A stretch of 64,000 bases of DNA from Wickerhamiella versatilis. Its lineage: Eukaryota. Both the position numbers and the translations under genes were made by a program. The notes beneath the pieces are model-generated. The model was not told the DNA's origin and searched no databases. It was given only the letters and a program-made list of their open reading frames with translations. The stretch lies in NCBI GenBank assembly GCA_030867685.1, contig JAQOWU010000001.1, positions 868,001 through 932,000 of the forward strand. The letters are read 5' to 3'. This document shows, one piece after another, positions 1 to 64,000 of this stretch (its first letter is position 1; every line of letters begins with the position of its first letter).

Positions 1-36
1 AGAGATGATTACGTCACAATCTATCTTAAATTCATT

Positions 37-972
37 ATGCGTGACATTGCACGCGACGTTGCAAGGGGCAGCAATGTCCTTGAGATGGAATTGGTGAACC
101 ATCTGGATACACTAAGGCATGCCTCCCCAGGAGAGAATAAGATCACTTATGGGGATACCGTATTCCCCACCTTCTTATTCCTCTCAGGCCTAGGGCCTGT
201 GAAGCCAAAACGGTCAGCGACACTAGTAGGCCTTGGACTGGCCTACAATTGGCTGCAAGACAATGATAAGAGCAAGCTACGACTGTTTGGAGTCCTACAG
301 AGGATCGGTTTATCGGGGCTGCTGCTAGAAGCCGCCCATGGGACTACCAGCATTTGGTTTCCCACGGGCTGCTTGGCCTTATGGTCGCTGGTTACATATG
401 GATTAACTCCTACTAGGCCTTACGCATGCCAAACAAAATCAGCCCAGGGAATTTTAGATCAGCAAATCACCAAGTTGCTGCCATGGCTCAAGACATATGC
501 AGATGGCTTTGATCCCGAGGGTCTACTAGGAACTCTCACCTCGGCGGCCTCTCTATGGTTTGGTCACTGGCTTTCCTGTGCCTCTCTTTCGACTAAGCAG
601 TCATGGATACTTGGTACAGCCTTGACCGTGCTGGGAACATTGACTGGCCACTTCCTTGCAACCACATGTCCCACAAATAAGCCATACTGGACGCCCACAT
701 TTGCCGTTGCAACCAGTGGTATTGCCCTATTAAAACTGCAAACTGCACGAATAGTGGTGAGCTTGGTACCTAAGCCTTTTTATGTTTTGTGTGAAGTGCT
801 CGGGAAACGGTCGCTCGAGGTGTATTTGCTGTCAGCTATGGTTGATCAATCCCTTATTCGGGAAAGGCTCACCAAGAGGGTTGGTGCTGTGGCATCTGCG
901 GGAATCTGTGCTTCAGCGCTATCATTCGCTGCTTGGGTCCTTGTGAATTATAATATTCGAATTTCGGTGTAG
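37..972 (+). CDS. HGSNAT/NagX (DUF5009/DUF1624)-like membrane acyltransferase
   Basis: 311 aa hydrophobic ORF. Family-like motifs: DVARG..MELVN, DTVFPTFLFLSG, RLFGVLQRIG, FDPEGLLGTL, NKPYWTPTF. Confidence 0.75.
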   Translation: MRDIARDVARGSNVLEMELVNHLDTLRHASPGENKITYGDTVFPTFLFLSGLGPVKPKRSATLVGLGLAYNWLQDNDKSKLRLFGVLQRIGLSGLLLEAAHGTTSIWFPTGCLALWSLVTYGLTPTRPYACQTKSAQGILDQQITKLLPWLKTYADGFDPEGLLGTLTSAASLWFGHWLSCASLSTKQSWILGTALTVLGTLTGHFLATTCPTNKPYWTPTFAVATSGIALLKLQTARIVVSLVPKPFYVLCEVLGKRSLEVYLLSAMVDQSLIRERLTKRVGAVASAGICASALSFAAWVLVNYNIRISV

Positions 973-1997
973 TCTATTGGTCTAAAAGGACCATAAGACC
1001 CATTGAAAAAACTAAATATTATGGCCATTTCGCATAGCCAGTGGGTCATTATGTCTCTCAGTGCCAGCTTATCCGGGGAAGTGCTTTTGCACGCCCCCGA
1101 ATATCACGTATACAAGGTCATCGGGATTGTAGCCAGATCGAACATTCGCGCGCTCTGGTGCATTTTACATCAGATCTGCATTTTTCAGCTGCACTTTGGA
1201 TATTGAGGCCAGCATAGGATATTAGAGACTACACAATTGTTTTAGATTGGTGAACAAACTCTGTGGCCATGAGCTCAGTGTCATCCGGCCCGGGTTACGA
1301 CGTATCAAAGCCAGTTGTTTGACGCTGGGACTGCCATTGATACGTGCCAAGAACTGGCCAAACTTTTCAGCTGATTTCCTGAGCTTTGAATGTCTGGGCC
1401 TACGAGCGAGCTAAAATTGAGTCGTTTAATTGGCCATCCGGCTCCCAGAGAGCACGTGCATTTCTCATGGCGCACTGTCTTCCGCCGTGGTATATTATCG
1501 GTAAATAATTTAATTAATATGTTTAGTGTTCAAAAATTCAGTTGGCGGTACTGCGCATTTCCTTGCGAGGCTCTCATGCAAGGGAGCGAGCTGCCGAGCT
1601 ACGGCCTAATCCGGCCCGGCTCAACCCGACTAAATTCATAAGAGCAGGATGAGCCGACTAGTGTGAGACTGAGACTTGGCCATTGGCCAAAATAAGCTTA
1701 TTGTTTTAGAAAAAAGAATTATTCTGGGATTTCTGTGGCCTATAACTCCAGCACCACCACTTTTCGGTTGTCGCAGTCTGCCCTGACTAGTTGGACAATG
1801 CAAGATAGCCCACTATCCCTACTAGGCAGACAGGTTCATTCGATAACTTGATAAAAAGCTATTATTAAATTGATATCTTATCACTGTGTAACTCAGTGCA
1901 CAATACATAAATCTCGTGATTCTTCTACATGGTCCTGCCTCGGCTGAACGATGACTTGGTAAAGATGAAGTCCATTCATTGCAAGGTGTCATATCAA

Positions 1998-2840
1998 TCA
2001 AGCTAGAAGCCTATTTTGAATATCATTTAAAACATCACGTTCGTTGTGGGATAGCGTGAAATCACTTGGAATGTGCAACGTGATTCCGGAAATACTTGCT
2101 TTCATAGATTCATCCCCATGAAGCGTTGATGCAGCAGTTTGCGCCTTATCCTGCTTCTCAGTCTCATTCTCTTTGTCTTTTGTGTCTTCCTTCTTCTTTG
2201 GACGAGGCGGGAAGAACCAGTATCGGGGATACTGGCCATATATGTTGTTGACTACCAGGGCCACACCAAGAAATACCAGGCAATGAATTATGATTACAGC
2301 CAAGTAAAACCAGCTCAGTGACGTTACCTGTGGCACTACCGAGGGCAGCAGTGCAGTCGCGCCGCATGGAGGATGGGTAGTTCCTGTAATTTTCATAACG
2401 ACCGTCGCACACGACACTGCAAGAGCACCCGATATCCATAAATAGTCCTCCCCATGTGAATTTATGCAAAAAAGCCGCATAACCGAAACGCCAATAAGGG
2501 CACTCAGCATGTGGCCCAAAATAAAGTTACGAGGTTGCGAGAGCGGGGACGTAGGCTCACCATATAAAAGGACACTGGAAGCGCCAAACGAGGCAATTAG
2601 GTTATTATAGTTATGCTCCTGAAATAATGGTGCCCATTTTGCGAGAGCAGTATTTGTCAATACAGCCGAAAAGGTGCATAAAAACACCGAGAGAATGACT
2701 AGCCATTGGTTTTGTGGCGGCTTCCAGAGAGCTGGTCGAACCCCTAAAAACCAGCCTACCGGAACAGGCAATTTTTCAAGCGGATTTGGAACCTGGAAAT
2801 ATAAGAGGCGGTCCCACGTTTTTCTGTAAAACCCCGCCAT
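1998..2840 (-). CDS. HPP family membrane protein
   Basis: ASFGASSVLLYG, SPLSQPRN and THPPCGATAL motifs, with several TM segments. Confidence 0.9.
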   Translation of the reverse strand: MAGFYRKTWDRLLYFQVPNPLEKLPVPVGWFLGVRPALWKPPQNQWLVILSVFLCTFSAVLTNTALAKWAPLFQEHNYNNLIASFGASSVLLYGEPTSPLSQPRNFILGHMLSALIGVSVMRLFCINSHGEDYLWISGALAVSCATVVMKITGTTHPPCGATALLPSVVPQVTSLSWFYLAVIIIHCLVFLGVALVVNNIYGQYPRYWFFPPRPKKKEDTKDKENETEKQDKAQTAASTLHGDESMKASISGITLHIPSDFTLSHNERDVLNDIQNRLLA

Positions 2841-3029
2841 TTTTGACGGTTACCACCCGCTTATGTAACAAAAACTTGAATAAAATATTTATTTATTTAT
2901 ACTTCGGTTAACTCAGTTTCAGAGCTAGCGGGATGGTTAGTGGCAGTATAATTGATCAAACTGAAGTCTTATGCATACTATCTATTATAAAAGCTATCTA
3001 GGTATTAGTCTCTTCACCCCAAACAAACT

Positions 3030-3058
3030 GAATCGAATCGAATCGAATCGAATCGAAT
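3030..3058. repeat. (GAATC)n microsatellite, about 6 copies
   Basis: gaatcgaatcgaatcgaatcgaatcgaat read directly. Confidence 0.95.
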
Positions 3059-3443
3059 TGGAGTGAAGGACACCAGACAGAGTGACTTCTAGTAGTAATA
3101 ATACCTCCATACTTAAAAATGCTTCTAAAATATTCTCTAACTCACACCTTAACCAATATTTTCTGGTCCATTTGGGCAATGTACAATGCAGGTGAATGTG
3201 CCTGCATACCATAAATCGCGGCTATGGAGTTGCTGCCCAACTCCGTTGCACAATGTATGTTAACATTCACACTTAGAAGACCCTTCTTTAAGCAATGAGT
3301 ATAAATGATTGCCTTTTAGAACTAATTGTGTCTGGTAATTGTATGCTTCAAGGTTTAGGGTGACAACATGTGCAAGGCAGAACTGCCTAAATTGGAAATA
3401 CGGGAGTTTAAAGCAGGATACTAAGGGAAATCAAATAACTGCA

Positions 3444-4946
3444 ATGCATTCAGTCTCAGCCATCTCCCTGACAGTAGCTTTCCTGGCGGTTGCCGTGTTT
3501 GCCCACGGGCCCCAAGCCCCATATAGCCAGGACTTCACAGAAAATTATAACGTGCTCAAGTTTCTTGGAAATGGTGGGCCATATAATAATCGTCGTGGCC
3601 TAGGAATTAGCTTGGATGCACCTGAGGGTTGCTCAGTTGACCAGATTTCGTTTATCATGCGCCATGGTGAACGGTATCCAGATCCGGGCCCTCTCTCTGA
3701 ATTAGAAGCGGTATGGGGAAAACTGGAGAGCCGCAAAGGAAATTATATTAATGAACTCGAATTTCTTAATAAATGGGAGCCATATGTATACTCAGATAGT
3801 CCGTTTGTCGCCGAGGAGTCTACTGCCGGACCCTACGCAGGACTGCTCACTGGCTATCACGCCGGAAGCATCTACGCTCAGCGCTACGGCCACCTATGGA
3901 ATCGCCAATCCATCACCCCAGTATTCGCTTCAGGGAGTGAGCGTATTGTTGACACAGCACGTCGCTTCGTCGAGGGCTTCTTTGGCTATAACTTCTCAGC
4001 AGCCGCGATCAACATTATCCCAGAAGTTGCGAGCCAGGGAGCCAACACCCTGGTTACAATTTGCAATAATGCCTCCATAGAGCAGCCGGACAAGTCTGCG
4101 TGTTCAGGCAAAGGCGACTACCCGCCCTTCTACGCCCTTGCCAATAAATGGAACAAGAACTACGGTCTCAACCTTACGTGGTATGATATTTCTAACCTGT
4201 GCCTGTCTACCGCTTATGAACTCAACGTGCGTGGTGAGTCTCCGTGGGTGAAGGCCATCCCACAAGATGTGTGGGTTGCCTATGAGCACCGGTTGTCCTC
4301 CTCGTTTTGGTGCTCAAATGGCCCTGGATCTCCCACAGCTCTCGCAAGAGGATCTAACTGGGTAAATGCCACTCGCCAGGTGCTACTCGAGGGGCCTGAA
4401 AAATCATTGCCTCTAGTCTTTACTTTTGCTCATGAGACCGATATCGCACCAATCCTCGCTTTCCTCGGAATTGACGCCGCTCCAAATACCAACACCAGCC
4501 ATTTCCAGGCAGATGCTGGCTATCATCTCTCTGATGTTGTTCCCATGGGGAGCCGCCTTGTTCTCGAGCGTCTTGTTTGCACAACGAATCAGGATGGAGA
4601 TATTAATCCATATGCATTTGATGGCTCCAAAATCAGCCCAAACGTAACCAATGCGAACGGTGGAAAAAGCTATTACATACGTGCAATTTCCAACGACGCA
4701 GTTGTGCCCCTGAAAGAATGTCAGTCGGGGCCTGGTTACTCCTGCCCTCTCCAAGAGTACAGTGACTTTGTCGATCGTCGTCTAGCTGGACGCGAGTTCT
4801 CAAGAGTCTGCAATTTGACCGAGGGTGCACCGAGATACCTCGACTTCTTCTGGAACTACAACATAACCACCGGGCTCAACCGCATCAACGAAACTATTTC
4901 ATATCAGGCATATCTCCTCAACTACTTGGGTCAATCCATTTCTTAA
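3444..4946 (+). CDS. Secreted histidine acid phosphatase / phytase
   Basis: RHGERYP catalytic motif and C-terminal AHETD (HD position). Signal peptide MHSVSAISLTVAFLAVAVFA starts at ATG 3444; the ORF-track start at 3339 is TTG. Many N-X-S/T sequons. Confidence 0.93.
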   Translation: MHSVSAISLTVAFLAVAVFAHGPQAPYSQDFTENYNVLKFLGNGGPYNNRRGLGISLDAPEGCSVDQISFIMRHGERYPDPGPLSELEAVWGKLESRKGNYINELEFLNKWEPYVYSDSPFVAEESTAGPYAGLLTGYHAGSIYAQRYGHLWNRQSITPVFASGSERIVDTARRFVEGFFGYNFSAAAINIIPEVASQGANTLVTICNNASIEQPDKSACSGKGDYPPFYALANKWNKNYGLNLTWYDISNLCLSTAYELNVRGESPWVKAIPQDVWVAYEHRLSSSFWCSNGPGSPTALARGSNWVNATRQVLLEGPEKSLPLVFTFAHETDIAPILAFLGIDAAPNTNTSHFQADAGYHLSDVVPMGSRLVLERLVCTTNQDGDINPYAFDGSKISPNVTNANGGKSYYIRAISNDAVVPLKECQSGPGYSCPLQEYSDFVDRRLAGREFSRVCNLTEGAPRYLDFFWNYNITTGLNRINETISYQAYLLNYLGQSIS

Positions 4947-5061
4947 GATTTACGATGATTAAACGCTAACTATTCCATTCCTGATCTTAAACCAATCCGT
5001 AAATCTATATAAATAGGAATGCTTGAGGAACTACTATAGTGTCCAACAATAATTGCCGAAA

Positions 5062-6441
5062 TCACATGAAGGGCTCAAATAATTTACCCATTTCAGTACC
5101 ATTTCCATTGAACAAAGGATGGGGCATCGTCTGTGATGTGTAGCTAGAGGCATCTATTGGTGGTGCCTCGTAAACGAATCCAGATCCAGACAGTCCAGGA
5201 TAAACGATATAATCGTTGGAATCAGCATATGGTTCAAGAGTGAGTTCTTGATCTATCACATTGCTCTTCATATATTCGTTTATCGGTGCTCTGCCCACAT
5301 CCACTTGAGTCGGTGGTGGTTGGACGCTTTCTTCAGATATAGCACTCGTCGCTACGTCCAAATCGGTTGATCGATCAGATGGGATCTCAAGCTGTCTCGA
5401 CCTACCAGAGAACCGACACAGCACGCCATGAAGACACCAGGGATAGCCGTCAGGTCGTTGCTCGAATCGGGTAGAGGCCAAATAGAAATATGAGAGACAA
5501 ATCGCCTTGGCCTGCTGATCCCCTTCCTGCAATTTATCCAAAATATAGCTATTCACCATAGCGGGGAACAAGAGCATATTAAGTGGTACATCGGGCTCCC
5601 ACAGCCTGACCAGGAAGCTATTCAGAATCCTTAGCGGCTCGTAATAAGGTGATGAATTAGGGACACCTCGCAATGACTCAAGCTCGGGAACAAAACCAAA
5701 TATTGGTGATAGTTCCGTGAGTTGACAACTTTGAACCCCCAAAATCAACTCTCTGTTCAATCGTCCTGTCAGAGTGTGCCTCACCATGGTTGGGGGGAGC
5801 TTTGCCACGACAGAAAGCAGGCTTGATGCAGGATACCGTGCTGCTCTAATCCAGTATGCCATGAAAGACACCGTATTGCTGTCCTCAACGTGTTGCTTGT
5901 CGGCAATCATGGTGAGCAGCAGTAGTATGAGCGTCGATTCCACAGCATGGGCATTGTTCCGCTTAACAGGAGGTAGCATGTTCATTGCCTCATTTTGATG
6001 CTTCACTGCAACAGTTTTGTATACATCGGGCTCGCTTTGAGCTAGATGGGCTGCTGAAATCATCAGGATTGCATGAAGGAGAAAAGGGTGCTTGAAACTC
6101 AATTCAGGCACAGACACCTGCCAATGATTCAGGTCTTCGATGCCCAAGTCAGCAATAGTGGAGGCAACCGTCGTTGAATAGTTGAAAAAGAGCTTTAGAT
6201 TGAGAATATCGCTCTGCCTGCTGTCGTTGGCATTCGACGAATGGGGAGTATATTCGCACTTGAGCCGTAGTCTCTCACAATTATTGCACGAAGGACGACT
6301 CTCATCGCATTTTACATGTCTCCGCTTGCAGCACAGGCATCCAGCACGGCTCTTATTATGCCGGCGTCGTCTCTCTTGCTTAAGATGGAATGGGTCGTCA
6401 TGAATGACCGTCTCTGTCCCAGGACTCCTTTTTGTGGTCAT
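5062..6441 (-). CDS. Zn2Cys6 transcription factor (Upc2/Ecm22-like architecture)
   Basis: HNKSRAGCLCCKRRHVKCDESRPSCNNCERLRLKC cluster, plus a fungal TF region (HPFLLHAILMISAAHL). First ATG at 6441. Confidence 0.9.
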   Translation of the reverse strand: MTTKRSPGTETVIHDDPFHLKQERRRRHNKSRAGCLCCKRRHVKCDESRPSCNNCERLRLKCEYTPHSSNANDSRQSDILNLKLFFNYSTTVASTIADLGIEDLNHWQVSVPELSFKHPFLLHAILMISAAHLAQSEPDVYKTVAVKHQNEAMNMLPPVKRNNAHAVESTLILLLLTMIADKQHVEDSNTVSFMAYWIRAARYPASSLLSVVAKLPPTMVRHTLTGRLNRELILGVQSCQLTELSPIFGFVPELESLRGVPNSSPYYEPLRILNSFLVRLWEPDVPLNMLLFPAMVNSYILDKLQEGDQQAKAICLSYFYLASTRFEQRPDGYPWCLHGVLCRFSGRSRQLEIPSDRSTDLDVATSAISEESVQPPPTQVDVGRAPINEYMKSNVIDQELTLEPYADSNDYIVYPGLSGSGFVYEAPPIDASSYTSQTMPHPLFNGNGTEMGKLFEPFM

Positions 6442-8028
6442 AGTAGGGACACACAAAGTAACCTGGGTTATTGGCTAATAGGGGGGATTGCGGCAATGAC
6501 AGAAAGTAATTTGACAATATGACTCGTCTTAATAATAACCTGGATTTTATGTATCGAGCGTGAATAATATATGATGTTGCATCAAATTAGTGAATAGATT
6601 GAATGAAATCAGTGGATAGATTAAATCAGAAAGTCATAGGAGTCCCTAAATAATATTCATTACGGTGGACATAACCGAGATATGCCCAATATATGTCTTC
6701 TACCATCGAGAGCAGCCATGTTGCCCAATTCTCCACACGATGTAAGCCAGGTTTACCCTGGCCCAGGAAGGCATGGCAAAGTCTACCCTAACCATACTAG
6801 CATACCCTACAGCTACGCCTTTCGAATCGGCGTATTCTGTCGCCGACCCGGCACCGAATCGAGCAGGGACAGATGAGCCATTGAAAGGGAAAGGCGAATT
6901 AAAACAATTGGTATGATCTAAATGGAATTTGCGGGGTCACATGCCCGTGCCTCTCACCTAACATCAAGGGTAACGCAATAGAGTCTCAGTAAAATTTTAT
7001 AAATTCCCGGGAACTTTACAAATACATTGACCCGAGCAGGGCAAGGAACAAATACAACAGCCCCATCAATTCATACCAATCAGTAGATTCGGGTTATCAG
7101 CTAAAGATTTAGCATGCCATAATGGTAGTGTTGTCCTAGCTCATATATATCCAGAAATCCCGCAGATTCATGTAAGTTCTAGCACATTAACAGGATTCAA
7201 ATTATTCAACTTCAGATTCGGACAGACCAGCCCTGAAGTTGAAGCGCCTATCTTTATATAAGCTGTTGCCCATGGAAAATCATCTGTTGTTGACTTAGAT
7301 GTGCACAGCAAAGCTGTCAGCAACACACGTCAGCAATAACATATTACACTGGGCATGGTTCTCATGCTATCGCCGCTCAAAATATTCTCTGCGCTTCCAG
7401 TCGAAGATTCGGTACCTAGGAAGCATGGTGAAATATATCTAGCATAAAAAAGGCCCGTTTAAATATATGATAGTAGAGGCAAACGCTCTTATTCGCCGCA
7501 AACTAGAAGCTGCTTGGGACGTTTACTTGAAGAGTTACTACTTAAGGTAATCGAGTGGCAACATATATCTATTCTCCTTGGAGCAACTAGCACTAGAAAT
7601 GACCCGGCATGAATAGATGCTTTGTCCTTGTTTCTATGGCGCCGAAGCACTGCCAGCCAAACATAATGTACAAAGGCAGTGAGTTACCGGGAAAGACAGT
7701 CAAACCAACCTATTATCTCAGTTGATGAGCGCTGCAACCATATCATTGAAAAAATTTTGATAATTTCATATCACAGCTGTGTCTGTCAACTGGCTTCTCA
7801 AGCCACACAGCACTTGCGTTTTCCACGTGGCCTACGGCTTATTGATAGGATTTATTGCAGTCTAAAACCGTCTACAACGATTCTTGAAAAAATAAAAGCT
7901 ATCCGTCATAATTGAGTAAAGATGGTGCGATCTCCGGTTAAAGTTTACAGTTGTGCTGAGATTGTTACCTGCACATGAATTTATAATCAGTGCATACAGA
8001 ACATACCACTAGTCTCCCTATTCCAACC

Positions 8029-8064
8029 TGACTCTGATGACTCTGATGACTCTGCTGACTCTGC
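8029..8064. repeat. 9-bp tandem repeat (TGACTCTGA/C) x4
   Basis: tgactctgatgactctgatgactctgctgactctgc read directly. Confidence 0.9.
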
Positions 8065-9307
8065 ATATCTCTAGTGGCATGGTATGTCAGTAATCTCTAG
8101 TATAATCACGTCGCGTTGAAAGGATGAATCTCTGGTGATCTATTTTATTCGAAATCGTTGCATCTATAGAATGGGATAGGGCTCCATTTTGATCTCCATG
8201 GTAAGGAAAAGATTACTCCGTTCCGAGGCAACGCTGGCCGCCTACTCAACATTTAGCTGTAAATCGGTGGTGCAAATCTGCAAGTCACCGTGCATTAACC
8301 AGCGCACATGTGATTTTCGAGGCAAAGCTAAGCCAAACTGTCCAGAAGCCATCAAAAACACTTCGCAGAGCATAGAATTCCTCGCAGTAATCATAATTAT
8401 CTTCCAGTATCTTCACGTGAGTGAGTGAGTGTTTACGTATGTTCATTATAAATTGGGCAATCTTGCATTGCCAATCGAGGTTGTGGTCTAGCCTGAACCT
8501 TTTTTTCGTCTGACGCACATGTCATATGGCGAGAAACACAACAAATTCAAGCTAGGTCGCTAACTCGCTAGCCGCCAATCATGAAGGCAGTAGAGCCGCG
8601 GCACTGACGGAGAGGTCCAGTTGGGTTCGTGAGTGACGCTAGAACCCCTGATCGGCACGCTGCAGATGAATACTTAAGCACACATAGCCCCTACAGATTA
8701 ACATCCTTAGCAATAATTCATTTATACTACCCGCAGAGTCATCAGAGCCTAGAATATTCCTACCATTGTCGTCATTAAATCGTCTGCGGCCCTGAATATC
8801 TCGGTTCGGCTGGGTATGTAATCCCGAAATCTGTAAAAAAATTACTCATCTTCGGAATTAACGGAAATGTTTCCCGTTCGATTCGCCCAAAAATTACTTT
8901 AAACCTTCGAAGGCATGCCAAAAAAAATATCCCACATTCAGATCAAGTGTTGTAAAGTGTACAGCTTTGGAGAACGGGGCTTTATACTTATGCATACCAG
9001 CAGCAACGTTGTTAGGGTAACGAGAAATATCCGATGACTAGCTAGAAAAAGTGGGGAAAAAAGATTGTTTTTCGCACAACATGCCTATCTTTATGGGGTA
9101 ATTAATTGTTTTTCGAAGGCTATTCAAGGAGCAATACTATCTTATGTATAAAGAAAGGGATAGTACATGCGTCGATTACGTGTACCATGTCGTGTGACTC
9201 CTCAGCTAGATTTATATTGGGATTTCTAGGGCCAGGTTTGGGAAAGCTGTGTAAAGAGGCTTTTGGCTCAGCCTGAGTAAAGCGAAGCAGGCTAGAAATA
9301 TCATTGC

Positions 9308-11032
9308 ATGCTTGTGCGGTGGAAGCCGTCGTGGGGGACTCGGTTGCTACCACGAACCAATGCGGATTTCATTTTGCGTATCCTTCTTACTGTTGCTGTA
9401 TTAATTACGGTATGGCTTACTTCAACGCAAGGAGAGACTATTAAATTATTTCTAGTCCGCCAACCGTCAAAGATCGATGGGTTTCTCCAGTATGGCGGAC
9501 CAAGAAACACTTCCCAACGATTAGATGAACTCCGTCAGGGTAAAAAATCTTTCGATTGGGACGACTGGTTGGACTTGAACATTACTGAAGCTTTCCATAA
9601 TGGTCGGCTCAAGAAAAGTGCCCATCCTAATATTGTCGGAAAGAGTCTAAGTGATTTGAGCTTTCCCCCGAGTGCAAAGTCCACCTCCTCGGAAAATGCA
9701 ATGCTAGGCAGCCTGTTCACGAGATACAACATGTCCAACCCCTCACGTATCATTGTGCTGGGGGACGCTGGAAACCCAGAAACCAGAGGAACGTTCGAGG
9801 TTTTCAATTTGGAGTCTGGCGACGACCAGAAATGCCATCGGCAGTACGGTCACAAATCCTGCTCATCACCTCCAGAGATAACTCGATCGACGATTGAGAA
9901 GATGGATAGAACGGATGGCATACCACCCGCCTCGGACATCTTGACAGTGGACGTTCCCAGTGATGCATTTGTTTGGGATCATGAGGCCCGGAAACGAGAC
10001 GCCGAGTCAAAGTTGTCTGGGGACAATGCCGACGCAAAGTCCTACGCGACCACCTTGCTTGAGGCCCTTTCACACAAGGAAGAAGCATCAAAATACTTTT
10101 ACGAAGTGAATTTGATGTATGATCCCGTGGGCTATGGCACACATTATGATTGGCGTTTCTTTAGGGGTGTCGCCGGTTACGAGGAGCACAGTAAGAGTAT
10201 TCACCATGCCAACCGGGCCTGGGCGCAGTTTGCCGATGCGGTCGGCCTGGCATACTGGTTTGCGCATGGATCGCTGCTAGGCTGGTGGTGGAACGGATTG
10301 ACCATGCCATGGGATCCTGATAGCGATATTCAAATGCCCATCGAAGAGCTCGATCGTCTCGCCACCATTTTTAATGGGACGCTTGTGGTAACCAGCCCCA
10401 GCGAGGGGAGCAAGATGTTCTACGTCGACGTGAGTCCTTGGTACGTGGAACGAACCAATGAAAATGGTCAAAACAATATTGACGCGCGTTTTATCGATGT
10501 ATCTCGTGGTACATATATTGACATAACAGGTCTTGCATACACATCCAAAAAACACAGCGTTAATTGCAAGAATAAGCTGTTCTACAAGCTCTCTGTCTTG
10601 TCCCCCCTGCGGCGAACCTTGTTTGAAGGGACTCCAGCAATGGTCCCTAATGATAATACCAAAATCCTGCGAGGAGAGTACCGTTACTTCGACAACACTA
10701 CATTCAATAGTTGGAGTTTTAACCAAAAGGTCCAGCTTTGGCAAAATGACATTTCGTGCGAAGATTATCTGAAAATATTTGACAGTAAGGCGCAGGTTTA
10801 CTGCTTTCCCCATGATATACTTCCCCCTGAACAATGTGATTACGCGTTATTTGATACCTGCGATCAGGCCACAATAGATTTATTTAATGCAACACAAGAC
10901 ATCACCCGGGCGCATCGGGTAGAGTTCGACTTATGGGACAAAATACATTCAGACAACTCTGAAGAAAAAAATGAGGTGTTAGTTAATGAGTTGGCTGGGC
11001 TTTTGGATAAGTACCATCCGCCAGTTAACTAG
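9308..11032 (+). CDS. LicD-family Mnn4-like mannosylphosphorylation protein (type II membrane)
   Basis: N-terminal TM anchor. Motifs HYDWRFF, WFAHGSLLGWWWNGLTMPWDPDSDIQM, NNIDARFID, YIDITGL. Confidence 0.9.
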   Translation: MLVRWKPSWGTRLLPRTNADFILRILLTVAVLITVWLTSTQGETIKLFLVRQPSKIDGFLQYGGPRNTSQRLDELRQGKKSFDWDDWLDLNITEAFHNGRLKKSAHPNIVGKSLSDLSFPPSAKSTSSENAMLGSLFTRYNMSNPSRIIVLGDAGNPETRGTFEVFNLESGDDQKCHRQYGHKSCSSPPEITRSTIEKMDRTDGIPPASDILTVDVPSDAFVWDHEARKRDAESKLSGDNADAKSYATTLLEALSHKEEASKYFYEVNLMYDPVGYGTHYDWRFFRGVAGYEEHSKSIHHANRAWAQFADAVGLAYWFAHGSLLGWWWNGLTMPWDPDSDIQMPIEELDRLATIFNGTLVVTSPSEGSKMFYVDVSPWYVERTNENGQNNIDARFIDVSRGTYIDITGLAYTSKKHSVNCKNKLFYKLSVLSPLRRTLFEGTPAMVPNDNTKILRGEYRYFDNTTFNSWSFNQKVQLWQNDISCEDYLKIFDSKAQVYCFPHDILPPEQCDYALFDTCDQATIDLFNATQDITRAHRVEFDLWDKIHSDNSEEKNEVLVNELAGLLDKYHPPVN

Positions 11033-11968
11033 CGGCTCCCGCATATATTTCCTTCTTTGGCTGACTATGACATGCTCAAAGAGGACATTACACAACCCTT
11101 GTGTGCCCATGCATCTGTTTTATAGGATCTTAAGCATGTAAAATACGAGATTAAAGACAAATGAGTTCGCTAATAATCCAGTAGTGCCAGTGGTTAGCAA
11201 CTGTAGGACTAAAATTGATAAACTAGGATCTTAATCGAATATACGTAACTTGCCAAGGAACAGAAAATTAATTGCTGTGGTAACTAAAATTTTGATTTTC
11301 TCGCATATTAAGCTCAAGGCATATTCATATTCCTACCGCAATACATACGAGATCTAACTTATATTACTAAACATGACATCATTCTCAACGATTTTTGTAA
11401 ATAAAGTATTATTGCTTTCCGACGCATCATTTTTTCCCTTAGGCCGATAAAAAGTGTTTCGTTCTGTCGGACTGCTTTTCGTGGCAAAGAATAAGTCTAG
11501 TTTTCTAAAACATGGTTACCTCCCATTCTGTTCTACAAACTCCTGCTCGGTAGTATTTGAGGAGACTGATTTCTGAAATGACCATGTAATTCATATTGGA
11601 TGCTTTTATACCCCATGATTTTATACAATGTTACACACCCTGTTTAACAACCGCAATGAAGTCCGACCTGGCGGGCAGATATGTCAGCATTCATAGTGTT
11701 AATGTTACGGCGAATTCGCTGCAAAAAATGGTGGGCAACTAGGTGTTAAAGGATGTTATATGTACTTCCAAGCTCTATAGCACACCTAAAGTAGATCTGA
11801 TGTCGTCATACTCTAAAGCCATAGGCTCCTTAGTGATTTGCTTGCTGGTGTACAAGTTATGCGTAAATTACAACCCTTGCCCAAAGATCGTTGCTGTCAT
11901 GTCAGGAAAAAATACAACTCCCAAAGCTACTTATATTTCTTTGCATTGCTGATAATATATTTAGTAAA

Positions 11969-13108
11969 ATGAGTATCACACCGGAGCAGAGATTACAAGA
12001 GTTGCGAGGCAGTGAGAATGAGCCTGCTTTCGTTGCTTCACAGTACAACAAGCGCTTCAGGGTTGCTGTGATTGGTTCTGGGAATTGGGGAACAGCAGTC
12101 GCCAAGATTGTAGCTGAGAACTGCATGGAAAAGCCGTACCTTTTTCATCGGGATGTAAAGATGTGGGTACGTTCAAACGAGATCTCGGATATGAAAATGC
12201 CGGACATCATCAACACGTATCACGAGAATATCAAGTACTTGCCAGGCGTGACGCTCCCCTTCAATCTTTTTGCGTATCCTGATATCAGAGAGGTCGTCAA
12301 GGACGCCGATATCCTGATAATTAACCTGCCACACCAATTTTTGGGCGCGGTTTGTGACCAGCTTAAGGGCATTGACTTCTCCAAAAGTGTAGCCATATCT
12401 TGTCTTAAAGGAATCAACGTATCTGCACAGGGTGTGCATCTTCTGCACGAAGTAATTGAGGACAAACTCGGTTTGCACTGTGGCGTACTCAGTGGTGCCA
12501 ACATTGCGTCGGAGGTAGGACGTGAGCGTTTTTCTGAGACAACGGTAGCATTTCCGCAACCAAAATGGTACGAGGAAGGTGATGCGGATGAGCAGCTCAT
12601 CAAGGAACTGTTCCAAAGGCCCTATTTCCACGTTCAAGTGTCAGACGATGTCTGCGGCGTATCTGTCAGTGGTGCATTGAAAAACGTAGTTGCTATTGGT
12701 GCAGGACTCATTGAGGGGGTAGGATGGGGTGAGAACGCCAAAACTGCCGTCATGCGCCGGGGTCTGTTGGAGATGATAAAGTTCGGAGATGTCTTCTTCA
12801 AAGACAAGTGCCGCATGGAGACCTTCACCACTGAATCTGCAGGTGTGGCAGACTTGATCACATCCTGCTCAGGTGGCCGTAATGCCAGGGTTGGACGTGC
12901 TTTCGCACGGACAGGAAAGCCGATTCATGAGGTTGAGAAGGAGCTCCTGAATGGCCAGTCCGCACAAGGCTTGGTGACTGGTGCGGAAGTCATCGAACTT
13001 TTGGAGGCCTCTGGTAAATTGGATGAATTCCCATTACTCGTGGCTATCAATGATATTGTTAACAACAAATTGCATGTGTCTGAGCTACCGTCGCGTATCG
13101 CAGAGTAA
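11969..13108 (+). CDS. GPD1: Glycerol-3-phosphate dehydrogenase (NAD(P)+)
   Basis: GSGNWGTAVAK, ENIKYLPG, SGANIA, GALKNVVA, ESAGVADLITSCSGGRN, LLNGQSAQG. First ATG at 11969. Confidence 0.96.
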   Translation: MSITPEQRLQELRGSENEPAFVASQYNKRFRVAVIGSGNWGTAVAKIVAENCMEKPYLFHRDVKMWVRSNEISDMKMPDIINTYHENIKYLPGVTLPFNLFAYPDIREVVKDADILIINLPHQFLGAVCDQLKGIDFSKSVAISCLKGINVSAQGVHLLHEVIEDKLGLHCGVLSGANIASEVGRERFSETTVAFPQPKWYEEGDADEQLIKELFQRPYFHVQVSDDVCGVSVSGALKNVVAIGAGLIEGVGWGENAKTAVMRRGLLEMIKFGDVFFKDKCRMETFTTESAGVADLITSCSGGRNARVGRAFARTGKPIHEVEKELLNGQSAQGLVTGAEVIELLEASGKLDEFPLLVAINDIVNNKLHVSELPSRIAE

Positions 13109-14257
13109 TCAGGTACGGAATACGTGGCTCCAGTACGCTATAAAAAATACTAAGTGCATAGTCAATATGATTCGTATAGAGGTTTGCTATCGCTATAATC
13201 TACCTGCTGTAAAACGTATGCATTTTGAGGAGTTCAATCATTGACAAAAAAAAATATTCAAGAGAGTATTTTTTCACTTATATCCCTAGGAGCCAGTCAA
13301 GTCCTTTTGATTTGGATCGTTTCGGCGCCAAAGCAGGTTGCAAAATTATTCTGAAATATGAATAATGCATAACTACTTTTACAATGTTTTGTAGTACAGT
13401 CCTAAGCTTCAGCCTACTCTGTCATAGCCATAGTTACCTTCTCAAATCTCTGTAGTTTTTCTATGGGGTAAGGGAAAATATTCATGTGTTACGTGCTCCT
13501 CAAAGCTCTCGTGAACTAGATTCCCTTTTCCTCTTTGTATGCGGATAGCCCACTAGCGGAAGGTATTGGGGCACATTGTGTCTCGAAAGTGGCACAATAT
13601 AGCCATAGATTTACTCTATTTTATCACATTTGCCTTGTTTCTATTTGCTGGGAACAAAGAAAGAATACCCAGTGCCGCAACTTTGATAAGATTTTAGTAG
13701 CTGAATCATCCACTGATACTGTCGCGATGCAAGATGGCCCACTTCTCTACCTGAGACTGGCTGGAAAATGAGCTATAAAGACGATCAGATGGGAGCAAAG
13801 TATTATTCGTGGTTATTTTGTAACAGTTAACGAGATAACGGTGTCTATAATAGTTGTTGCAGCTATACAACCACTAATGGAGCTGCTTGGAGTCAAGAAT
13901 TTGCTATCCTAACCAAGAAGGTCCCATAATGCTCCGTCCATCAGAAAGCGTAAAAGTGGATACATCATTTACATGACTCGATATTATGCTGTTTTTTAAG
14001 ACATTCTCCATGCCTGCTACCAGGGGCTGAGATATGCTGTAAATTGACCCTGTAGCAGGCGCAGCAACTTTTTTGAGAGTCGCTTGGCATGATTAGCCCA
14101 CATTAGGTGTATTAATCTAGTATTAAGTGCCAGAAGAGCCTGAGAGAAATAGAAGACTTTAGGAATTACAAGACAACATTGGCTGCTCAGAGTTATCCTT
14201 GCCAAGACTTCAGATGGGATTGCGGTTTGAGCAATTAGCCAACCATCTCTGTATTCT

Positions 14258-15997
14258 TTAACTTTGTTGAGAAAGCAATGGCGCATTTAGAAGTAAGCTC
14301 TCATTAGTGGTTGATTTAAGTAATTCAACAATAATATAGCTGCTCGCTAGTGGGTTCAGGTTGCTAGCGAGTAATGTCCGATTTGGCCCGAGGCCCCAAC
14401 CTAATGATCCCCAGGGCTGACCAACTATTCTGCTCATAACTTTAGGGAGAGGGATAGTTATCGTATTATCGATGCTTTCATAGTTCTGATTCACAATTCC
14501 CACCAGCATCTGACTCCCATGAATCCAGTACGCTATGTCTAGCATTGGGTAGCTAGTCAGCTTGATTGGAGATGGCTCCGAAGCTAACAGAAAAATAGAT
14601 ACAGGGGGAACAGCAACCATTCGAGCAAATTTGCTATAGGCCATTCTCAGTTCTGGGCTCGTTGGGAACACCCAACTCATAATTCCTTTTGCCCTATGGT
14701 TAAAGCTGAGACACATCATCGCCCAAGTCTCTTCGGGCGTTGGATCACGACTCCAGTACTGTTCGCCGTTGAAAGCTTGAAGCACGGCCCAGAGTGGTTT
14801 TGGAAATCCACCGACCCATTCCTGATATTTTGAAAATGTGTCAAGTCGATTGCTGACATCCCCCAATTCGCCAGCGCAATTGTCACAGCCACAATCACCA
14901 TAAGTGCTGTTGCATACTGTATTAAACTTTCTTGAAAAACTCACATTGGTTCCGATGGGATAGGCATCTTCCAATATGTAGTCAGCGCCGGATGAATATT
15001 CTTTGAAGTAGTAATTCTCACAGTTCAAGACAAGACCAGTTGGGTGGTAAGGATCTTCCTTCTTTAGTAGTTCGTATGCGGCATATGTACTGTTAAGGGG
15101 GTCCTGCACACCATCCGGCTCATCCGCTGTATACCAGCTTAGCAAGTTTGACCTGTCTCTGACATGAGGAATTTGCTCTCGTACCCAAGTTAGATTAGTA
15201 TACGACCAGCGCATATTGTACTGATACCACAGATTAGACCCATCTAGCCAGTCAAACAGAAAGTTCAGATCATCCCCGTCAAAGGCACAGCCAGGATTAA
15301 TTGCAGTTAGCCCCAGATCATGGTAAGCTGTGACATTCGCAGAACTATAATTCAGATATTGCCAACATCCTGTATAAAAACCGAAAGGTAGTAAAGGCTC
15401 AAATGCATAGTCAGTGGCATTATTAGCCACTAACATGCCACCGTGCAAATTGTCAATTTTTACCATGCTGCCAATGCGCTTTGTAGGTAAGTAAAGAAGC
15501 GACGCAGTAGTAGTAAAAGACTCTCTTAAATTAGCGTCCGAAACGAAACCACAAAGGGTGATCAGGTAAGGATCTAATCGTGGCTCCAGTCCAGTGAAGT
15601 TTATCTCTACTAGGTTGGTTGGAGAGTTTACTGAAATTTGTTCTCTCGCTAATGTAAGATTTGTCTCTTCGATAATGGCGTCGAATGAGAGCCTCACAGA
15701 TGCATTGCTAATGTTAAAGGGCCAAGGCTGACCGTGAATATGAGATAAAGTCGCATCGACCATCAGCTCACCAGTAAATTCATCACTGACATAGATACTA
15801 TGGCGTGTCTCTGCCCTGAAATAAAGCATTGGCTCATTTGAAAAGCGAGGAGGTTCGAATTGACCCCCAGGGTCAATATTTGGTGATCCAGATTCGTAAG
15901 GCTTGCCGCACCACCGCGGAAGCTCTACGACTTCTTCATTGTGTGTATATCCCCAAGATGTACCTAAAATTAAAGCCAGCTGAACTGTCGCTTTCAT
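14258..15997 (-). CDS. Secreted glycoside-hydrolase-like protein of unknown family
   Basis: Signal peptide MKATVQLALILGTSWG and many sequons. TIM-barrel GH-like motifs WYTADEPDG, DAYPIG, WAVLQAF, and Cys cluster YGDCGCDNC. Confidence 0.65.
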   Translation of the reverse strand: MKATVQLALILGTSWGYTHNEEVVELPRWCGKPYESGSPNIDPGGQFEPPRFSNEPMLYFRAETRHSIYVSDEFTGELMVDATLSHIHGQPWPFNISNASVRLSFDAIIEETNLTLAREQISVNSPTNLVEINFTGLEPRLDPYLITLCGFVSDANLRESFTTTASLLYLPTKRIGSMVKIDNLHGGMLVANNATDYAFEPLLPFGFYTGCWQYLNYSSANVTAYHDLGLTAINPGCAFDGDDLNFLFDWLDGSNLWYQYNMRWSYTNLTWVREQIPHVRDRSNLLSWYTADEPDGVQDPLNSTYAAYELLKKEDPYHPTGLVLNCENYYFKEYSSGADYILEDAYPIGTNVSFSRKFNTVCNSTYGDCGCDNCAGELGDVSNRLDTFSKYQEWVGGFPKPLWAVLQAFNGEQYWSRDPTPEETWAMMCLSFNHRAKGIMSWVFPTSPELRMAYSKFARMVAVPPVSIFLLASEPSPIKLTSYPMLDIAYWIHGSQMLVGIVNQNYESIDNTITIPLPKVMSRIVGQPWGSLGWGLGPNRTLLASNLNPLASSYIIVELLKSTTNESLLLNAPLLSQQS

Positions 15998-16290
15998 CAA
16001 TCTCTAAAAGAGAGTAGAGTGCCTGTAGTACAATTTACCTGTGGAGACAACAGCTATTACTAATAGCTACTAAGGTACGCTTTGATCTGTCTATGGATGA
16101 ATGACCCAAATAAGATTGGTTGAAACCAAAAAAAAACGTCTTTATATCTTTATTTAATGGCCATTAGTCGTTCATATATAAATGATTATATCATAAAAGG
16201 TTCTGAGGTTCAATAATACATCGTCATCGGTCCACTTAAGAAAGTGAGGCATATAACCTGTGATAGGAAAGCACATCATAGTGCCCTAGG

Positions 16291-17424
16291 TTATACACTT
16301 TTATCGGGTTTTGATAATTCGTAGGGCACATTCTCATCCTTTCCATAGGACATAATTCGCTGTGTGAAAAATGCCCAGAGCCAACAGGCGAGGCAGAATA
16401 AGTATATAGCCGTGAAAAATATGCACATTATCGTTCCCACCCACTTCACTGCTGGACTATCGAGAACTATTCCACCACGAATTGTAAGGAGAATCCAACC
16501 AACATTAGGAAATATCATTGCAAACCAAGCCAACCGAAAAGTCACCCCACCATCCAGTATACCTCTCAGGGAGGCCAATGCAGCGAGACCGAAGAAGAAA
16601 AAGCACGTCACCCAGCATGACACGCCAACAAAAAGGCCAATAACTTTAAAAATGACACCTGATTCCAGTGTTGAAGTGATAAACGTTGCTGAAAACTTTT
16701 CTGGAGCGGCCTGGCCAAGGGATACGAAGGTAAAGCCTGTGTAGGACATAGGACCAATAAATATGAACATACTTGGGCGCATTGCCGGATGTGGAAGCCC
16801 ATACATCAAAAACCTAACGAACAGAACGGCATACATGATCGTAGACACAATCAAGCCTAAGATCTGAAAAGTGACGCCGCAAATAAGGATTGGCACAGCT
16901 TCATCTGGAGGCTGAGCTTCGATTATTGTCGCAGCAAGAGCGCCAACTAGCATCGAAGGAAGACCCAGCAAGATCCAGCTTGGTGATGCATCCTTCAAGG
17001 TTTCAAAATAAAAGATAAACAGGTATTGGAAGATAAGCTGTAGCACAGACAAAGCTGCATGTAGCCAAAAGAATACACGCATACAGGTTACAAACCAGCT
17101 CCCCACATGGCCATTGGCATACGAGTACATAGCCATCAACACACTGGCCCCGCACATCAAGAAAAAGGGCACGAATGGTGCTTCAGTTCTATGCAAAAAG
17201 GAACGGGCAAAAGATTTGGGGAACAATATTGCCCTCATGATCATAAGAAATGTGAGAATGCATAGCAAGCCGAAATTGAAAAGAAAGACAATGTCGCCTA
17301 TCTCTTCCAACCCTCTAAACCGGTACGGTACCTCCTTAAGTGAAACCGCTATACCACCACCCGAAAGTGTATTGGCAAACTGAGCCCAAGTGAAATGCTC
17401 AACTCGTCTCCAAGAATACCACAT
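16291..17424 (-). CDS. TDT/SLAC1 family dicarboxylate (malate) transporter, Mae1-like; start uncertain
   Basis: EHFTWAQFANTLSGGG, RPSMFIFIGP, WFAMIFPNVG motifs and about 10 TM segments. First in-frame ATG at 17424. A TACTAAC branch site and AAG acceptor lie just upstream. Confidence 0.88.
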   Translation of the reverse strand: MWYSWRRVEHFTWAQFANTLSGGGIAVSLKEVPYRFRGLEEIGDIVFLFNFGLLCILTFLMIMRAILFPKSFARSFLHRTEAPFVPFFLMCGASVLMAMYSYANGHVGSWFVTCMRVFFWLHAALSVLQLIFQYLFIFYFETLKDASPSWILLGLPSMLVGALAATIIEAQPPDEAVPILICGVTFQILGLIVSTIMYAVLFVRFLMYGLPHPAMRPSMFIFIGPMSYTGFTFVSLGQAAPEKFSATFITSTLESGVIFKVIGLFVGVSCWVTCFFFFGLAALASLRGILDGGVTFRLAWFAMIFPNVGWILLTIRGGIVLDSPAVKWVGTIMCIFFTAIYLFCLACWLWAFFTQRIMSYGKDENVPYELSKPDKSV

Positions 17425-18389
17425 CGAGTCCGAGAGTTCCGACAACGGCTCCGAATCTTAAATATGTTAGTAACGGAATTTATTTATTTAGGCAATAAGT
17501 AGTCAGCAAGAGGGGTCCAGGCCAGACATGTTGGATCGAAGCCCGAAGTTTTCATCTAATCTTTGACAATGCATTAGTAATTCAATGTCCATGTGTACCC
17601 ATCCATGATATAGTAATATCTTATTGCTACCTGTATAGAAGTTGCCCTATTGTACTAGCTATTAATATGAACTACTCACTTAATAAACTATCTGCTTGAG
17701 CTAGGCAAACCAAGTGATCTACGTGTTGACATGTTGTAAGGATTCCCTCTCTAGGGAATTGTACGTATTTCAAGGTTCCACATAAAGATTGGTTCTAGCT
17801 TGTTGCCTAGGTTTACAAGTGCATACGTGTGCCGTGAAGTCTTACTAGTTGACCGTAACAGGTTAAGAAAAGCCCGAGATTGACCTGACAATAGGCTTTA
17901 GTAACAGGCGAGAGAACGGGATGTGAAAGCCCCTCTCAGATATTTCTTTAACCAAATCACTGGTTACTTACATAGTATGCCAAACGACTCCTCGTGCTTT
18001 TGTGTCTAATTGATGTTGGCAATACGAATAAGATTTTACAGTTTAATATATCATCTGGCCAGAGGTCGAAAATTTGCTCGAGCCATCTTAGCTAGTATAT
18101 CGGCTGTGTCAATGTCATCGACATAGTTGTTACTCTGGTTGACCAGGATAGCTGGAGAGGGCTCTATAACACTCAAATCAGACGCAAGTAATGCATAGGT
18201 CTTGTTATGGCGATCCGAGAAAGTAATACTAAGAAGCTATCACCCGGTCATCGTTCCACAGAGGTCTGACCGTATTCAGGGTAGCACTCTAGTGTATTTA
18301 AGAGCGTATACTATGAAATTTACGTGATCCATACCTTGAAGAAATCCATGCATCGCATCAGTAATCCATTTTTCTGTTTTTGACTTTAA

Positions 18390-18476
18390 TTTATCACCTT
18401 ATCAATCATCGGTGCTGATAAAGTACAAACAATGACCATTATTATTATATAAGTTGCGGAGCGGGTCGGGGTAACC
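18390..18476 (+). promoter_or_regulatory. Putative promoter elements of the amidohydrolase: GATA sites and CGG cluster
   Basis: TTATC 18391, CTTATC 18398, TGATAA 18416 and CGGAGCGGGTCGG 18457-18469, followed by TATAAA near 18488. Confidence 0.45.
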
Positions 18477-18529
18477 AAACTACTAGTATAAAGTCAGGTT
18501 GTCAGCAAGTTGTTTTAACTATATATCCC

Positions 18530-19690
18530 ATGATTAACTATCTTGAAGAGATAAAAAGTTGGCGCCACTGTCTTCATCAGCACCCTGAGCCCGGTTTTAA
18601 AGAAAATAATACCGCGGCATTTGTAGCGTCCAAGTTGCGTTCATTTGGGCTGGACCAAGTTGTTGAAGGCATAGGAGGAACAGGAGTAGTAGGTGTTCTT
18701 AAATCAGGTACTTCTACCCATTCAATCGCTCTTCGAGCCGATATGGATGCACTTTTACTGAACGAGGATCGCGCGGATTTGGCATATGCGTCTGTAAATA
18801 ATGGTGTCAAACACGGATGTGGACATGATGGTCATATAGCGATGCTTCTCGGTGCGGCAAAGACACTTGCCCTTGAAAAAAACTTTAATGGAACCGTCTA
18901 CTTTGTCTTTCAACCCGCTGAGGAATGGGGATGTGGTGCTGTGAAAATGATTGAAGATGGCCTGTTCCAGCGTTTCCCCATAGAAGAGATCTATGGGATC
19001 CATAATATGCCCTTGCTGGACATCGATACGTTTACTACAAGTGGTGGACCTGTAATGTCTGCAGAAGACAATTTTGAAATAATCCTTCATGGAATTGGGG
19101 GACATTCATCTAGACCTGAAGCGGGACATGAGGTAATGGTTGCCACTTGTGCTTTGGTACTCAGTCTTCAGACAGCCATTTCCCGTCGCGTCAGCCCTAT
19201 GGATCACGCAGTGCTTTCAGTTACAAACCTAACTTCAGATGGCACAAGAAATGTTCTTCCTAGCACGTCTCATATATATGGAGATGTTCGCTCATTTAGA
19301 GAAGAAGTCAGTCAGCTCATTGAAAGAGAAATTTTTACCATGGCAAATGGAATTTCATCCGCTTATGGCGTTACTGCAGAGATCAAGTATACACATGACT
19401 TCAAACCAACAGTGAATGATGAGGTACTTAGCTCCGAGGCTCTCGCTGCCGCTAAAGATGTGTATGGCCTTGAATCTGTGTCGAGACTCGAAGTACCATA
19501 TGCCGCATCAGAGGATTTTGCGCAGTATCTCACACATGTGCCTGGGTGCTTTGCATTTATCGGGAATGGGAGAGATAGCTATCCTTTACATCATCCTCGA
19601 TATGATTTTGCCGATGAAGCACTAGTTAAAGGTTCGAAATACTTTGTAGCTATTACCCGTCAAAGATTGAGTCTCCCACGTAGCGATTAA
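18530..19690 (+). CDS. M20D family amidohydrolase (hippurate hydrolase-like), bacterial type
   Basis: LHQHPE, ALRADMDAL, HGCGHDGH, FQPAEE, GIHNMP, SEDF, LHHPRYDF. Confidence 0.93.
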   Translation: MINYLEEIKSWRHCLHQHPEPGFKENNTAAFVASKLRSFGLDQVVEGIGGTGVVGVLKSGTSTHSIALRADMDALLLNEDRADLAYASVNNGVKHGCGHDGHIAMLLGAAKTLALEKNFNGTVYFVFQPAEEWGCGAVKMIEDGLFQRFPIEEIYGIHNMPLLDIDTFTTSGGPVMSAEDNFEIILHGIGGHSSRPEAGHEVMVATCALVLSLQTAISRRVSPMDHAVLSVTNLTSDGTRNVLPSTSHIYGDVRSFREEVSQLIEREIFTMANGISSAYGVTAEIKYTHDFKPTVNDEVLSSEALAAAKDVYGLESVSRLEVPYAASEDFAQYLTHVPGCFAFIGNGRDSYPLHHPRYDFADEALVKGSKYFVAITRQRLSLPRSD

Positions 19691-19707
19691 GATACCGTCA
19701 TATATCA

Positions 19708-20799
19708 TTATATAGTTGATGCTTCAGATCCCTCAGTTATGATTAGTGCTACCCGTGAGCCAACTTGGTTTAAGCCAAGGAAAGCACTGGCCGTATGATC
19801 GGACAAAAGTACTTCAAAAGCCGCCAAAGTTGCTGAACCACAGGGACCAGCATCTATTCCTTGACCAGCCAATTTTCTTGATGCTTCAATTGCCTGCTCA
19901 TCTGAGATTCGAACAGCTGCAGCGACATGCTTTTCTAAACTCGGCCACGCAATTGAAGAGACTGCACCACAGTTGAGCCCAAACATTCTGGTATATTCCG
20001 TTACGACACTAATGTTTGACCCAGAATTTAGGGAAGTCCACAAACAGGCAGCAGTTTCTGGCTCGACTGATATTATTTTGGCACCTTTTGTGGGTGGATA
20101 ATCTACAATAGCCTGGGCAAGGCTACCAACCCCAACTGGAACAATTACATGACTGGGATTTAACGCTGATAACTCATAGGATATCGTTGAGTAGCCTTTG
20201 ACAATCAGCCGCGGTACCTGCTCGTAACCCACCCAGGCTGTATCCTGGATCAGAAGAGTATCCTCGCTTGTGGTCGCGTGATATTGTGCAGCATAATTCA
20301 CAGCCTCATCATAACTCATATCCAGCTGCTCTACCTCAGCACCCTCTCTACGAATATGATCTATAGGCCCTTGAGCTACTGTAGCAGGAAGAAATATACG
20401 AGATTGAAGACCAACTTTTCTGGCAAACCATGCTACTGCCCGGCCATGATTTCCATCAGTCGTACAAATAAATGTAGGAGAGTTCTTGATAGAGGCCAGT
20501 TTCCGAAGTTCTGCTAATGTTGTTGAGCGTGCATCAAGATGCCAGTGTCTGCATAAATCTTGGAAGCATGCATATGACGCACCGAGTACCTTAAAAGCTG
20601 GAAGTCCAAATCTATCTGTTTCCAGCTTTGCAAAAAGCTCACCCTGAAATGAGACATTTGGAGATATTTTGATTTGTTCTGTGGGATGGTAACCTTCAAG
20701 AATTCTGCGGTGAAAATTCAGGACGGAATCATCGTAAGTTCCATTCAATCCTTCAGTAAACTTTTGATTAATGCATACGGGGCTGAAATTGCTCCTCAT
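19708..20799 (-). CDS. Diaminopropionate ammonia-lyase-like PLP enzyme (fold type II)
   Basis: KLETDRFGLPAFKVLGASYA (PLP lysine), TDGNHGRAVA, IQDTAWVGYE, VPVGVGSLA. Confidence 0.88.
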   Translation of the reverse strand: MRSNFSPVCINQKFTEGLNGTYDDSVLNFHRRILEGYHPTEQIKISPNVSFQGELFAKLETDRFGLPAFKVLGASYACFQDLCRHWHLDARSTTLAELRKLASIKNSPTFICTTDGNHGRAVAWFARKVGLQSRIFLPATVAQGPIDHIRREGAEVEQLDMSYDEAVNYAAQYHATTSEDTLLIQDTAWVGYEQVPRLIVKGYSTISYELSALNPSHVIVPVGVGSLAQAIVDYPPTKGAKIISVEPETAACLWTSLNSGSNISVVTEYTRMFGLNCGAVSSIAWPSLEKHVAAAVRISDEQAIEASRKLAGQGIDAGPCGSATLAAFEVLLSDHTASAFLGLNQVGSRVALIITEGSEASTI

Positions 20800-20926
20800 A
20801 ATTATGCGCGAACTTTCCTACAAATGGAAAGTGAAGCGACTTTATATCTTTTTCAGCAGAGATACCGGAGCGGCGCGGTCGGAGTAGATTGATCTATGCG
20901 CTGAGTAAGATGTCATCTTGGATGGC
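20800..20926. promoter_or_regulatory. 127-bp divergent promoter with four CGG triplets (candidate Zn2Cys6 site)
   Basis: CGG at 20866, 20871, 20876 and 20880 (CGGAGCGGCGCGGTCGG) between the divergent DAP lyase and Zn2Cys6 genes. Confidence 0.5.
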
Positions 20927-22660
20927 ATGAAAGAGCCGAGCCCAAGCACGTATTCTTCTGGTGCTATCCGTAGAATTCGCAATGGCGCTGCTTGTATCAG
21001 ATGTCGAAAAAATAAACGTCGCTGTGATGGCCAGAGACCTTGCAGTGCTTGCAAAAGAAATGATTATGAATGCAATTATAACTCTACTTTGAACCGCCCA
21101 GAAAATCGAAGTCGGAAGAAAGAGTTTGCTGGAACACAAGACTTAGTTGAAACACCAGTGAAGACTCAGACTCATGGGTCTAGCAACCAGGAACATCCTA
21201 TATTGGCCTTTACTAGGATAGGGATTGAGCTACCTTCTCATGGACGATGTGATCAGGGAGGGGAACCTTTGAAGGAAGAGTTAGCAGACGCAATATCAAG
21301 CTCGAAATCATTTCAAAGGCTTTTGGAGAGATTAGAGACAGCCAATATACCGAGAATCCAGCCTCCTTCTTTTAATTTAGGACTTGCCGGTGCGCAATAT
21401 CAGCTGACTGACAGTTCACTTGCAATCTCATCTTCTATTTCATTTGAGCAGCTTCAATTATTCAGTGGTGTTTATTTTGAGAAAATAAATCCTGTTTACG
21501 GTCTTGTTCGTCGAGAACAATTCGACTTCTTCGTTTCCTATATTTACGGACAACACGGAGATGATTCGGCAATTGCATCCAAGGAAATTGACAATTATAA
21601 TCCAGTTATTTGTGGGGTTGTCGCTCTTGGGTGTCTCTTTTCACGTAAAAACTATGAAGTCAGTGACGAGATCAGGGATATGATAGAAAGGAAGGTTCTT
21701 GCTATAACCCAAGAGCAGCTCGATAGTCCTCAGGCGACTGATTTAATTGAAGCTGATAGCTCAGGTGTTTTTTGTGTTATTTCTTGGATGCTGCGTACAA
21801 TATACTTGAGGTGCACTTCCTCCCCTCTCAGCACTTGGGTGGCATGTTGCCGGTCGGCGAACATAGCAAGTTTTGTAAAATTGAATGATGAGAGAAAATG
21901 GAGTTCGTTAAAACAAGATACAAATCACTTAAGACACCTTTTTTGGTCCCTGGAAATATTTAATACCTGGCTTTCCATAGAGATAGCACAGCCGAAGGCA
22001 AGCTTTCTTTATGTTACATGCCAGTACCCAATCGCTGTGGACGAAGAAGATGTGAACCCTGGACTGGTGGAATTATATGATAAGACAAAGGATGCATTTG
22101 TCACGGGAGATATCGAACCGGAGCAATGCTACAGTGCTCTTTATAGTTTACTGAGATTCAAGTCTTCTCATCCTGTAATCTCCATGGACCATGGATATCT
22201 GGCGATTATCTTATTCCGCCGCATAAAAGTGTTTAATATGAGCGAGACCACCTTAAGTGGTCTGATGAAAACAGCATTGGAGTCACTTACTAGTTGTGAA
22301 GAGCTTGCTAGAAGGGGAGAACCTTGGTGGCAAACGATAAATGTTCCTTTCCACCTCTTAACAATGGTAATCATGGCCGAAAAGCCAAGATTCACCCTGG
22401 AAATTCCAAACATCCTTGAAAGTATGGTTTCAGTAGGGCGAGAGTTTTGCACGAAAGAAGTCTCTAATGCAATATGCATCGCCCGAGAACTCATCAATAT
22501 TTTGAGGATGCTTAAAGAGAAAGAGATGCTAGCCCTGTCTAGAGGTATATCAAAAGCAGATGAAGCGTTGAGCCGAGACAAGCCTGAAACAGCATCCGAA
22601 AACCTCGATCCAAGCCTGCTACTTAATGAGCTACTTATGATGAATGAATTTTATGCCTAG
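20927..22660 (+). CDS. Zn2Cys6 transcription factor with fungal-specific TF domain
   Basis: ACIRCRKNKRRCDGQRPCSACKRNDYEC, YFEKINPVYG, RHLFW. First ATG at 20927. Confidence 0.92.
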   Translation: MKEPSPSTYSSGAIRRIRNGAACIRCRKNKRRCDGQRPCSACKRNDYECNYNSTLNRPENRSRKKEFAGTQDLVETPVKTQTHGSSNQEHPILAFTRIGIELPSHGRCDQGGEPLKEELADAISSSKSFQRLLERLETANIPRIQPPSFNLGLAGAQYQLTDSSLAISSSISFEQLQLFSGVYFEKINPVYGLVRREQFDFFVSYIYGQHGDDSAIASKEIDNYNPVICGVVALGCLFSRKNYEVSDEIRDMIERKVLAITQEQLDSPQATDLIEADSSGVFCVISWMLRTIYLRCTSSPLSTWVACCRSANIASFVKLNDERKWSSLKQDTNHLRHLFWSLEIFNTWLSIEIAQPKASFLYVTCQYPIAVDEEDVNPGLVELYDKTKDAFVTGDIEPEQCYSALYSLLRFKSSHPVISMDHGYLAIILFRRIKVFNMSETTLSGLMKTALESLTSCEELARRGEPWWQTINVPFHLLTMVIMAEKPRFTLEIPNILESMVSVGREFCTKEVSNAICIARELINILRMLKEKEMLALSRGISKADEALSRDKPETASENLDPSLLLNELLMMNEFYA

Positions 22661-23180
22661 GTGTGCCTCAGATATAGTCTTATGCATGGTGTTTGTGCTA
22701 GATAGATAAGCTATATGGTGATTATTTGCATTTATTGTTTCTTATTATGTTCTGCTAGACACCTCTTAATCTTAGTTGCTCTCTAAAAACCTGTAGCTCG
22801 AGTATTCGACAATATTAAAGACGAGAAAAGAGGGAAATTAGCGAGTTCAACGTGATACACAATCAAGGACACATGACAAAAATACGCGAAAATACTACGA
22901 GACAGAATTATTTTGATTTCACTTCAAAGGAAGAAGCAGGAGGCAGCCTAGAAATGCCAAATGGGCTGTCTCTGTTCTTAACTACGATGATGTTATCATT
23001 AGTTGTAAATGAACTTAAACAGGAGTTAGCACTATCGGAATCACTATAACAATAACTTACTTTTACTTAGTTAATTTAAACCCAAGTATGAGAGATGAGG
23101 CAAGTAACGTATAAAAAATCGACTTCAAAACCTAATAGATATACTTGTATGAGGTTTTAGGAAAGTTGGGACAAAGCTGC

Positions 23181-24560
23181 TCACTTTTCGGACTGCAAGT
23201 CGGCATAAACCTCGTCCAATGACTTGGCTAACGCGTCAATGATTTTCTGTAGATCATCCGACCCAATGATAAGAGGTGGGCACATGGCAAGTATATCTGC
23301 TCCTAACGCACGCAGAAGAACACCATGCTTCTGCACTGCCTCGTTGACTCTTTGAGCAACTTTTAGTTCGGGAGGAAAATGCTTACGGGATTCCTTGTCG
23401 GCAACGAACTCAAGGGCTGCCACCAGGCCAATGCCACGAACTTCGCCTACCAGAGGATGATTTTCCAGCTTATGGAGCCCTTCCAAAAAAGCTGGTGAAA
23501 CTCTCTTTACATGTTCAACGATATCCAGCTCATCATACATACGAAGAGCTTCCAGGGCTACCGCAGCAGCTACAGGATGACCACTATAGGTATAACCATG
23601 TCCAAATCCACCTAGCTCATTGCTTTGGCGTGCAATTGCTTGGTAAATCTGGTCACTAACAATCAGTGCTGAGATTGGCAGGAAAGCAGCAGAGAGTGCC
23701 TTCGCGCAAGTCATCATATCCGGCTTGATATGCTCGGTCTCAGATCCCCAGTAGTAACCTGTACGTCCAAAGCCACAGATGACTTCATCTGCAATCATCA
23801 AGATATCGTACTTGCGAAGTACCTCCTGGATTTTGGGGAAATAGCCGGTGGGGGGGACTATTACGCCACCAGAACCCATTACTGGCTCGGCAATAAATGC
23901 ACCGACCGTATCCGGGCCTTCCTCGAGAACTTTCTGCTCCAGTTCCGTTGCCAAGCGAGTAGAAAACTGTTCTTCCGTTTCTCCCGGCAAGCCTTCTTGA
24001 TAAAGGTGTGGACAGCGTACGTGAATCACGTCCACCCGCGACTCACCCCAGCCTTTGTGCATACCTGAGAGTCCACTGAGGTTGGCAGCAGCAAGCGTGG
24101 TGCCATGATAGCTACGCTCACGAGCTATCATGCGAGTCTTTTGTGGCTTCCCAATAGCTGAGTGATAGTAACGCACAAGCTTAACCGCAGTATCCACAGC
24201 CTCTGACCCCGAAGTCTGCAAAAGTACTTTATCCAACCCAGGAGGTGCATGTTTTACAAGCTCTTCTGAGAGTTCCACCACTGGGCCATGACTACGATGA
24301 GCAAATGTGTGCTGATAGGGCAATTTGTTGAGTTGCTTGTAGGCAGCATCAGCCAAGCGTGGTTGGCTGAATCCCAAGCTGGCACACCATAATCCGGACA
24401 TACCCTCAAGATAACGATGACCATGCTCATCGATAACATAAACACCATCGCCTTTCTCTATAACCATTGGTCCCACCTTCTCATGTTGACGCATATTGGT
24501 CTGTGGATGAACATGATACGAGATATCACGCTGAGCTTGCGTCGAAAATTTATTGGACAT
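23181..24560 (-). CDS. Class III omega-aminotransferase (omega-amino acid/putrescine:pyruvate type), bacterial type
   Basis: YLEGMSGLWCASLG, SGSEAVD, YHG, FIAEPVMGSGG, IADEVICGFGRTG, PDMMTCAKALS, HGYTYSGHP. Confidence 0.93.
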   Translation of the reverse strand: MSNKFSTQAQRDISYHVHPQTNMRQHEKVGPMVIEKGDGVYVIDEHGHRYLEGMSGLWCASLGFSQPRLADAAYKQLNKLPYQHTFAHRSHGPVVELSEELVKHAPPGLDKVLLQTSGSEAVDTAVKLVRYYHSAIGKPQKTRMIARERSYHGTTLAAANLSGLSGMHKGWGESRVDVIHVRCPHLYQEGLPGETEEQFSTRLATELEQKVLEEGPDTVGAFIAEPVMGSGGVIVPPTGYFPKIQEVLRKYDILMIADEVICGFGRTGYYWGSETEHIKPDMMTCAKALSAAFLPISALIVSDQIYQAIARQSNELGGFGHGYTYSGHPVAAAVALEALRMYDELDIVEHVKRVSPAFLEGLHKLENHPLVGEVRGIGLVAALEFVADKESRKHFPPELKVAQRVNEAVQKHGVLLRALGADILAMCPPLIIGSDDLQKIIDALAKSLDEVYADLQSEK

Positions 24561-25777
24561 GATAAATGCTTATGACACGTACGTGGAAATGCAACACTTA
24601 TAAAGCGCGGGTAATGATTAAAAAGCGATACCCGATCAGGGTTTGCACTTTAACCGCGCATCATTGGATGACAAACCTACATCTTACTGGTGCCATGTGA
24701 GATATGGTGTTGGTTTAACTTCTATAAAAGTGATTTTTATTCATAGGAATGACTTCATATTTCAGACTTGAGTAAGCTAGACGCTGTGATTTTAGCCTAT
24801 CGTTTGATGAAAAAAACGAGGTTCGTCGCTAACATGTGGCTACAACAGTATATATCGGAACCTGGCAACAGAGAAGTCACAAAATTGTGCCACAAAATTG
24901 TCCCAAGTATTGTTTTAGCAGTATTCTCTAGCACTGAGATCTTTCCAACCATGCTAAAGCCATTTCTGTGCACTAGAATCTTCATATCAACGCCCTCACA
25001 TAATGCTAGCATCACATAATTGTGTAAGATTCTAAATTCCCCACCACCATCTGATCTACAAGTAATGTGGAGACCTGCACCACAAGAAAAACAGCCTGGC
25101 AGATATAAAATTTCTAATCAATCCTGCACACACATTCGAGATAACAAGTTTAAAGAATGCGGAATCGATTCATCAAGTACCCTCGAGAGAAAAAGTTTCT
25201 TTCTGTGTGTGATGCCAAGTTTTCAACGATACATATCCCAAAGTTCACCCGATTTACAATATTTGATTCTCTAGATACAGTTTCGATGTGATAAAGTAAT
25301 ATAGACATCACCAGCCCACATTATAAAGCTGAGGCTTTATTTAAAGTCTTATTTACTTGGTATTTGGTTATGAGATCAATAAAATACCTGCTTTGTTCCA
25401 GCCGGGTGAGTCGTATTGCAACCACACTGCCACAGAAGCCACATGTCTTTCAACGGATCTTCCTCTTGCATAGAAACTTATATCTTGGTCTCTATTGCGG
25501 CAATGAAATTCTTTGAAACAGTAGCAGAAAATTGTGGTAAGTACTTGTACGAGCGGAATCATATTTTCGGATTTTGATAAACTTGATAGTTGCTAGTAGC
25601 CTAATTATTTCAGAAAAGTATAAAGAGCTAGCATAGCATAGTATAGCATAGCCCATATAGACTACGTCGCACATATCTTGTAGTTGGAAATTACAATAGT
25701 TTTAAACGATTGCACATTAATTACGTATGATTTGATACCCAGGTGTTAGTAAGTCAATATCTCGCTTGCAACCTGGT

Positions 25778-26941
25778 ATGTTTTCAGGGCCAAAACCTGT
25801 TTTACACCTGGAAGCAACTCCTCGACAATCCTTTGAGCCCGGAAGCTGGCTTAAAGGAGTCGTTTCCCTGGAAGTGAGCGACCCTCAGTCCTTAAGGTCT
25901 GTCGATATTATATTGAAAGGTATTTGCGACTTATATGTTAGCAAGCAAGCCGTTCAGGATCGTAACCACAAGACCAAGGATATAAAAAAAGAAAAAGATG
26001 TATTTCATGAAAAAGATGTTTTTCTCGAGCTTGCTGCAGATACGTGCTCCGAAGGAAAGGGGGATCAGACATCACGCAACCATGCAAAAGAAATTCATTT
26101 TTCAATCCCAATTCCAACTTCTTGTATTAGTTCTAAGCAGAGCAAATGGACAGGGCGGCCAATTCCTTCATCAACTGCTTTATTTTTCGACAGAGGCAGT
26201 GTTCGCTACGAACTGGTTGCTGTTGTCACTAGAAAGGCTCTCTTAAACAAATCACTCAAGTCAAAACTACAAATAGAAGTGCATAATTACTCTCAAGAGG
26301 AGAATTGTCGATCGGAATATGGGCAAACGGCCTTTGAGGTCCCTGTTTATGGTTTGGACTCTAAAACTATGCGGGCGCGTATGCGGTCAATAGTTGGGAA
26401 AACACAACCTAGGGAGCTATGGTTTTATCGTTGCAGGCTTGATCTGAATCCGTCTTGCCTTGGACAGTTTCTCTCCGAAGTCGCTTCGTTCTATATAGAG
26501 CCTACTCAATCTGGAGGTGATTTAATTTTGGATAGTTTCCAGGTTGAACTAACGACAATCACCAATGTAGAAACGAAAGGACTTTCTGAAGTGACCAGAA
26601 ACTGCATAAACCTTGTTTGCAAAAAGAACGTCGGGCGCAAAATAGCATACAAGGACCAGTCAAGCCTATTCGAAACTATAATACTTCCAACAAACTTGCC
26701 AGTAACCCAAAGTGGAGCTACTTTCAGTGTCTCCCATGAAATCAAAGTGGTCATAGGTGTGAGACCAGACTCTGGAGTCAATGCTGCTGCCAAAACCGTT
26801 GAAACGACCTGTAAACTTCATGTTGCTTCAAGGGCTATAACTCATGACTCTGCATCTCCTAAGTCACTCGAGAGAGACCACGAATCTAAAGATGAAAAAA
26901 GCTTGCCACCACCGTCATATGAAGCTACTACCGGTGCATAA
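25778..26941 (+). CDS. Alpha-arrestin (ART)-like protein
   Basis: Arrestin-N-like beta strands (LKGVVSLEV, VDIILKG, GSVRYELVAVV), arrestin-C-like FSVSHEIKVVI, and a C-terminal PPSY Rsp5-binding motif. Confidence 0.75.
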   Translation: MFSGPKPVLHLEATPRQSFEPGSWLKGVVSLEVSDPQSLRSVDIILKGICDLYVSKQAVQDRNHKTKDIKKEKDVFHEKDVFLELAADTCSEGKGDQTSRNHAKEIHFSIPIPTSCISSKQSKWTGRPIPSSTALFFDRGSVRYELVAVVTRKALLNKSLKSKLQIEVHNYSQEENCRSEYGQTAFEVPVYGLDSKTMRARMRSIVGKTQPRELWFYRCRLDLNPSCLGQFLSEVASFYIEPTQSGGDLILDSFQVELTTITNVETKGLSEVTRNCINLVCKKNVGRKIAYKDQSSLFETIILPTNLPVTQSGATFSVSHEIKVVIGVRPDSGVNAAAKTVETTCKLHVASRAITHDSASPKSLERDHESKDEKSLPPPSYEATTGA

Positions 26942-27063
26942 TCATATATCTGTAGCATGGAAAGCTGGACAATAAGAGGTGTACCACTTCTATATTACAG
27001 TGGAACCGGAGAACTAATTCGGTCCTAACAGTATTCTCTTGTAATCTTAGCTGCAATAATGGT

Positions 27064-27963
27064 TTAAGCCGTTTTAAAGTATTCCACCATATCGTAATTC
27101 TTGACCCAGTCGTCGTCATTCAAGTATGATCTTGTATGCAAGCCTTTGACAGGGATTGGATCAGTACCAAGCATAGCTCCTGGGTGTATCAGGAATGGCA
27201 GAGCGCCAATCAAAATCATGAGACCATCAAGAATCAAGAAATATTTTTCGGTAGTTATGAGAGAGCCCCTTAAACCATTTCCAAACTCAGCCGAGCGATA
27301 TATTGAACGAACCAACACGAATACAGTGGATACCATAGTAAATGGTGCTAATAATGGAAAGAATCTCCTGGAACGGACAGCTGCAAATCTTCTTGAAAAG
27401 TTTATAGCATCCTTTTCTCGTCTGACATTTCTTATCACGATACCATAAAGGATAAGGAACACAATAAGCGTGAGAGACTGTAAAGCAGTACCACCTATCA
27501 AGATCCACTTGCCGGTCTCCCTCTGACCGTTCCCGCTAGCAAGACCACCACCAGCACCTTGAAGAAACAGAGCGAACACATCACAGCTGATAAAAATAGC
27601 ACTGTACGCCATTGGCCGCAATGGGCTGTACCTTTGGCCGTATACTTGAATATACTTAGCAAGTAAGTAGTAGAGACCCGCAGCCATAAATATTGGAGCT
27701 ATTACCAGACATATTGACTGCATTTCGTACAAGCTTTGACTATAAATGTCCTCCCTGGCTTTCAGTCGCGCAGAGTATCCAATGAGCTCCAGTAACATTG
27801 TTATTGTCCAGCATACACCGAACCACCACTGGCGGAAAAATACCCCAGCTAAAGCATGATATAAAAGTAGCAAACAGGCTATAGCTACAGCAAGTGCGTT
27901 GACACCAAGATTTGGAATGTAACCGAAAAGGGAGTTCTCAACTTCCGAGGAGGAATAGCTCAT
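27064..27963 (-). CDS. RTA1/Rsb1 family 7-TM protein
   Basis: LELIGYSAR, IAPIFMAAGLY, CDVFALFLQGAGGG, RSIYRSAE, EKYFLILDG. Confidence 0.93.
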   Translation of the reverse strand: MSYSSSEVENSLFGYIPNLGVNALAVAIACLLLLYHALAGVFFRQWWFGVCWTITMLLELIGYSARLKAREDIYSQSLYEMQSICLVIAPIFMAAGLYYLLAKYIQVYGQRYSPLRPMAYSAIFISCDVFALFLQGAGGGLASGNGQRETGKWILIGGTALQSLTLIVFLILYGIVIRNVRREKDAINFSRRFAAVRSRRFFPLLAPFTMVSTVFVLVRSIYRSAEFGNGLRGSLITTEKYFLILDGLMILIGALPFLIHPGAMLGTDPIPVKGLHTRSYLNDDDWVKNYDMVEYFKTA

Positions 27964-28180
27964 AGCGTGAAAAAGTTAAAAATGTATATATGACTACGCA
28001 AAAATGCGCTAATAATCATATGTTGATTAGAACCGATCTTAGAACACATTACTTACTTTGGCTCAGCTGTAAATCAAAGCGGCTGTAACTTTTTTATAAT
28101 TCCAGTTAATTTATGAGTTCCCCCTCTATTTTCAAGCATAGGGCGGCAGTAGCTAACACTAGAGAGAGCTTTTCCAAAGA

Positions 28181-28397
28181 GGGTTAGGTTATTATGACAA
28201 TGATGCGCTTGCGGTCTACTCTGTCAGATCTCTATATCTCTATCCGCGCGTTCCTGGCCGGATTTATGTGAAAATATTGTATTGCTACGTATTTCATACT
28301 GTCATGTACTATATAGTTTCGCTTCAAATCTCCTAGGTGGTCTAATAACATAAAACAAATGATACCATGGTATGCGTGGGTTAGGTTATTATGACAA
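28181..28397 (+). repeat. 20-bp exact direct repeat GGGTTAGGTTATTATGACAA, 2 copies
   Basis: Copies at 28181-28200 and 28378-28397. Confidence 0.9.
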
Positions 28398-28936
28398 CAA
28401 ACACGTGTCTGTATTCCCTATACCACTGAAATCCCAAATATTTGCATGTTATGGTACTGATTCTATAGGAGGTTTAAGAATATCAAAAAATCATAAAGTC
28501 GTAATAAGGGCTAGATTCTTCACGAAATGCGAATCTACAACAGTGTCACTGTAGATGCGATTAGAGAATTTGGCGAATTCTGTGCATTAATTTTTAAAAA
28601 TAAAAATGCAAAACTATAAGATTCCTGGGCTTAGCTGGTGGTGTGCTTAAATACAGGCTCGGTGACTAACATAATACTATTGGACAGGTTTCTGGTATCC
28701 AAATGTAGACTTCACATGAGTCAATATAACATTGATGCATATCGTAGCTGGTATTGCAGTTAAAACCATACCTACACGCTATTATTGCCTCCATTTTCTT
28801 AATATGTAGCAACCAGTGACGTTATTAAGAGGTAAAAATAGCTTTGTTTCAAACTGTTTATAGACGCAATTAGTTTCTGAGTTCCATATGTTTTCGGTTT
28901 TACGCCATTAAAAAAAAATTCAATGACATATATTAC

Positions 28937-29554
28937 TCAGTTGGTGGAATAACTAGGGAAACTTGGCTGCATATGTACAATCTGTTGCCCCATAAAAGGA
29001 GGCGGATAGCAGTAACAAATCATGTCGACTAATGGCCTCATTTTTTCTCTGAACAGTTGAGTGGAAATAGGCTTTTCAATCCCCCGGCTCAAGTCTAACA
29101 ACAGTTCTGCTAACCTTCGAGCGGAAAACCCCATCATAGCCCAGCGGTCTGAAATATGATTTTGTTGTAAAGTCATTGAAATAATTTCTATAAGTTTTAC
29201 TCCCATCTGCGAACCATTCTGATAAAATTTGAGATTTTGAACAAGTTCCTCATAGTGCTCATTATCACTAGGGTCACCTATTGCCACTTGAAACGCATTA
29301 AGAAGCCTCTCATTGATTGGAACAGTTATATTGCACAGAATTTCCTTGATAATTTCACACCTTTTTGTCACACCATAGTCAATAGTGGCTTCAAACAGTG
29401 CCTCCTTTGTAGGGTAGTGGAAGTAGAGGTTTTGGCGTGACATATGAGATGCGCGCGATATTTCCTCCATAGAAGACTTTTTAAAGCCATATCTCCGAAA
29501 AATTTCAGACGAAGCTTCGAGTATAATATCTTTTGCTGTCTTGCGATCCACCAT
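28937..29554 (-). CDS. TetR/AcrR family HTH transcriptional regulator, bacterial type
   Basis: N-terminal KDIILEASSEIFRRYGFKKSSMEEISRASHMSRQNLYFHYPTKEALF matches the TetR HTH signature. Helical C-domain; 205 aa. Confidence 0.9.
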   Translation of the reverse strand: MVDRKTAKDIILEASSEIFRRYGFKKSSMEEISRASHMSRQNLYFHYPTKEALFEATIDYGVTKRCEIIKEILCNITVPINERLLNAFQVAIGDPSDNEHYEELVQNLKFYQNGSQMGVKLIEIISMTLQQNHISDRWAMMGFSARRLAELLLDLSRGIEKPISTQLFREKMRPLVDMICYCYPPPFMGQQIVHMQPSFPSYSTN

Positions 29555-30424
29555 AAAATACGCCGACGGCGGCGCCTCGTGTGTATTAGTCAGATTGGCC
29601 TGGTCTGTTCAATATGGCCACGCAGCCGCCGCATTTCACCTAGGTATATACGAGGGGCTGCATTATTTTCCTGATCAACTTTGGAGTGAGTAATTAGCGT
29701 AATAGAGCTGTTCTCAGTACAAACATAATTACTCTAGACTTATTTGTCAATGCTGTATTAAGTCCATAGCACTGCAGAAACTCTGTGTTTCGCACGTTGT
29801 AACATTCCTTTGCCTAACTACAACTCATCAATGATGTGATTGTATTATATAGGGTCGCTTATTGTTTTGTGAAAAAATGTGTATGCTACCCGGATAATTG
29901 AATTGAAATACTGAGTTATACTGATGTTATTTTCCTGTATATACCTCTGTTTCTCTTTTAGGTGATTAATTAGGGTTCTAGACACCCTTAAATAATATGT
30001 TGCTCTTTTTCCAATCTATATTTGAAGCGACCAAGACTAGTTTTCTAGATATTAGGTGATCAAATGTTATTTTTAATAGTGTATCTCAACAATGGTATGT
30101 CATTTTCTTTAGTCTCAGTAGGTTTATATCATTGGAATAATGTTATAATCACTAATTCTCCATTTCGGGAAAAATCAAGTAAATTAACCGTACATTGTCA
30201 AATGTAATCAAGGAATATTTCCAGTCGGCTATCTTGAATTGTCCAACTAGTCTTATCTAACAAAACAACACCGATTATAAAAGAGAAAATTATATTTGAG
30301 CTCAAATACTAGTGAAAAGGTTTATGATTGTCTAACACAGTAAAGATAAGCAGGGCTGTTTACTAACACGATTTCTCGCTTGCTAGTTCACTGTGAAGAG
30401 TTTAGTTTCTAAAGAAATTCCATT

Positions 30425-31441
30425 ATGGAGACAAGTGTCACACATGATTTCGTTTCCTCCTTGCCAAAGTGTGAGCTTCACGTACACATTGAAGGGACAC
30501 TTGAGCCCGAACTCAAGCTCAAATTAGCGAGACGTAACAATATCCAGATTGGACAGCACACTGTGGAAGAAGTCAAGAATACTTATTTGTTCAGTGATTT
30601 AGCATCTTTTCTAGCAGTTTACTATCCAGCATTGAATGTCCTGCAAACTGAACAAGACTTTTACGATTTAGCCATTGAATATCTGCACAAAGCAGCAGAT
30701 AACAATGTGCGCCACGCCGAAATCTTTTTTGATCCACAGGCCCACACAAGCCGCGGTATCGACTTTGCCACGGTAATTAATGGATTGCATCGTGCCGTTG
30801 TTGATGGACGTGCTCTAAACGTCGATTCTGCGTTGATACTTTGCTTTCTACGCGATATGTCGGAGGAATCAGCGGAAAAAACTCTAATTGAAGCTTTAGC
30901 CCACAAGAACAAGCTAATTGGTGTTGGACTCGATTCAAACGAGCAGAATAACCCGCCACTGAAGTTCTTACGTCAATTTAGGGATGCTTCGGCTGCCGGC
31001 TTACGTATAACAGTTCATTGTGATATTGACCAGGAAAACTCTATTCAGCATATCCGCCAGGCACTCGAATCTCTTCATGCTGAAAGAATTGATCATGGTA
31101 CCAATATTCTCGAATGTAACGAGCTGGTGGATTTTGTTAAAAAAAAAGGAATTGGTCTGACTACTTGTCCATTGTCTAATAGTTTTGTTACTCCCACAAT
31201 GAAGAGTGACGAGATCCTAGAACTTCTGAGAAGAGGGGTCAAAGTATCTATAAATTCAGATGATCCTGCTTACTTTAACAGCTATATTAGTGACAACTAT
31301 TATGCGATTGCCCAAAAAATGGGTCTGAGCAAGGACGATATTCTTAAGTTTGCGGTGAATTCCTTTGAATCATCCTGGATATCTGAGGAGAAGAGAAAGA
31401 AATTCCTCAGAGAAATCGAGGAGTATGCTGCTAAGCATTAA
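30425..31441 (+). CDS. Adenine/adenosine deaminase family protein
   Basis: LPKCELHVHIEGTLEP, EIFFDPQAH, RIDHG, CPLSN, INSDDPAYF. Confidence 0.92.
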   Translation: METSVTHDFVSSLPKCELHVHIEGTLEPELKLKLARRNNIQIGQHTVEEVKNTYLFSDLASFLAVYYPALNVLQTEQDFYDLAIEYLHKAADNNVRHAEIFFDPQAHTSRGIDFATVINGLHRAVVDGRALNVDSALILCFLRDMSEESAEKTLIEALAHKNKLIGVGLDSNEQNNPPLKFLRQFRDASAAGLRITVHCDIDQENSIQHIRQALESLHAERIDHGTNILECNELVDFVKKKGIGLTTCPLSNSFVTPTMKSDEILELLRRGVKVSINSDDPAYFNSYISDNYYAIAQKMGLSKDDILKFAVNSFESSWISEEKRKKFLREIEEYAAKH

Positions 31442-31821
31442 GGTATAATTTACTAGACAATGTGATGTAATATGCTATTGGGAATGTCCGAGGGAATGAT
31501 TAAAACTGCTTCGTTCCCCTTAAAAATAAATGAAAAAAAGTTATTATTTAAAGGTTTCGTTAAATGCTTTCTCATAATGAGTGATAAAATTTGGTAAGGA
31601 ACAAGCATTCTTTAGGACTAGTAATGGGCAATTTAGAAATTACTGCTGTCGAATACGCTTTAACTATGCTTGAGTTCATGGATCAAAGCTTACACTGTTC
31701 GATCAGGTACTCAATATGCTCCTAGCTACTTTTATCATCATTCAGAAAGCTGATAATTCATAGTCAACATAAATTCTCTGCGGCAAACTCTCAAAAAAGT
31801 GCGTAAATGCAGTCTATATAA

Positions 31822-32598
31822 TCATCGAATAATGCGATCTATCTCCGGATTCAGGATTAGTCGTCGCCAAGCGCCCATCACACTTTGGGGAACATCAACG
31901 TGACCAATAAATCCTCTTCCCCGTGGACCATATCCATTTTCATTGTCTTGAAGTCTCTTTACTTCTCCAACAATCATAGAAACATACCGAGTTAACTCCC
32001 ATATGCCACTAACATCCCCACCTATAATGCTTGGCTGCTCATTGATTAGCAGTAAGTGGGGATGAAATACTGGCCAGTTAATAAACTCACATAGCACATT
32101 GTTATTGGTCCAATGATATTTGAAACTTTCGTAGGTCCTACGCTGCATTAAAGGATCTTGGACTAATATGATGCTTTTCGCCTCAAGTGACTTATCCTGA
32201 ATCAACTCAAGGCTCTGGCTGGCATTTGAGCCACAATTAGTGGACTTTTTCTCTATATATAACCTAGCCGCGGGAATAGCGAAAATGTGGGTAGCTATAC
32301 TTGCTAGAATTTCAGCTTCACTGAAACCTTCTAAACTATCTCCAAGAGATGCAGTAATAGCGTTATTTTTCACAGCTTGTTCTAGCAGAGTTGTTGAATG
32401 TCCAATTCCACCACTCAATAATACGGGAATATTGCGGCTGGCAGCCAAACTCAAGGCACCCAATATATTTGGCATTATAGCATGCCCTGCAATAACCATA
32501 AGCTCTGGTTGAATGGCTGCCTGTGTTGCTAGATCGTCTACAGAAAGCCAGTCGGCAATAGTGTTCAGATCATGTACCTGAGTTTCGTTGAACTTCAT
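31822..32598 (-). CDS. YdcF/DUF218 family protein, bacterial type
   Basis: LLSGGIGHST, SEAEIL, EKKSTNCGSNA, VQDPLMQRRT, GEVKRLQDNENGYGPRGRGFIGHVDVP. Confidence 0.88.
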   Translation of the reverse strand: MKFNETQVHDLNTIADWLSVDDLATQAAIQPELMVIAGHAIMPNILGALSLAASRNIPVLLSGGIGHSTTLLEQAVKNNAITASLGDSLEGFSEAEILASIATHIFAIPAARLYIEKKSTNCGSNASQSLELIQDKSLEAKSIILVQDPLMQRRTYESFKYHWTNNNVLCEFINWPVFHPHLLLINEQPSIIGGDVSGIWELTRYVSMIVGEVKRLQDNENGYGPRGRGFIGHVDVPQSVMGAWRRLILNPEIDRIIR

Positions 32599-32967
32599 AC
32601 TATAAGCTTTGTAAGCTTCACGAGCGATTTCGTGGTGCTCATCCCTTTATGAAGAGCAAGTCATAGTCATGATATTCAGTTAGCATGGCAGGGCAAGGAG
32701 AGAAGTCTCCGCTTCGCCTCGCATTTGGTGTCATCAATTACGTCTGCCACAATTTTCATCGCAATTTACTTCCTTTATTGCGCTCGAACATTATTATTAG
32801 TAGACGATTGAAAAAGAAACAAAAGCAAAACAGGGCGAAATGACCGGTGTATGATGCAATTGTCCTACAGTGGACAACTTTAAAGTATCGCAATATGATA
32901 TAAATATCGAAGATGTCTTTTTTTTTCTAATTATACTAGACACATGAGGACTTATGTGAGGTTATCT

Positions 32968-33825
32968 TCAAAGACTACCTGACTGTCTACTAAGCGCCAA
33001 AAATCTTTTTCTCAGTGCGATGATATCTGCTTCAGTCAAACGCAGGCCCTCACTCACATATGTGTCAAAATTTCCATAGACACTATCAATGGTATCCCAA
33101 GCGGACTGAAGCCACGGTGCTTTAACAGCATCACTCTTACCTATATAATAGTTACTGGCCATGAAGTCTTTTGAAATAATCTCAAGTGATACCCCCAGTA
33201 TCCTTAGGAGCAAGGCAGCTGCGAATCCAGTTCGATCCTTGCCAGCTGTGCAGTGAAAGGTAACAGCACCTTGGCTATAAGCTAACGTAAGAAATAGTTT
33301 GTGAAAGGCGTTTTTTGCCCCCACATACACTGTCATCGCTGCGTAAAGATCCCTCATGTCGAGCGTACCTTGCTTTATGGAACCGTTAGGCAAAACCGCC
33401 GCCTGCAGTCTACCGTCGACCATCATCTCAATTACATCAATAACGCTTGGATTCACACGGTGTAGGTGATCGTTATCAAGCTTGATGCCATAATATGGAC
33501 CCAAGACATCTGCTACATGATACCTAATCCCCGCAGGAAGATGGTCAGGTCTTGTAGATCGTTCCAGTGAGCTTCTCAAATCTACAACATCACTAATATC
33601 GGCAGTAATTAAACGCATTGAGACTTCATCACTTAGGCTTGACAAATGGCTAGATCTATAAGCAATTCCCGGAAGCACTCTTTTCCCATCAATTGTCGTG
33701 ATATGACTCACCGGCCCCTTGTCCGTAATGTCCCCCGCGATATCACGAAAGTTGCGTGGTATCTCAAATTCCCCTATGAGTATCGGCCTCTGCACCACTG
33801 CTGGACGCGAGCCAGGAGTTTTCAT
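32968..33825 (-). CDS. Tyrosine/dual-specificity protein phosphatase (PtpB/IphP-like)
   Basis: NFRDIAG, YRSSHL, VVDLRS and the P-loop FHCTAGKDRTG. First ATG at 33825. Confidence 0.9.
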   Translation of the reverse strand: MKTPGSRPAVVQRPILIGEFEIPRNFRDIAGDITDKGPVSHITTIDGKRVLPGIAYRSSHLSSLSDEVSMRLITADISDVVDLRSSLERSTRPDHLPAGIRYHVADVLGPYYGIKLDNDHLHRVNPSVIDVIEMMVDGRLQAAVLPNGSIKQGTLDMRDLYAAMTVYVGAKNAFHKLFLTLAYSQGAVTFHCTAGKDRTGFAAALLLRILGVSLEIISKDFMASNYYIGKSDAVKAPWLQSAWDTIDSVYGNFDTYVSEGLRLTEADIIALRKRFLALSRQSGSL

Positions 33826-34553
33826 GTAAAAAAAACCCCGCACGATTGCAATGTCAGCAAACTATGGAACACCTAATAGATGAAAACGTATAAATGCTAA
33901 AAGTATGGACGGGTGCGAATAATATTATGCTAATAAAGAGTACTTGCACAGAAATTAGAGAAATCACTTGTATTTATCAAAAGTAAGACGAAAATTCCAA
34001 AAACATTAGGTGTAACAATCACGTGACTCGGTCGTACCGTTCTGCACCGTAACCCAATCGAACATCACTAGCAATAGCTTCTTCCGCAAGTTCTCACATT
34101 AATGATTCAATATTTTTGCTAGGGATTCACCCAGTTGAGAACTGATGTGGATTCTAGCCAACATTGGCATTTACTATTATAAGAAATCTATTTTAACACA
34201 GCTCATTAACTTGTAATTAAAGGCAATGCTGAATCCTATTTTTTTTCGATCTGAAATTAGGCCATTTAATTACTTTGTATGCCTTATTATTCTGAGTACT
34301 GGAATCAGATAGTCATTATAATGTGTGCTACACAGAAATGATAAGGATACTTTGATACCACATTGTAGCAAAGTAACAAATTTTTGATGAGTTAAAAAAA
34401 AATTTACTTTTGAAAGAACTGATCCGCCTGCCAAAGTTCATCATATATAAGTTCCTTAGCTTATAATCTTGATGGTGATAATTTAACCTAACGCACTTAG
34501 TAGACAAACCATAATTCTACTTTAGACTTAATCCTCTTGATCCCAGCAGTTAT

Positions 34554-35408
34554 ATGGGCCGTTTGGGAGGTAATTGTACTGTTAAAATGGCCACAGAAAC
34601 AGTTACACACACAAAGGGAAATGCGAAAGGAGACAGCGTCGACGTGTCTCCAGTGTATATTTCTATCCCAACATTCAGCAATCTCGATGACCATCGAGAC
34701 TTCCTGCTTGAGCAGATGGCTGGTGCATTCCGCGTCTTTGCCAGGCTAGGATATTGTGTAGGCACAGCCGGTCACATTAGCGTGCGTGATCCAGGCAATC
34801 GTAACCATTTTTGGCTGAACCCACTTGGAAGACATTTTGGTACGCTGAAAAAGAGTGATATGGTTCTTGTCGACCATAATGGGGACATCATTGGCGGAAG
34901 CCGCCTCCCCGTGAACAAAGCTGGATTTATGATTCACTCAGCTATACACGCAGCAAGACCAGACGTTAACGCGGCTTGCCATACGCACTCACCGAATGGA
35001 ACAGCATATTCGGCATTCGGTAAGCATTTCGACATGTTGAACCAGGACATGTGCCAGCTTTACAATAACCATGCTGTTTATAGTGATTTCGGTGGAGTAG
35101 TTCTTCGAGAATCGGAAGGAAAAAACATTGCATCAGCTCTGGGATCGAATGCGGTAGCTATACTTCAAAACCATGGCCTCCTAACAGTGGGGACGACAGT
35201 CAACGAAGCGGCAGCATTGTTTAATATAGCCGAGAGGGCGTGTTTCTCACAGCTGCAAGCAGATGCATCAAGATTTTCTCCTACACTTGTCTCTCAAGAG
35301 TCAGCAAAATATACGAAAGATGCGCAATTCTATCCGGAGTTTCTATACTATGAGTTTCTTCCCAATCTCGAATATGAAGAATATTGCGATCCCTCATTTA
35401 AGAATTAA
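34554..35408 (+). CDS. Class II aldolase/adducin family protein
   Basis: AGHISVRDP, FWLNPLG, GFMIHSAIH, CHTHS, ILQNHGLLTVG. The start may be ATG 34587. Confidence 0.92.
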   Translation: MGRLGGNCTVKMATETVTHTKGNAKGDSVDVSPVYISIPTFSNLDDHRDFLLEQMAGAFRVFARLGYCVGTAGHISVRDPGNRNHFWLNPLGRHFGTLKKSDMVLVDHNGDIIGGSRLPVNKAGFMIHSAIHAARPDVNAACHTHSPNGTAYSAFGKHFDMLNQDMCQLYNNHAVYSDFGGVVLRESEGKNIASALGSNAVAILQNHGLLTVGTTVNEAAALFNIAERACFSQLQADASRFSPTLVSQESAKYTKDAQFYPEFLYYEFLPNLEYEEYCDPSFKN

Positions 35409-36641
35409 AGCTACATAAAAGAAGCGATTATAGCTTTTGTTAGCCTGGTCAAAAAATACACTATCAAGTGTGTGGCTATACCCAGGAGGGACAGACCGAG
35501 AGTAGAGTGGGCTATTATATAGCCTTCACCTGAGACTGGTTGGTTGGCGCAATATAAATCAGTCATTGACTTTCAAATCATAATCCTTCAAATGACAGTC
35601 ATCCTTCACGCTGCACATGGAATTCTCCACGAGCAACGCTGCTGACAGTAGTCTCGAATTATCGGATAGCATCAATTATACTTGTACAAAACTCTAGTCC
35701 TCAATAGAAGCAGGCAATGCACAAATAGATGTAAAAATGGTAGTTGCAATAATAATTCTACTTAGGAAACTGCAGGTCCCCATCCAGAATCTTCATTCTA
35801 GTAGTAGCTGTGGAAGGACCGTTGCAATCACGTGCTAACTTCATTTTGTAAGCTATGGCCGGGTATTAACCGCTGCGATTTTCGGCTTGATGCACATGTA
35901 GGTTTTTGTCGCATCATAATTTGCTTTGCCACTGCGATACCCGCTACAGGAGAATAGCACTCGAGGCCTTCTTGGCTTTGGTGCTCCCTTAGCTAGTGCA
36001 GCCTACTATTAGTAACTAGATTATAGGCCGGTTTCAGAAATTCTCATCTTATGGATTAAACATCATGTAGATGCTAACATATGACAAATCGGGAAAAACT
36101 GGTGAATTAATCAGTACTAGACTCTGGCAAGATATTTATCCGTAAATTTATTTTGCGCCAGATTGCATAGCGTAGGTAAAGCTGTTCAAAGATTAGTGGC
36201 CACTTGGTACATATGCTATGAGTCCAGGTGAATACTCTACAGCCCAAAATCTTTGAGAAGGACAAGGAAAACTACTAAGTTGAGTTGACTTGAGTTGAAT
36301 CTGGAAGTGATTAATAACAAGACATACTGACATTGCCGATTTCGGTTTCTACGGGATTGGGGGTTAGGGCTCAATCTTTACCAGGGTAAGCAACTGCACA
36401 ATAGCGGCATCATAGAGAGAGAGCTTAAATACTTGTTGATATTGCAAAAAAAAGCTAATCAATCAAGTTATACAGAGACTAATGATAGAGATTGCACTCA
36501 TGGGTTGCGAATTAATCAAATCATGAGGTCGTAGCGTGATTCGCACTTAACTTAGTAATCAAACAACACCGGTTATTAGTCATGATCATAATTAATATTT
36601 CTATTTTATAAACCTACACGCCTTCTTGTACCTCAGGAAAC

Positions 36642-38138
36642 ATGCTTATTTCCTGGCTGCAGGCACGTTCCCTTAGGGCGGATGCAATGTCATATGCGGA
36701 TAATAAGTCGGAAGAGAGCGATGGGGATATCCTGGTGACCTGGACTGATGGGGATCCGCGAAATCCTCAAAACTGGTCTTTGATCAGAAAATGGTATGTG
36801 ACAGTATCAGTGGGGCTAATTGCTTTCGTGGTCGGTGTTGCTTCATCCATTAACTCGGCTGCTGATAGTTATGCTGCCGAAAAGTTTGGAGTAAGTCTGG
36901 AAGTGATGTCCATGCAAAACAGTTTTTATCTTATAGGTTTTGGATTGTCGGCGCCAGCAATGGGGCCTCTTTCTGAATTGTCAGGACGGAGTCCAGTCTA
37001 TTTAATAACCCTTCTAATTTATTCAATCTTCTGCTTAGGGTCTGGATTTGCGACAAACATTCAAACAAGGGTTATCCTGAGATTTTTTGCTGGGGTGTTC
37101 GGAGCGGCGCCATTGAGCAATGCAGGTGGCTCTGTAGCTGACGTGGCAGGTCCACTACAGCGTACCTACCTTTTCCCGACATTTTCAGCTATCGGGTTTT
37201 CAGGAAATGCCCTTGGTCCCGTATTTGGTGGCTGGATTGGAGAACGAGCCGACCAGGCTTGGTGTGACTGGGTAAATGCACTTGCTGGTTTCGGCACTAC
37301 TTTACTACTAGCCTTTACCTTACCTGAAACGTTGAGCGTGGAGTTGCTCAAACATCGGAGCTCTGAAATTCGAAAAGTTACGAATGACAATAGGTATTGT
37401 ACGACTCTCGAGAGCCGTCTCAGAAAAAGTAATCGAGGTTTTGGTTATGAGGTTTTAACAGCTATAGGTCAACCGATCAAATTTCTTTTTACCGAGCCCA
37501 TCACGTTCACTTTTTCGTTTTACCTGAGTGTCGTCTACATTGTACTATTTGGTGATCTGGAAAGTTACCCTCTAATTTTTGGGATCTATGGCTGGAAGGC
37601 AGGCAAAACTGGCAGTGTCTTTGGTGCTATAGGTGTCGGTATGATATGCGTTGGACTGTTGACTCCCTTTATGTACCGGATGTACATCGGAATCGAGAAA
37701 CGATGTGCAGCAGCCGGTACGTCCCCGCAGCCCGAAACAAGGCTGTACCTGTGTCTAGTCCTTACGTGGTGTATGCCTATCGCACTATTTTGGGCAGCCT
37801 GGACGGCTTATCCATCAATATCACCTTGGTCGTTAATTGTGAGCCAGTTCGTGTTTGGTATAGGTGCTTTGTCTTGCTTTATTTCAAGCTACATGTATAT
37901 TATTGATGTGTATCAAACCAATGCGGCATCGCCTTTGGCAACTTTGGTATTTCTCCGTTATAACATTGCGGGTGCAGGCGCTGTTACATTTGTGCGCCCA
38001 ATGTTCAATGGTATTGGAACTCACTGGGCTCTGACGCTTTTAGCTTTCCTTTCTGTTTTGGTTTCTTTGATTCCTCCTGTGTTTTATTTCTGTGGACCCT
38101 ACCTTCGTAGGCGTTCTGCCTACGCAATGGCCCAGTGA
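36642..38138 (+). CDS. MFS DHA1 family (drug/polyamine:H+) transporter
   Basis: WTDGDPRNPQNWS, GPLSELSGRSPVY, LRFFAG, LPET, and 12 TM segments. Confidence 0.92.
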   Translation: MLISWLQARSLRADAMSYADNKSEESDGDILVTWTDGDPRNPQNWSLIRKWYVTVSVGLIAFVVGVASSINSAADSYAAEKFGVSLEVMSMQNSFYLIGFGLSAPAMGPLSELSGRSPVYLITLLIYSIFCLGSGFATNIQTRVILRFFAGVFGAAPLSNAGGSVADVAGPLQRTYLFPTFSAIGFSGNALGPVFGGWIGERADQAWCDWVNALAGFGTTLLLAFTLPETLSVELLKHRSSEIRKVTNDNRYCTTLESRLRKSNRGFGYEVLTAIGQPIKFLFTEPITFTFSFYLSVVYIVLFGDLESYPLIFGIYGWKAGKTGSVFGAIGVGMICVGLLTPFMYRMYIGIEKRCAAAGTSPQPETRLYLCLVLTWCMPIALFWAAWTAYPSISPWSLIVSQFVFGIGALSCFISSYMYIIDVYQTNAASPLATLVFLRYNIAGAGAVTFVRPMFNGIGTHWALTLLAFLSVLVSLIPPVFYFCGPYLRRRSAYAMAQ

Positions 38139-38494
38139 GAAATGAAACGAGTTTCCTGCGTTGCTATATATAATTATCATGCTGAGATAGACTCCTGTAG
38201 CTTGATTCAAGATGCGCGGAAGAAGAAAAGTGGTGAATTATAGATAAAGTTGATATAATTAATTCCTTGGACGGGCTATGATGCTCATTTAGGTTAACTT
38301 GTCTTGAAATCTTGTAGCAGGAATAAGGATTCATATGTGATTAACGTGCAGTATTAGTTGGACTTCTCCTGTATACTTTGATTTGCCTAATCCTACCTGT
38401 TACCCTAGCAATCGCAGATTGTCACCGGTTTTTAATTTCTAAGATATTACTGACATATTCTATACACTACACTTGCTCCCTTGACATTGTAGCA

Positions 38495-39553
38495 ATGCGT
38501 CAGATCAAGGGTCCATCAATATTTCTCTCTCAATTCATTAGCAATGAAGAGCCTTTCAATACGCTTGAAGGCTTAGCTAAATGGGCCGCAGAGGACGGCT
38601 ATTGTGCTGTGCAGATTCCAACACACCTACCAGGGATTTTTGACCTTGAAAAAGCGGCTTCAAGCATTGAGTATTGCGAGGATGTCAAGAAAAGTCTACA
38701 AAAATATGGTCTAGAAATCAGCGAGCTCTCAACGCATCTTCAGGGACAACTTGTGGCAATTCACCCGGCGTACACTTTTCTATATAGCGATTTTGCACCT
38801 AAAGATATCCGTGGCGACAAGGAAAAAATGCAGCAGTGGGGCAGAAAACAACTTTATCTCGCAGCGGATGCCTCAAAAAATCTGGGAATACGACGTCATG
38901 TCACTTTCTCCGGATCTTTGGCCTGGCCATATTTCTACCCATGGCCTCAGCGTCCACCTGGTTTAATTGAGACTGCATTTCAGGAACTCGGTTCGATTTG
39001 GCTTCCTATTCTGAATTACTTCAATGAAGCGGATGTAGATATATGCTACGAACTACATCCGGGTGAGGACTTGTTTGATGGTGCGACATTCGAACGATTT
39101 CTAAAGGAAGTTGGTTCACATCGGCGATGTAACATCCTCTTCGATCCCAGTCATGCCGTTATCCAACAACTTGACTATCTAGCATTCATTGATAAGTGGC
39201 ATGATCGTATCAAAGCGTTTCATGTGAAGGATGCTGAATTCAACAAGAATGCTGACCAGGGTGTTTATGGTGGGTATCTGCCTTGGATAGATCGTGCGGG
39301 CCGCTGCCGGTCTTTGGGAGATGGACAAGTGGACTTTCGATCTATATTTTCGAAATTAGCTCAATATGACTATGACGGCTGGGCAACACTTGAATGGGAG
39401 TGCTGTATTAAGGATCCGCTAGTTAGTGCCCGGGAGGGTTCACAGCTTATCAAGGAATATATCATAAAACCGACTGAGAAATCCTTTGACGATTTTGCTA
39501 GCGCAAATCTCCCCCGGGCGGAGATACTGGCAATTCTTGGCATTGAAAAATAG
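38495..39553 (+). CDS. Sugar-phosphate isomerase/epimerase (xylose isomerase-like TIM barrel), bacterial type
   Basis: MRQIKGPSIFLSQF start. Metal ligands in YELHPGED, FDPSH, FHVKDAE and LEWECC. First ATG at 38495. Confidence 0.9.
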   Translation: MRQIKGPSIFLSQFISNEEPFNTLEGLAKWAAEDGYCAVQIPTHLPGIFDLEKAASSIEYCEDVKKSLQKYGLEISELSTHLQGQLVAIHPAYTFLYSDFAPKDIRGDKEKMQQWGRKQLYLAADASKNLGIRRHVTFSGSLAWPYFYPWPQRPPGLIETAFQELGSIWLPILNYFNEADVDICYELHPGEDLFDGATFERFLKEVGSHRRCNILFDPSHAVIQQLDYLAFIDKWHDRIKAFHVKDAEFNKNADQGVYGGYLPWIDRAGRCRSLGDGQVDFRSIFSKLAQYDYDGWATLEWECCIKDPLVSAREGSQLIKEYIIKPTEKSFDDFASANLPRAEILAILGIEK

Positions 39554-40055
39554 GCAGATTAGCGCCACTTAGCATGGTTTTATCTGGCTACCTGTAAATT
39601 CTGGTAGCTTGGTAGAACTAATGTAAGTACTACCTGCTCGCGCTTAAGATATTTGCTCCCTTTAGCATTTTATCGTCCCAATTTTATGGTGTGACAGCAT
39701 ATTATTTAGAAATATTATAACATTAAATTAGAACACTAACGTCAAACCGATTTTCTTCATGCCATGTAATTGAGCTGTCGCTTGAAGTAATGGCGTTCAT
39801 TCGATTACCTGTGAGACTATCAGTATGGCAATTATATATCTAAATGAATTATGATAGAACGAATTCTAGGAACTCAGATCACAAATCACCTGTTTTCCAC
39901 GCTTTTCGAGAAAACGCAAATCGACAGTCTAGACAGGCATTACTAACATTTCGGAATTTTTCGAAATACTCCGACATTTGGCGATTTGGTAAGTCGACTA
40001 ATCAAAGTTGCTACTTAAGTCTGGATCTGACTCCAATTCGTTTCCACTAATCGTA

Positions 40056-41018
40056 ATGACTACATACACACCCCCGACAGTGACATTGAATACAGGTGCT
40101 AAGCTTCCCAGTGTTGGCCTGGGAACTTGGGAGGCACCACCAGGACAAGTAGAGAATGCAGTGTATCATGCGATCAAATCGGGCTACCGTCATATTGATG
40201 GAGCGGCCCTCTACCTCAATGAAAAGGAGGTGGGTGAAGGAATCAAGAAAGCCATTGGTGATGGAGTTGTTAAGAGAGAGGATATTTTTGTTACTACAAA
40301 GCTGTGGATTCAGGATTTCCACGATATTCCTGGAGCTCTTGATGCTTCTCTAGAACGCTTAGGCCTCGACTATGTCGACCTGTACCTCATGCATTGGCCA
40401 GTTCCTCTTACCCCGGGCTCGCTTTCTGAGGCTAGTGTGGACAAGACCATAACCTTTAACGATGTGTGGGCAGGTATGGAGAAGCTGCCTAAGGAGAAGA
40501 CCCGGGCTATCGGTATCTCGAACTTTACGATTGCTAATGTTAAGAAGCTCTTGGCCACGGCTAAAGTCACACCAGCAGTAAACCAGGTTGAATTGCATGT
40601 GACTCTCCCACAACAGAAGCTTGTTGACTTCCTTTTCTCAGGAAAATATGGCTTCCCGGAACATGACGGTAAAGTGATCGTACCCGAGGCATACTCGCCG
40701 CTTGCCCGTGGCAACCTTGACAATCCTGTGATCGCAAAGATTGCCGCCAAATATGGTGTGGGCCCAGCTACTGTTGCTCTTTCGTGGAACATTGCTCGTG
40801 GTGTGGTGGTTCTGCCGAAATCTGTCACGCCGGCGCGTATCGAGTCCAACTTCAAAATCATTAAACTCACTCCTGAAGATATCCAGGAAATTAATGATAT
40901 CACCAAGGATGGTAAGAACATTAAGAGAGAGTGCAATTTTACGGATGTCGTCAAAGGAAATCCTAATTTGAATGCAAAGGATACAGATGTTTTCGACGGA
41001 AACGCTGATTCCTTGTAA
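40056..41018 (+). CDS. Aldo-keto reductase (Gcy1/Ypr1-like)
   Basis: GLGTW, GYRHIDGA, FVTTKLW, DLYLMHWP, IGISNF, NQVELH, LPKSVTPARI. First ATG at 40056. Confidence 0.95.
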   Translation: MTTYTPPTVTLNTGAKLPSVGLGTWEAPPGQVENAVYHAIKSGYRHIDGAALYLNEKEVGEGIKKAIGDGVVKREDIFVTTKLWIQDFHDIPGALDASLERLGLDYVDLYLMHWPVPLTPGSLSEASVDKTITFNDVWAGMEKLPKEKTRAIGISNFTIANVKKLLATAKVTPAVNQVELHVTLPQQKLVDFLFSGKYGFPEHDGKVIVPEAYSPLARGNLDNPVIAKIAAKYGVGPATVALSWNIARGVVVLPKSVTPARIESNFKIIKLTPEDIQEINDITKDGKNIKRECNFTDVVKGNPNLNAKDTDVFDGNADSL

Positions 41019-42414
41019 GCTTGATTTATTATATCCGTAGTACATACATGGACATGAAAAGAATATCGATATTACTCGCTATCTTGCTCCCTTATCTATC
41101 TTTATCTTAAGCCAGTAACATTGTTCAAATTTTGCACCGCCTACGCTTTCGGCCATTTCTTTCGCTGGGCTTCAGTATCGAAACGCGTTCAAAAAATCTT
41201 ACCTACAAGCTTCGACACTGGAGCTATCAAGTGGGATGTCTTGCGCCGTCCAATCAGTCTCAGATAGCGTAGTTGCGTGGATTAAGAAAGCAGGTAGGCC
41301 TCTTAAAACCGATCACAGTCTGTGTATTAGTAGCGAAATCAAAAACTTGTAGCGGATGACGTTGAGGCAGGTGTACAGTGCCTATTAAGGCATAAGACTA
41401 TATTTATTACATTAGAGAGAGATTTGGTCTTTTTGCAAAGAAAATCGAGCCACAATATGTTAGCAAATAGAATTTCTGAAATATTAGGCACCCTGTGTCC
41501 GTTTGCGAGCAGCTCCACGCATCGAATCAGTGCTGTTTGCTAAGCTGGCCTCTCGTCAGTGGCTTCTATAGAAGCTGACCTATACCGCCGTCGAATGTCG
41601 GCAACGCTTCACCACTGTAAATTTTTATTAGAGAGATTGATCTCCTGTTCTTACTTTATTTCACATTTAGTTCACGTTTGGACATCTATGTCCAAATTTA
41701 ACTGGCAAGATGACGAAGACCAACTTGACCCTCAAACCCTGATTTCGATTTAAATACGGCTTATACAGCAATTATTGCAAAAGTTTGTCTTTAGCACTAC
41801 AAAAGCACAATAGCAAAATAAATAACTTCGTGGTTAGGTCACTTAATAAGGTATTAGCGGTGTGAATCCAAAACCTGGGCAGAGTGATGTGTTCACTTTT
41901 TCCGAGATTAGGCTCTAGGCTAAGCAAGCAAATATCCAAAGTAGGGTAAGAAGGCCTTTGCATGCTTTAGTGAGGAAAAATTTCTGGTCTAGGGTGAATC
42001 TGGGTTCACTTGCTTTATCACAACGTTGGAGATTCTGCATTTTATTATACTGTGAAATACTTAGGTACAATTATTCTCAGGTGGATAAACAGTACTGTCT
42101 CAGGATGTGAGTACCCCGCTAAGCTTATGCAGTTCCTCTCTGCATAGGAACATCGTTAGTGATTACACCAAGTGATTTCTGGTCAGCAAATATAAGGTAT
42201 ATTTAGCCTTCATGCACTGCTGTGGCTCAATGTTGTCTATCTACGTATCTTATGTCACGTCAGCAATCACAATTGTGTGATTTGTGCGACATCTTCTCCA
42301 CTTGCCAGGTCACTTCTGACATATCAAAGAAGTGAGGAGAAGATCTGGCATTTCCCCAGGTTGTTACTACCATGGTTGCATCCTTGCTTCTTTGCATTAT
42401 TGACACTACATTCC

Positions 42415-42440
42415 AAAAACTCAAGTTATTTTGAGTTTTT
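42415..42440. repeat. Perfect inverted repeat AAAAACTCAA-N6-TTGAGTTTTT
   Basis: 10-bp arms with a 6-nt spacer, just upstream of TATAAA at 42448. Confidence 0.8.
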
Positions 42441-42569
42441 AGGCTGTTATAAATGAGAGCAGCCTTGTGGAATAGGAGCTATCGCAAGGGTGCATTTGAG
42501 ACTCCTAACCCTATGTCTTGTTACGTAGTTATATTGCGAGCGCGCAGCCATTACCCCAACCCATAGGAT

Positions 42570-43598
42570 ATGGCGTCGTTATTTAAGAGAGGAGGACGCA
42601 TGCTTTCGAATTTACTAAGTAGAAAAATGAGTTCATCAGTTCCTACCATCAAGCTTAACAGCGGATACGATTTCCCCGTCCTTGGTCTAGGTACGTGGCA
42701 GTCTAAGCCTAAGGAGGTGGAGACTGCTGTGCGTGTCGCCTTGGAGAATGGCTACCGCCACATTGATGGTGCTGCTATTTATCAGAACGAGAACGAGGTT
42801 GGTGCTGGCATCAAAGCCTCTGGTGTTGACAGGAAGGATATCTTTGTCACCTCTAAGCTCTGGAACTCTAGCCATGCCGGAGACGCTGTGGAGAAGGCTC
42901 TCGACAAGACATTGGCCGACCTGCAGCTGGATTATCTTGACCTCTATCTCATCCACTGGCCAGTCTCTTTCAAGACTACCGGCGCTTCTGATTTCTTCCC
43001 TAAGGACCCCAAGACCGGCATAGTCATTAACGGCCATATTCCTATCAAGGAGACGTGGCAGGCTATGGAGAAGCTTGTTGCTTCTGGTAAGGTACGCAGC
43101 ATTGGTGTGTCCAACTTTAACGTAGAGAACCTGAAGGATCTTTTGTCTTACGCAAAGATTAAGCCTGCGGTTAACCAGATCGAGGCTCACCCATATTTGC
43201 TGCAACCTGAGCTTCATAAGTTCCACAAGGAGCACGGCATCGTTCCTACTGCCTACTCTCCTCTTGGTAACAACACTGCTGGCAAGCCCCGTGTTATCGA
43301 CAACCCTGATGTTCAGGAACTCGCTAAGAAGTTGGGTTTGTCGCCAGCAACCCTTGTCATCAACTTCTTGCTTCAAGAGAACTTTGTTGTCATTCCAAAG
43401 TCGGTGACTCCTCAGCGTATCATTGACAATTTGAAGGTGGTCAAGATTCCTGCCGATGCTGTTGAGACGCTTCGTGCTTTGGATTCGCACACCCGCTTTA
43501 ACGACCCTGTCAACTGGGGTGTTGACGTGTTCGGTGAACACGGAGGTGACGATAAGGCCTACGAGATCGCTCTCAAGCTGGCTGCTGAGTCTAAGTAA
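42570..43598 (+). CDS. Aldo-keto reductase (Gcy1/Ypr1-like polyol reductase) with strong codon bias
   Basis: GLGTWQS, GYRHIDGA, SKLWN, DLYLIHWP, IGVSNF, NQIEAHP, IPKSVT. In-frame ATGs at 42570, 42600 and 42627. Confidence 0.95.
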   Translation: MASLFKRGGRMLSNLLSRKMSSSVPTIKLNSGYDFPVLGLGTWQSKPKEVETAVRVALENGYRHIDGAAIYQNENEVGAGIKASGVDRKDIFVTSKLWNSSHAGDAVEKALDKTLADLQLDYLDLYLIHWPVSFKTTGASDFFPKDPKTGIVINGHIPIKETWQAMEKLVASGKVRSIGVSNFNVENLKDLLSYAKIKPAVNQIEAHPYLLQPELHKFHKEHGIVPTAYSPLGNNTAGKPRVIDNPDVQELAKKLGLSPATLVINFLLQENFVVIPKSVTPQRIIDNLKVVKIPADAVETLRALDSHTRFNDPVNWGVDVFGEHGGDDKAYEIALKLAAESK

Positions 43599-43812
43599 AA
43601 CCGTTCACATGCGATTATTGCGGTTAGTTTATAGATTTTAAACCTAGTCTAGTTATCAATGGTGACCGAAGACAAGGAAAAAAAGAATACACTGGTAGCA
43701 GATTTTTGAAATACTTTTGGGTGATTCCTCTCGTCGTCTAGTCACAGTTGCGGAATGAAGTTACTGTGGATGCATTGCCCATCTGTGAGAACACATTAGG
43801 GTCTGATATGAT

Positions 43813-44790
43813 TCATGTCTGAGTACTCAAAAGGTGGCAATAGCGGTCCAAGTCAATATTACCCCCCGTTATAATGACTCCAACTCGCTTACCCTTGAAT
43901 TTCTCGCTATATTTGATAAGAGCAGCTAGCCCTAAGCATCCAGTGGGCTCTACAAGAATCTTCATATACGTAGCAAAAAGTTTCATGGCTTCAATCAGCT
44001 CCTGGTCCGAAACAGTAAGAATATCGGTGGCTCCATTGAGAATGATGGGAAACGTACAATGACCCAGAAATTGAGTCTGCGCACCATCAGCTATAGTTTT
44101 CGGCGTATCGATATGCACAATATGCCCTGCCCCAAACGATTTTTGGCCATCATTCCCCGCTTCAGGCTCCACACCATAAATTGATGCACATGGTAGGAGC
44201 TTCGATACTGACAAGATGGTACCTGATAGCATACCACCACCACCTAGGCCAACAACGACACAATCTAGATGATTATCCTCTTGAATGAGCTCCCGCGCAG
44301 CAGTACCTTGGCCTGCAAATACATCGGGGTGATCGAACGGGGGAACAAGCGTTAGCTTGTTTTTGTCCATCAAATCACGAGCAATGGCCTCTCTATCCTC
44401 TTTATAGCGGTCATAAAATATGATTCTGGCCCCGTACCCTCTAGTTGCTGCAATTTTAATTGCAGGAGCGTCATTTGGCATCACGATTGTGGCTGGGACC
44501 TCCAATAGTCGGGCAGCCAAGGCTACGCCCTGTGCATGGTTTCCTGATGAGAATGCCACCACACCAGCTTTTCTTTGCTCTGTATTTAACTTGCTGAGCG
44601 TATTATAGGCTCCTCGGAACTTAAATGATCCTGAACGCTGGAGGTTCTCGCATTTAAAAACCACATGTGCACCTGTCTTTTGATTGATAATATGAGAAGT
44701 TAGCACTGGGGTGATATGAGCGGTACCTCGTATACGTTCAGCTGCAGCTTCAACATCGGCATAGCTAGAGGTCACAGTGGCACTACTCAT
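43813..44790 (-). CDS. SRY1: Threo-3-hydroxyaspartate ammonia-lyase / serine racemase family
   Basis: FKCENLQRSGSFKFRGA, FSSGNHAQG, AGQGTAA, GLGGGGMLSG, TPKTIADGAQT, VEPTGCL, GGNID. Confidence 0.88.
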   Translation of the reverse strand: MSSATVTSSYADVEAAAERIRGTAHITPVLTSHIINQKTGAHVVFKCENLQRSGSFKFRGAYNTLSKLNTEQRKAGVVAFSSGNHAQGVALAARLLEVPATIVMPNDAPAIKIAATRGYGARIIFYDRYKEDREAIARDLMDKNKLTLVPPFDHPDVFAGQGTAARELIQEDNHLDCVVVGLGGGGMLSGTILSVSKLLPCASIYGVEPEAGNDGQKSFGAGHIVHIDTPKTIADGAQTQFLGHCTFPIILNGATDILTVSDQELIEAMKLFATYMKILVEPTGCLGLAALIKYSEKFKGKRVGVIITGGNIDLDRYCHLLSTQT

Positions 44791-46648
44791 CGATTACTTA
44801 GCGTAATAGGAGTGATAGGTATGATATGTTATCTTGTCATTCTCGTCTTCGCGCAAATACGTTGCCAGAGGTGATTCAGATATTCCTAAATAGATAAAGC
44901 GCCAAAGAAAAAAAGTTCAGTTCCTGGTAAAGAAAATCGATTCACTTTCACTTTAACCAAATGCTCCGATAAGCCAAGTTATGCATTTCTGCTAGGTCTG
45001 AGAGGCATCATTGTTTTTCACGATGAATTCAGGTCTGTCGCACTCCTTAATATTAAGTCTAATCTGTCGATAAGGTAGTCTATTACCGGAAGGATGTGAT
45101 ATCTGCAAGCGATTTCGGGAGAACCTCATGAACACGTTATATGCTTTAAATATAATAATATTCGCTGGTGTCATAAAGCCCTCGCGAATTTCTGAGTTAG
45201 CCTGTAGACAGAAGGTGTTCCGTTGTTTTCAGCAGCTTTATATACCTCATCGATCAATCCCCTCCCTACCCCTGTCCTCTACAGCACAAGGCGAGGTGAA
45301 CGAGTCCTGAAGATAGCAAACATACTCTATCTTCAAATCACGTTTTGACATGAAGTAATCCTAGAATGGGCGTTTTTTTTAGCAGTCTGGCAAAAATGGT
45401 ATTATACACCTCATCAGGAACACTCGACTTACAAAATTCAAGATATGCTGTCCAAAGTGACTTTCGAGAAGTGTTATCTGCTTTTTTCATCTCCTGGGTG
45501 GTTATCGTCATAGTTAGTGCTACTACCGAAATCTGAAAAGATAGCCGCTTGACCGCTCACCTGTATATTGCATATTGCGCGCACAGGTGATCGAACACGA
45601 ATTAGTCCCGGATTTACCTGTAAACAACATACTAAATACAAAACTAGAGGCTCTAAAGCAGTGTAACTATTCACGTTTGAGTATTAAGACATGCTTTTTG
45701 CCTGCAGAAATAAATACTACTGTAGTCTCTCAAGAATATTCATCGAATTGTTTTAGAGTCATAGCCATAATGAAGGTCTGTGAGAACTTCTCTCAGCGTC
45801 ATAAGAAGCTAGAGGTTGGTGATATATAGAGCTAAGCTCTGGTTCGCAAGCTTTATTATACATAGGTTCATTGAATTATGAAGTATACCATCTAAGTGGG
45901 CTATCAAGATGCCAATAGAAATTGATTATCGAGCCGGTCTTACAGTTATTATTTCTTTGTCTCTACCTAGGTGGGTCTTCCAACATTTTCTTGATATTAC
46001 ACAAGTGTGAAGCATTTCACTTGCATTGGTGCGACTAAAATGAAAATAACTAAGTCTAAACAGTATGAAATGGAATGATATCTACCTATTTGGAATAGCT
46101 GCTGAGGCTCGGAGGAGGCTTGGCGACTGTCGGTCATTCTGAGTTACAGTATCTTTGGTGGGTTTATGTGACGAAAGCGTGCCATACGTTCCCAGTAGTC
46201 TGGGAAAATGAATTTTATTTGAAATACCAAGTTTTAATTCTTTACTTTATTTATTTCCGCAGAAGTTTTGGCCCTTGATTCTTCAATATTTCACGATAAA
46301 CATTGAACACAGTCTAGTGCGGTGCAAAAACGGGGCTAGGGTTCGGAGCAATAGACAGTGATTACTTGTGACGTCATATCTTTTAAACTCGGAATAACTA
46401 TGGACAGAATCATTACACATAAAAAGTAAATATGCAGTACAGCAACATGGTACTTCTAAAGGCTCGAATCCGATTTGGTTTCTTTGTAGCCATGGTTTTA
46501 TGTCTTGAGCTGCTTGTAGATGAGGCGCATCTACTGGGTAAGGGTACATGAACTGCCGAAAGTTGCTGCAGGGAACTCCACAATCAGAGAAACTATATAA
46601 GCGGCGCCATATCACACTGATTTATTAAAACACAAATAGCAGACATCA

Positions 46649-47602
46649 ATGGGAAAAAGAACTAACACTATCATCAGATTCGTTCCTCAGCAAGAAGCTT
46701 GGGTAATAGAGCGCATGGGAAAGTACCACCGCGTCGTGGAGGCCGGCCCCTGTGTACTATTTCCGCTACTAGACAACGTCAGCTATGTACAAACACTTAA
46801 GGAAAGGGCAGTAGATGTACTTCAACAGACGGCAATTACCCTGGATAACGTCACAATTCAGCTGGATGGGGTTCTATACATCAAGGTCATCGACCCATAT
46901 AAAGCAAGTTATGGTGTTGACAATGTCTCTTATGCTGTTTCACAACTTGCACAGACAGCTATGAGATCTGAAATTGGTAAAATGAGCTTGCAACAAGTTT
47001 TACGAGAGAGACAAACTGTCAATGTTAATGTGTCCTCTGCCATAAATGAGGCATCAGGCAGTTGGGGCGTTAGATGTCTTCGTCATGAAATCAAGGATAT
47101 CCGACCACCGAAAGAGGTGGAAGACGCAATGCATCGCCAAGTAAGTGCAGAAAGATCGAAGCGAGCCGAGATCCTGCAGTCAGAAGGTCACCGACTAGCT
47201 GCAATCAACAACGCTGAGGCGGAAAAGCAGAGATCTATTCTAGCCTCGGAGGGTCAACGACAGGCAGCCGCTAATCGTGCTCAAGGTGAACGTCAAGCAT
47301 CTATTCTAGCTGCAGAAGCTGCCAAACAGGCATCCGTATTAAATGCTGAAGGTACCGCTCAAGGACTTGAAGAAATGTCAAGAGCCATTGCCAGTACTCC
47401 TGGTGGTAAGGACGCACTTGCTTTGCAATTGGCCCAGCAGTACGTTGCTGCATTTGGTAATTTAGCAAAGGAAGGTACATCTGTCGTTGTACCAGCTCAA
47501 TTGAATGACATCGGAGGCATGATCACAGGTGGAATGTCTATATTCGATAATGTTTCTAGGAATGGTCAAAGCAGCATGCCTATCATGAACGGGAAGTGCT
47601 AA
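46649..47602 (+). CDS. Stomatin-like SPFH/band 7 protein (SLP-2 type)
   Basis: FVPQQEAWVIERMGKY, AITLDNV, AQTAMRSEIG, a coiled-coil region, and LAQQYVAAFGNLAK. Confidence 0.93.
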   Translation: MGKRTNTIIRFVPQQEAWVIERMGKYHRVVEAGPCVLFPLLDNVSYVQTLKERAVDVLQQTAITLDNVTIQLDGVLYIKVIDPYKASYGVDNVSYAVSQLAQTAMRSEIGKMSLQQVLRERQTVNVNVSSAINEASGSWGVRCLRHEIKDIRPPKEVEDAMHRQVSAERSKRAEILQSEGHRLAAINNAEAEKQRSILASEGQRQAAANRAQGERQASILAAEAAKQASVLNAEGTAQGLEEMSRAIASTPGGKDALALQLAQQYVAAFGNLAKEGTSVVVPAQLNDIGGMITGGMSIFDNVSRNGQSSMPIMNGKC

Positions 47603-48062
47603 TTACATCTATCTGCTGGCTAGCCCTTTTTCATAAGCTAATAAATAAGTATTACATTACAAGATATCAACGGAATCTCAAGAAAGTAACATTCACCTTT
47701 TGCCACTAATATATATTACTGAAAGTATAACAGACACTGGTTAAAATCATGAAAAGTAACAAAAAAATAAAAGAAACATATGGAGATAACATTTTTGTTA
47801 CCTAACGTACATGCCAATTTCGGTATTATAAAAGCCGCTGGTCTCTATATACAAATATCGATACCTAGCGAATAGATTAAGTAGAAGTTAAGAGTATTAT
47901 ATTTCCAGAATCTTGATAAATACTAGAAACCAAAGAATTTTATCAGTGGGAATACCGTGAATAGTTAATAGCCATTTCACTCTAAAGACTATAATACGAC
48001 ATAGTACTAAGCTGTTTTAGAGACTTCTGATTATAGGTATCAGATACTAAATATCTAGGTCC

Positions 48063-49142
48063 TTATTGACCCCACGCATGCCGCTCGAGGTCACTGAGTT
48101 CTAGGGGAAGCCGTTTACCAATCTCAGCAGATTTTGCAGCTGTTTCCAATACTGCCATCAGTGTCACCGCCTGTTCAGGTGATACAGGATTTTTTCCTTT
48201 GCCAGAGATTGCGTCTCTGATTTCTGCATAATACTCCGCTTGTGTACCAGGGAATGCTTCTTCGCTACTTACAAGACCGTCGGGACCAAATGTCTGTAGT
48301 GGGGCTGATATTAATCCATATTCAAGATCTAGTGGTGACTGACCATCCCCAAGTTCCTTTTGAGGCTTGAGAAGACTTCCTTTCAACCCATGCACTGCAA
48401 AGCGATATGAGGGAGAAGCAACCAGCATACTGGTATGCAAAACCACATGCATTGCTCCACGAACATTATTTGGGTGATAATGAAGAGTCACTAGTGCCCA
48501 GTCATTTGTTTTTGCACCTGGTCTTGTGCATGCGATTGACGCTGAGATCTCCGAAGGAGGCCCAAAAAGCAGTAGTGCCTGATCTGCAAGATGTGGTCCT
48601 ATATCAAACCATACGCCAGACCCAGGAGCTGATCGCTCTCGCCATCTATCACGTACCTCTGGACGATACCGGTCCATATGGGACTCGAATTCAACTACTG
48701 GACCAATGGTGTTGGCTGCAAGAGCCCTTCTCAAATGGAGGAAATCACTATCCCAGCGTCTATTTTGAAAAACCGAAAGCAAAAGGCCCGTACTTGCTGC
48801 AATCTTAGCCAAAGCTCGTGATTCAGTTATGTCGAGTGTGAATGGCTTGTCTACCACGACATTTTTCCCATTCTCCAGAGCTGCTTTAGCAAGGGGAAAA
48901 TGGCTATCATTTGGAGTGGCGATTACCACTAACTTGACATCCTTGTGAACAGCCGCCTCGTGAGGTGAAGAAACAACCTCTGCATCCACACCCAAAGGTG
49001 ACAGCGCCTCGTGCACCTTCCTCGAATCGCGTGAGGAAACAACACGTAGATCCAACCCCTTTGTTTGAACAATAAAAGGAGCATGGAAGGTACTGCCTGC
49101 AAAGCCAAAACCAATCAGTGCAACAGGAATAGGCTCTATCAT
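48063..49142 (-). CDS. Gfo/Idh/MocA oxidoreductase (YdgJ/IolW-like), bacterial type
   Basis: LIGFGFAGSTFHAP, VVVDKPF, VFQNRRWDSDF, RWRE, GVWFDIGPHLADQA. Confidence 0.92.
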   Translation of the reverse strand: MIEPIPVALIGFGFAGSTFHAPFIVQTKGLDLRVVSSRDSRKVHEALSPLGVDAEVVSSPHEAAVHKDVKLVVIATPNDSHFPLAKAALENGKNVVVDKPFTLDITESRALAKIAASTGLLLSVFQNRRWDSDFLHLRRALAANTIGPVVEFESHMDRYRPEVRDRWRERSAPGSGVWFDIGPHLADQALLLFGPPSEISASIACTRPGAKTNDWALVTLHYHPNNVRGAMHVVLHTSMLVASPSYRFAVHGLKGSLLKPQKELGDGQSPLDLEYGLISAPLQTFGPDGLVSSEEAFPGTQAEYYAEIRDAISGKGKNPVSPEQAVTLMAVLETAAKSAEIGKRLPLELSDLERHAWGQ

Positions 49143-49586
49143 GCTGAAATTGGTGGGGAAAAAGCAATCAATGGAGGTAGTAATACAACGTCATTCGATT
49201 AGTTATCATACCCCTTCAATTAGATATGCTGATAAATGTCGTGACCTTATTGAAAAGATAGTGGATTTTCGAAAAATATGAAATAGGGGAATTATTCTCG
49301 GAACATTCTGTTATGTATTAGAAGATACAGATATGTTGCATCGATTTTTTTCTATACCTTCATTGCTTCAGATTTTACTTCTGGTACAGAAACTTGGGCC
49401 TACGTTATCGTTGTGTTGGCTGGTTCGAACATCGCTAAATTTGGATAAATCGTCACATAGGTAGCGAGTCCATAAATTGTGAAGGTCTTGAGACATTCTC
49501 TATTCAATGACTAGGTCAAATGCTATGCTAAGTGATACATACCACTGTCACAATCATAGATTCTTTCCTAGACAAACAACATATAG

Positions 49587-50726
49587 CTAGATAGAGACCC
49601 ACTCGTTTCCCTTATTTGCTGATTCCAGCACCGCGTTGATAAATTTTAGCCCTCGCACACCCGTAGCAAGGTTGGGGAGAGTAGCATTTGAACTCAACGA
49701 GGACGCTGCGCCTGCATGCTCTTGAATGAGATCCGCAGCTTCTTTATATACATTGCAGAACGCATCATGAAGTCCCTCTGGATGACCTGGAGGAAGAATT
49801 CCATCGCCTGCCTGTCCTTTGTGATGAATTGTTTCCGTGCAGTTCGAATCGTATAGACGAAGCTCGTCTGGACTTTCCTGGAACCACGATAGTGAGCCTT
49901 TGTCACCAAAAATTCTTAGTCTTAGACCATTAAGACAACCTACGGCAATTTGACTACACCACAAGGAGCCAGTGGCACCACCGTTGAAGCGAAGCAGCAT
50001 CTTAGAGTCGTCACAAACCGCACGCCCCGGGATTGAGCTAGTCTCCGCTAATAAAGATTCAACATTCAGACCTGAAACAAATTCAGCCAGCTGGAAAGCG
50101 TGAGTACCAATATCACCCAAAACACCACCAGCACCTCCCAGCTGGGGGTTTTCGCGCCATTCTGCACCTGGAATACCCTGTTTTTCTAGAGGTTCGGATA
50201 ACCATCCTTGGATGTATTCAACGGCAACAAGCCTTATCTTTCCGAGGCCGCCTTCGGAGACTAGTTTCTGTGCATAACGGACCACGGGATATGCACTATA
50301 ACTGTGAGTTAACGCAAATACGACATTTTTCTCAACTACAGTATCCTCAAGTTTCTTTACGCCTTCAAGATTGGAACTGAGAGGCTTTTCCGATATGATA
50401 TTTACCCCTTTCTCAGCAAAAGCCTGAGCTACCTGTACATGCAAATGGTTCGGGGTTAGGATACTAACAGCATCCAAATCTATCAGTTTGGCATCTCGTG
50501 CCATAGCCTGATAGTCTGTATAGGCAAAATCTGGCTTTATTCCAAGTGATATAGCAAACGCACGAGATTTTTGTGGATCTCGTTCAAAGACACCTGCAAC
50601 CAGTTCATATCTGCCCGAAAGTCTTATTGCAGCTCTATGAACTGGTCCAATCATCGATTTACTGCCTCCTCCTATCATTCCAATACGCAAAGGTCGCATT
50701 ACCGTCTGTGAGCTGTTGCTAGACAT
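49587..50726 (-). CDS. Gfo/Idh/MocA oxidoreductase (inositol/glycoside dehydrogenase-like), bacterial type
   Basis: IGMIGGG..IGPVHR, TPNHLH, SEKP, EYIQGWL, WRENP, GDIGTHA, PPGHPEG. Confidence 0.92.
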   Translation of the reverse strand: MSSNSSQTVMRPLRIGMIGGGSKSMIGPVHRAAIRLSGRYELVAGVFERDPQKSRAFAISLGIKPDFAYTDYQAMARDAKLIDLDAVSILTPNHLHVQVAQAFAEKGVNIISEKPLSSNLEGVKKLEDTVVEKNVVFALTHSYSAYPVVRYAQKLVSEGGLGKIRLVAVEYIQGWLSEPLEKQGIPGAEWRENPQLGGAGGVLGDIGTHAFQLAEFVSGLNVESLLAETSSIPGRAVCDDSKMLLRFNGGATGSLWCSQIAVGCLNGLRLRIFGDKGSLSWFQESPDELRLYDSNCTETIHHKGQAGDGILPPGHPEGLHDAFCNVYKEAADLIQEHAGAASSLSSNATLPNLATGVRGLKFINAVLESANKGNEWVSI

Positions 50727-51194
50727 TGCTCGCGAGATGTTAACTATAAATTAATAATATATCATTCCCAATTACGAGTATTGGCCTCACACCAAAGACT
50801 GAGAGCTCATTACAATAGCAGCTATAACAATACTTTTCGGTGTCTTCTGACAGCTATCTCACTGCTGCTTCTACGTGTTCTTATTGACCCACTAATACAC
50901 TATGGCATAAGCTAGTATGTCTAAAAGCTTTATGCGTTGATTGAATTGTTCTGGTATCATTGCAAAGCCCCACACAAATTATTATTACCAAAACTATTAT
51001 GATGAAGACATGTACAATTTGTAACCATATATTACCACAGAAACCGTGGGTCTGTAGTCTATAATAGAAACTGGATTTTTTTTATTCCAAAGATTTTCTG
51101 AAAATGTGTATAACTTGGATAATAGCTATTCAATAGCTCTGGATTTATCTGTATTATCAGCATGTTGGGAATAAAAAGGTGTACATATATCTAC

Positions 51195-52331
51195 CTATAC
51201 TTGGGATAGGGCTTGACTCAAATCGTCGATAAGATCCTCAGGATCTTCGCACCCAATAGAAACTCTGAGGACTGTTTGGTCTATCTTGTCATCACTCAAA
51301 CAACGCCATTCAATCATACTTTCAACCCCACCAAGTGAAGTGCAATGATGGAAGAGTTTAAGTTTGGATGGGAAAATTCGAGCTTGTTCTGGTGTTGACA
51401 ATACCAGTTGGAACACTGGAGGACCACCATATGGCTGCTGCCACTTCACAAACTCATTCCGTTGCAGTGTCGCATGATTAATAGCAGCCAACGCAGGGAA
51501 TCGCGGCTTTTTGTCATTCAGGTAAGCGACTATTCTGTTGGCGTTATCAACTTGTTTCATTACGCGCATACCCAAAGTCCGTAATGACCTGAGAAGAAGC
51601 CATGACTCTAAGGTGGGAATTATCGTCCCGAGATTAATTCTGTCTTCTCGCAGACTACTTTTCACGTCCAAAGATCGCGTAGCAAGAACCCCTGCGAGCA
51701 CATCGGAGTGACCGCCAAGATATTTAGAAGCCGAATGCAGTACAATATCAGCGCCAAATGCCCAAGGATCCTGAAGTGGCGGTGGAGCGAACGTGGAATC
51801 AACAAGAAGTATGCAACCTTTAGCTTTTGATAATTGGGAATAATAATTCAAATCTCTTGCTTCACCAGTGGGGTTAAGGGGGGTTTCAACATGTATTAAA
51901 TCACCAGTCTGAGCCTTGAGCTCAATATCGGAAAGCTCCAAAACCTCAACACCACGACGCTGAACTAAACTTAGTACACCGTGGCATCCATGATATCCTT
52001 CTGATATGAAGACACGACGAGGGTTGAAGTGAACCAGAGCGGCATGGTATGCGGATAAGCCGCTGGAATAAGCGACAACATGACCACCGAGAACTTTCTC
52101 TAAAACTTCTTCCACATGGTTCACATTCGGTTGGCCCTCGCGAGAATAAACTAAATCGTCAAACGGAGCTGGATTCTCTGCAAATGGTAGAAGTTTTGTC
52201 GGATCATTGTCGTATCTGTACGTGGTTGAAACACGAAGTGGAGTGCCTACGTCGGGTAGTTTACTTGCATCAGCATGTAGAAGTGCAGTAGCGTATGGCA
52301 CTTTAGCATCGTGAGCTGATCGTGGCCACAT
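51195..52331 (-). CDS. Trans-sulfuration PLP enzyme (cystathionine gamma-synthase/lyase family, YHR112C-like)
   Basis: YSR, YSSGLSA, ETPLNP, VDSTFAPP, HSASKYLGGHSD, TSLGGVES, LRVSIGCE. Confidence 0.9.
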   Translation of the reverse strand: MWPRSAHDAKVPYATALLHADASKLPDVGTPLRVSTTYRYDNDPTKLLPFAENPAPFDDLVYSREGQPNVNHVEEVLEKVLGGHVVAYSSGLSAYHAALVHFNPRRVFISEGYHGCHGVLSLVQRRGVEVLELSDIELKAQTGDLIHVETPLNPTGEARDLNYYSQLSKAKGCILLVDSTFAPPPLQDPWAFGADIVLHSASKYLGGHSDVLAGVLATRSLDVKSSLREDRINLGTIIPTLESWLLLRSLRTLGMRVMKQVDNANRIVAYLNDKKPRFPALAAINHATLQRNEFVKWQQPYGGPPVFQLVLSTPEQARIFPSKLKLFHHCTSLGGVESMIEWRCLSDDKIDQTVLRVSIGCEDPEDLIDDLSQALSQV

Positions 52332-52762
52332 AGCACTTCAGCTATCTATACCTGCGTAACCGTTGCAAATCTGACTTTCTTATGTCCTGTTTGCCCTAAC
52401 CTTACTACAATAGATTTTGAGTATTTCTCGCTATGAGTTGAAATTTAAGTGATCAAAAGCACTTATTTGATATGAATAGATGTTTCAATTATGTCTGAAT
52501 CGATATTAGAATTTTCGAGGGAGTTCCAGATTTACGCTATCCCCTCCCTTTTGAGGCTACACTGCTTTTTTAAATTGGTAAGCGGCATGTCAAAGCGAGC
52601 AGTGTGCAAGTTGTAGCGAGCGTAGTTGAGTTATCAGCTAAAAAAAATTAATATCTGTTTAGAATAGATTGAGGCCATGGCTGGTATAGCCACTCATCTG
52701 TCAGATGTAAATCGAAATTATAAAATGCAATAACTAAAATATAAAAAACTAATACTAGTAAT

Positions 52763-54430
52763 CTAACAGATTAAGGCATCACCATATTTTTCCTTGCTAC
52801 GCTCACGCAATTGCTTCCCTTTAATTCTGATATATATCGGAAGCGGAAGCATTGCCAAACTTGACAGCGAGATTATGGTACAGCCCCATCCCACTGGGAA
52901 ATTGGGAATTGAAGTATGCCGGTACATAACCGTCCCAAAAAGGGGGAAGGATCCGCCTATAAACGACCGCATTATGGCATTAGAGCCACTAGCCGATGCA
53001 AATTTTGTGGGATACAGATAGCCAAGGTAGGCCATGTAAGATTGAAATGATAGGACGGCGCCCATGCCGAATAGTAGAGTCCCTACCATAGAGACGATCC
53101 AATGGACAGTCCCGGTGGATGACCAACCGTAAATAAGAATGCCGAAAGGAAATAATAGAGTGCCTACAATAGCTGCATTTCCAAACACTTTGTCAGGACT
53201 GAAGCTACCATTTCGTGCTAAAGGCTCTATTAGACTTTTTTGAAGGTATATTGCATATAATCCGATGAGGAGAAAGCACCCGATAAGAGGCGCCAGATAT
53301 GCAAGACCCATTTGAACCAGATTGAATTCATAAACCTCCATGTAACTTATGGGAAATGATTCAAAAAATAAATACATCATTGCATAAATCAAGGAAGTGT
53401 ATATGTCGATGAGAAATAGTACCACTTCCTTGAAGGTAATTTCGATCGGATACCAGAATATTTCTTTCAGTAGCTCTCTGATAGACTGATTATGCATTAT
53501 TAGTTCTCCTGACGCAACAATGTTCTGATTACCTGTTCTTCTGCGGAGAATTTTGGCCTTTCGCATAAGTAGTTCCTGTGAGCTAGTCTCCGGAAGCAAG
53601 AAAAATACGATTAAAAACATTGCACCAGATTCTATCAGCAAAAACCAAAAGGTCCAACGCCAAGAGTTATGGTTCACAAGTGCAGCTCCTATCAAGGGAC
53701 CAACGAATGGCCCCTGCATTGCTGCCAGGTCCCAGCATAACAAGGCATATACAAGGTATGGAAAATCAACGATATCATGATACGTAGCTGCTGTTGTGGC
53801 AAGTGGTGGTGATGCTAGCATGCCGGCAAGAAGGCGGAGAACTACAAAGGGAGCCACATGATTAATTAACGCTGTGGGTATCTGTATAATGGCGAACAGA
53901 AAAAGCGTTACAATGTATATATGATTTCGGCCTCGAAAAAAAGGGTTTTCGCTCATTGGACAGAACCACAGTGGTGAAAGGCCATAGCCCCATACAAACA
54001 AAGAAAGTCCTAGCATCAATTTCACTCTTGAGGTATCAAAGTAAGCCAACATCTGCTGTTCAGAAGGAGTAAAGACTGCAGAGGCGATATAAAGAGCCAA
54101 AGTAAGTACCGCCATAAGCATTATTACGAAACATTTCTTTGGTAGAGGCCAATTGCGTGGATTCTCCGTCGCATCGAATTCTTCCCAGCCAACGACAATG
54201 TATGATTCGCGCTCCATGGAATCTTCCTTAGAATCTCTCTCAGTTTTACCCTTGCATTTTTCCATAGATTTTGGAAGTTGCTTCCCGTCGCGCGATTCAG
54301 TGCAATTAGGTTGCAAATACTTCTCTGGGATTTCACAATCTTCCCATAATGCACGAAAACATCTACCATTGGTTAAATAGTTAACCAATTGCCCAAAGCT
54401 ACTGTCACGCAGCAATGAATATAGAATCAT
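52763..54430 (-). CDS. MFS DHA1 multidrug transporter (Flr1/Mdr1-like)
   Basis: RDSSFGQ N-terminus, ENPRNWP, PMSENP..GR, WRWTFW, LPET, and 12 TM segments. Confidence 0.92.
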   Translation of the reverse strand: MILYSLLRDSSFGQLVNYLTNGRCFRALWEDCEIPEKYLQPNCTESRDGKQLPKSMEKCKGKTERDSKEDSMERESYIVVGWEEFDATENPRNWPLPKKCFVIMLMAVLTLALYIASAVFTPSEQQMLAYFDTSRVKLMLGLSLFVWGYGLSPLWFCPMSENPFFRGRNHIYIVTLFLFAIIQIPTALINHVAPFVVLRLLAGMLASPPLATTAATYHDIVDFPYLVYALLCWDLAAMQGPFVGPLIGAALVNHNSWRWTFWFLLIESGAMFLIVFFLLPETSSQELLMRKAKILRRRTGNQNIVASGELIMHNQSIRELLKEIFWYPIEITFKEVVLFLIDIYTSLIYAMMYLFFESFPISYMEVYEFNLVQMGLAYLAPLIGCFLLIGLYAIYLQKSLIEPLARNGSFSPDKVFGNAAIVGTLLFPFGILIYGWSSTGTVHWIVSMVGTLLFGMGAVLSFQSYMAYLGYLYPTKFASASGSNAIMRSFIGGSFPLFGTVMYRHTSIPNFPVGWGCTIISLSSLAMLPLPIYIRIKGKQLRERSKEKYGDALIC

Positions 54431-54634
54431 CAATTCCTCACGCCAGCGAGGAAAATATTAATTTGTTTAGTTATGTAATCATCGAACGCCGATCGGTCAT
54501 AATCTGCGATGGGTCATAATACTTATGTGCATTGGCACCAAACAAGTTGGAGCCGTTAACTTATTGAAAAATTTGTATAGGGAGTAATCACTCCTAGCTG
54601 GAGAGATTAAATACTATCAGATATTTAACTTTTT

Positions 54635-54676
54635 TGTTCAAGTATGTTCAAGTATGTTCAAGTATGTTCAAGTATG
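54635..54676. repeat. 10-bp tandem repeat (TGTTCAAGTA) x4
   Basis: tgttcaagtatgttcaagtatgttcaagtatgttcaagtatg read directly. Confidence 0.95.
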
Positions 54677-54860
54677 CTAAAAAACTTAAACTAACTTATC
54701 AAAATCTCGTTCCTTCTAGGAATGTCAGTTCTGTATTTTGATCGACATTCTTTCATCATAAAAAGCGACTGACATTACAATCTTTAACGAATCTCTATCA
54801 TTATGGAATCTGTAAGTATATATTCCACTGATCCTAGTGTAATGAATGTTATTGTGGAAG

Positions 54861-55832
54861 CTAGCCCGGAATACCTGGACCGCCAGTAATACCGATTACT
54901 TGTCCTGTGTAATAGCTACTTTCCGTCGTTCCCAGCAAAACATAGGCACCCGCTATTTCGGCAGGCTGTCCTGGCCTACCAAGGGGGACTTCTGTGCCAA
55001 ATGATTTCAGCCCGGACTCATTCTGGCCTCCAGTTACTTCAAGAGCTGTCCAAAACGGACCAGGAGCTACGGCATTTACACGGATTCCTTTTGGTACCAG
55101 TTGCTTTGCAAGGCTTTTAGTCCAGGCAGCAATTCCGGCCTTCGTTGTTGCATAATCTAGAAGCCCAGCCGAAGGATCATATGATTGAAGTGACGCAGTA
55201 TTCACTATAGAGCTTCCCGGAGGCATGTGTGGAATCGCTGCCTTAGATAGCCAGAATAGGGCAAAAAGATTGGTATGCAACGTCCATTCAAATTCTTCTG
55301 TGGTTATGTTTAGGATGCTTTCTTGGAACTGCTGTCGACCCGCGCAGTTCACGAGACCATCAAGACCGCCAAGCTCATTAACTGCTGTCTCGATCAAATC
55401 TTCGCAGAAAGACTCGTTTCGAAGATCTCCCGGATAACCGATTCCCTTTCGTCCTGCAGCGTTGATAAAAGAAAGTACTTCGCGAGCATCTTCCTCTTCT
55501 TCAGGTAAATAATTTATGACAATGTCAGCGCCCTCCCTGGCGTATGCAATGGCAGCAGCACGCCCTATTCCAGAATCTCCCCCTGTAATCACCACCTTCC
55601 TCCCAGCCATTTTTCCAGTACCTTGGTACGACTTCTCACCGTGATCAGGGCGAGGATGCATTCGACTTGCCAATCCAGGCCATTTTTGCGGCTGCCACTC
55701 GAAGGGTGGGGAATGATACAATTTAGCCGGGTTAGATAACTCAGGTGCTTCAGTCACATTGTAAACATTAGAATCGGACAGTACTGTACGGAACAGTGCT
55801 AGCACTGAAAGAATTCTGCCTGGATAAAGCAT
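54861..55832 (-). CDS. YghA/YdaD-like short-chain dehydrogenase with predicted signal peptide
   Basis: PRPDHGEKSYQG, ITGGDSGIGRA, NCAG, catalytic YATTK, VNAVAPGP, PLGRPGQPAE. Hydrophobic N-terminus. Confidence 0.9.
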   Translation of the reverse strand: MLYPGRILSVLALFRTVLSDSNVYNVTEAPELSNPAKLYHSPPFEWQPQKWPGLASRMHPRPDHGEKSYQGTGKMAGRKVVITGGDSGIGRAAAIAYAREGADIVINYLPEEEEDAREVLSFINAAGRKGIGYPGDLRNESFCEDLIETAVNELGGLDGLVNCAGRQQFQESILNITTEEFEWTLHTNLFALFWLSKAAIPHMPPGSSIVNTASLQSYDPSAGLLDYATTKAGIAAWTKSLAKQLVPKGIRVNAVAPGPFWTALEVTGGQNESGLKSFGTEVPLGRPGQPAEIAGAYVLLGTTESSYYTGQVIGITGGPGIPG

Positions 55833-58036
55833 TTACTCTTTTTATCGAATAGTGATATCTAGAATTGCTCCTTATAACTAGCCTCTGGTAACCCTAGCCT
55901 AAGACTTCACGCATTATCCAATGTCTCAAACTTTAAGAGCGATACTGCCTATGGCTGCATCCAAGATATTTGTATTCAGAATGAAAATTATCAGCCCTCA
56001 AAGATCACAGCAATATTTGACTTCATCATAATGTGAGCAAAAACATTCTTACTTATCGCAAATATTTTGGTACCCAGGACAAGCCGATATAGATATTGTG
56101 TCAACTATCATTTCAGTATCACACCTGCCATTAGCATATTTGTTAGCATAAGTAGCATATGTCACATATTCCCTTTATTATTATCTAATATCGCGTGAGC
56201 ACTCCAGAAGTTACTATGCTTTTTCGATCGATCGATTTGTTTCAGTAACAAGGTACATCATTGCTTTCATGCTTTGCACAATCTTTTACTCATATTTCAG
56301 GGACTATTTCCTGAAGTAATGCCTAACTGTACTAGTTTTACCTTAAGCAAAGTAAGCTTTTGAATCCACCAAAGTGGACCTACCCACTTTCCTATTCTAT
56401 AATTTATAATTTCGTACATAATATGTAACTCTTAGTTTTTATTTATCATATTCAAGTTCGCTTAAGATGGTTTAAGATTCTGGGTTTCTCAACTAACTGC
56501 TAAATCAATTGATAAGATTCTATAATACCCTTTTATGTGAATAATGGTTTTATAGTAGTGAATGGCATAGCATAGAAACAGTTGAAGTAGACAGCCAAAA
56601 AAAATAGCTATGACTTGAGATATATCTTAAGTGACGGCTGCAAAGGTTAAGCAGGTAATCAATTACTATGTACTATGGTTTTTCGAATCACGTGCCAAGG
56701 AACATTTCTTAAGTATTTTTTATGTTTATTGCTATTAGTGACATGTTTTCAAACTTCACTTAACTTAAAGAGCTTGGTCACATTACGAAAATCCAAATAA
56801 GTCAGTGAAATAATCCTTCAAAGTAGACATATGATCCTATTTGAGAGCCTAATGCTCTATATAAGAGTACTAAATATCCAGACTAAGGCAACAATCGATT
56901 AATACTACTATTTCCCTGGTTAGAACGATATTCTATTGAGGCTGTCTCACATAGTTTGAAGCCAGCGTTGTACACACTGGTAAGCAGAGCATTTGTCATG
57001 TTTTGGGTATCGAATAACTTACTCACTCAAAATAGTCTGTCTAGGTAGTCCGCCCTATAAATTCTATGATCTTATACCAACTTGTTGAATTCTTGGGCCA
57101 ATGACCACAAAAAGAAGTTTATGAGGTGATATATAGATTGGTTGCTGAGTTTCAATTTTATTTCATCTATTCAAGGGAATGTTGCTTTAAGATACTAATA
57201 AATTTTTAAACTCAAATACAAGATAGAGTTTGATAGACAAAGTGATGTAATACATGACTCGAAATCAGTGTGAAATGGCTCTTCAAAAACTAGCAGACAT
57301 TCCAGGAATCTAACTCGGACAAGTCTTTTCCTTGGACGACGATTTGAAAACCAATAGATTGGATGATTGGTCAGAACACTTTGAAGCTAAGCCATGAATT
57401 AGATAATTCAGGATTTTAACCGTGAAGGTGTCGCATTTCATTAGTATTTTTTTAAGAATATTATTTGGCAACCTTTCGCTGAGCCTCTATTCTAAGTCTG
57501 GGAGATCCTAGGCCGTTTATAGAATAACAGTAACGACATTTTAAAAACGTAAGAAATTATTCAATCATTTAAGTGTCTTAAAGTAATATACGCAAGCAAT
57601 CATAGTTATTGTGACTGTCCAATGGGGCTTTAAGTCACTTCCATGAATAAGTGCCATATAAACTCTTAGCTACTCGGCTCCAGTATTATTTCCTATGGAA
57701 TAAAATTCTTGTAATAAATGAGAAACATAGGATGAAGTTTAATTATTCTGATTTTTCTTATGGTAGTATATTGATATTGAGGTCATGTTTACCGCTGAAG
57801 ACTTTAAGACAATAGCTAATAGCAAACCTCTATTTGAAATGCACGTCAGATGTCAAATTCACGTTAGCCGTATGCACGATGAAAGTCTTTTCGTCCAGGT
57901 ATCGCGCACTCAATACTTTGAAATAGATATAGTCTGAAACAACATAAGATACGATAGACAGGATGATTACCGATAGTTAATTACTTTGCGATACTATTTA
58001 AACAACGAATTTGAACCTCTCTAATCCATCCAAAAG

Positions 58037-58591
58037 ATGATCACACCACTAGTTCTCACGCTTTTCGAATTTAGTCTTGCTCTACCCAATCCTGTCACGA
58101 GCCAATTCTCTGGAGAATCAGAGGATTGTGAACAAGGTGACTCTATGGTAGCAAATGCTGCTCAGGCCCTCTATACTCAGGTTTCAGCAGCTGGACAACA
58201 CTTCGCCGAGAATCTCGAGAGCGGAAGCCATAACATTTTTCAAAGAGACGCAGCACCCACTCCGACTGATGTTTGGTCCAACGAATCTGAAGACTGTCAG
58301 GAAGGCGACTCAATGGTAGCAAATGCTGCTCAGGCCCTTTATTCTCAGGCTACAGCGGCTGGACAACGCTTCGCCGAGAATCTCGAGAGCGGAAGCCATA
58401 ACATCTTTCAAAGAGATGCAGCACCCACTCCGACTGATGTTTAGTCTAATGAGTCTGAAGACTGCCAGGAAGGTGATTCAATGGTCGCAAATGCTGCTCA
58501 GGCTCTATACACTCAGGCTACAGCAGCTGGTCAACGTTTTGCTGATGCTATCCAAACAGGAAACAGGCAGCTCGAAAAGTCTATGATATAA
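58037..58591 (+). CDS. Secreted tandem-repeat peptide precursor (about 2.8 x 56 aa), interrupted by in-frame TAG at 58442; possible pseudogene or readthrough
   Basis: Signal-like MITPLVLTLFEFSLA. 168-bp repeats start at 58115, 58283 and 58451. The frame continues 48 codons past the TAG to TAA at 58589-58591. Confidence 0.75.
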
Positions 58592-59995
58592 TGTATACCT
58601 GATAAGAAACTACCAATTTTTTTTGCAATGTTAGCTTCGTTATAGTCATAGCCTCAAATTCAGATCAACAATTTAGTGGATTTACATGCGTCAGATGAGT
58701 TGAACTTTTTTCGAAGCCTAATACAACGTTGCCAGTACAATTTCGAACTTGAGGGTATGAGGGCCAAAAATCAGGTAACCAAAGATAAGCGAGTATTACT
58801 GATCCGCTAGGCCTAATGCGAGTGCTGTTGTTTTGAGAGTGAGTTTCATGATCAACGCATGAAGAAAGCTGCTGAACCCCACAATACCTCCCATAAGAGA
58901 GATGTAAGATGTAGTTGCTATCTGAATAAGTATAGCTCCTACAATGGATTCCACGGGTGTGAACATAGCGAAAAAAGCTTGAGAAAAACGATATTGGTAA
59001 TTCTGTCTATCTACGTAAACACATGCACACTATTGGTCTAACGGAAATAGCTCGTGAGTCACCTACATTTTTCGTCATCCTCCAAATATGAAAATTACTT
59101 GTTACACTGAATCCTGAGTCGAGTTAACAATTAAATTCGTGCCATGTTTGGGATGAGGTGAGACCTCTCAATATCTTACTCGATAATGAAGCTTACGAAA
59201 TCTCCAAATTTCGCTTAGCTCTATTATGATTTACTAGTTTAAAAGTTCACTACTTCTTTCATGTACGTCAAGGTAACATACCCAAGTATCCATATATATA
59301 ACGTTGGATTATTTTTCGCTAGTTTGAATAAATCCAATCTTCAAATGACTCAACAAATGCCGGATTCTGGTCAACTGTTTATATTCTACATCATTAAACT
59401 TGTACATCTTGTCGTGTTTAGATCTCAAGATGATACAAATGCACTCTAGGCTGTTGTTATTTAGTAGGTACATTTCGATCCTGAAATACTTGATGTCTGA
59501 AACGATCAAGAATTTTTTTAGTATATTAATTTCCATAATAGTAATTCTGAGTCTCAATTCCTGAACCAGTAATTATACAATTTCTCAACTCACTCGATGA
59601 AAACTAAAATATTTCGGATTAAGATGCCTAAATTGGTGCCATATGTCACCTTTAACCATAGTAGACAGGATCAGAAGGCACGTTTACACCGTTACGAATT
59701 TCAAGACGCTAATACTCATTATCATTCCCCAATGCTTTGCGAGAGGTCAATGGGAACATGAATATCATAAAAAAAACTAATGGTAAGTACTGATGTCAAC
59801 AGAATATTACATAATACACATGCGGAGAAATTTCCTGAGAGAACGCGACACTGAGTGCAAACATGGTCAATAATCTAATAAACGGTAGTTTTTTGTAGTC
59901 TATGGTGATACTACCACATTGATCTTACATAACTAGGGGGTTGGGGGGCCATTCACCAGGTGAGTAATAAATCTCATTTATCATTTCCGCCAGAT

Positions 59996-61300
59996 ATGAT
60001 TGGATATGAAGGTGCTCAACCCGACTCTCAGAAGGATCACAGCACAAATGCAGATTTCTATGAGAACATTCCAAGTCAGGATTTTGCAATTGATGAAGCA
60101 GTAATCCCTGATGGTGGTTCTCAGGCATGGACGGTCGTTGTTGGCAGTCTGCTTGCGATGATGGTGGCATTTGGTGTTTCGAACGCCGGTGGCCCTATAC
60201 AGGAATATCTACATAATGACCGCCTTTCTGATATTTCTCAGTCTCAAATTGGGTGGATTTTCTCTTTGTATTTATTTCTGATGTACTTCGGAAGTGTTCA
60301 AACAGGTCCGGTATTCGATGCTTATGGCGTTCGGACTTTGATTATTCCAGGGTGTATAGGCTGGATTGCTTCTTTATTCATTTTATCTATCTGCAAAGAA
60401 TACTACCAATTTATTCTGGGCTTCAGTGTGCTGGGAGGTCTCACATGTTCTATGGTGTTCAACCCCGGTTTAACGGTGTTAGGGAATTGGTTCCTGAAGA
60501 AAAGAGGCCTTGTTACAGGTATCGCTGCAGCTGGAGGATCTATTACAGGTATTTGGGCACCGATTATGCTCGAAAAGCTTTTTCCTAAATTAGGATACGG
60601 CTGGACGATCCGAATATTCGCATTCATTCTTTTGGTTCTATCGGTCGTCACTTGCATTCTCTGCAAAGACCGCCACAGCACCCATTATAAGCCAAACTGG
60701 AGAGATGCAATGGTTGATTTTCGTAGTTTGCGTAACAAGGAATTCTCAGCCTGCACATTTGCGATATTCCTTGCTGAATGGGCTTACTTCGTTCCACAGC
60801 TCTATCTTGTCAGTTATGCACGAGATCAAGGTCTTTCGCGCGCATTTTCAAATACGCTAATCACTTATCTAAGTATTGGTGCAACAGTTGGTCGTATCAC
60901 CCCTGGGTTCTTGGCCGATCGATACGGTGCATACAATATCACTATATTGGCGACTTTACTATCTGGGGTAATATAATTTGCCATTTGGCTACCACTGGGT
61001 AGTACAAAGCCAGGAATTACAGCTTTTGCTGTGTTGTTTGGAGTCTTTTCAGGTTCCACGACCTCCATCACTCCACTTTGCGTTTCAGTTATCTCGCAAA
61101 CGAAGGATTATGGCAAGAGATATGGTACTGCCTATTCACTAGCCTCCATTGCTGCGTTGACAGGACTTCCAATTGCTGGTAGTCTTACCAGTAACAATTA
61201 TCAAGGGTTAATTATATTCACGGGTGCTGTATACATTGGGTCATCTCTCAGTTTTCTACTCGCTCGTTATTGGGCTGCGGGATTTTCGCTTGTTTTTTAA
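59996..61300 (+). pseudogene. Mch4/Mch5-like monocarboxylate-porter family MFS transporter with in-frame TAA
   Basis: PDGGSQAW, GPVFDAYG, NWFLKKRGLVTG, GRITPGFLADRYG. TAA at 60974-60976 is followed in the same frame by FAIWLPLG...DYGKRYGT... up to TAA at 61300. Confidence 0.8.
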
Positions 61301-61469
61301 ATTGATGATGTAGCATTGTGCCATGATGGTCTTTATTTTTCAAGTATTGAAATAATTCCACACCGGTTCTTTCCCGTATTTAATTAGAATCGAATCATCG
61401 TATATGGTTAAGCTATAGAATTACTGGCAGCGAGATCAAACCCATGTGGAGTTAGTTGAGAATAAATCC

Positions 61470-62405
61470 CTAGGCGGAAAGCGCATCAGGTCTAAGTGAG
61501 AGGACCTCGATGGGATCACCAATGCGGACAACGGTATTTGGATCACGGTGGGCCATATATCTGCCAAAACAAGGTCCACTACCTTTTTCAAGTACCCTAA
61601 ATTTACCCAATGAAGTATGGGGCTCTTTCGATTTACGGTACTTGCCTTCTTTTGTGTCAACAGTTGTGATTGCACACCTTGGCGTTGACAGCATAAGGAA
61701 CCATTCGTGGCTGCCGATTTTTAAAGTTTCCCAGTCATCCTCAACCCATGGATCTTCATTCTCGATAACTATATTTGGCCGGAAATTCTGTGGAGCCACA
61801 TTATAAGCTTGATCGGGGCCCGAGTCTAGATGCAGCTGCAAGGCTTCTAGGCTAGCACTTGTCACAAAATGACATGGAAAGAGGTCTTGAAATGATGATT
61901 GCATGTTCCGAGGCACGGATTTCGAGAACTCCTCCCATGCTGAGCGAGACTCCGGCGGAAAACTCGGGGCTTCACCAATAGTGCGCCTCACTTTTGGCGC
62001 TAGGAGACGAATAGAAGGTAAGACTTTTGGTTCGATTACTTCACTAAAAACAGAAGCAATATCGTACTTATCCGTAATGTCAAAACATTCGCAAATATTT
62101 CCATACATGTTCAGAGATACAGTCGGCTCCTTAATAAATACTTTACTTGGGTCAGTCGGTAGACGGAGCTCACGTCCATTATAGCTAACCACAATGCTAT
62201 CATTTTCGATTGCTGTGTTAACTAAAACAAGACGAGGTTCCTGACGCTGATTGAACGTCACCCATGGATCATCGTTACTTTTAGAAACCGTGGCCAGAGT
62301 ATATAAACGATCATACTTGAACCCATAATCATCTATCATACTCTCCTTCACCTCAACCCCCTTGAGGGACTTCACAGGATGTATGAAAATCTGGGATACA
62401 TGCAT
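61470..62405 (-). CDS. MOSC domain protein (mARC/YcbX-like)
   Basis: IFIHPVKSLKG, YDRLY, FQDLFP, NFRPNIV, EDDW, and the conserved Cys in PRCAITTVD. Confidence 0.9.
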   Translation of the reverse strand: MHVSQIFIHPVKSLKGVEVKESMIDDYGFKYDRLYTLATVSKSNDDPWVTFNQRQEPRLVLVNTAIENDSIVVSYNGRELRLPTDPSKVFIKEPTVSLNMYGNICECFDITDKYDIASVFSEVIEPKVLPSIRLLAPKVRRTIGEAPSFPPESRSAWEEFSKSVPRNMQSSFQDLFPCHFVTSASLEALQLHLDSGPDQAYNVAPQNFRPNIVIENEDPWVEDDWETLKIGSHEWFLMLSTPRCAITTVDTKEGKYRKSKEPHTSLGKFRVLEKGSGPCFGRYMAHRDPNTVVRIGDPIEVLSLRPDALSA

Positions 62406-62853
62406 CGCAGAACAAGATAATTAGCAATATTTTGCTCCAATTAAGAACTGTCTATTAATAATTTAGGCGCTGGGTATATGAATTAGCAAGAGATGAGATA
62501 ATCATGACAACCGATATGAAGTATCATAAGTTTATATCAGAGTGAGAGCAATGGAAGTCAATGGAAAGCATATCGACTGACAATTATAATGAGTAGTAGC
62601 TACTGATAAGCTCGATTTGCCACGTGGAGACAGTTTCCTATCTTATGTGAGTTGAGTGATATTAGTGGTTGTTTCCATTCTGTTGCTGAAAACCCTTTTT
62701 ATGTTTCTGCGATTATGTGATTATACGGAAAATCAAGCGAGTTCTTGGTGATTCCAGTACTCTATACGAAAATAACCCTGGTGCTGCTCTGCCTCTCCCT
62801 TATCTATATTGCTTCGTAATCGTGATTTGTCAGGTCTGATTCTTTCAATAGTG

Positions 62854-64000
62854 ATGCAGCAAACTGAAGGCTCACGAATTTCTGTGAGTAACTACCAATT
62901 TGCTAATTCTGACTACAGTGATGAATACGGTAGAGATGATAAGAAAGACCTGCAGGTTGTACGGGGCTCTAGTGTGGATTCTGGCGAGCAAGTTGACGTA
63001 GTCTTTGTGACGGACCATAAGGCTGAAAGGAAATTATGTCGAAAGTTTGACATAAGAATTCTTCCAGTATTAACCTTGATGTATCTTTTTAATGCTCTGG
63101 ATAAAGGTAACCTGGGGAATGCCAAAACTGACCATATGGATACAGATTTAAATTTCAAAGACAATCAGTACAATATTTTACTGTCAGTATTTTATATACC
63201 ATACGTTCTCTCTGCTCCCTTCTTCTCGATACTGGCAAAGAAGTATGGACCGAATCACGGTATGGCACTGATGATGTTTGTATTTGGTTCGATGACTATC
63301 CTAAATGCAGCGGTTCACAACTGGGGTGGCACGATGGCACTTAGATGGTTTCTGGGAATGGCAGAGTCTGCTTTTTTCCCTACAGTTATATACTACTTGA
63401 CAACATTCTATCGTCGTGGAGAGCTAGGGCGTCGGCTCTCGGTGTTCTATGCTGGCTTTAATATAGCCAACGCATTTTCAGGACTTATTGCATATGGAGT
63501 TTTTCAGATAGACGTGAAGTGGAATTGGAGGTACCTTTTCATCATTGAAGGTGGTGGCGCAATCTTGTTCTCTATCTTTGCGTGGTTTTACCTCCCAGCC
63601 AGTGCCGCAAAGGCTGCCTTCTTAACCGAGGAAGAAAGAGATTTAGCAATCCATCGTATTGAGATGGACAGTTCATCTACTGTCGATGAAAAGATGGTGC
63701 TCAAGGATTCTCTTGCCATATTCAAGGACCTGAGCACTTATGGATTCTTGGCCATAGAAATATGTGTTGGCGTACCACTTCAATCAGTTGGCCTATTTCT
63801 TCCTCAGATTGTGGCTGCCCTTGGATATGGGACAGTAAAGACTAATTTATATACCGTCGCACCGAATATTACAGGAGCAGTGGTACTTGTAATACTATCA
63901 TTTTCTTCAGACCTGTGCAGGATACGATTCCCCTTCATCGCAGTTGCTTTTATGCTTACCGTTATCGGGTTCGTTATATTTGCTGCAGTTCCTCTAACCT
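62854..64000 (+). CDS. MFS anion:cation symporter (Dal5/Tna1 family), truncated by window end
   Basis: Absent from the ORF track because no stop falls in the window. Manual translation from ATG 62854 gives ERKLCRKFDIRILP, LFNALDKGNLGNAKT, RWFLGMAES, FYRRGELGRR, WRYLFIIEG. Confidence 0.92.
   Translation, partial: MQQTEGSRISVSNYQFANSDYSDEYGRDDKKDLQVVRGSSVDSGEQVDVVFVTDHKAERKLCRKFDIRILPVLTLMYLFNALDKGNLGNAKTDHMDTDLNFKDNQYNILLSVFYIPYVLSAPFFSILAKKYGPNHGMALMMFVFGSMTILNAAVHNWGGTMALRWFLGMAESAFFPTVIYYLTTFYRRGELGRRLSVFYAGFNIANAFSGLIAYGVFQIDVKWNWRYLFIIEGGGAILFSIFAWFYLPASAAKAAFLTEEERDLAIHRIEMDSSSTVDEKMVLKDSLAIFKDLSTYGFLAIEICVGVPLQSVGLFLPQIVAALGYGTVKTNLYTVAPNITGAVVLVILSFSSDLCRIRFPFIAVAFMLTVIGFVIFAAVPLT

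Follow-up and report, generated by a model that had tools for sequence, protein, structure and literature searches.

In Escherichia coli, the M20 enzyme YgeY and the 2,3-diaminopropionate (DAP) ammonia-lyase YgeX both belong to the 2,8-dioxopurine (reductive urate) pathway, in which, according to the available text, the M20 enzyme frees DAP and the lyase converts it to pyruvate, and albizziin is likewise turned into pyruvate by YgeY together with YgeX (PMC12507026; bioRxiv 10.1101/2025.04.24.650524). The yeast locus studied here shows the same pairing of an M20 hydrolase with a DAP lyase, but YgeY is of another M20 subfamily: the yeast protein scores only 22.4 bits against the YgeY cut-off of 321, so that the comparison with ygeX-ygeY made in the preliminary description of this DNA is not supported at that level. 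Moreover, none of the upstream urate genes (ygfK, ssnA, hyuA and ygeW families) was found among the 32 proteins of the window, by which we mean the whole stretch of 64,000 nucleotides of Wickerhamiella versatilis DNA that was analysed. A second counterpart is a rhizobial operon of lrp, DAP lyase, carbamoylase and M20 genes, which places an M20 of the same clade as that of the yeast beside a DAP lyase and a dedicated regulator. In the yeast, however, the lyase is of another lineage, the M20 and lyase genes are convergent, the regulator is a Zn2Cys6 protein instead of Lrp, and the cluster itself is without a carbamoylase.

Fungal PALP-M20 fusions (Aspergillus, Sarocladium, Mycena and Rhodofomes) also tie a lyase domain of the yeast lyase's fungal clade to an M20 domain, but do so in one polypeptide and with another M20 type, whereas the yeast lyase is standalone and groups with smut-fungus proteins. 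Finally, mosaic pathways in which bacterial and fungal genes were joined in one function are known from the same Wickerhamiella/Starmerella clade, namely ENB1 plus the ent operon, and a stepwise thiamine salvage cluster (as cited in the accessible part of PMC13376923). Those pathways begin with a transferred operon, whereas in the unit proposed here two donors would have supplied the parts for re-creating a bacterial gene pair, and a candidate cis-element as well as a candidate factor accompany it.

The locus consists of four intact ORFs. An M20 amidohydrolase (Peptidase_M20; 18530-19690, + strand, 386 aa) and a DAP ammonia-lyase-like PLP enzyme (PALP; 19708-20799, - strand, 363 aa) converge with 17 bases between their stops, and the start of the lyase diverges across 127 bases from that of an RDR1-like Zn2Cys6 transcription factor (Zn_clus; 20927-22660, + strand, 577 aa). 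The factor gene in turn converges, with 520 bases between, on a class III (omega) aminotransferase (Aminotran_3; 23181-24560, - strand, 459 aa). The four ORFs and the spacings of 17 and 127 bases agree with the preliminary description, and the order of the four genes, for which a synteny check was suggested there, is kept in related strains. Specifically, region 18254-25177 is collinear with a single contig of one public run (315 letters differ), and each of the four proteins has variants on record, on contigs of three sizes common to all four; these variants differ at 11-15 positions in the lyase, 13 in the M20 hydrolase, 16-17 in the aminotransferase and 2-27 in the factor. A one-base deletion at codon 44 of the factor is present in a single contig of one public run. 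Searching the genome, which is 9.88 Mb in 8 contigs and has the window at C1:868001-932000, returned one match for the M20 hydrolase, which is thus single-copy, and one strong match for the lyase.

The reading that we favour, at a probability of roughly 0.6, is that three of the genes, those for the M20 hydrolase, the lyase and the Zn2Cys6 factor, constitute a self-regulating, inducible unit that deacylates a DAP derivative and then eliminates it, and that was assembled from two donors. The hydrolase would strip the N-acyl group from N-acyl-2,3-diaminopropionate, after which the PLP lyase would turn the freed DAP into pyruvate and two ammonia, leading to a gain of nitrogen or the removal of a toxic amino acid. 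The factor would bind CGG-N2 direct repeats upstream of the hydrolase as well as in the lyase/factor gap, and would thereby switch on the hydrolase, the lyase and itself. An alphaproteobacterial hydrolase and a lyase of fungal descent would have been brought together in this unit within the yeast lineage or in a fungal intermediate, with the aminotransferase as an unrelated transfer. If so, a eukaryote would have drawn on different donors to re-create a bacterial gene pairing, and would have placed it under a fungal regulator for which candidate sites are identified. This would bear on the way in which host control over transferred genes arises in Wickerhamiella/Starmerella yeasts, and would point to a function for the widespread rhizobial operon and for fungal DAP-lyase-like proteins.

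The hydrolase passes NCBIfam TIGR01891 (amidohydrolase) with 312.5 bits against a cut-off of 153.75 and is of the aminoacylase/YxeP-like type, its closest solved M20 structure being YxeP, which we take to be an N-acetylcysteine deacetylase. Residues C97, H99, E131/E132, H158 and H354, presumably the metal ligands of the M20 site, are all present in the Cys/His/Glu/His/His pattern. The named top matches were all bacterial, mostly Rhizobiales, at 56-61% identity, and in a 52-row tree (with rows hand-selected from database matches, as for the lyase) the protein fell on a long branch inside an alphaproteobacterial clade of DAP-lyase-adjacent hydrolases (SH-aLRT 99). Judged by its sequence, the hydrolase is of alphaproteobacterial origin.

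The lyase resembles the DAP ammonia-lyases of EC 4.3.1.15 but misses the curated NCBIfam cut-offs, and is therefore called DAP-lyase-like here: its best match, PRK08206 (DAP ammonia-lyase), yields 258.6 bits, below the cut-off of 276, and TIGR01747 yields 194 bits where 274 would be needed. Its K70, D115, Y163 and D186 align with K77, D120, Y168 and D189 of the E. coli DAP lyase, of which we take Y168 and D189 to be active-site residues. In the accessible part of PMC4000059, K77 is the PLP lysine and D120 the catalytic aspartate. A structure model (pLDDT 94) retrieved DAP lyases, to the solved members of which the protein is ~30% identical, at all of ranks 1-11 of a fold search (TM 0.80-0.87). 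As modelled, the catalytic residues and fold of the enzyme fit a DAP lyase.

As to descent, the preliminary description had taken all enzymes of the locus to be of bacterial type and had proposed phylogenies as a check. This stands for the hydrolase, in its alphaproteobacterial clade, and for the Pseudomonas-like aminotransferase, but not for the lyase, which nests in a fungal and not a bacterial clade. Its best named matches were fungal first and actinobacterial next, and an 81-row quick tree nested it among fungal proteins (clade support 98) and, within these, grouped it with those of Ustilaginomycotina (SH-aLRT 100), as sister to two further proteins (support 96), the whole fungal clade sitting among Actinobacteria. 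Shared ancestry with 16 lyases from rhizobial operons was rejected (p-AU 8.75e-5). Grouping with the fusion clade that contains Pezizomycotina was not rejected (p-AU 0.13), which is compatible with a published "Pezizomycotina" label, but the tree itself favours Ustilaginomycotina. These comparisons give the lyase a fungal ancestry rather than a directly bacterial one. Its orthogroup occurs in 83% of the sampled Pezizomycotina, in 1/8 Wickerhamiella/Starmerella species and in 4% of other yeasts (accessible part of PMC13376923). Eight of 26 long lyase relatives, hand-picked from the 150 best matches, were PALP-M20 fusions, four of them named fungal proteins or clusters. No fungal lyase neighbourhood was seen, and the metagenome scan yielded no loci above 45% identity.

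We infer that the substrate is an N-acyl or N-carbamoyl DAP. The compounds named in the preliminary description (albizziine, beta-ODAP and N-acetyl-DAP) are guesses, and albizziine would, by enzyme family, more likely need a carbamoylase than an acylase-type M20. The rival explanation that survives best, albeit an unlikely one, retains a real co-regulated unit but assigns it another substrate, such as an N-acetylated beta-substituted alanine (S-substituted cysteine, D-serine or N-methyl-DAP) that would be deacetylated and then beta-eliminated. The sub-threshold PRK08206 score, the low identity to solved lyases and YxeP as the closest solved M20 would all be compatible with this, and neither a tested member of the lyase's clade nor a functional study of the rhizobial operon was found in the literature searched (mostly without subscription papers). 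On the other hand, the four DAP-lyase active-site residues are kept, and the fold search ranks DAP lyases ten orders of magnitude ahead of threonine/serine dehydratases. Moreover, the second NCBIfam relative of the M20 hydrolase is a deacetylase of N-acetyl-diaminobutanoate, and the rhizobial partner lyase does reach the DAP-lyase cut-off.

The bacterial neighbourhoods of M20 relatives were surveyed within 5 kb at the best 80 of 373 loci. At the 39 loci with 48-60% identity, which are mostly from Rhizobiaceae and non-independent (two stem from one genome), a DAP lyase gene was present in 36/39 (one truncated at a contig end), an Lrp regulator in 35/39 and a hydantoinase/carbamoylase-family gene in 29/39 (one a remnant), whereas at 41-47% identity a DAP lyase was present in 0/41. 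Starting from relatives of the lyase, an M20 gene was nearby at 18/80 genome loci and 25/80 metagenome loci. The lyases of the rhizobial operons are 27-36% identical to that of the yeast and, given the rejection of a common origin, not its ancestor, suggesting that the hydrolase-lyase pair was reassembled. Transfer of a single operon was discarded, as the two genes have different nearest relatives, a common lyase origin is rejected, and the genes are convergent and not in operon order.

The factor carries the six cysteines of its zinc cluster at residues 23-49, has 'Protein RDR1 family' as its first Atlas match (0.99), and has four paralogs in the genome at 28-56% identity. CGG repeats are sites of Zn2Cys6 factors, and such a predicted site, a CGG-N2-CGG-N2-CGG array, is located at 18457..18469 (+ strand), 60 bases upstream of the M20 start. 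A four-CGG array at 20866..20882 (+ strand) lies in the 127-base lyase/factor gap, 66 bases from the lyase start and 44 from the factor start. The CGG-N2-CGG-N2-CGG pattern has only 2 matches in the 64-kb window where 0.09 are expected, but because it was chosen after viewing both promoters, a spacing-free control count was made, in which at least three same-strand CGG within 20 bases occurred in 1/182 other 130-base promoters. By this count there were 3 such CGG before the hydrolase, 4 in the lyase/factor gap, 1 before the aminotransferase and 2 before the upstream transporter. Genome-wide, the array was not over-represented (27 matches versus 40 for the reversed control), and its matches comprised 22 distinct sites, 14 of them outside long ORFs by manual count.

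Four-CGG arrays were also located beside two of the four factor paralogs, at loci that had not been used in defining the pattern: one by the 56% paralog, between permease and MetC-like PLP lyase genes, and one by the 36% paralog, upstream of an MFS transporter gene. No CGG array was seen near the other two, and a paralogous factor could be the actual binder of the arrays. The factor gene thus lies inside the cluster, with CGG repeats before the hydrolase, the lyase and the factor but not before the aminotransferase. Together with the tie between DAP lyases and this M20 subfamily in bacterial gene neighbourhoods, this common array supports the logic of hydrolase, DAP lyase and regulator proposed in the preliminary description, and does so beyond what could be shown there.

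Annotated genes 04101-04127 in the available part of Supplementary Data 6 of PMC13376923 match the window ORFs in reverse order, and the labels given there make the aminotransferase (04116) and the M20 hydrolase (04117) bacterial transfers and the lyase (04118, K01751) a Pezizomycotina transfer. The region of the window is crowded with unrelated transferred genes. While the cluster genes are thus already listed as xenologs in that 2026 supplement, no description of the cluster itself was found in the accessible parts of the paper, the main text of which, as available, makes no mention of diaminopropionate. The literature searched (mostly without subscription papers) likewise contained no description of this cluster or of a yeast or fungal DAP pathway, and nothing relevant on Rdr1 direct-repeat sites or the U. 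maydis gene. Among entries 04100-04129 of the published table, as available, there is none for the factor. Model 04117 has an implied length of ~2,690 bases and a G+C of 0.4308, near the value of hydrolase plus factor (0.4321) rather than that of the hydrolase alone (0.4453), and therefore seems to merge the two genes, although its listed midpoint is not an exact fit. Such a merger would have hidden the cluster. Using yeast splice donor and branch-point motifs, a true spliced M20-factor fusion was rejected, as the end of the M20 gene had no canonical yeast donor nearby and 19301-21200 contained no branch point.

The published expression values (accessible part of PMC13376923) amount to 1.7-10.7 TPM for the lyase, 4.7-18 for the merged 04117 and 45-104 for the aminotransferase, none of which was differential between YNB and YPD. 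Over six published samples, co-variation with the lyase was common to unrelated neighbours such as GPD1 (r 0.97), which makes expression correlation uninformative.

It might also be argued that the four genes, independently acquired or native, are neighbours by chance, with transferred genes piling up in a chromosome-end domain. The accessible part of PMC13376923 indeed puts the cluster genes in the chromosome End domain, where xenologs accumulate, and its table labels many window genes as bacterial transfers; three different donors are moreover involved. We nevertheless consider this quite improbable, since the genome's only M20 of its type and its only DAP lyase lie 17 bases apart, the M20 comes from the one clade that is tied to DAP lyases, and a rare array stands in both promoters.

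The genome contains five matches of a wider pattern, of which exactly four are exact sites of CGGAGCGG-N2-CGG, located at the hydrolase, in the lyase/factor gap, at the MFS gene by the 36% paralog and at a beta-alanine-synthase-like gene on another contig, C7. The latter, a carbamoylase by similarity (match at C7:450843-452000), has its array 68 bases upstream and is of the same family as the third gene of the rhizobial operon; a second beta-alanine-synthase-like gene, on C1, is without an array. This might tentatively suggest that the whole rhizobial three-enzyme set was rebuilt with enzymes of three different sources (the acylase being alphaproteobacterial, the DAP lyase basidiomycete-derived and the carbamoylase the yeast's own) under one RDR1-like factor and a common CGGAGCGG-N2-CGG element, an extension that we regard as doubtful but that would render both N-acyl-DAP and albizziine usable. 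Membership of the C7 carbamoylase is uncertain because its array is common to a divergent acetyltransferase gene and because the gene, labelled native, reaches 55-87 TPM in each of the two media (accessible part of PMC13376923). A 17-base pattern of the hydrolase and carbamoylase promoters occurs exactly at those two sites only, with none at one mismatch, but is not counted as evidence as it was built from these same promoters.

The aminotransferase passes the NCBIfam PRK06105 cut-off and shares 69-70% identity with Pseudomonas proteins. In ectoine catabolism, a deacetylase is coupled to a class III-type aminotransferase. A four-gene unit as in the preliminary description, in which DAP, a related diamine or the resulting pyruvate would be the enzyme's substrate, could draw on that precedent, on the adjacency and conserved order of the genes in related strains and on class III aminotransferases within 5 kb in 9/39 rhizobial loci, but we give it the least credence of all, as those nine enzymes are 33-43% identical to that of the yeast (the one profiled being of another subfamily, AptA), the yeast gene's promoter has one CGG and no array, its 45-104 TPM contrast with 1.7-10.7 for the lyase, and a DAP lyase was found within 6 kb at 0/81 bacterial loci of its relatives (the best 80 of 589 plus one). 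We regard the enzyme as a probable bystander of the three-gene unit that most likely was transferred independently and serves in amine use. At the loci of its bacterial relatives, a PotA-like ABC ATPase was present in 34/81 and an M20 of the yeast type in 2/81.

At the locus of the 56% paralog of the RDR1-like Zn2Cys6 regulator (L183; G000:C8:5500-15400 in the W. versatilis genome), a parallel mini-cluster was found, in which an amino-acid permease gene near the paralog diverges from a MetC-like PLP lyase gene. The intergenic gap between these two genes contains a four-CGG array, and two further CGG triplets lie immediately ahead of the paralog itself. This mini-cluster is likely a second amino-acid breakdown unit.

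At the locus of the 36% paralog (L185; G000:C3:195500-205400), tandem L-idonate 5-dehydrogenase-like and gluconate 5-dehydrogenase genes are divergent from the paralog, and an array is present at a downstream MFS gene, with flanks that most closely resemble the gap between the DAP ammonia-lyase-like gene and the regulator gene. The two more distant paralogs each adjoin a nitroreductase-family gene (L184, 571-1569, and L186, 6528-7541, respectively), and these two genes resemble each other. The L184 promoters contain CCGATCGG palindromes.

Regarding the regulator gene itself, published gene model 04117 (window 18530-22660) appears to merge the M20 amidohydrolase and the regulator across the antisense lyase gene. 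One contig of public sequencing run X1 carries a 1-base deletion at window position 21057, inside the regulator's zinc cluster; either this allele is broken or the contig was misassembled there.

Among the relatives of the lyase, P0517 and P0523 have an M24 (creatinase/prolidase-like) domain fused to the DAP-lyase-like domain. Ectoine hydrolase is likewise an M24 protein, and together with these fusions this hints at a cyclic DAP derivative serving as substrate in some bacteria. The genome search of G000 yielded a single strong lyase match only, whereas PMC13376923 lists a second, weakly expressed lyase-family model (gene 02672) in the published strain.

Elsewhere in the window, a 93-base piece between the regulator and the class III aminotransferase (22954-23047) has an additional match on another contig in each of the three runs, and is therefore a dispersed repeat. 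Profile searches with the 579-residue protein encoded at 14258-15997 returned neither a Pfam nor an NCBIfam match; in the published table (PMC13376923) this protein is labelled as a Pezizomycotina transfer. Probable bacterial transfers are closely packed at 28937-62405, and include TetR, adenine deaminase, DUF218, tyrosine phosphatase, sugar-phosphate isomerase, hydroxyaspartate lyase and two Gfo/Idh/MocA oxidoreductases. Outside the window, a glycolipid-type cluster (L300 and L301; G000:C7:442500-462300) comprises glycosyltransferase-like genes, a P450, an ABC transporter and two acetyltransferases, between which a beta-alanine-synthase-like gene is located.

Follow-up and report, generated by a model that had tools for sequence, protein, structure and literature searches.

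The 64,000-nucleotide stretch of yeast DNA analyzed here, referred to below as the window, contains an open reading frame that is a bacterial-type gene of the TetR/AcrR family. The best explanation that we can offer, one that is probably though by no means certainly correct, is that this gene is a xenolog of a bacterial TetR/AcrR one-component regulator that was retained after its transfer and whose product may still work as a dimeric, ligand-gated DNA-binding regulator. Genes that eukaryotes acquire by transfer and then keep are overwhelmingly those for enzymes and transporters, and a regulator, once transferred, must acquire target sites on the DNA and fit into a regulatory system that is foreign to it. 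We regard the case as one of moderate interest: regulators are rarely retained after transfer, and the conservation pattern of this gene makes a functional test worthwhile.

An intact TetR-family gene

The gene and the parts of its product that are discussed below are located as follows.

28937..29554, minus strand: intact TetR-family open reading frame with an ATG start, stop codon included (open reading frame list, Pfam, homology and fold)
29387..29524, minus strand: DNA-binding head formed by the TetR_N helix-turn-helix (residues 11-56), which varies least among the yeast orthologues (Pfam and identity by region)
29012..29122, minus strand: last two helices, residues 145-181, predicted homodimer interface (AF2 helices H145-158 and H165-181; dimer model)
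28940..29011, minus strand: lineage-specific C-terminal tail, residues 182-205, CYPPPFMGQQIVHMQPSFPSYSTN, predicted to be unstructured and devoid of charged residues (AF2, composition and alignment)

The open reading frame encodes 205 amino acids, and the open reading frame list of the window gives its C-terminal end as ...MICYCYPPPFMGQQIVHMQPSFPSYSTN. The Pfam family TetR_N (PF00440) is recognized with 45.3 bits (cut-off 24; E 7.4e-12) in residues 11-56, a match that covers positions 1-46 of the 47 positions of the profile. The initial annotation had described an intact frame for 205 amino acids with a full TetR helix-turn-helix and the ending ...CYCYPPPFMGQQIVHMQPSFPSYSTN; the open reading frame list and Pfam confirm this description, coordinates included. 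An in-frame stop codon is present 18 codons upstream of the ATG and hence, without splicing, an N-terminal extension of the frame is not possible.

Homology to the relatives of the protein extends beyond the helix-turn-helix over the whole chain (query residues ~4-186). Fourteen NCBIfam models of the TetR type, including those for ScbR, RutR, MtrR, and FasR, match the head of the protein, but each of them does so below its own equivalog cut-off, so that the protein belongs to no named equivalog. Similarly, none of the Pfam TetR_C families fits the C-terminal domain meaningfully in any of the 21 aligned proteins.

Residence of the gene in the yeast chromosome

The initial annotation had placed the TetR gene among fungal genes, and this is borne out by its RTA1, Zn2Cys6, and arrestin neighbors. 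The following features of the window are relevant in this context.

5062-6441: gene for a Zn2Cys6 factor (Pfam)
11969-13108: GPD1 gene
20927-22660: gene for a Zn2Cys6 factor (Pfam)
25778-26941: arrestin-like gene (Pfam)
27064..27963, minus strand: gene for a fungal RTA1-like membrane protein, left neighbor of the TetR gene (Pfam RTA1, 183.5 bits)
27964..28936: downstream intergenic region, comprising the 3' flank of the TetR gene and the RTA1 promoter (read from the sequence; function inferred)
29555..30424: AT-rich intergenic region of 870 bp between the TetR gene and the divergent deaminase gene, presumed promoter (read from the sequence; function inferred)
30425..31441, plus strand: gene of the adenosine/adenine deaminase family, right neighbor, divergent from the TetR gene (Pfam A_deaminase, 258 bits; TIGR01430, 341 bits)

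In the presumed promoter region, a TATATA sequence is present at 29645-29650, i.e., 91-96 nucleotides upstream of the ATG of the TetR gene, and GC-rich patches with CGG triplets are found at ~29560-29585 and ~29617-29640. Directly 3' of the TetR stop codon, the minus strand carries an ATATAT element and a run of nine T residues. The window contains no second copy of the TetR gene that tblastn would detect, and no tRNA genes were found in it. Many genes for metabolic enzymes are also present in the window, and several of the window's enzymes exceed the thresholds set in models of bacterial subfamilies.

The best named relatives of the GPD1 protein encoded in the window are two Wickerhamiella versatilis entries (80 and 79% identity), and its identity to the proteins of Trichomonascus and Starmerella amounts to ~60%. 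Hence, we place the host, on the basis of GPD1, in the Wickerhamiella/Starmerella (W/S) clade. According to two papers, members of this clade possess unusually many horizontally acquired genes, a large share of which is bacterial (PMC12461148; PMC13376923).

A protein identical to that of the window (P0152) and three relatives with 88-89% identity (P0001, P0153, and P0155) were found in assemblies whose longest contigs comprise 400565, 38913, 36718, and 21819 bases. The same four values recur for the 90% clusters of the aminotransferase, the deaminase, and the RTA1 protein, and three or four of them recur for the clusters of the M20, PALP, and aldolase proteins. As the TetR protein and its neighbors have these values in common, we deduce that the gene order is conserved in three additional assemblies. 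A stretch of 901 bases around the TetR gene is present in 20 listed runs from 12 studies, of which 11 runs are possibly the window's own source and nine are others; these runs represent metagenomes from food, fermentation, and sediment, together with one coded entry each for an isolate and for organism B, and no RNA run is among those listed. Contigs from three runs that belong to other studies (X13, X17, and X18) span both ends of the open reading frame and continue into the same AT-rich flanks. From the isolate run X7, no contig could be placed on the stretch, an outcome that may be a false negative.

The base composition of the TetR gene is that of its surroundings. Both its overall GC content and its GC3 value are 0.403, within a GC3 range of 0.335-0.569 for the 32 open reading frames of the window, and its codon usage ranks ninth among these 32 frames in its fit to the other genes. 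Such a host-like composition points to a long residence. Collectively, the gene truly resides in the yeast chromosome; contamination or chimerism is very unlikely.

Relatives of the protein and bacterial origin

An exhaustive search of representative proteins yielded 1954 matches at E<=1e-3, 82 at E<=1e-10, and two at E<=1e-30. Beyond the group with 88-89% identity, the closest relatives are P0002 (61%; 197 amino acids), P0003 (38%), and P0004-P0006 (30-34%), all of which (P0002-P0006) are found in Logan or ENA assemblies only; the clusters of the window's own fungal genes are likewise confined to these two sources. From P0007 onward, the relatives are bacterial, e.g., a TetR/AcrR protein of Micromonospora; the bacterial proteins and further relatives align over query residues ~4-186 with 30-38% identity. 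The best matches in the GTDB collection, in which 80 of 80 loci are bacterial by design, came from Polyangiaceae, Byssovorax, Micromonospora, Gammaproteobacteria, Rhizobacter, Variovorax, and Myxococcus, with 27-35% identity over residues ~8-186. Every named row among the 120 proteins listed by a profile search is bacterial (Verrucomicrobia, Pseudomonas, Deltaproteobacteria, and Myxococcus), no named eukaryotic match being present among these 120 rows, and the ESM Atlas contributed bacterial TetR clusters only.

In a quick maximum-likelihood tree of 80 rows that included 20 named bacterial loci, the protein of the window and P0001, P0153, P0155, P0002, P0003, P0156, P0004, P0005, P0006, and P0037 form one clade (SH-aLRT 100), and the remaining 69 rows, with all 20 named bacterial loci, lie on the opposite side. 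A second quick tree was rooted with ten more distant TetR proteins, eight of which fell on one side and two on the wrong side. In this rooted tree, a clade of seven rows (SH-aLRT 99) that contains the yeast proteins together with four other lineages is nested within the bacterial subfamily behind nodes with a support of 86-94, a position that fits a transfer from bacteria; the stem of the yeast clade measures 0.95 changes per column. The homology search and the tree had been proposed as checks at the outset, and their outcome, a yeast TetR clade inside a bacterial subfamily, speaks for the origin that the initial annotation had suggested. Acquisition of the gene from bacteria by horizontal transfer, followed by its retention, is well supported. 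P0003-P0006 and P0037, whose GARP/FYMINK composition is intermediate and not decisive, could represent either yeasts as well or bacteria that are related to the donor and have not been sampled. If they are yeasts, one old gain would have been followed by divergence; if they are bacteria, the timing and the number of the transfers would change.

Bacterial gene context and the search for an operator

Two types of genes recur next to the bacterial relatives. Among 60 bacterial loci with full flanks, a gene for a short-chain dehydrogenase/reductase (SDR) is positioned directly upstream and on the same strand in 23, and a gene for a protein with a metallo-beta-lactamase fold (MBL; Lactamase_B_2) adjoins the TetR gene in 21. 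The yeast TetR gene has neither of these adjoining genes, the nearest SDR gene in the window being 25 kb away, and a tblastx comparison of the yeast flanks with 82 loci revealed no relic of the bacterial flanking genes (best E 1.6). Hence, the regulator was kept without its bacterial partners. Co-transfer of the TetR gene with the divergent deaminase gene was considered as well but gained no support: SDR and MBL-fold genes are what flanks the bacterial relatives, and the deaminase family did not show up among the 12 most frequent clusters of bacterial neighbors, two of which were run through Pfam.

As to possible binding sites, the inverted repeats present in the gene and its flanks (27964-30424) are only short (8-14 nucleotides). 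A candidate operator, TTGACAA-N12-TTGTMAA, was read by eye from 11 loci of the Polyangiaceae type, where it overlaps the -35 and -10 boxes. With spacers of 9-14 nucleotides, the window contains no exact match to this sequence. When up to three mismatches were allowed, 20 matches were found in the window vs. 19.1 expected, and the best of these is located inside the TetR open reading frame itself.

Conservation of the TetR gene among yeasts

Between the window and the assemblies with longest contigs of 38913, 36718, and 21819 bases, the TetR proteins are 88-89% identical, the RTA1 proteins 90-91%, and five enzymes 95-97%. The TetR protein thus evolves faster than its enzyme neighbors and is under weaker constraint. 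The orthologues nevertheless keep their frame, with 205 amino acids at 88-89% identity and 197 amino acids at 61% (P0002). In a neutral simulation that used substitutions only, ignored indels, and comprised 400 runs per identity level, the frame was still free of stop codons in 118 runs at 89% identity, in 10 runs at 61%, and in none of the 400 at 37%. The differences are distributed unevenly along the protein (chi-square p=0.023 for P0001 and 0.0076 for P0002).

Residues 1-60: 97% identity to P0001, 77% to P0002
Residues 61-135: 80% identity to P0001, 44% to P0002
Residues 136-181: 89% identity to P0001, 67% to P0002
Residues 182-205: 96% identity to P0001, 38% to P0002

In comparison with either protein, the DNA-binding head is the most conserved part, and those residues that are invariant in the 21-row alignment (G23, S39, R40, Y44, K50, E103, and G158) are all kept.

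Further evidence comes from one contig of 1293 letters in run X18, which represents a close relative. X18 is only guessed to be an RNA run, and its coverage of the gene gives no firm sign of transcription.

28473..29775: stretch of the window covered by the X18 contig

This contig carries 55 other letters and six indel events that total 20 letters, a number equal to the gap count of the contig. All six events are located outside the TetR open reading frame (chance probability 0.021). Conversely, an X13 contig from a metagenome, with a depth of 2.8, has an insertion of two letters after position 29223, inside the frame; it may be an assembly error or a broken allele. A scan of metagenomes for orthologue DNA recovered two distant loci only. 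As part of the explanation that we hold to be probable as a whole, the gene appears to be kept under purifying selection rather than to be decaying. The suggestion that the gene is domesticated, in the sense of retained, thus found backing in a frame kept at 61% identity, in substitutions that avoid the helix-turn-helix, and in X18 indels that avoid the frame.

Predicted fold, dimer, and DNA-binding surface

The AF2 model computed from the 21-row alignment reached a pLDDT of 87 and a pTM of 0.77 and comprises ten helices, with no structure beyond residue 181. With these ten helices, and with bacterial relatives that align up to residue ~180-186, the predicted chain shows the all-helical two-domain architecture of TetR proteins, which have ~9-10 helices and a C-terminal domain for the ligand and for dimerization. 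All 40 PDB matches shown by Foldseek are TetR-family or TetR-type regulators, e.g., 3vuq (TM 0.64/0.73), QacR, and FadR.

When modeled as a homodimer, the protein reached an ipSAE of 0.69 (best of three controls, 0.00), a value that may reflect model memory, since solved TetR dimers exist. Of the proteins solved as one-chain pairs, 21 of 30 attain the mark, vs. 0 of 23 among those solved as single chains. The contacts of the homodimer runs agree to at least 88%, with a partner pLDDT of at least 77. This outcome as a whole shows likeness only. The modeled interface comprises residues 141-185, i.e., the last two helices and the first residues of the tail. Six residues of the recognition helix (S39, R40, Q41, Y44, H46, and K50) agree with the consensus of the bacterial proteins, SRQGLYLHF..K. 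It is plausible that the yeast protein is still a DNA-binding, ligand-gated regulator.

The C-terminal tail

In the 24-residue tail, P occurs five times, Q and S three times each, and F, M, and Y twice each; D, E, K, and R do not occur. Its AF2 pLDDT, given by 10-residue block for residues 181-205, is 61, 55, and 64. Twenty-three of the 24 residues are identical in P0001, and P0153 has one further change. The tail of P0002 consists of the proximal part, YPPQFFIGRQVVTMQ, with nine identical residues (9/16 of the first positions), and then ends, so that the distal PSFPSYSTN is absent. P0003-P0006 have short C-terminal ends that are unrelated to it. In the aligned bacterial relatives, the conserved last helix is followed by unrelated and often low-complexity tails of 2 to ~20 residues; a variable C-terminal end is thus normal in this subfamily. 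The absence of the tail from bacterial homologs, which the initial annotation had proposed to test by alignment, holds for the tail in its present form; the aligned homologs carry tails of their own with up to ~20 residues. The tail is real, predicted to be disordered, and specific to this lineage, with a proximal part (PPxF...Q.V.MQ) that is conserved. This proximal part may pack on the dimer, or its PPxF may provide a small motif for docking.

In yeast, activation domains of high strength typically combine acidic with hydrophobic residues. Measured by this yardstick, the 24-residue tail, which has neither D nor E, does not have the character of an appended acidic activation domain. The initial annotation had seen in it an added, eukaryote-like activation region that would turn the protein into a natural equivalent of the synthetic activator tTA. 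Given a tail that is short and without acidic residues, and bacterial tails that are variable, this idea is unsupported; nor does it gain from the absence of K and R, from the lack of the distal part in P0002, or from the position of residues 181-185 in the modeled interface.

Weighing the alternative explanations

A bacterial-type gene in a yeast assembly could stem from a contaminating bacterial read or from a chimeric contig, and the stretch does occur mostly in metagenomes, where chimeras arise. However, the GC content of the frame (0.40) sets it apart from most bacterial relatives, which are GC-rich (GARP-rich), its flanks are AT-rich and yeast-like, the inferred gene order with fungal neighbors is common to the four contigs of 400565, 38913, 36718, and 21819 bases, the X13, X17, and X18 contigs bridge the ends of the frame into these same flanks, and the closest bacterial sequence has a protein identity of only ~35%. 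With its neighbors, the bridging contigs, and its composition all in favor of a bacterial-type gene in a yeast genome, the contamination or misassembly named as the alternative in the initial annotation is close to refuted, and we accord it an almost negligible chance. A genuine resident could still be a decaying passenger with no present function, open by chance or weakly constrained, in a permissive region rich in xenologs. The faster evolution of the TetR protein relative to its enzyme neighbors would fit such a state, as would the possible insertion allele in X13 and the loss of the bacterial partners (the SDR gene of 23/60 and the MBL-fold gene of 21/60 bacterial loci); with 118 of 400 neutral runs free of stop codons at 89% identity, the closest comparison alone proves little, and one study describes xenologs in the chromosome end domains of W. 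versatilis as being under relaxed selection (PMC13376923). This passenger state is nonetheless unlikely in our estimate, since the frame has stayed open at 61% identity, a level at which no more than 10 of the 400 neutral runs did so even with indels ignored, substitutions avoid the helix-turn-helix, the X18 indels avoid the frame, the family-invariant residues are all present, and the fully host-like composition implies a long residence.

If the gene is functional, its product may have retained the TetR fold without binding DNA any longer, and may act in the cytoplasm as a factor that binds a small molecule or a protein. The window yielded no operator-like site, inspection of the sequence by eye revealed no obvious nuclear localization signal, and the middle, pocket-forming part of the protein diverges fast, which could reflect a changed function. 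Yet the helix-turn-helix is the most conserved part and its recognition-helix residues match the bacterial consensus, a pattern that is hard to explain otherwise, and a dimer of ~47 kDa could plausibly reach the nucleus passively; we consider the loss of DNA binding to be distinctly unlikely. A still slimmer prospect attaches to an activator of the tTA kind, in which DNA binding would fall to the TetR core and the P/Q/S-rich tail would attract the transcription machinery of the yeast. A tail of this form is indeed absent from the bacterial relatives, predicted to be disordered, largely identical in P0001 (23/24) and in the first positions of P0002 (9/16), and furnished with large hydrophobic side chains (F, M, I, V, M, F, and Y). 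But it contains zero acidic residues, measures only 24 amino acids, lacks the distal PSFPSYSTN in P0002, has unrelated counterparts of 2 to ~20 residues in bacterial relatives, and places residues 181-185 in the modeled dimer interface.

A probable retained bacterial switch: proposed mechanism and wider reading

According to the explanation that we prefer, a retained one-component regulator, an ancestor of a group of W/S-clade yeasts would have taken up a bacterial gene for a TetR/AcrR-family regulator, and the SDR or metallo-beta-lactamase-fold genes that accompany its bacterial relatives would not have come with it. The gene would then have adapted fully to the composition of its host and been kept under purifying selection. 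Its product probably forms a homodimer via the last two helices, thereby presenting two helix-turn-helix heads to a roughly palindromic DNA site, and a small molecule that fills the C-terminal pocket would release the protein from the DNA. The simplest effect would be repression through occupation of a promoter, no activation domain being present; engineered TetR represses in yeast by just such promoter occupancy. The tail would have arisen as a disordered extension in the lineage that comprises the window species and the orthologue with 61% identity.

A bolder reading, which we regard as doubtful but worth stating, is that an early W/S yeast captured the TetR switch once, that the gene then diversified into a small eukaryotic family that consists of the gene of the window species, its 89 and 61% orthologues, and P0003-P0006 and P0037, all known from unannotated assemblies only, that the members of this family act in the nucleus as ligand-gated DNA-binding regulators of yeast genes, and that one sub-lineage acquired a new docking tail. 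If true, the synthetic Tet switches would have an equivalent in nature. That a TetR-fold dimer can function in a eukaryotic nucleus is feasible, as the engineered TetR, tTA, and rtTA switches demonstrate. The TetR gene has remained intact while its product diverged by ~40% among yeasts, with its DNA-reading head as the most conserved part, and it offers a case in which to test how a prokaryotic one-component switch becomes wired into eukaryotic transcription. Should the protein bind DNA and respond to a metabolite, it would constitute a ready-made, yeast-adapted orthogonal sensor; should it do neither, the gene would show how long a non-enzymatic xenolog persists in the permissive chromosome regions of this clade.

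Comparison with known systems

The closest known counterpart is an uncharacterized bacterial TetR/AcrR subfamily (represented in Polyangiaceae, Byssovorax, Micromonospora, Rhizobacter, Variovorax, Myxococcus, and Verrucomicrobia, among others), which resembles the yeast protein in its full-length homology (27-35% identity), in the consensus of its helix-turn-helix, in a conserved last helix (...MR.AV.IVC), and in its predicted fold. The yeast clade differs from this subfamily by its long stem, by the lack of an adjoining SDR or MBL-fold gene, by its host-like composition, and by a tail of its own. TetR proteins of solved structure, such as Thermus thermophilus FadR (3ang/3anp), QacR, TTHA0167 (3vuq), and the Legionella protein 3on4, match the yeast protein over the fold of the whole chain (TM 0.5-0.73; 13-22% identity in the fold matches), but in sequence only over its head (residues 4-66; E 5e-7 to 1e-5), and none of them tells the ligand. 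With the synthetic activator tTA, the yeast protein shares no acidic activation domain: that of tTA is strongly acidic and of viral origin, whereas the yeast tail has no acidic residue.

Bacterial xenologs of the W/S clade, as presented by Brito et al. (2026; PMC13376923), share with the yeast TetR gene both the host clade and the domain of the donor. Their paper counts six xenologous, bacterial-derived gene-specific transcription activators in W. versatilis and one each in two other species, and it adds a further three putative transcription factors to these (Brito et al., 2026; PMC13376923). The general rule on which the initial annotation had relied, that transferred transcription factors are rarely kept, consequently holds in general but has an exception in the W/S clade, for which that paper counts regulators of bacterial descent (PMC13376923). 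The term TetR occurs 0 times in the main text of this paper, the regulator lists of which are in its supplements (PMC13376923). We found no description of a natural TetR-family gene from a yeast or another fungus in the literature, though the supplements of PMC13376923 might list one. Both the TetR/AcrR family and the presence of bacterial xenologs in the W/S clade are known, and the yeast TetR gene is one more such xenolog.

A candidate operator in bacterial relatives and the DNA upstream of the yeast gene

In bacterial loci of the Polyangiaceae type that carry relatives of the TetR protein, inspection by eye revealed a conserved inverted repeat in front of the gene pair formed by the SDR gene and the downstream TetR gene. 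The probable −35 and −10 boxes, as judged by eye, lie partly within this repeat, which would make a plausible operator for autoregulation in this TetR subfamily.

Inverted repeat in bacterial loci
TTGACAA-N12-TTGT(C/A)AA; about 60-20 nt before the SDR gene start; loci L001, L002, L010, L012, L015, L027, L046 and L048

Directly upstream of the ATG of the yeast TetR gene (28937-29554, minus strand), two GC-rich stretches with CGG/CCG triplets are present (approximately 29560-29585 and 29617-29640), both within 29555-29640, and the intergenic region is otherwise AT-rich. These stretches could be candidate sites for fungal Zn2Cys6 factors, or could merely reflect local composition.

Possible variants of the TetR reading frame in other sequencing runs

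A metagenome contig from run X13, of low depth (2.8), carries a two-letter insertion within the TetR reading frame at position 29223, beside a run of A; either the assembly is wrong here or some population has an allele with a frameshift. Run X18 yielded, besides its main contig (1293 letters over 28473-29775), a second contig of 151 letters and low depth (2.7) that covers the 3' end of the reading frame (28927-29075). It differs from the window at 15 letters (about 10%, versus about 4% in the main X18 contig), which points to another copy or strain in this run that has diverged further.

Genomic surroundings of the TetR gene

Two long open reading frames of the window had no Pfam match at E<=1e-4; the longer protein was found again in related assemblies.

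Open reading frames without a Pfam match
37-972, 311 aa
14258-15997, 579 aa

Several enzyme genes close to the TetR gene exceed the curated cut-offs of NCBI subfamily models for bacteria and archaea.

Enzyme genes above model cut-offs (18530-24560, 34554-35408, 48063-50726)
Aminotransferase, PRK06105, 666.5 bits (cut-off 517)
Class II aldolase, PRK06208, 284.9 bits (cut-off 255)
Oxidoreductase, PRK11579, 346.4 bits (cut-off 330)
Amidohydrolase, TIGR01891, 312.5 bits (cut-off 153.75)

The window may represent a xenolog-rich region, resembling the chromosomal 'End' domains of W. versatilis, where selection on xenologs is reported to be relaxed (PMC13376923).
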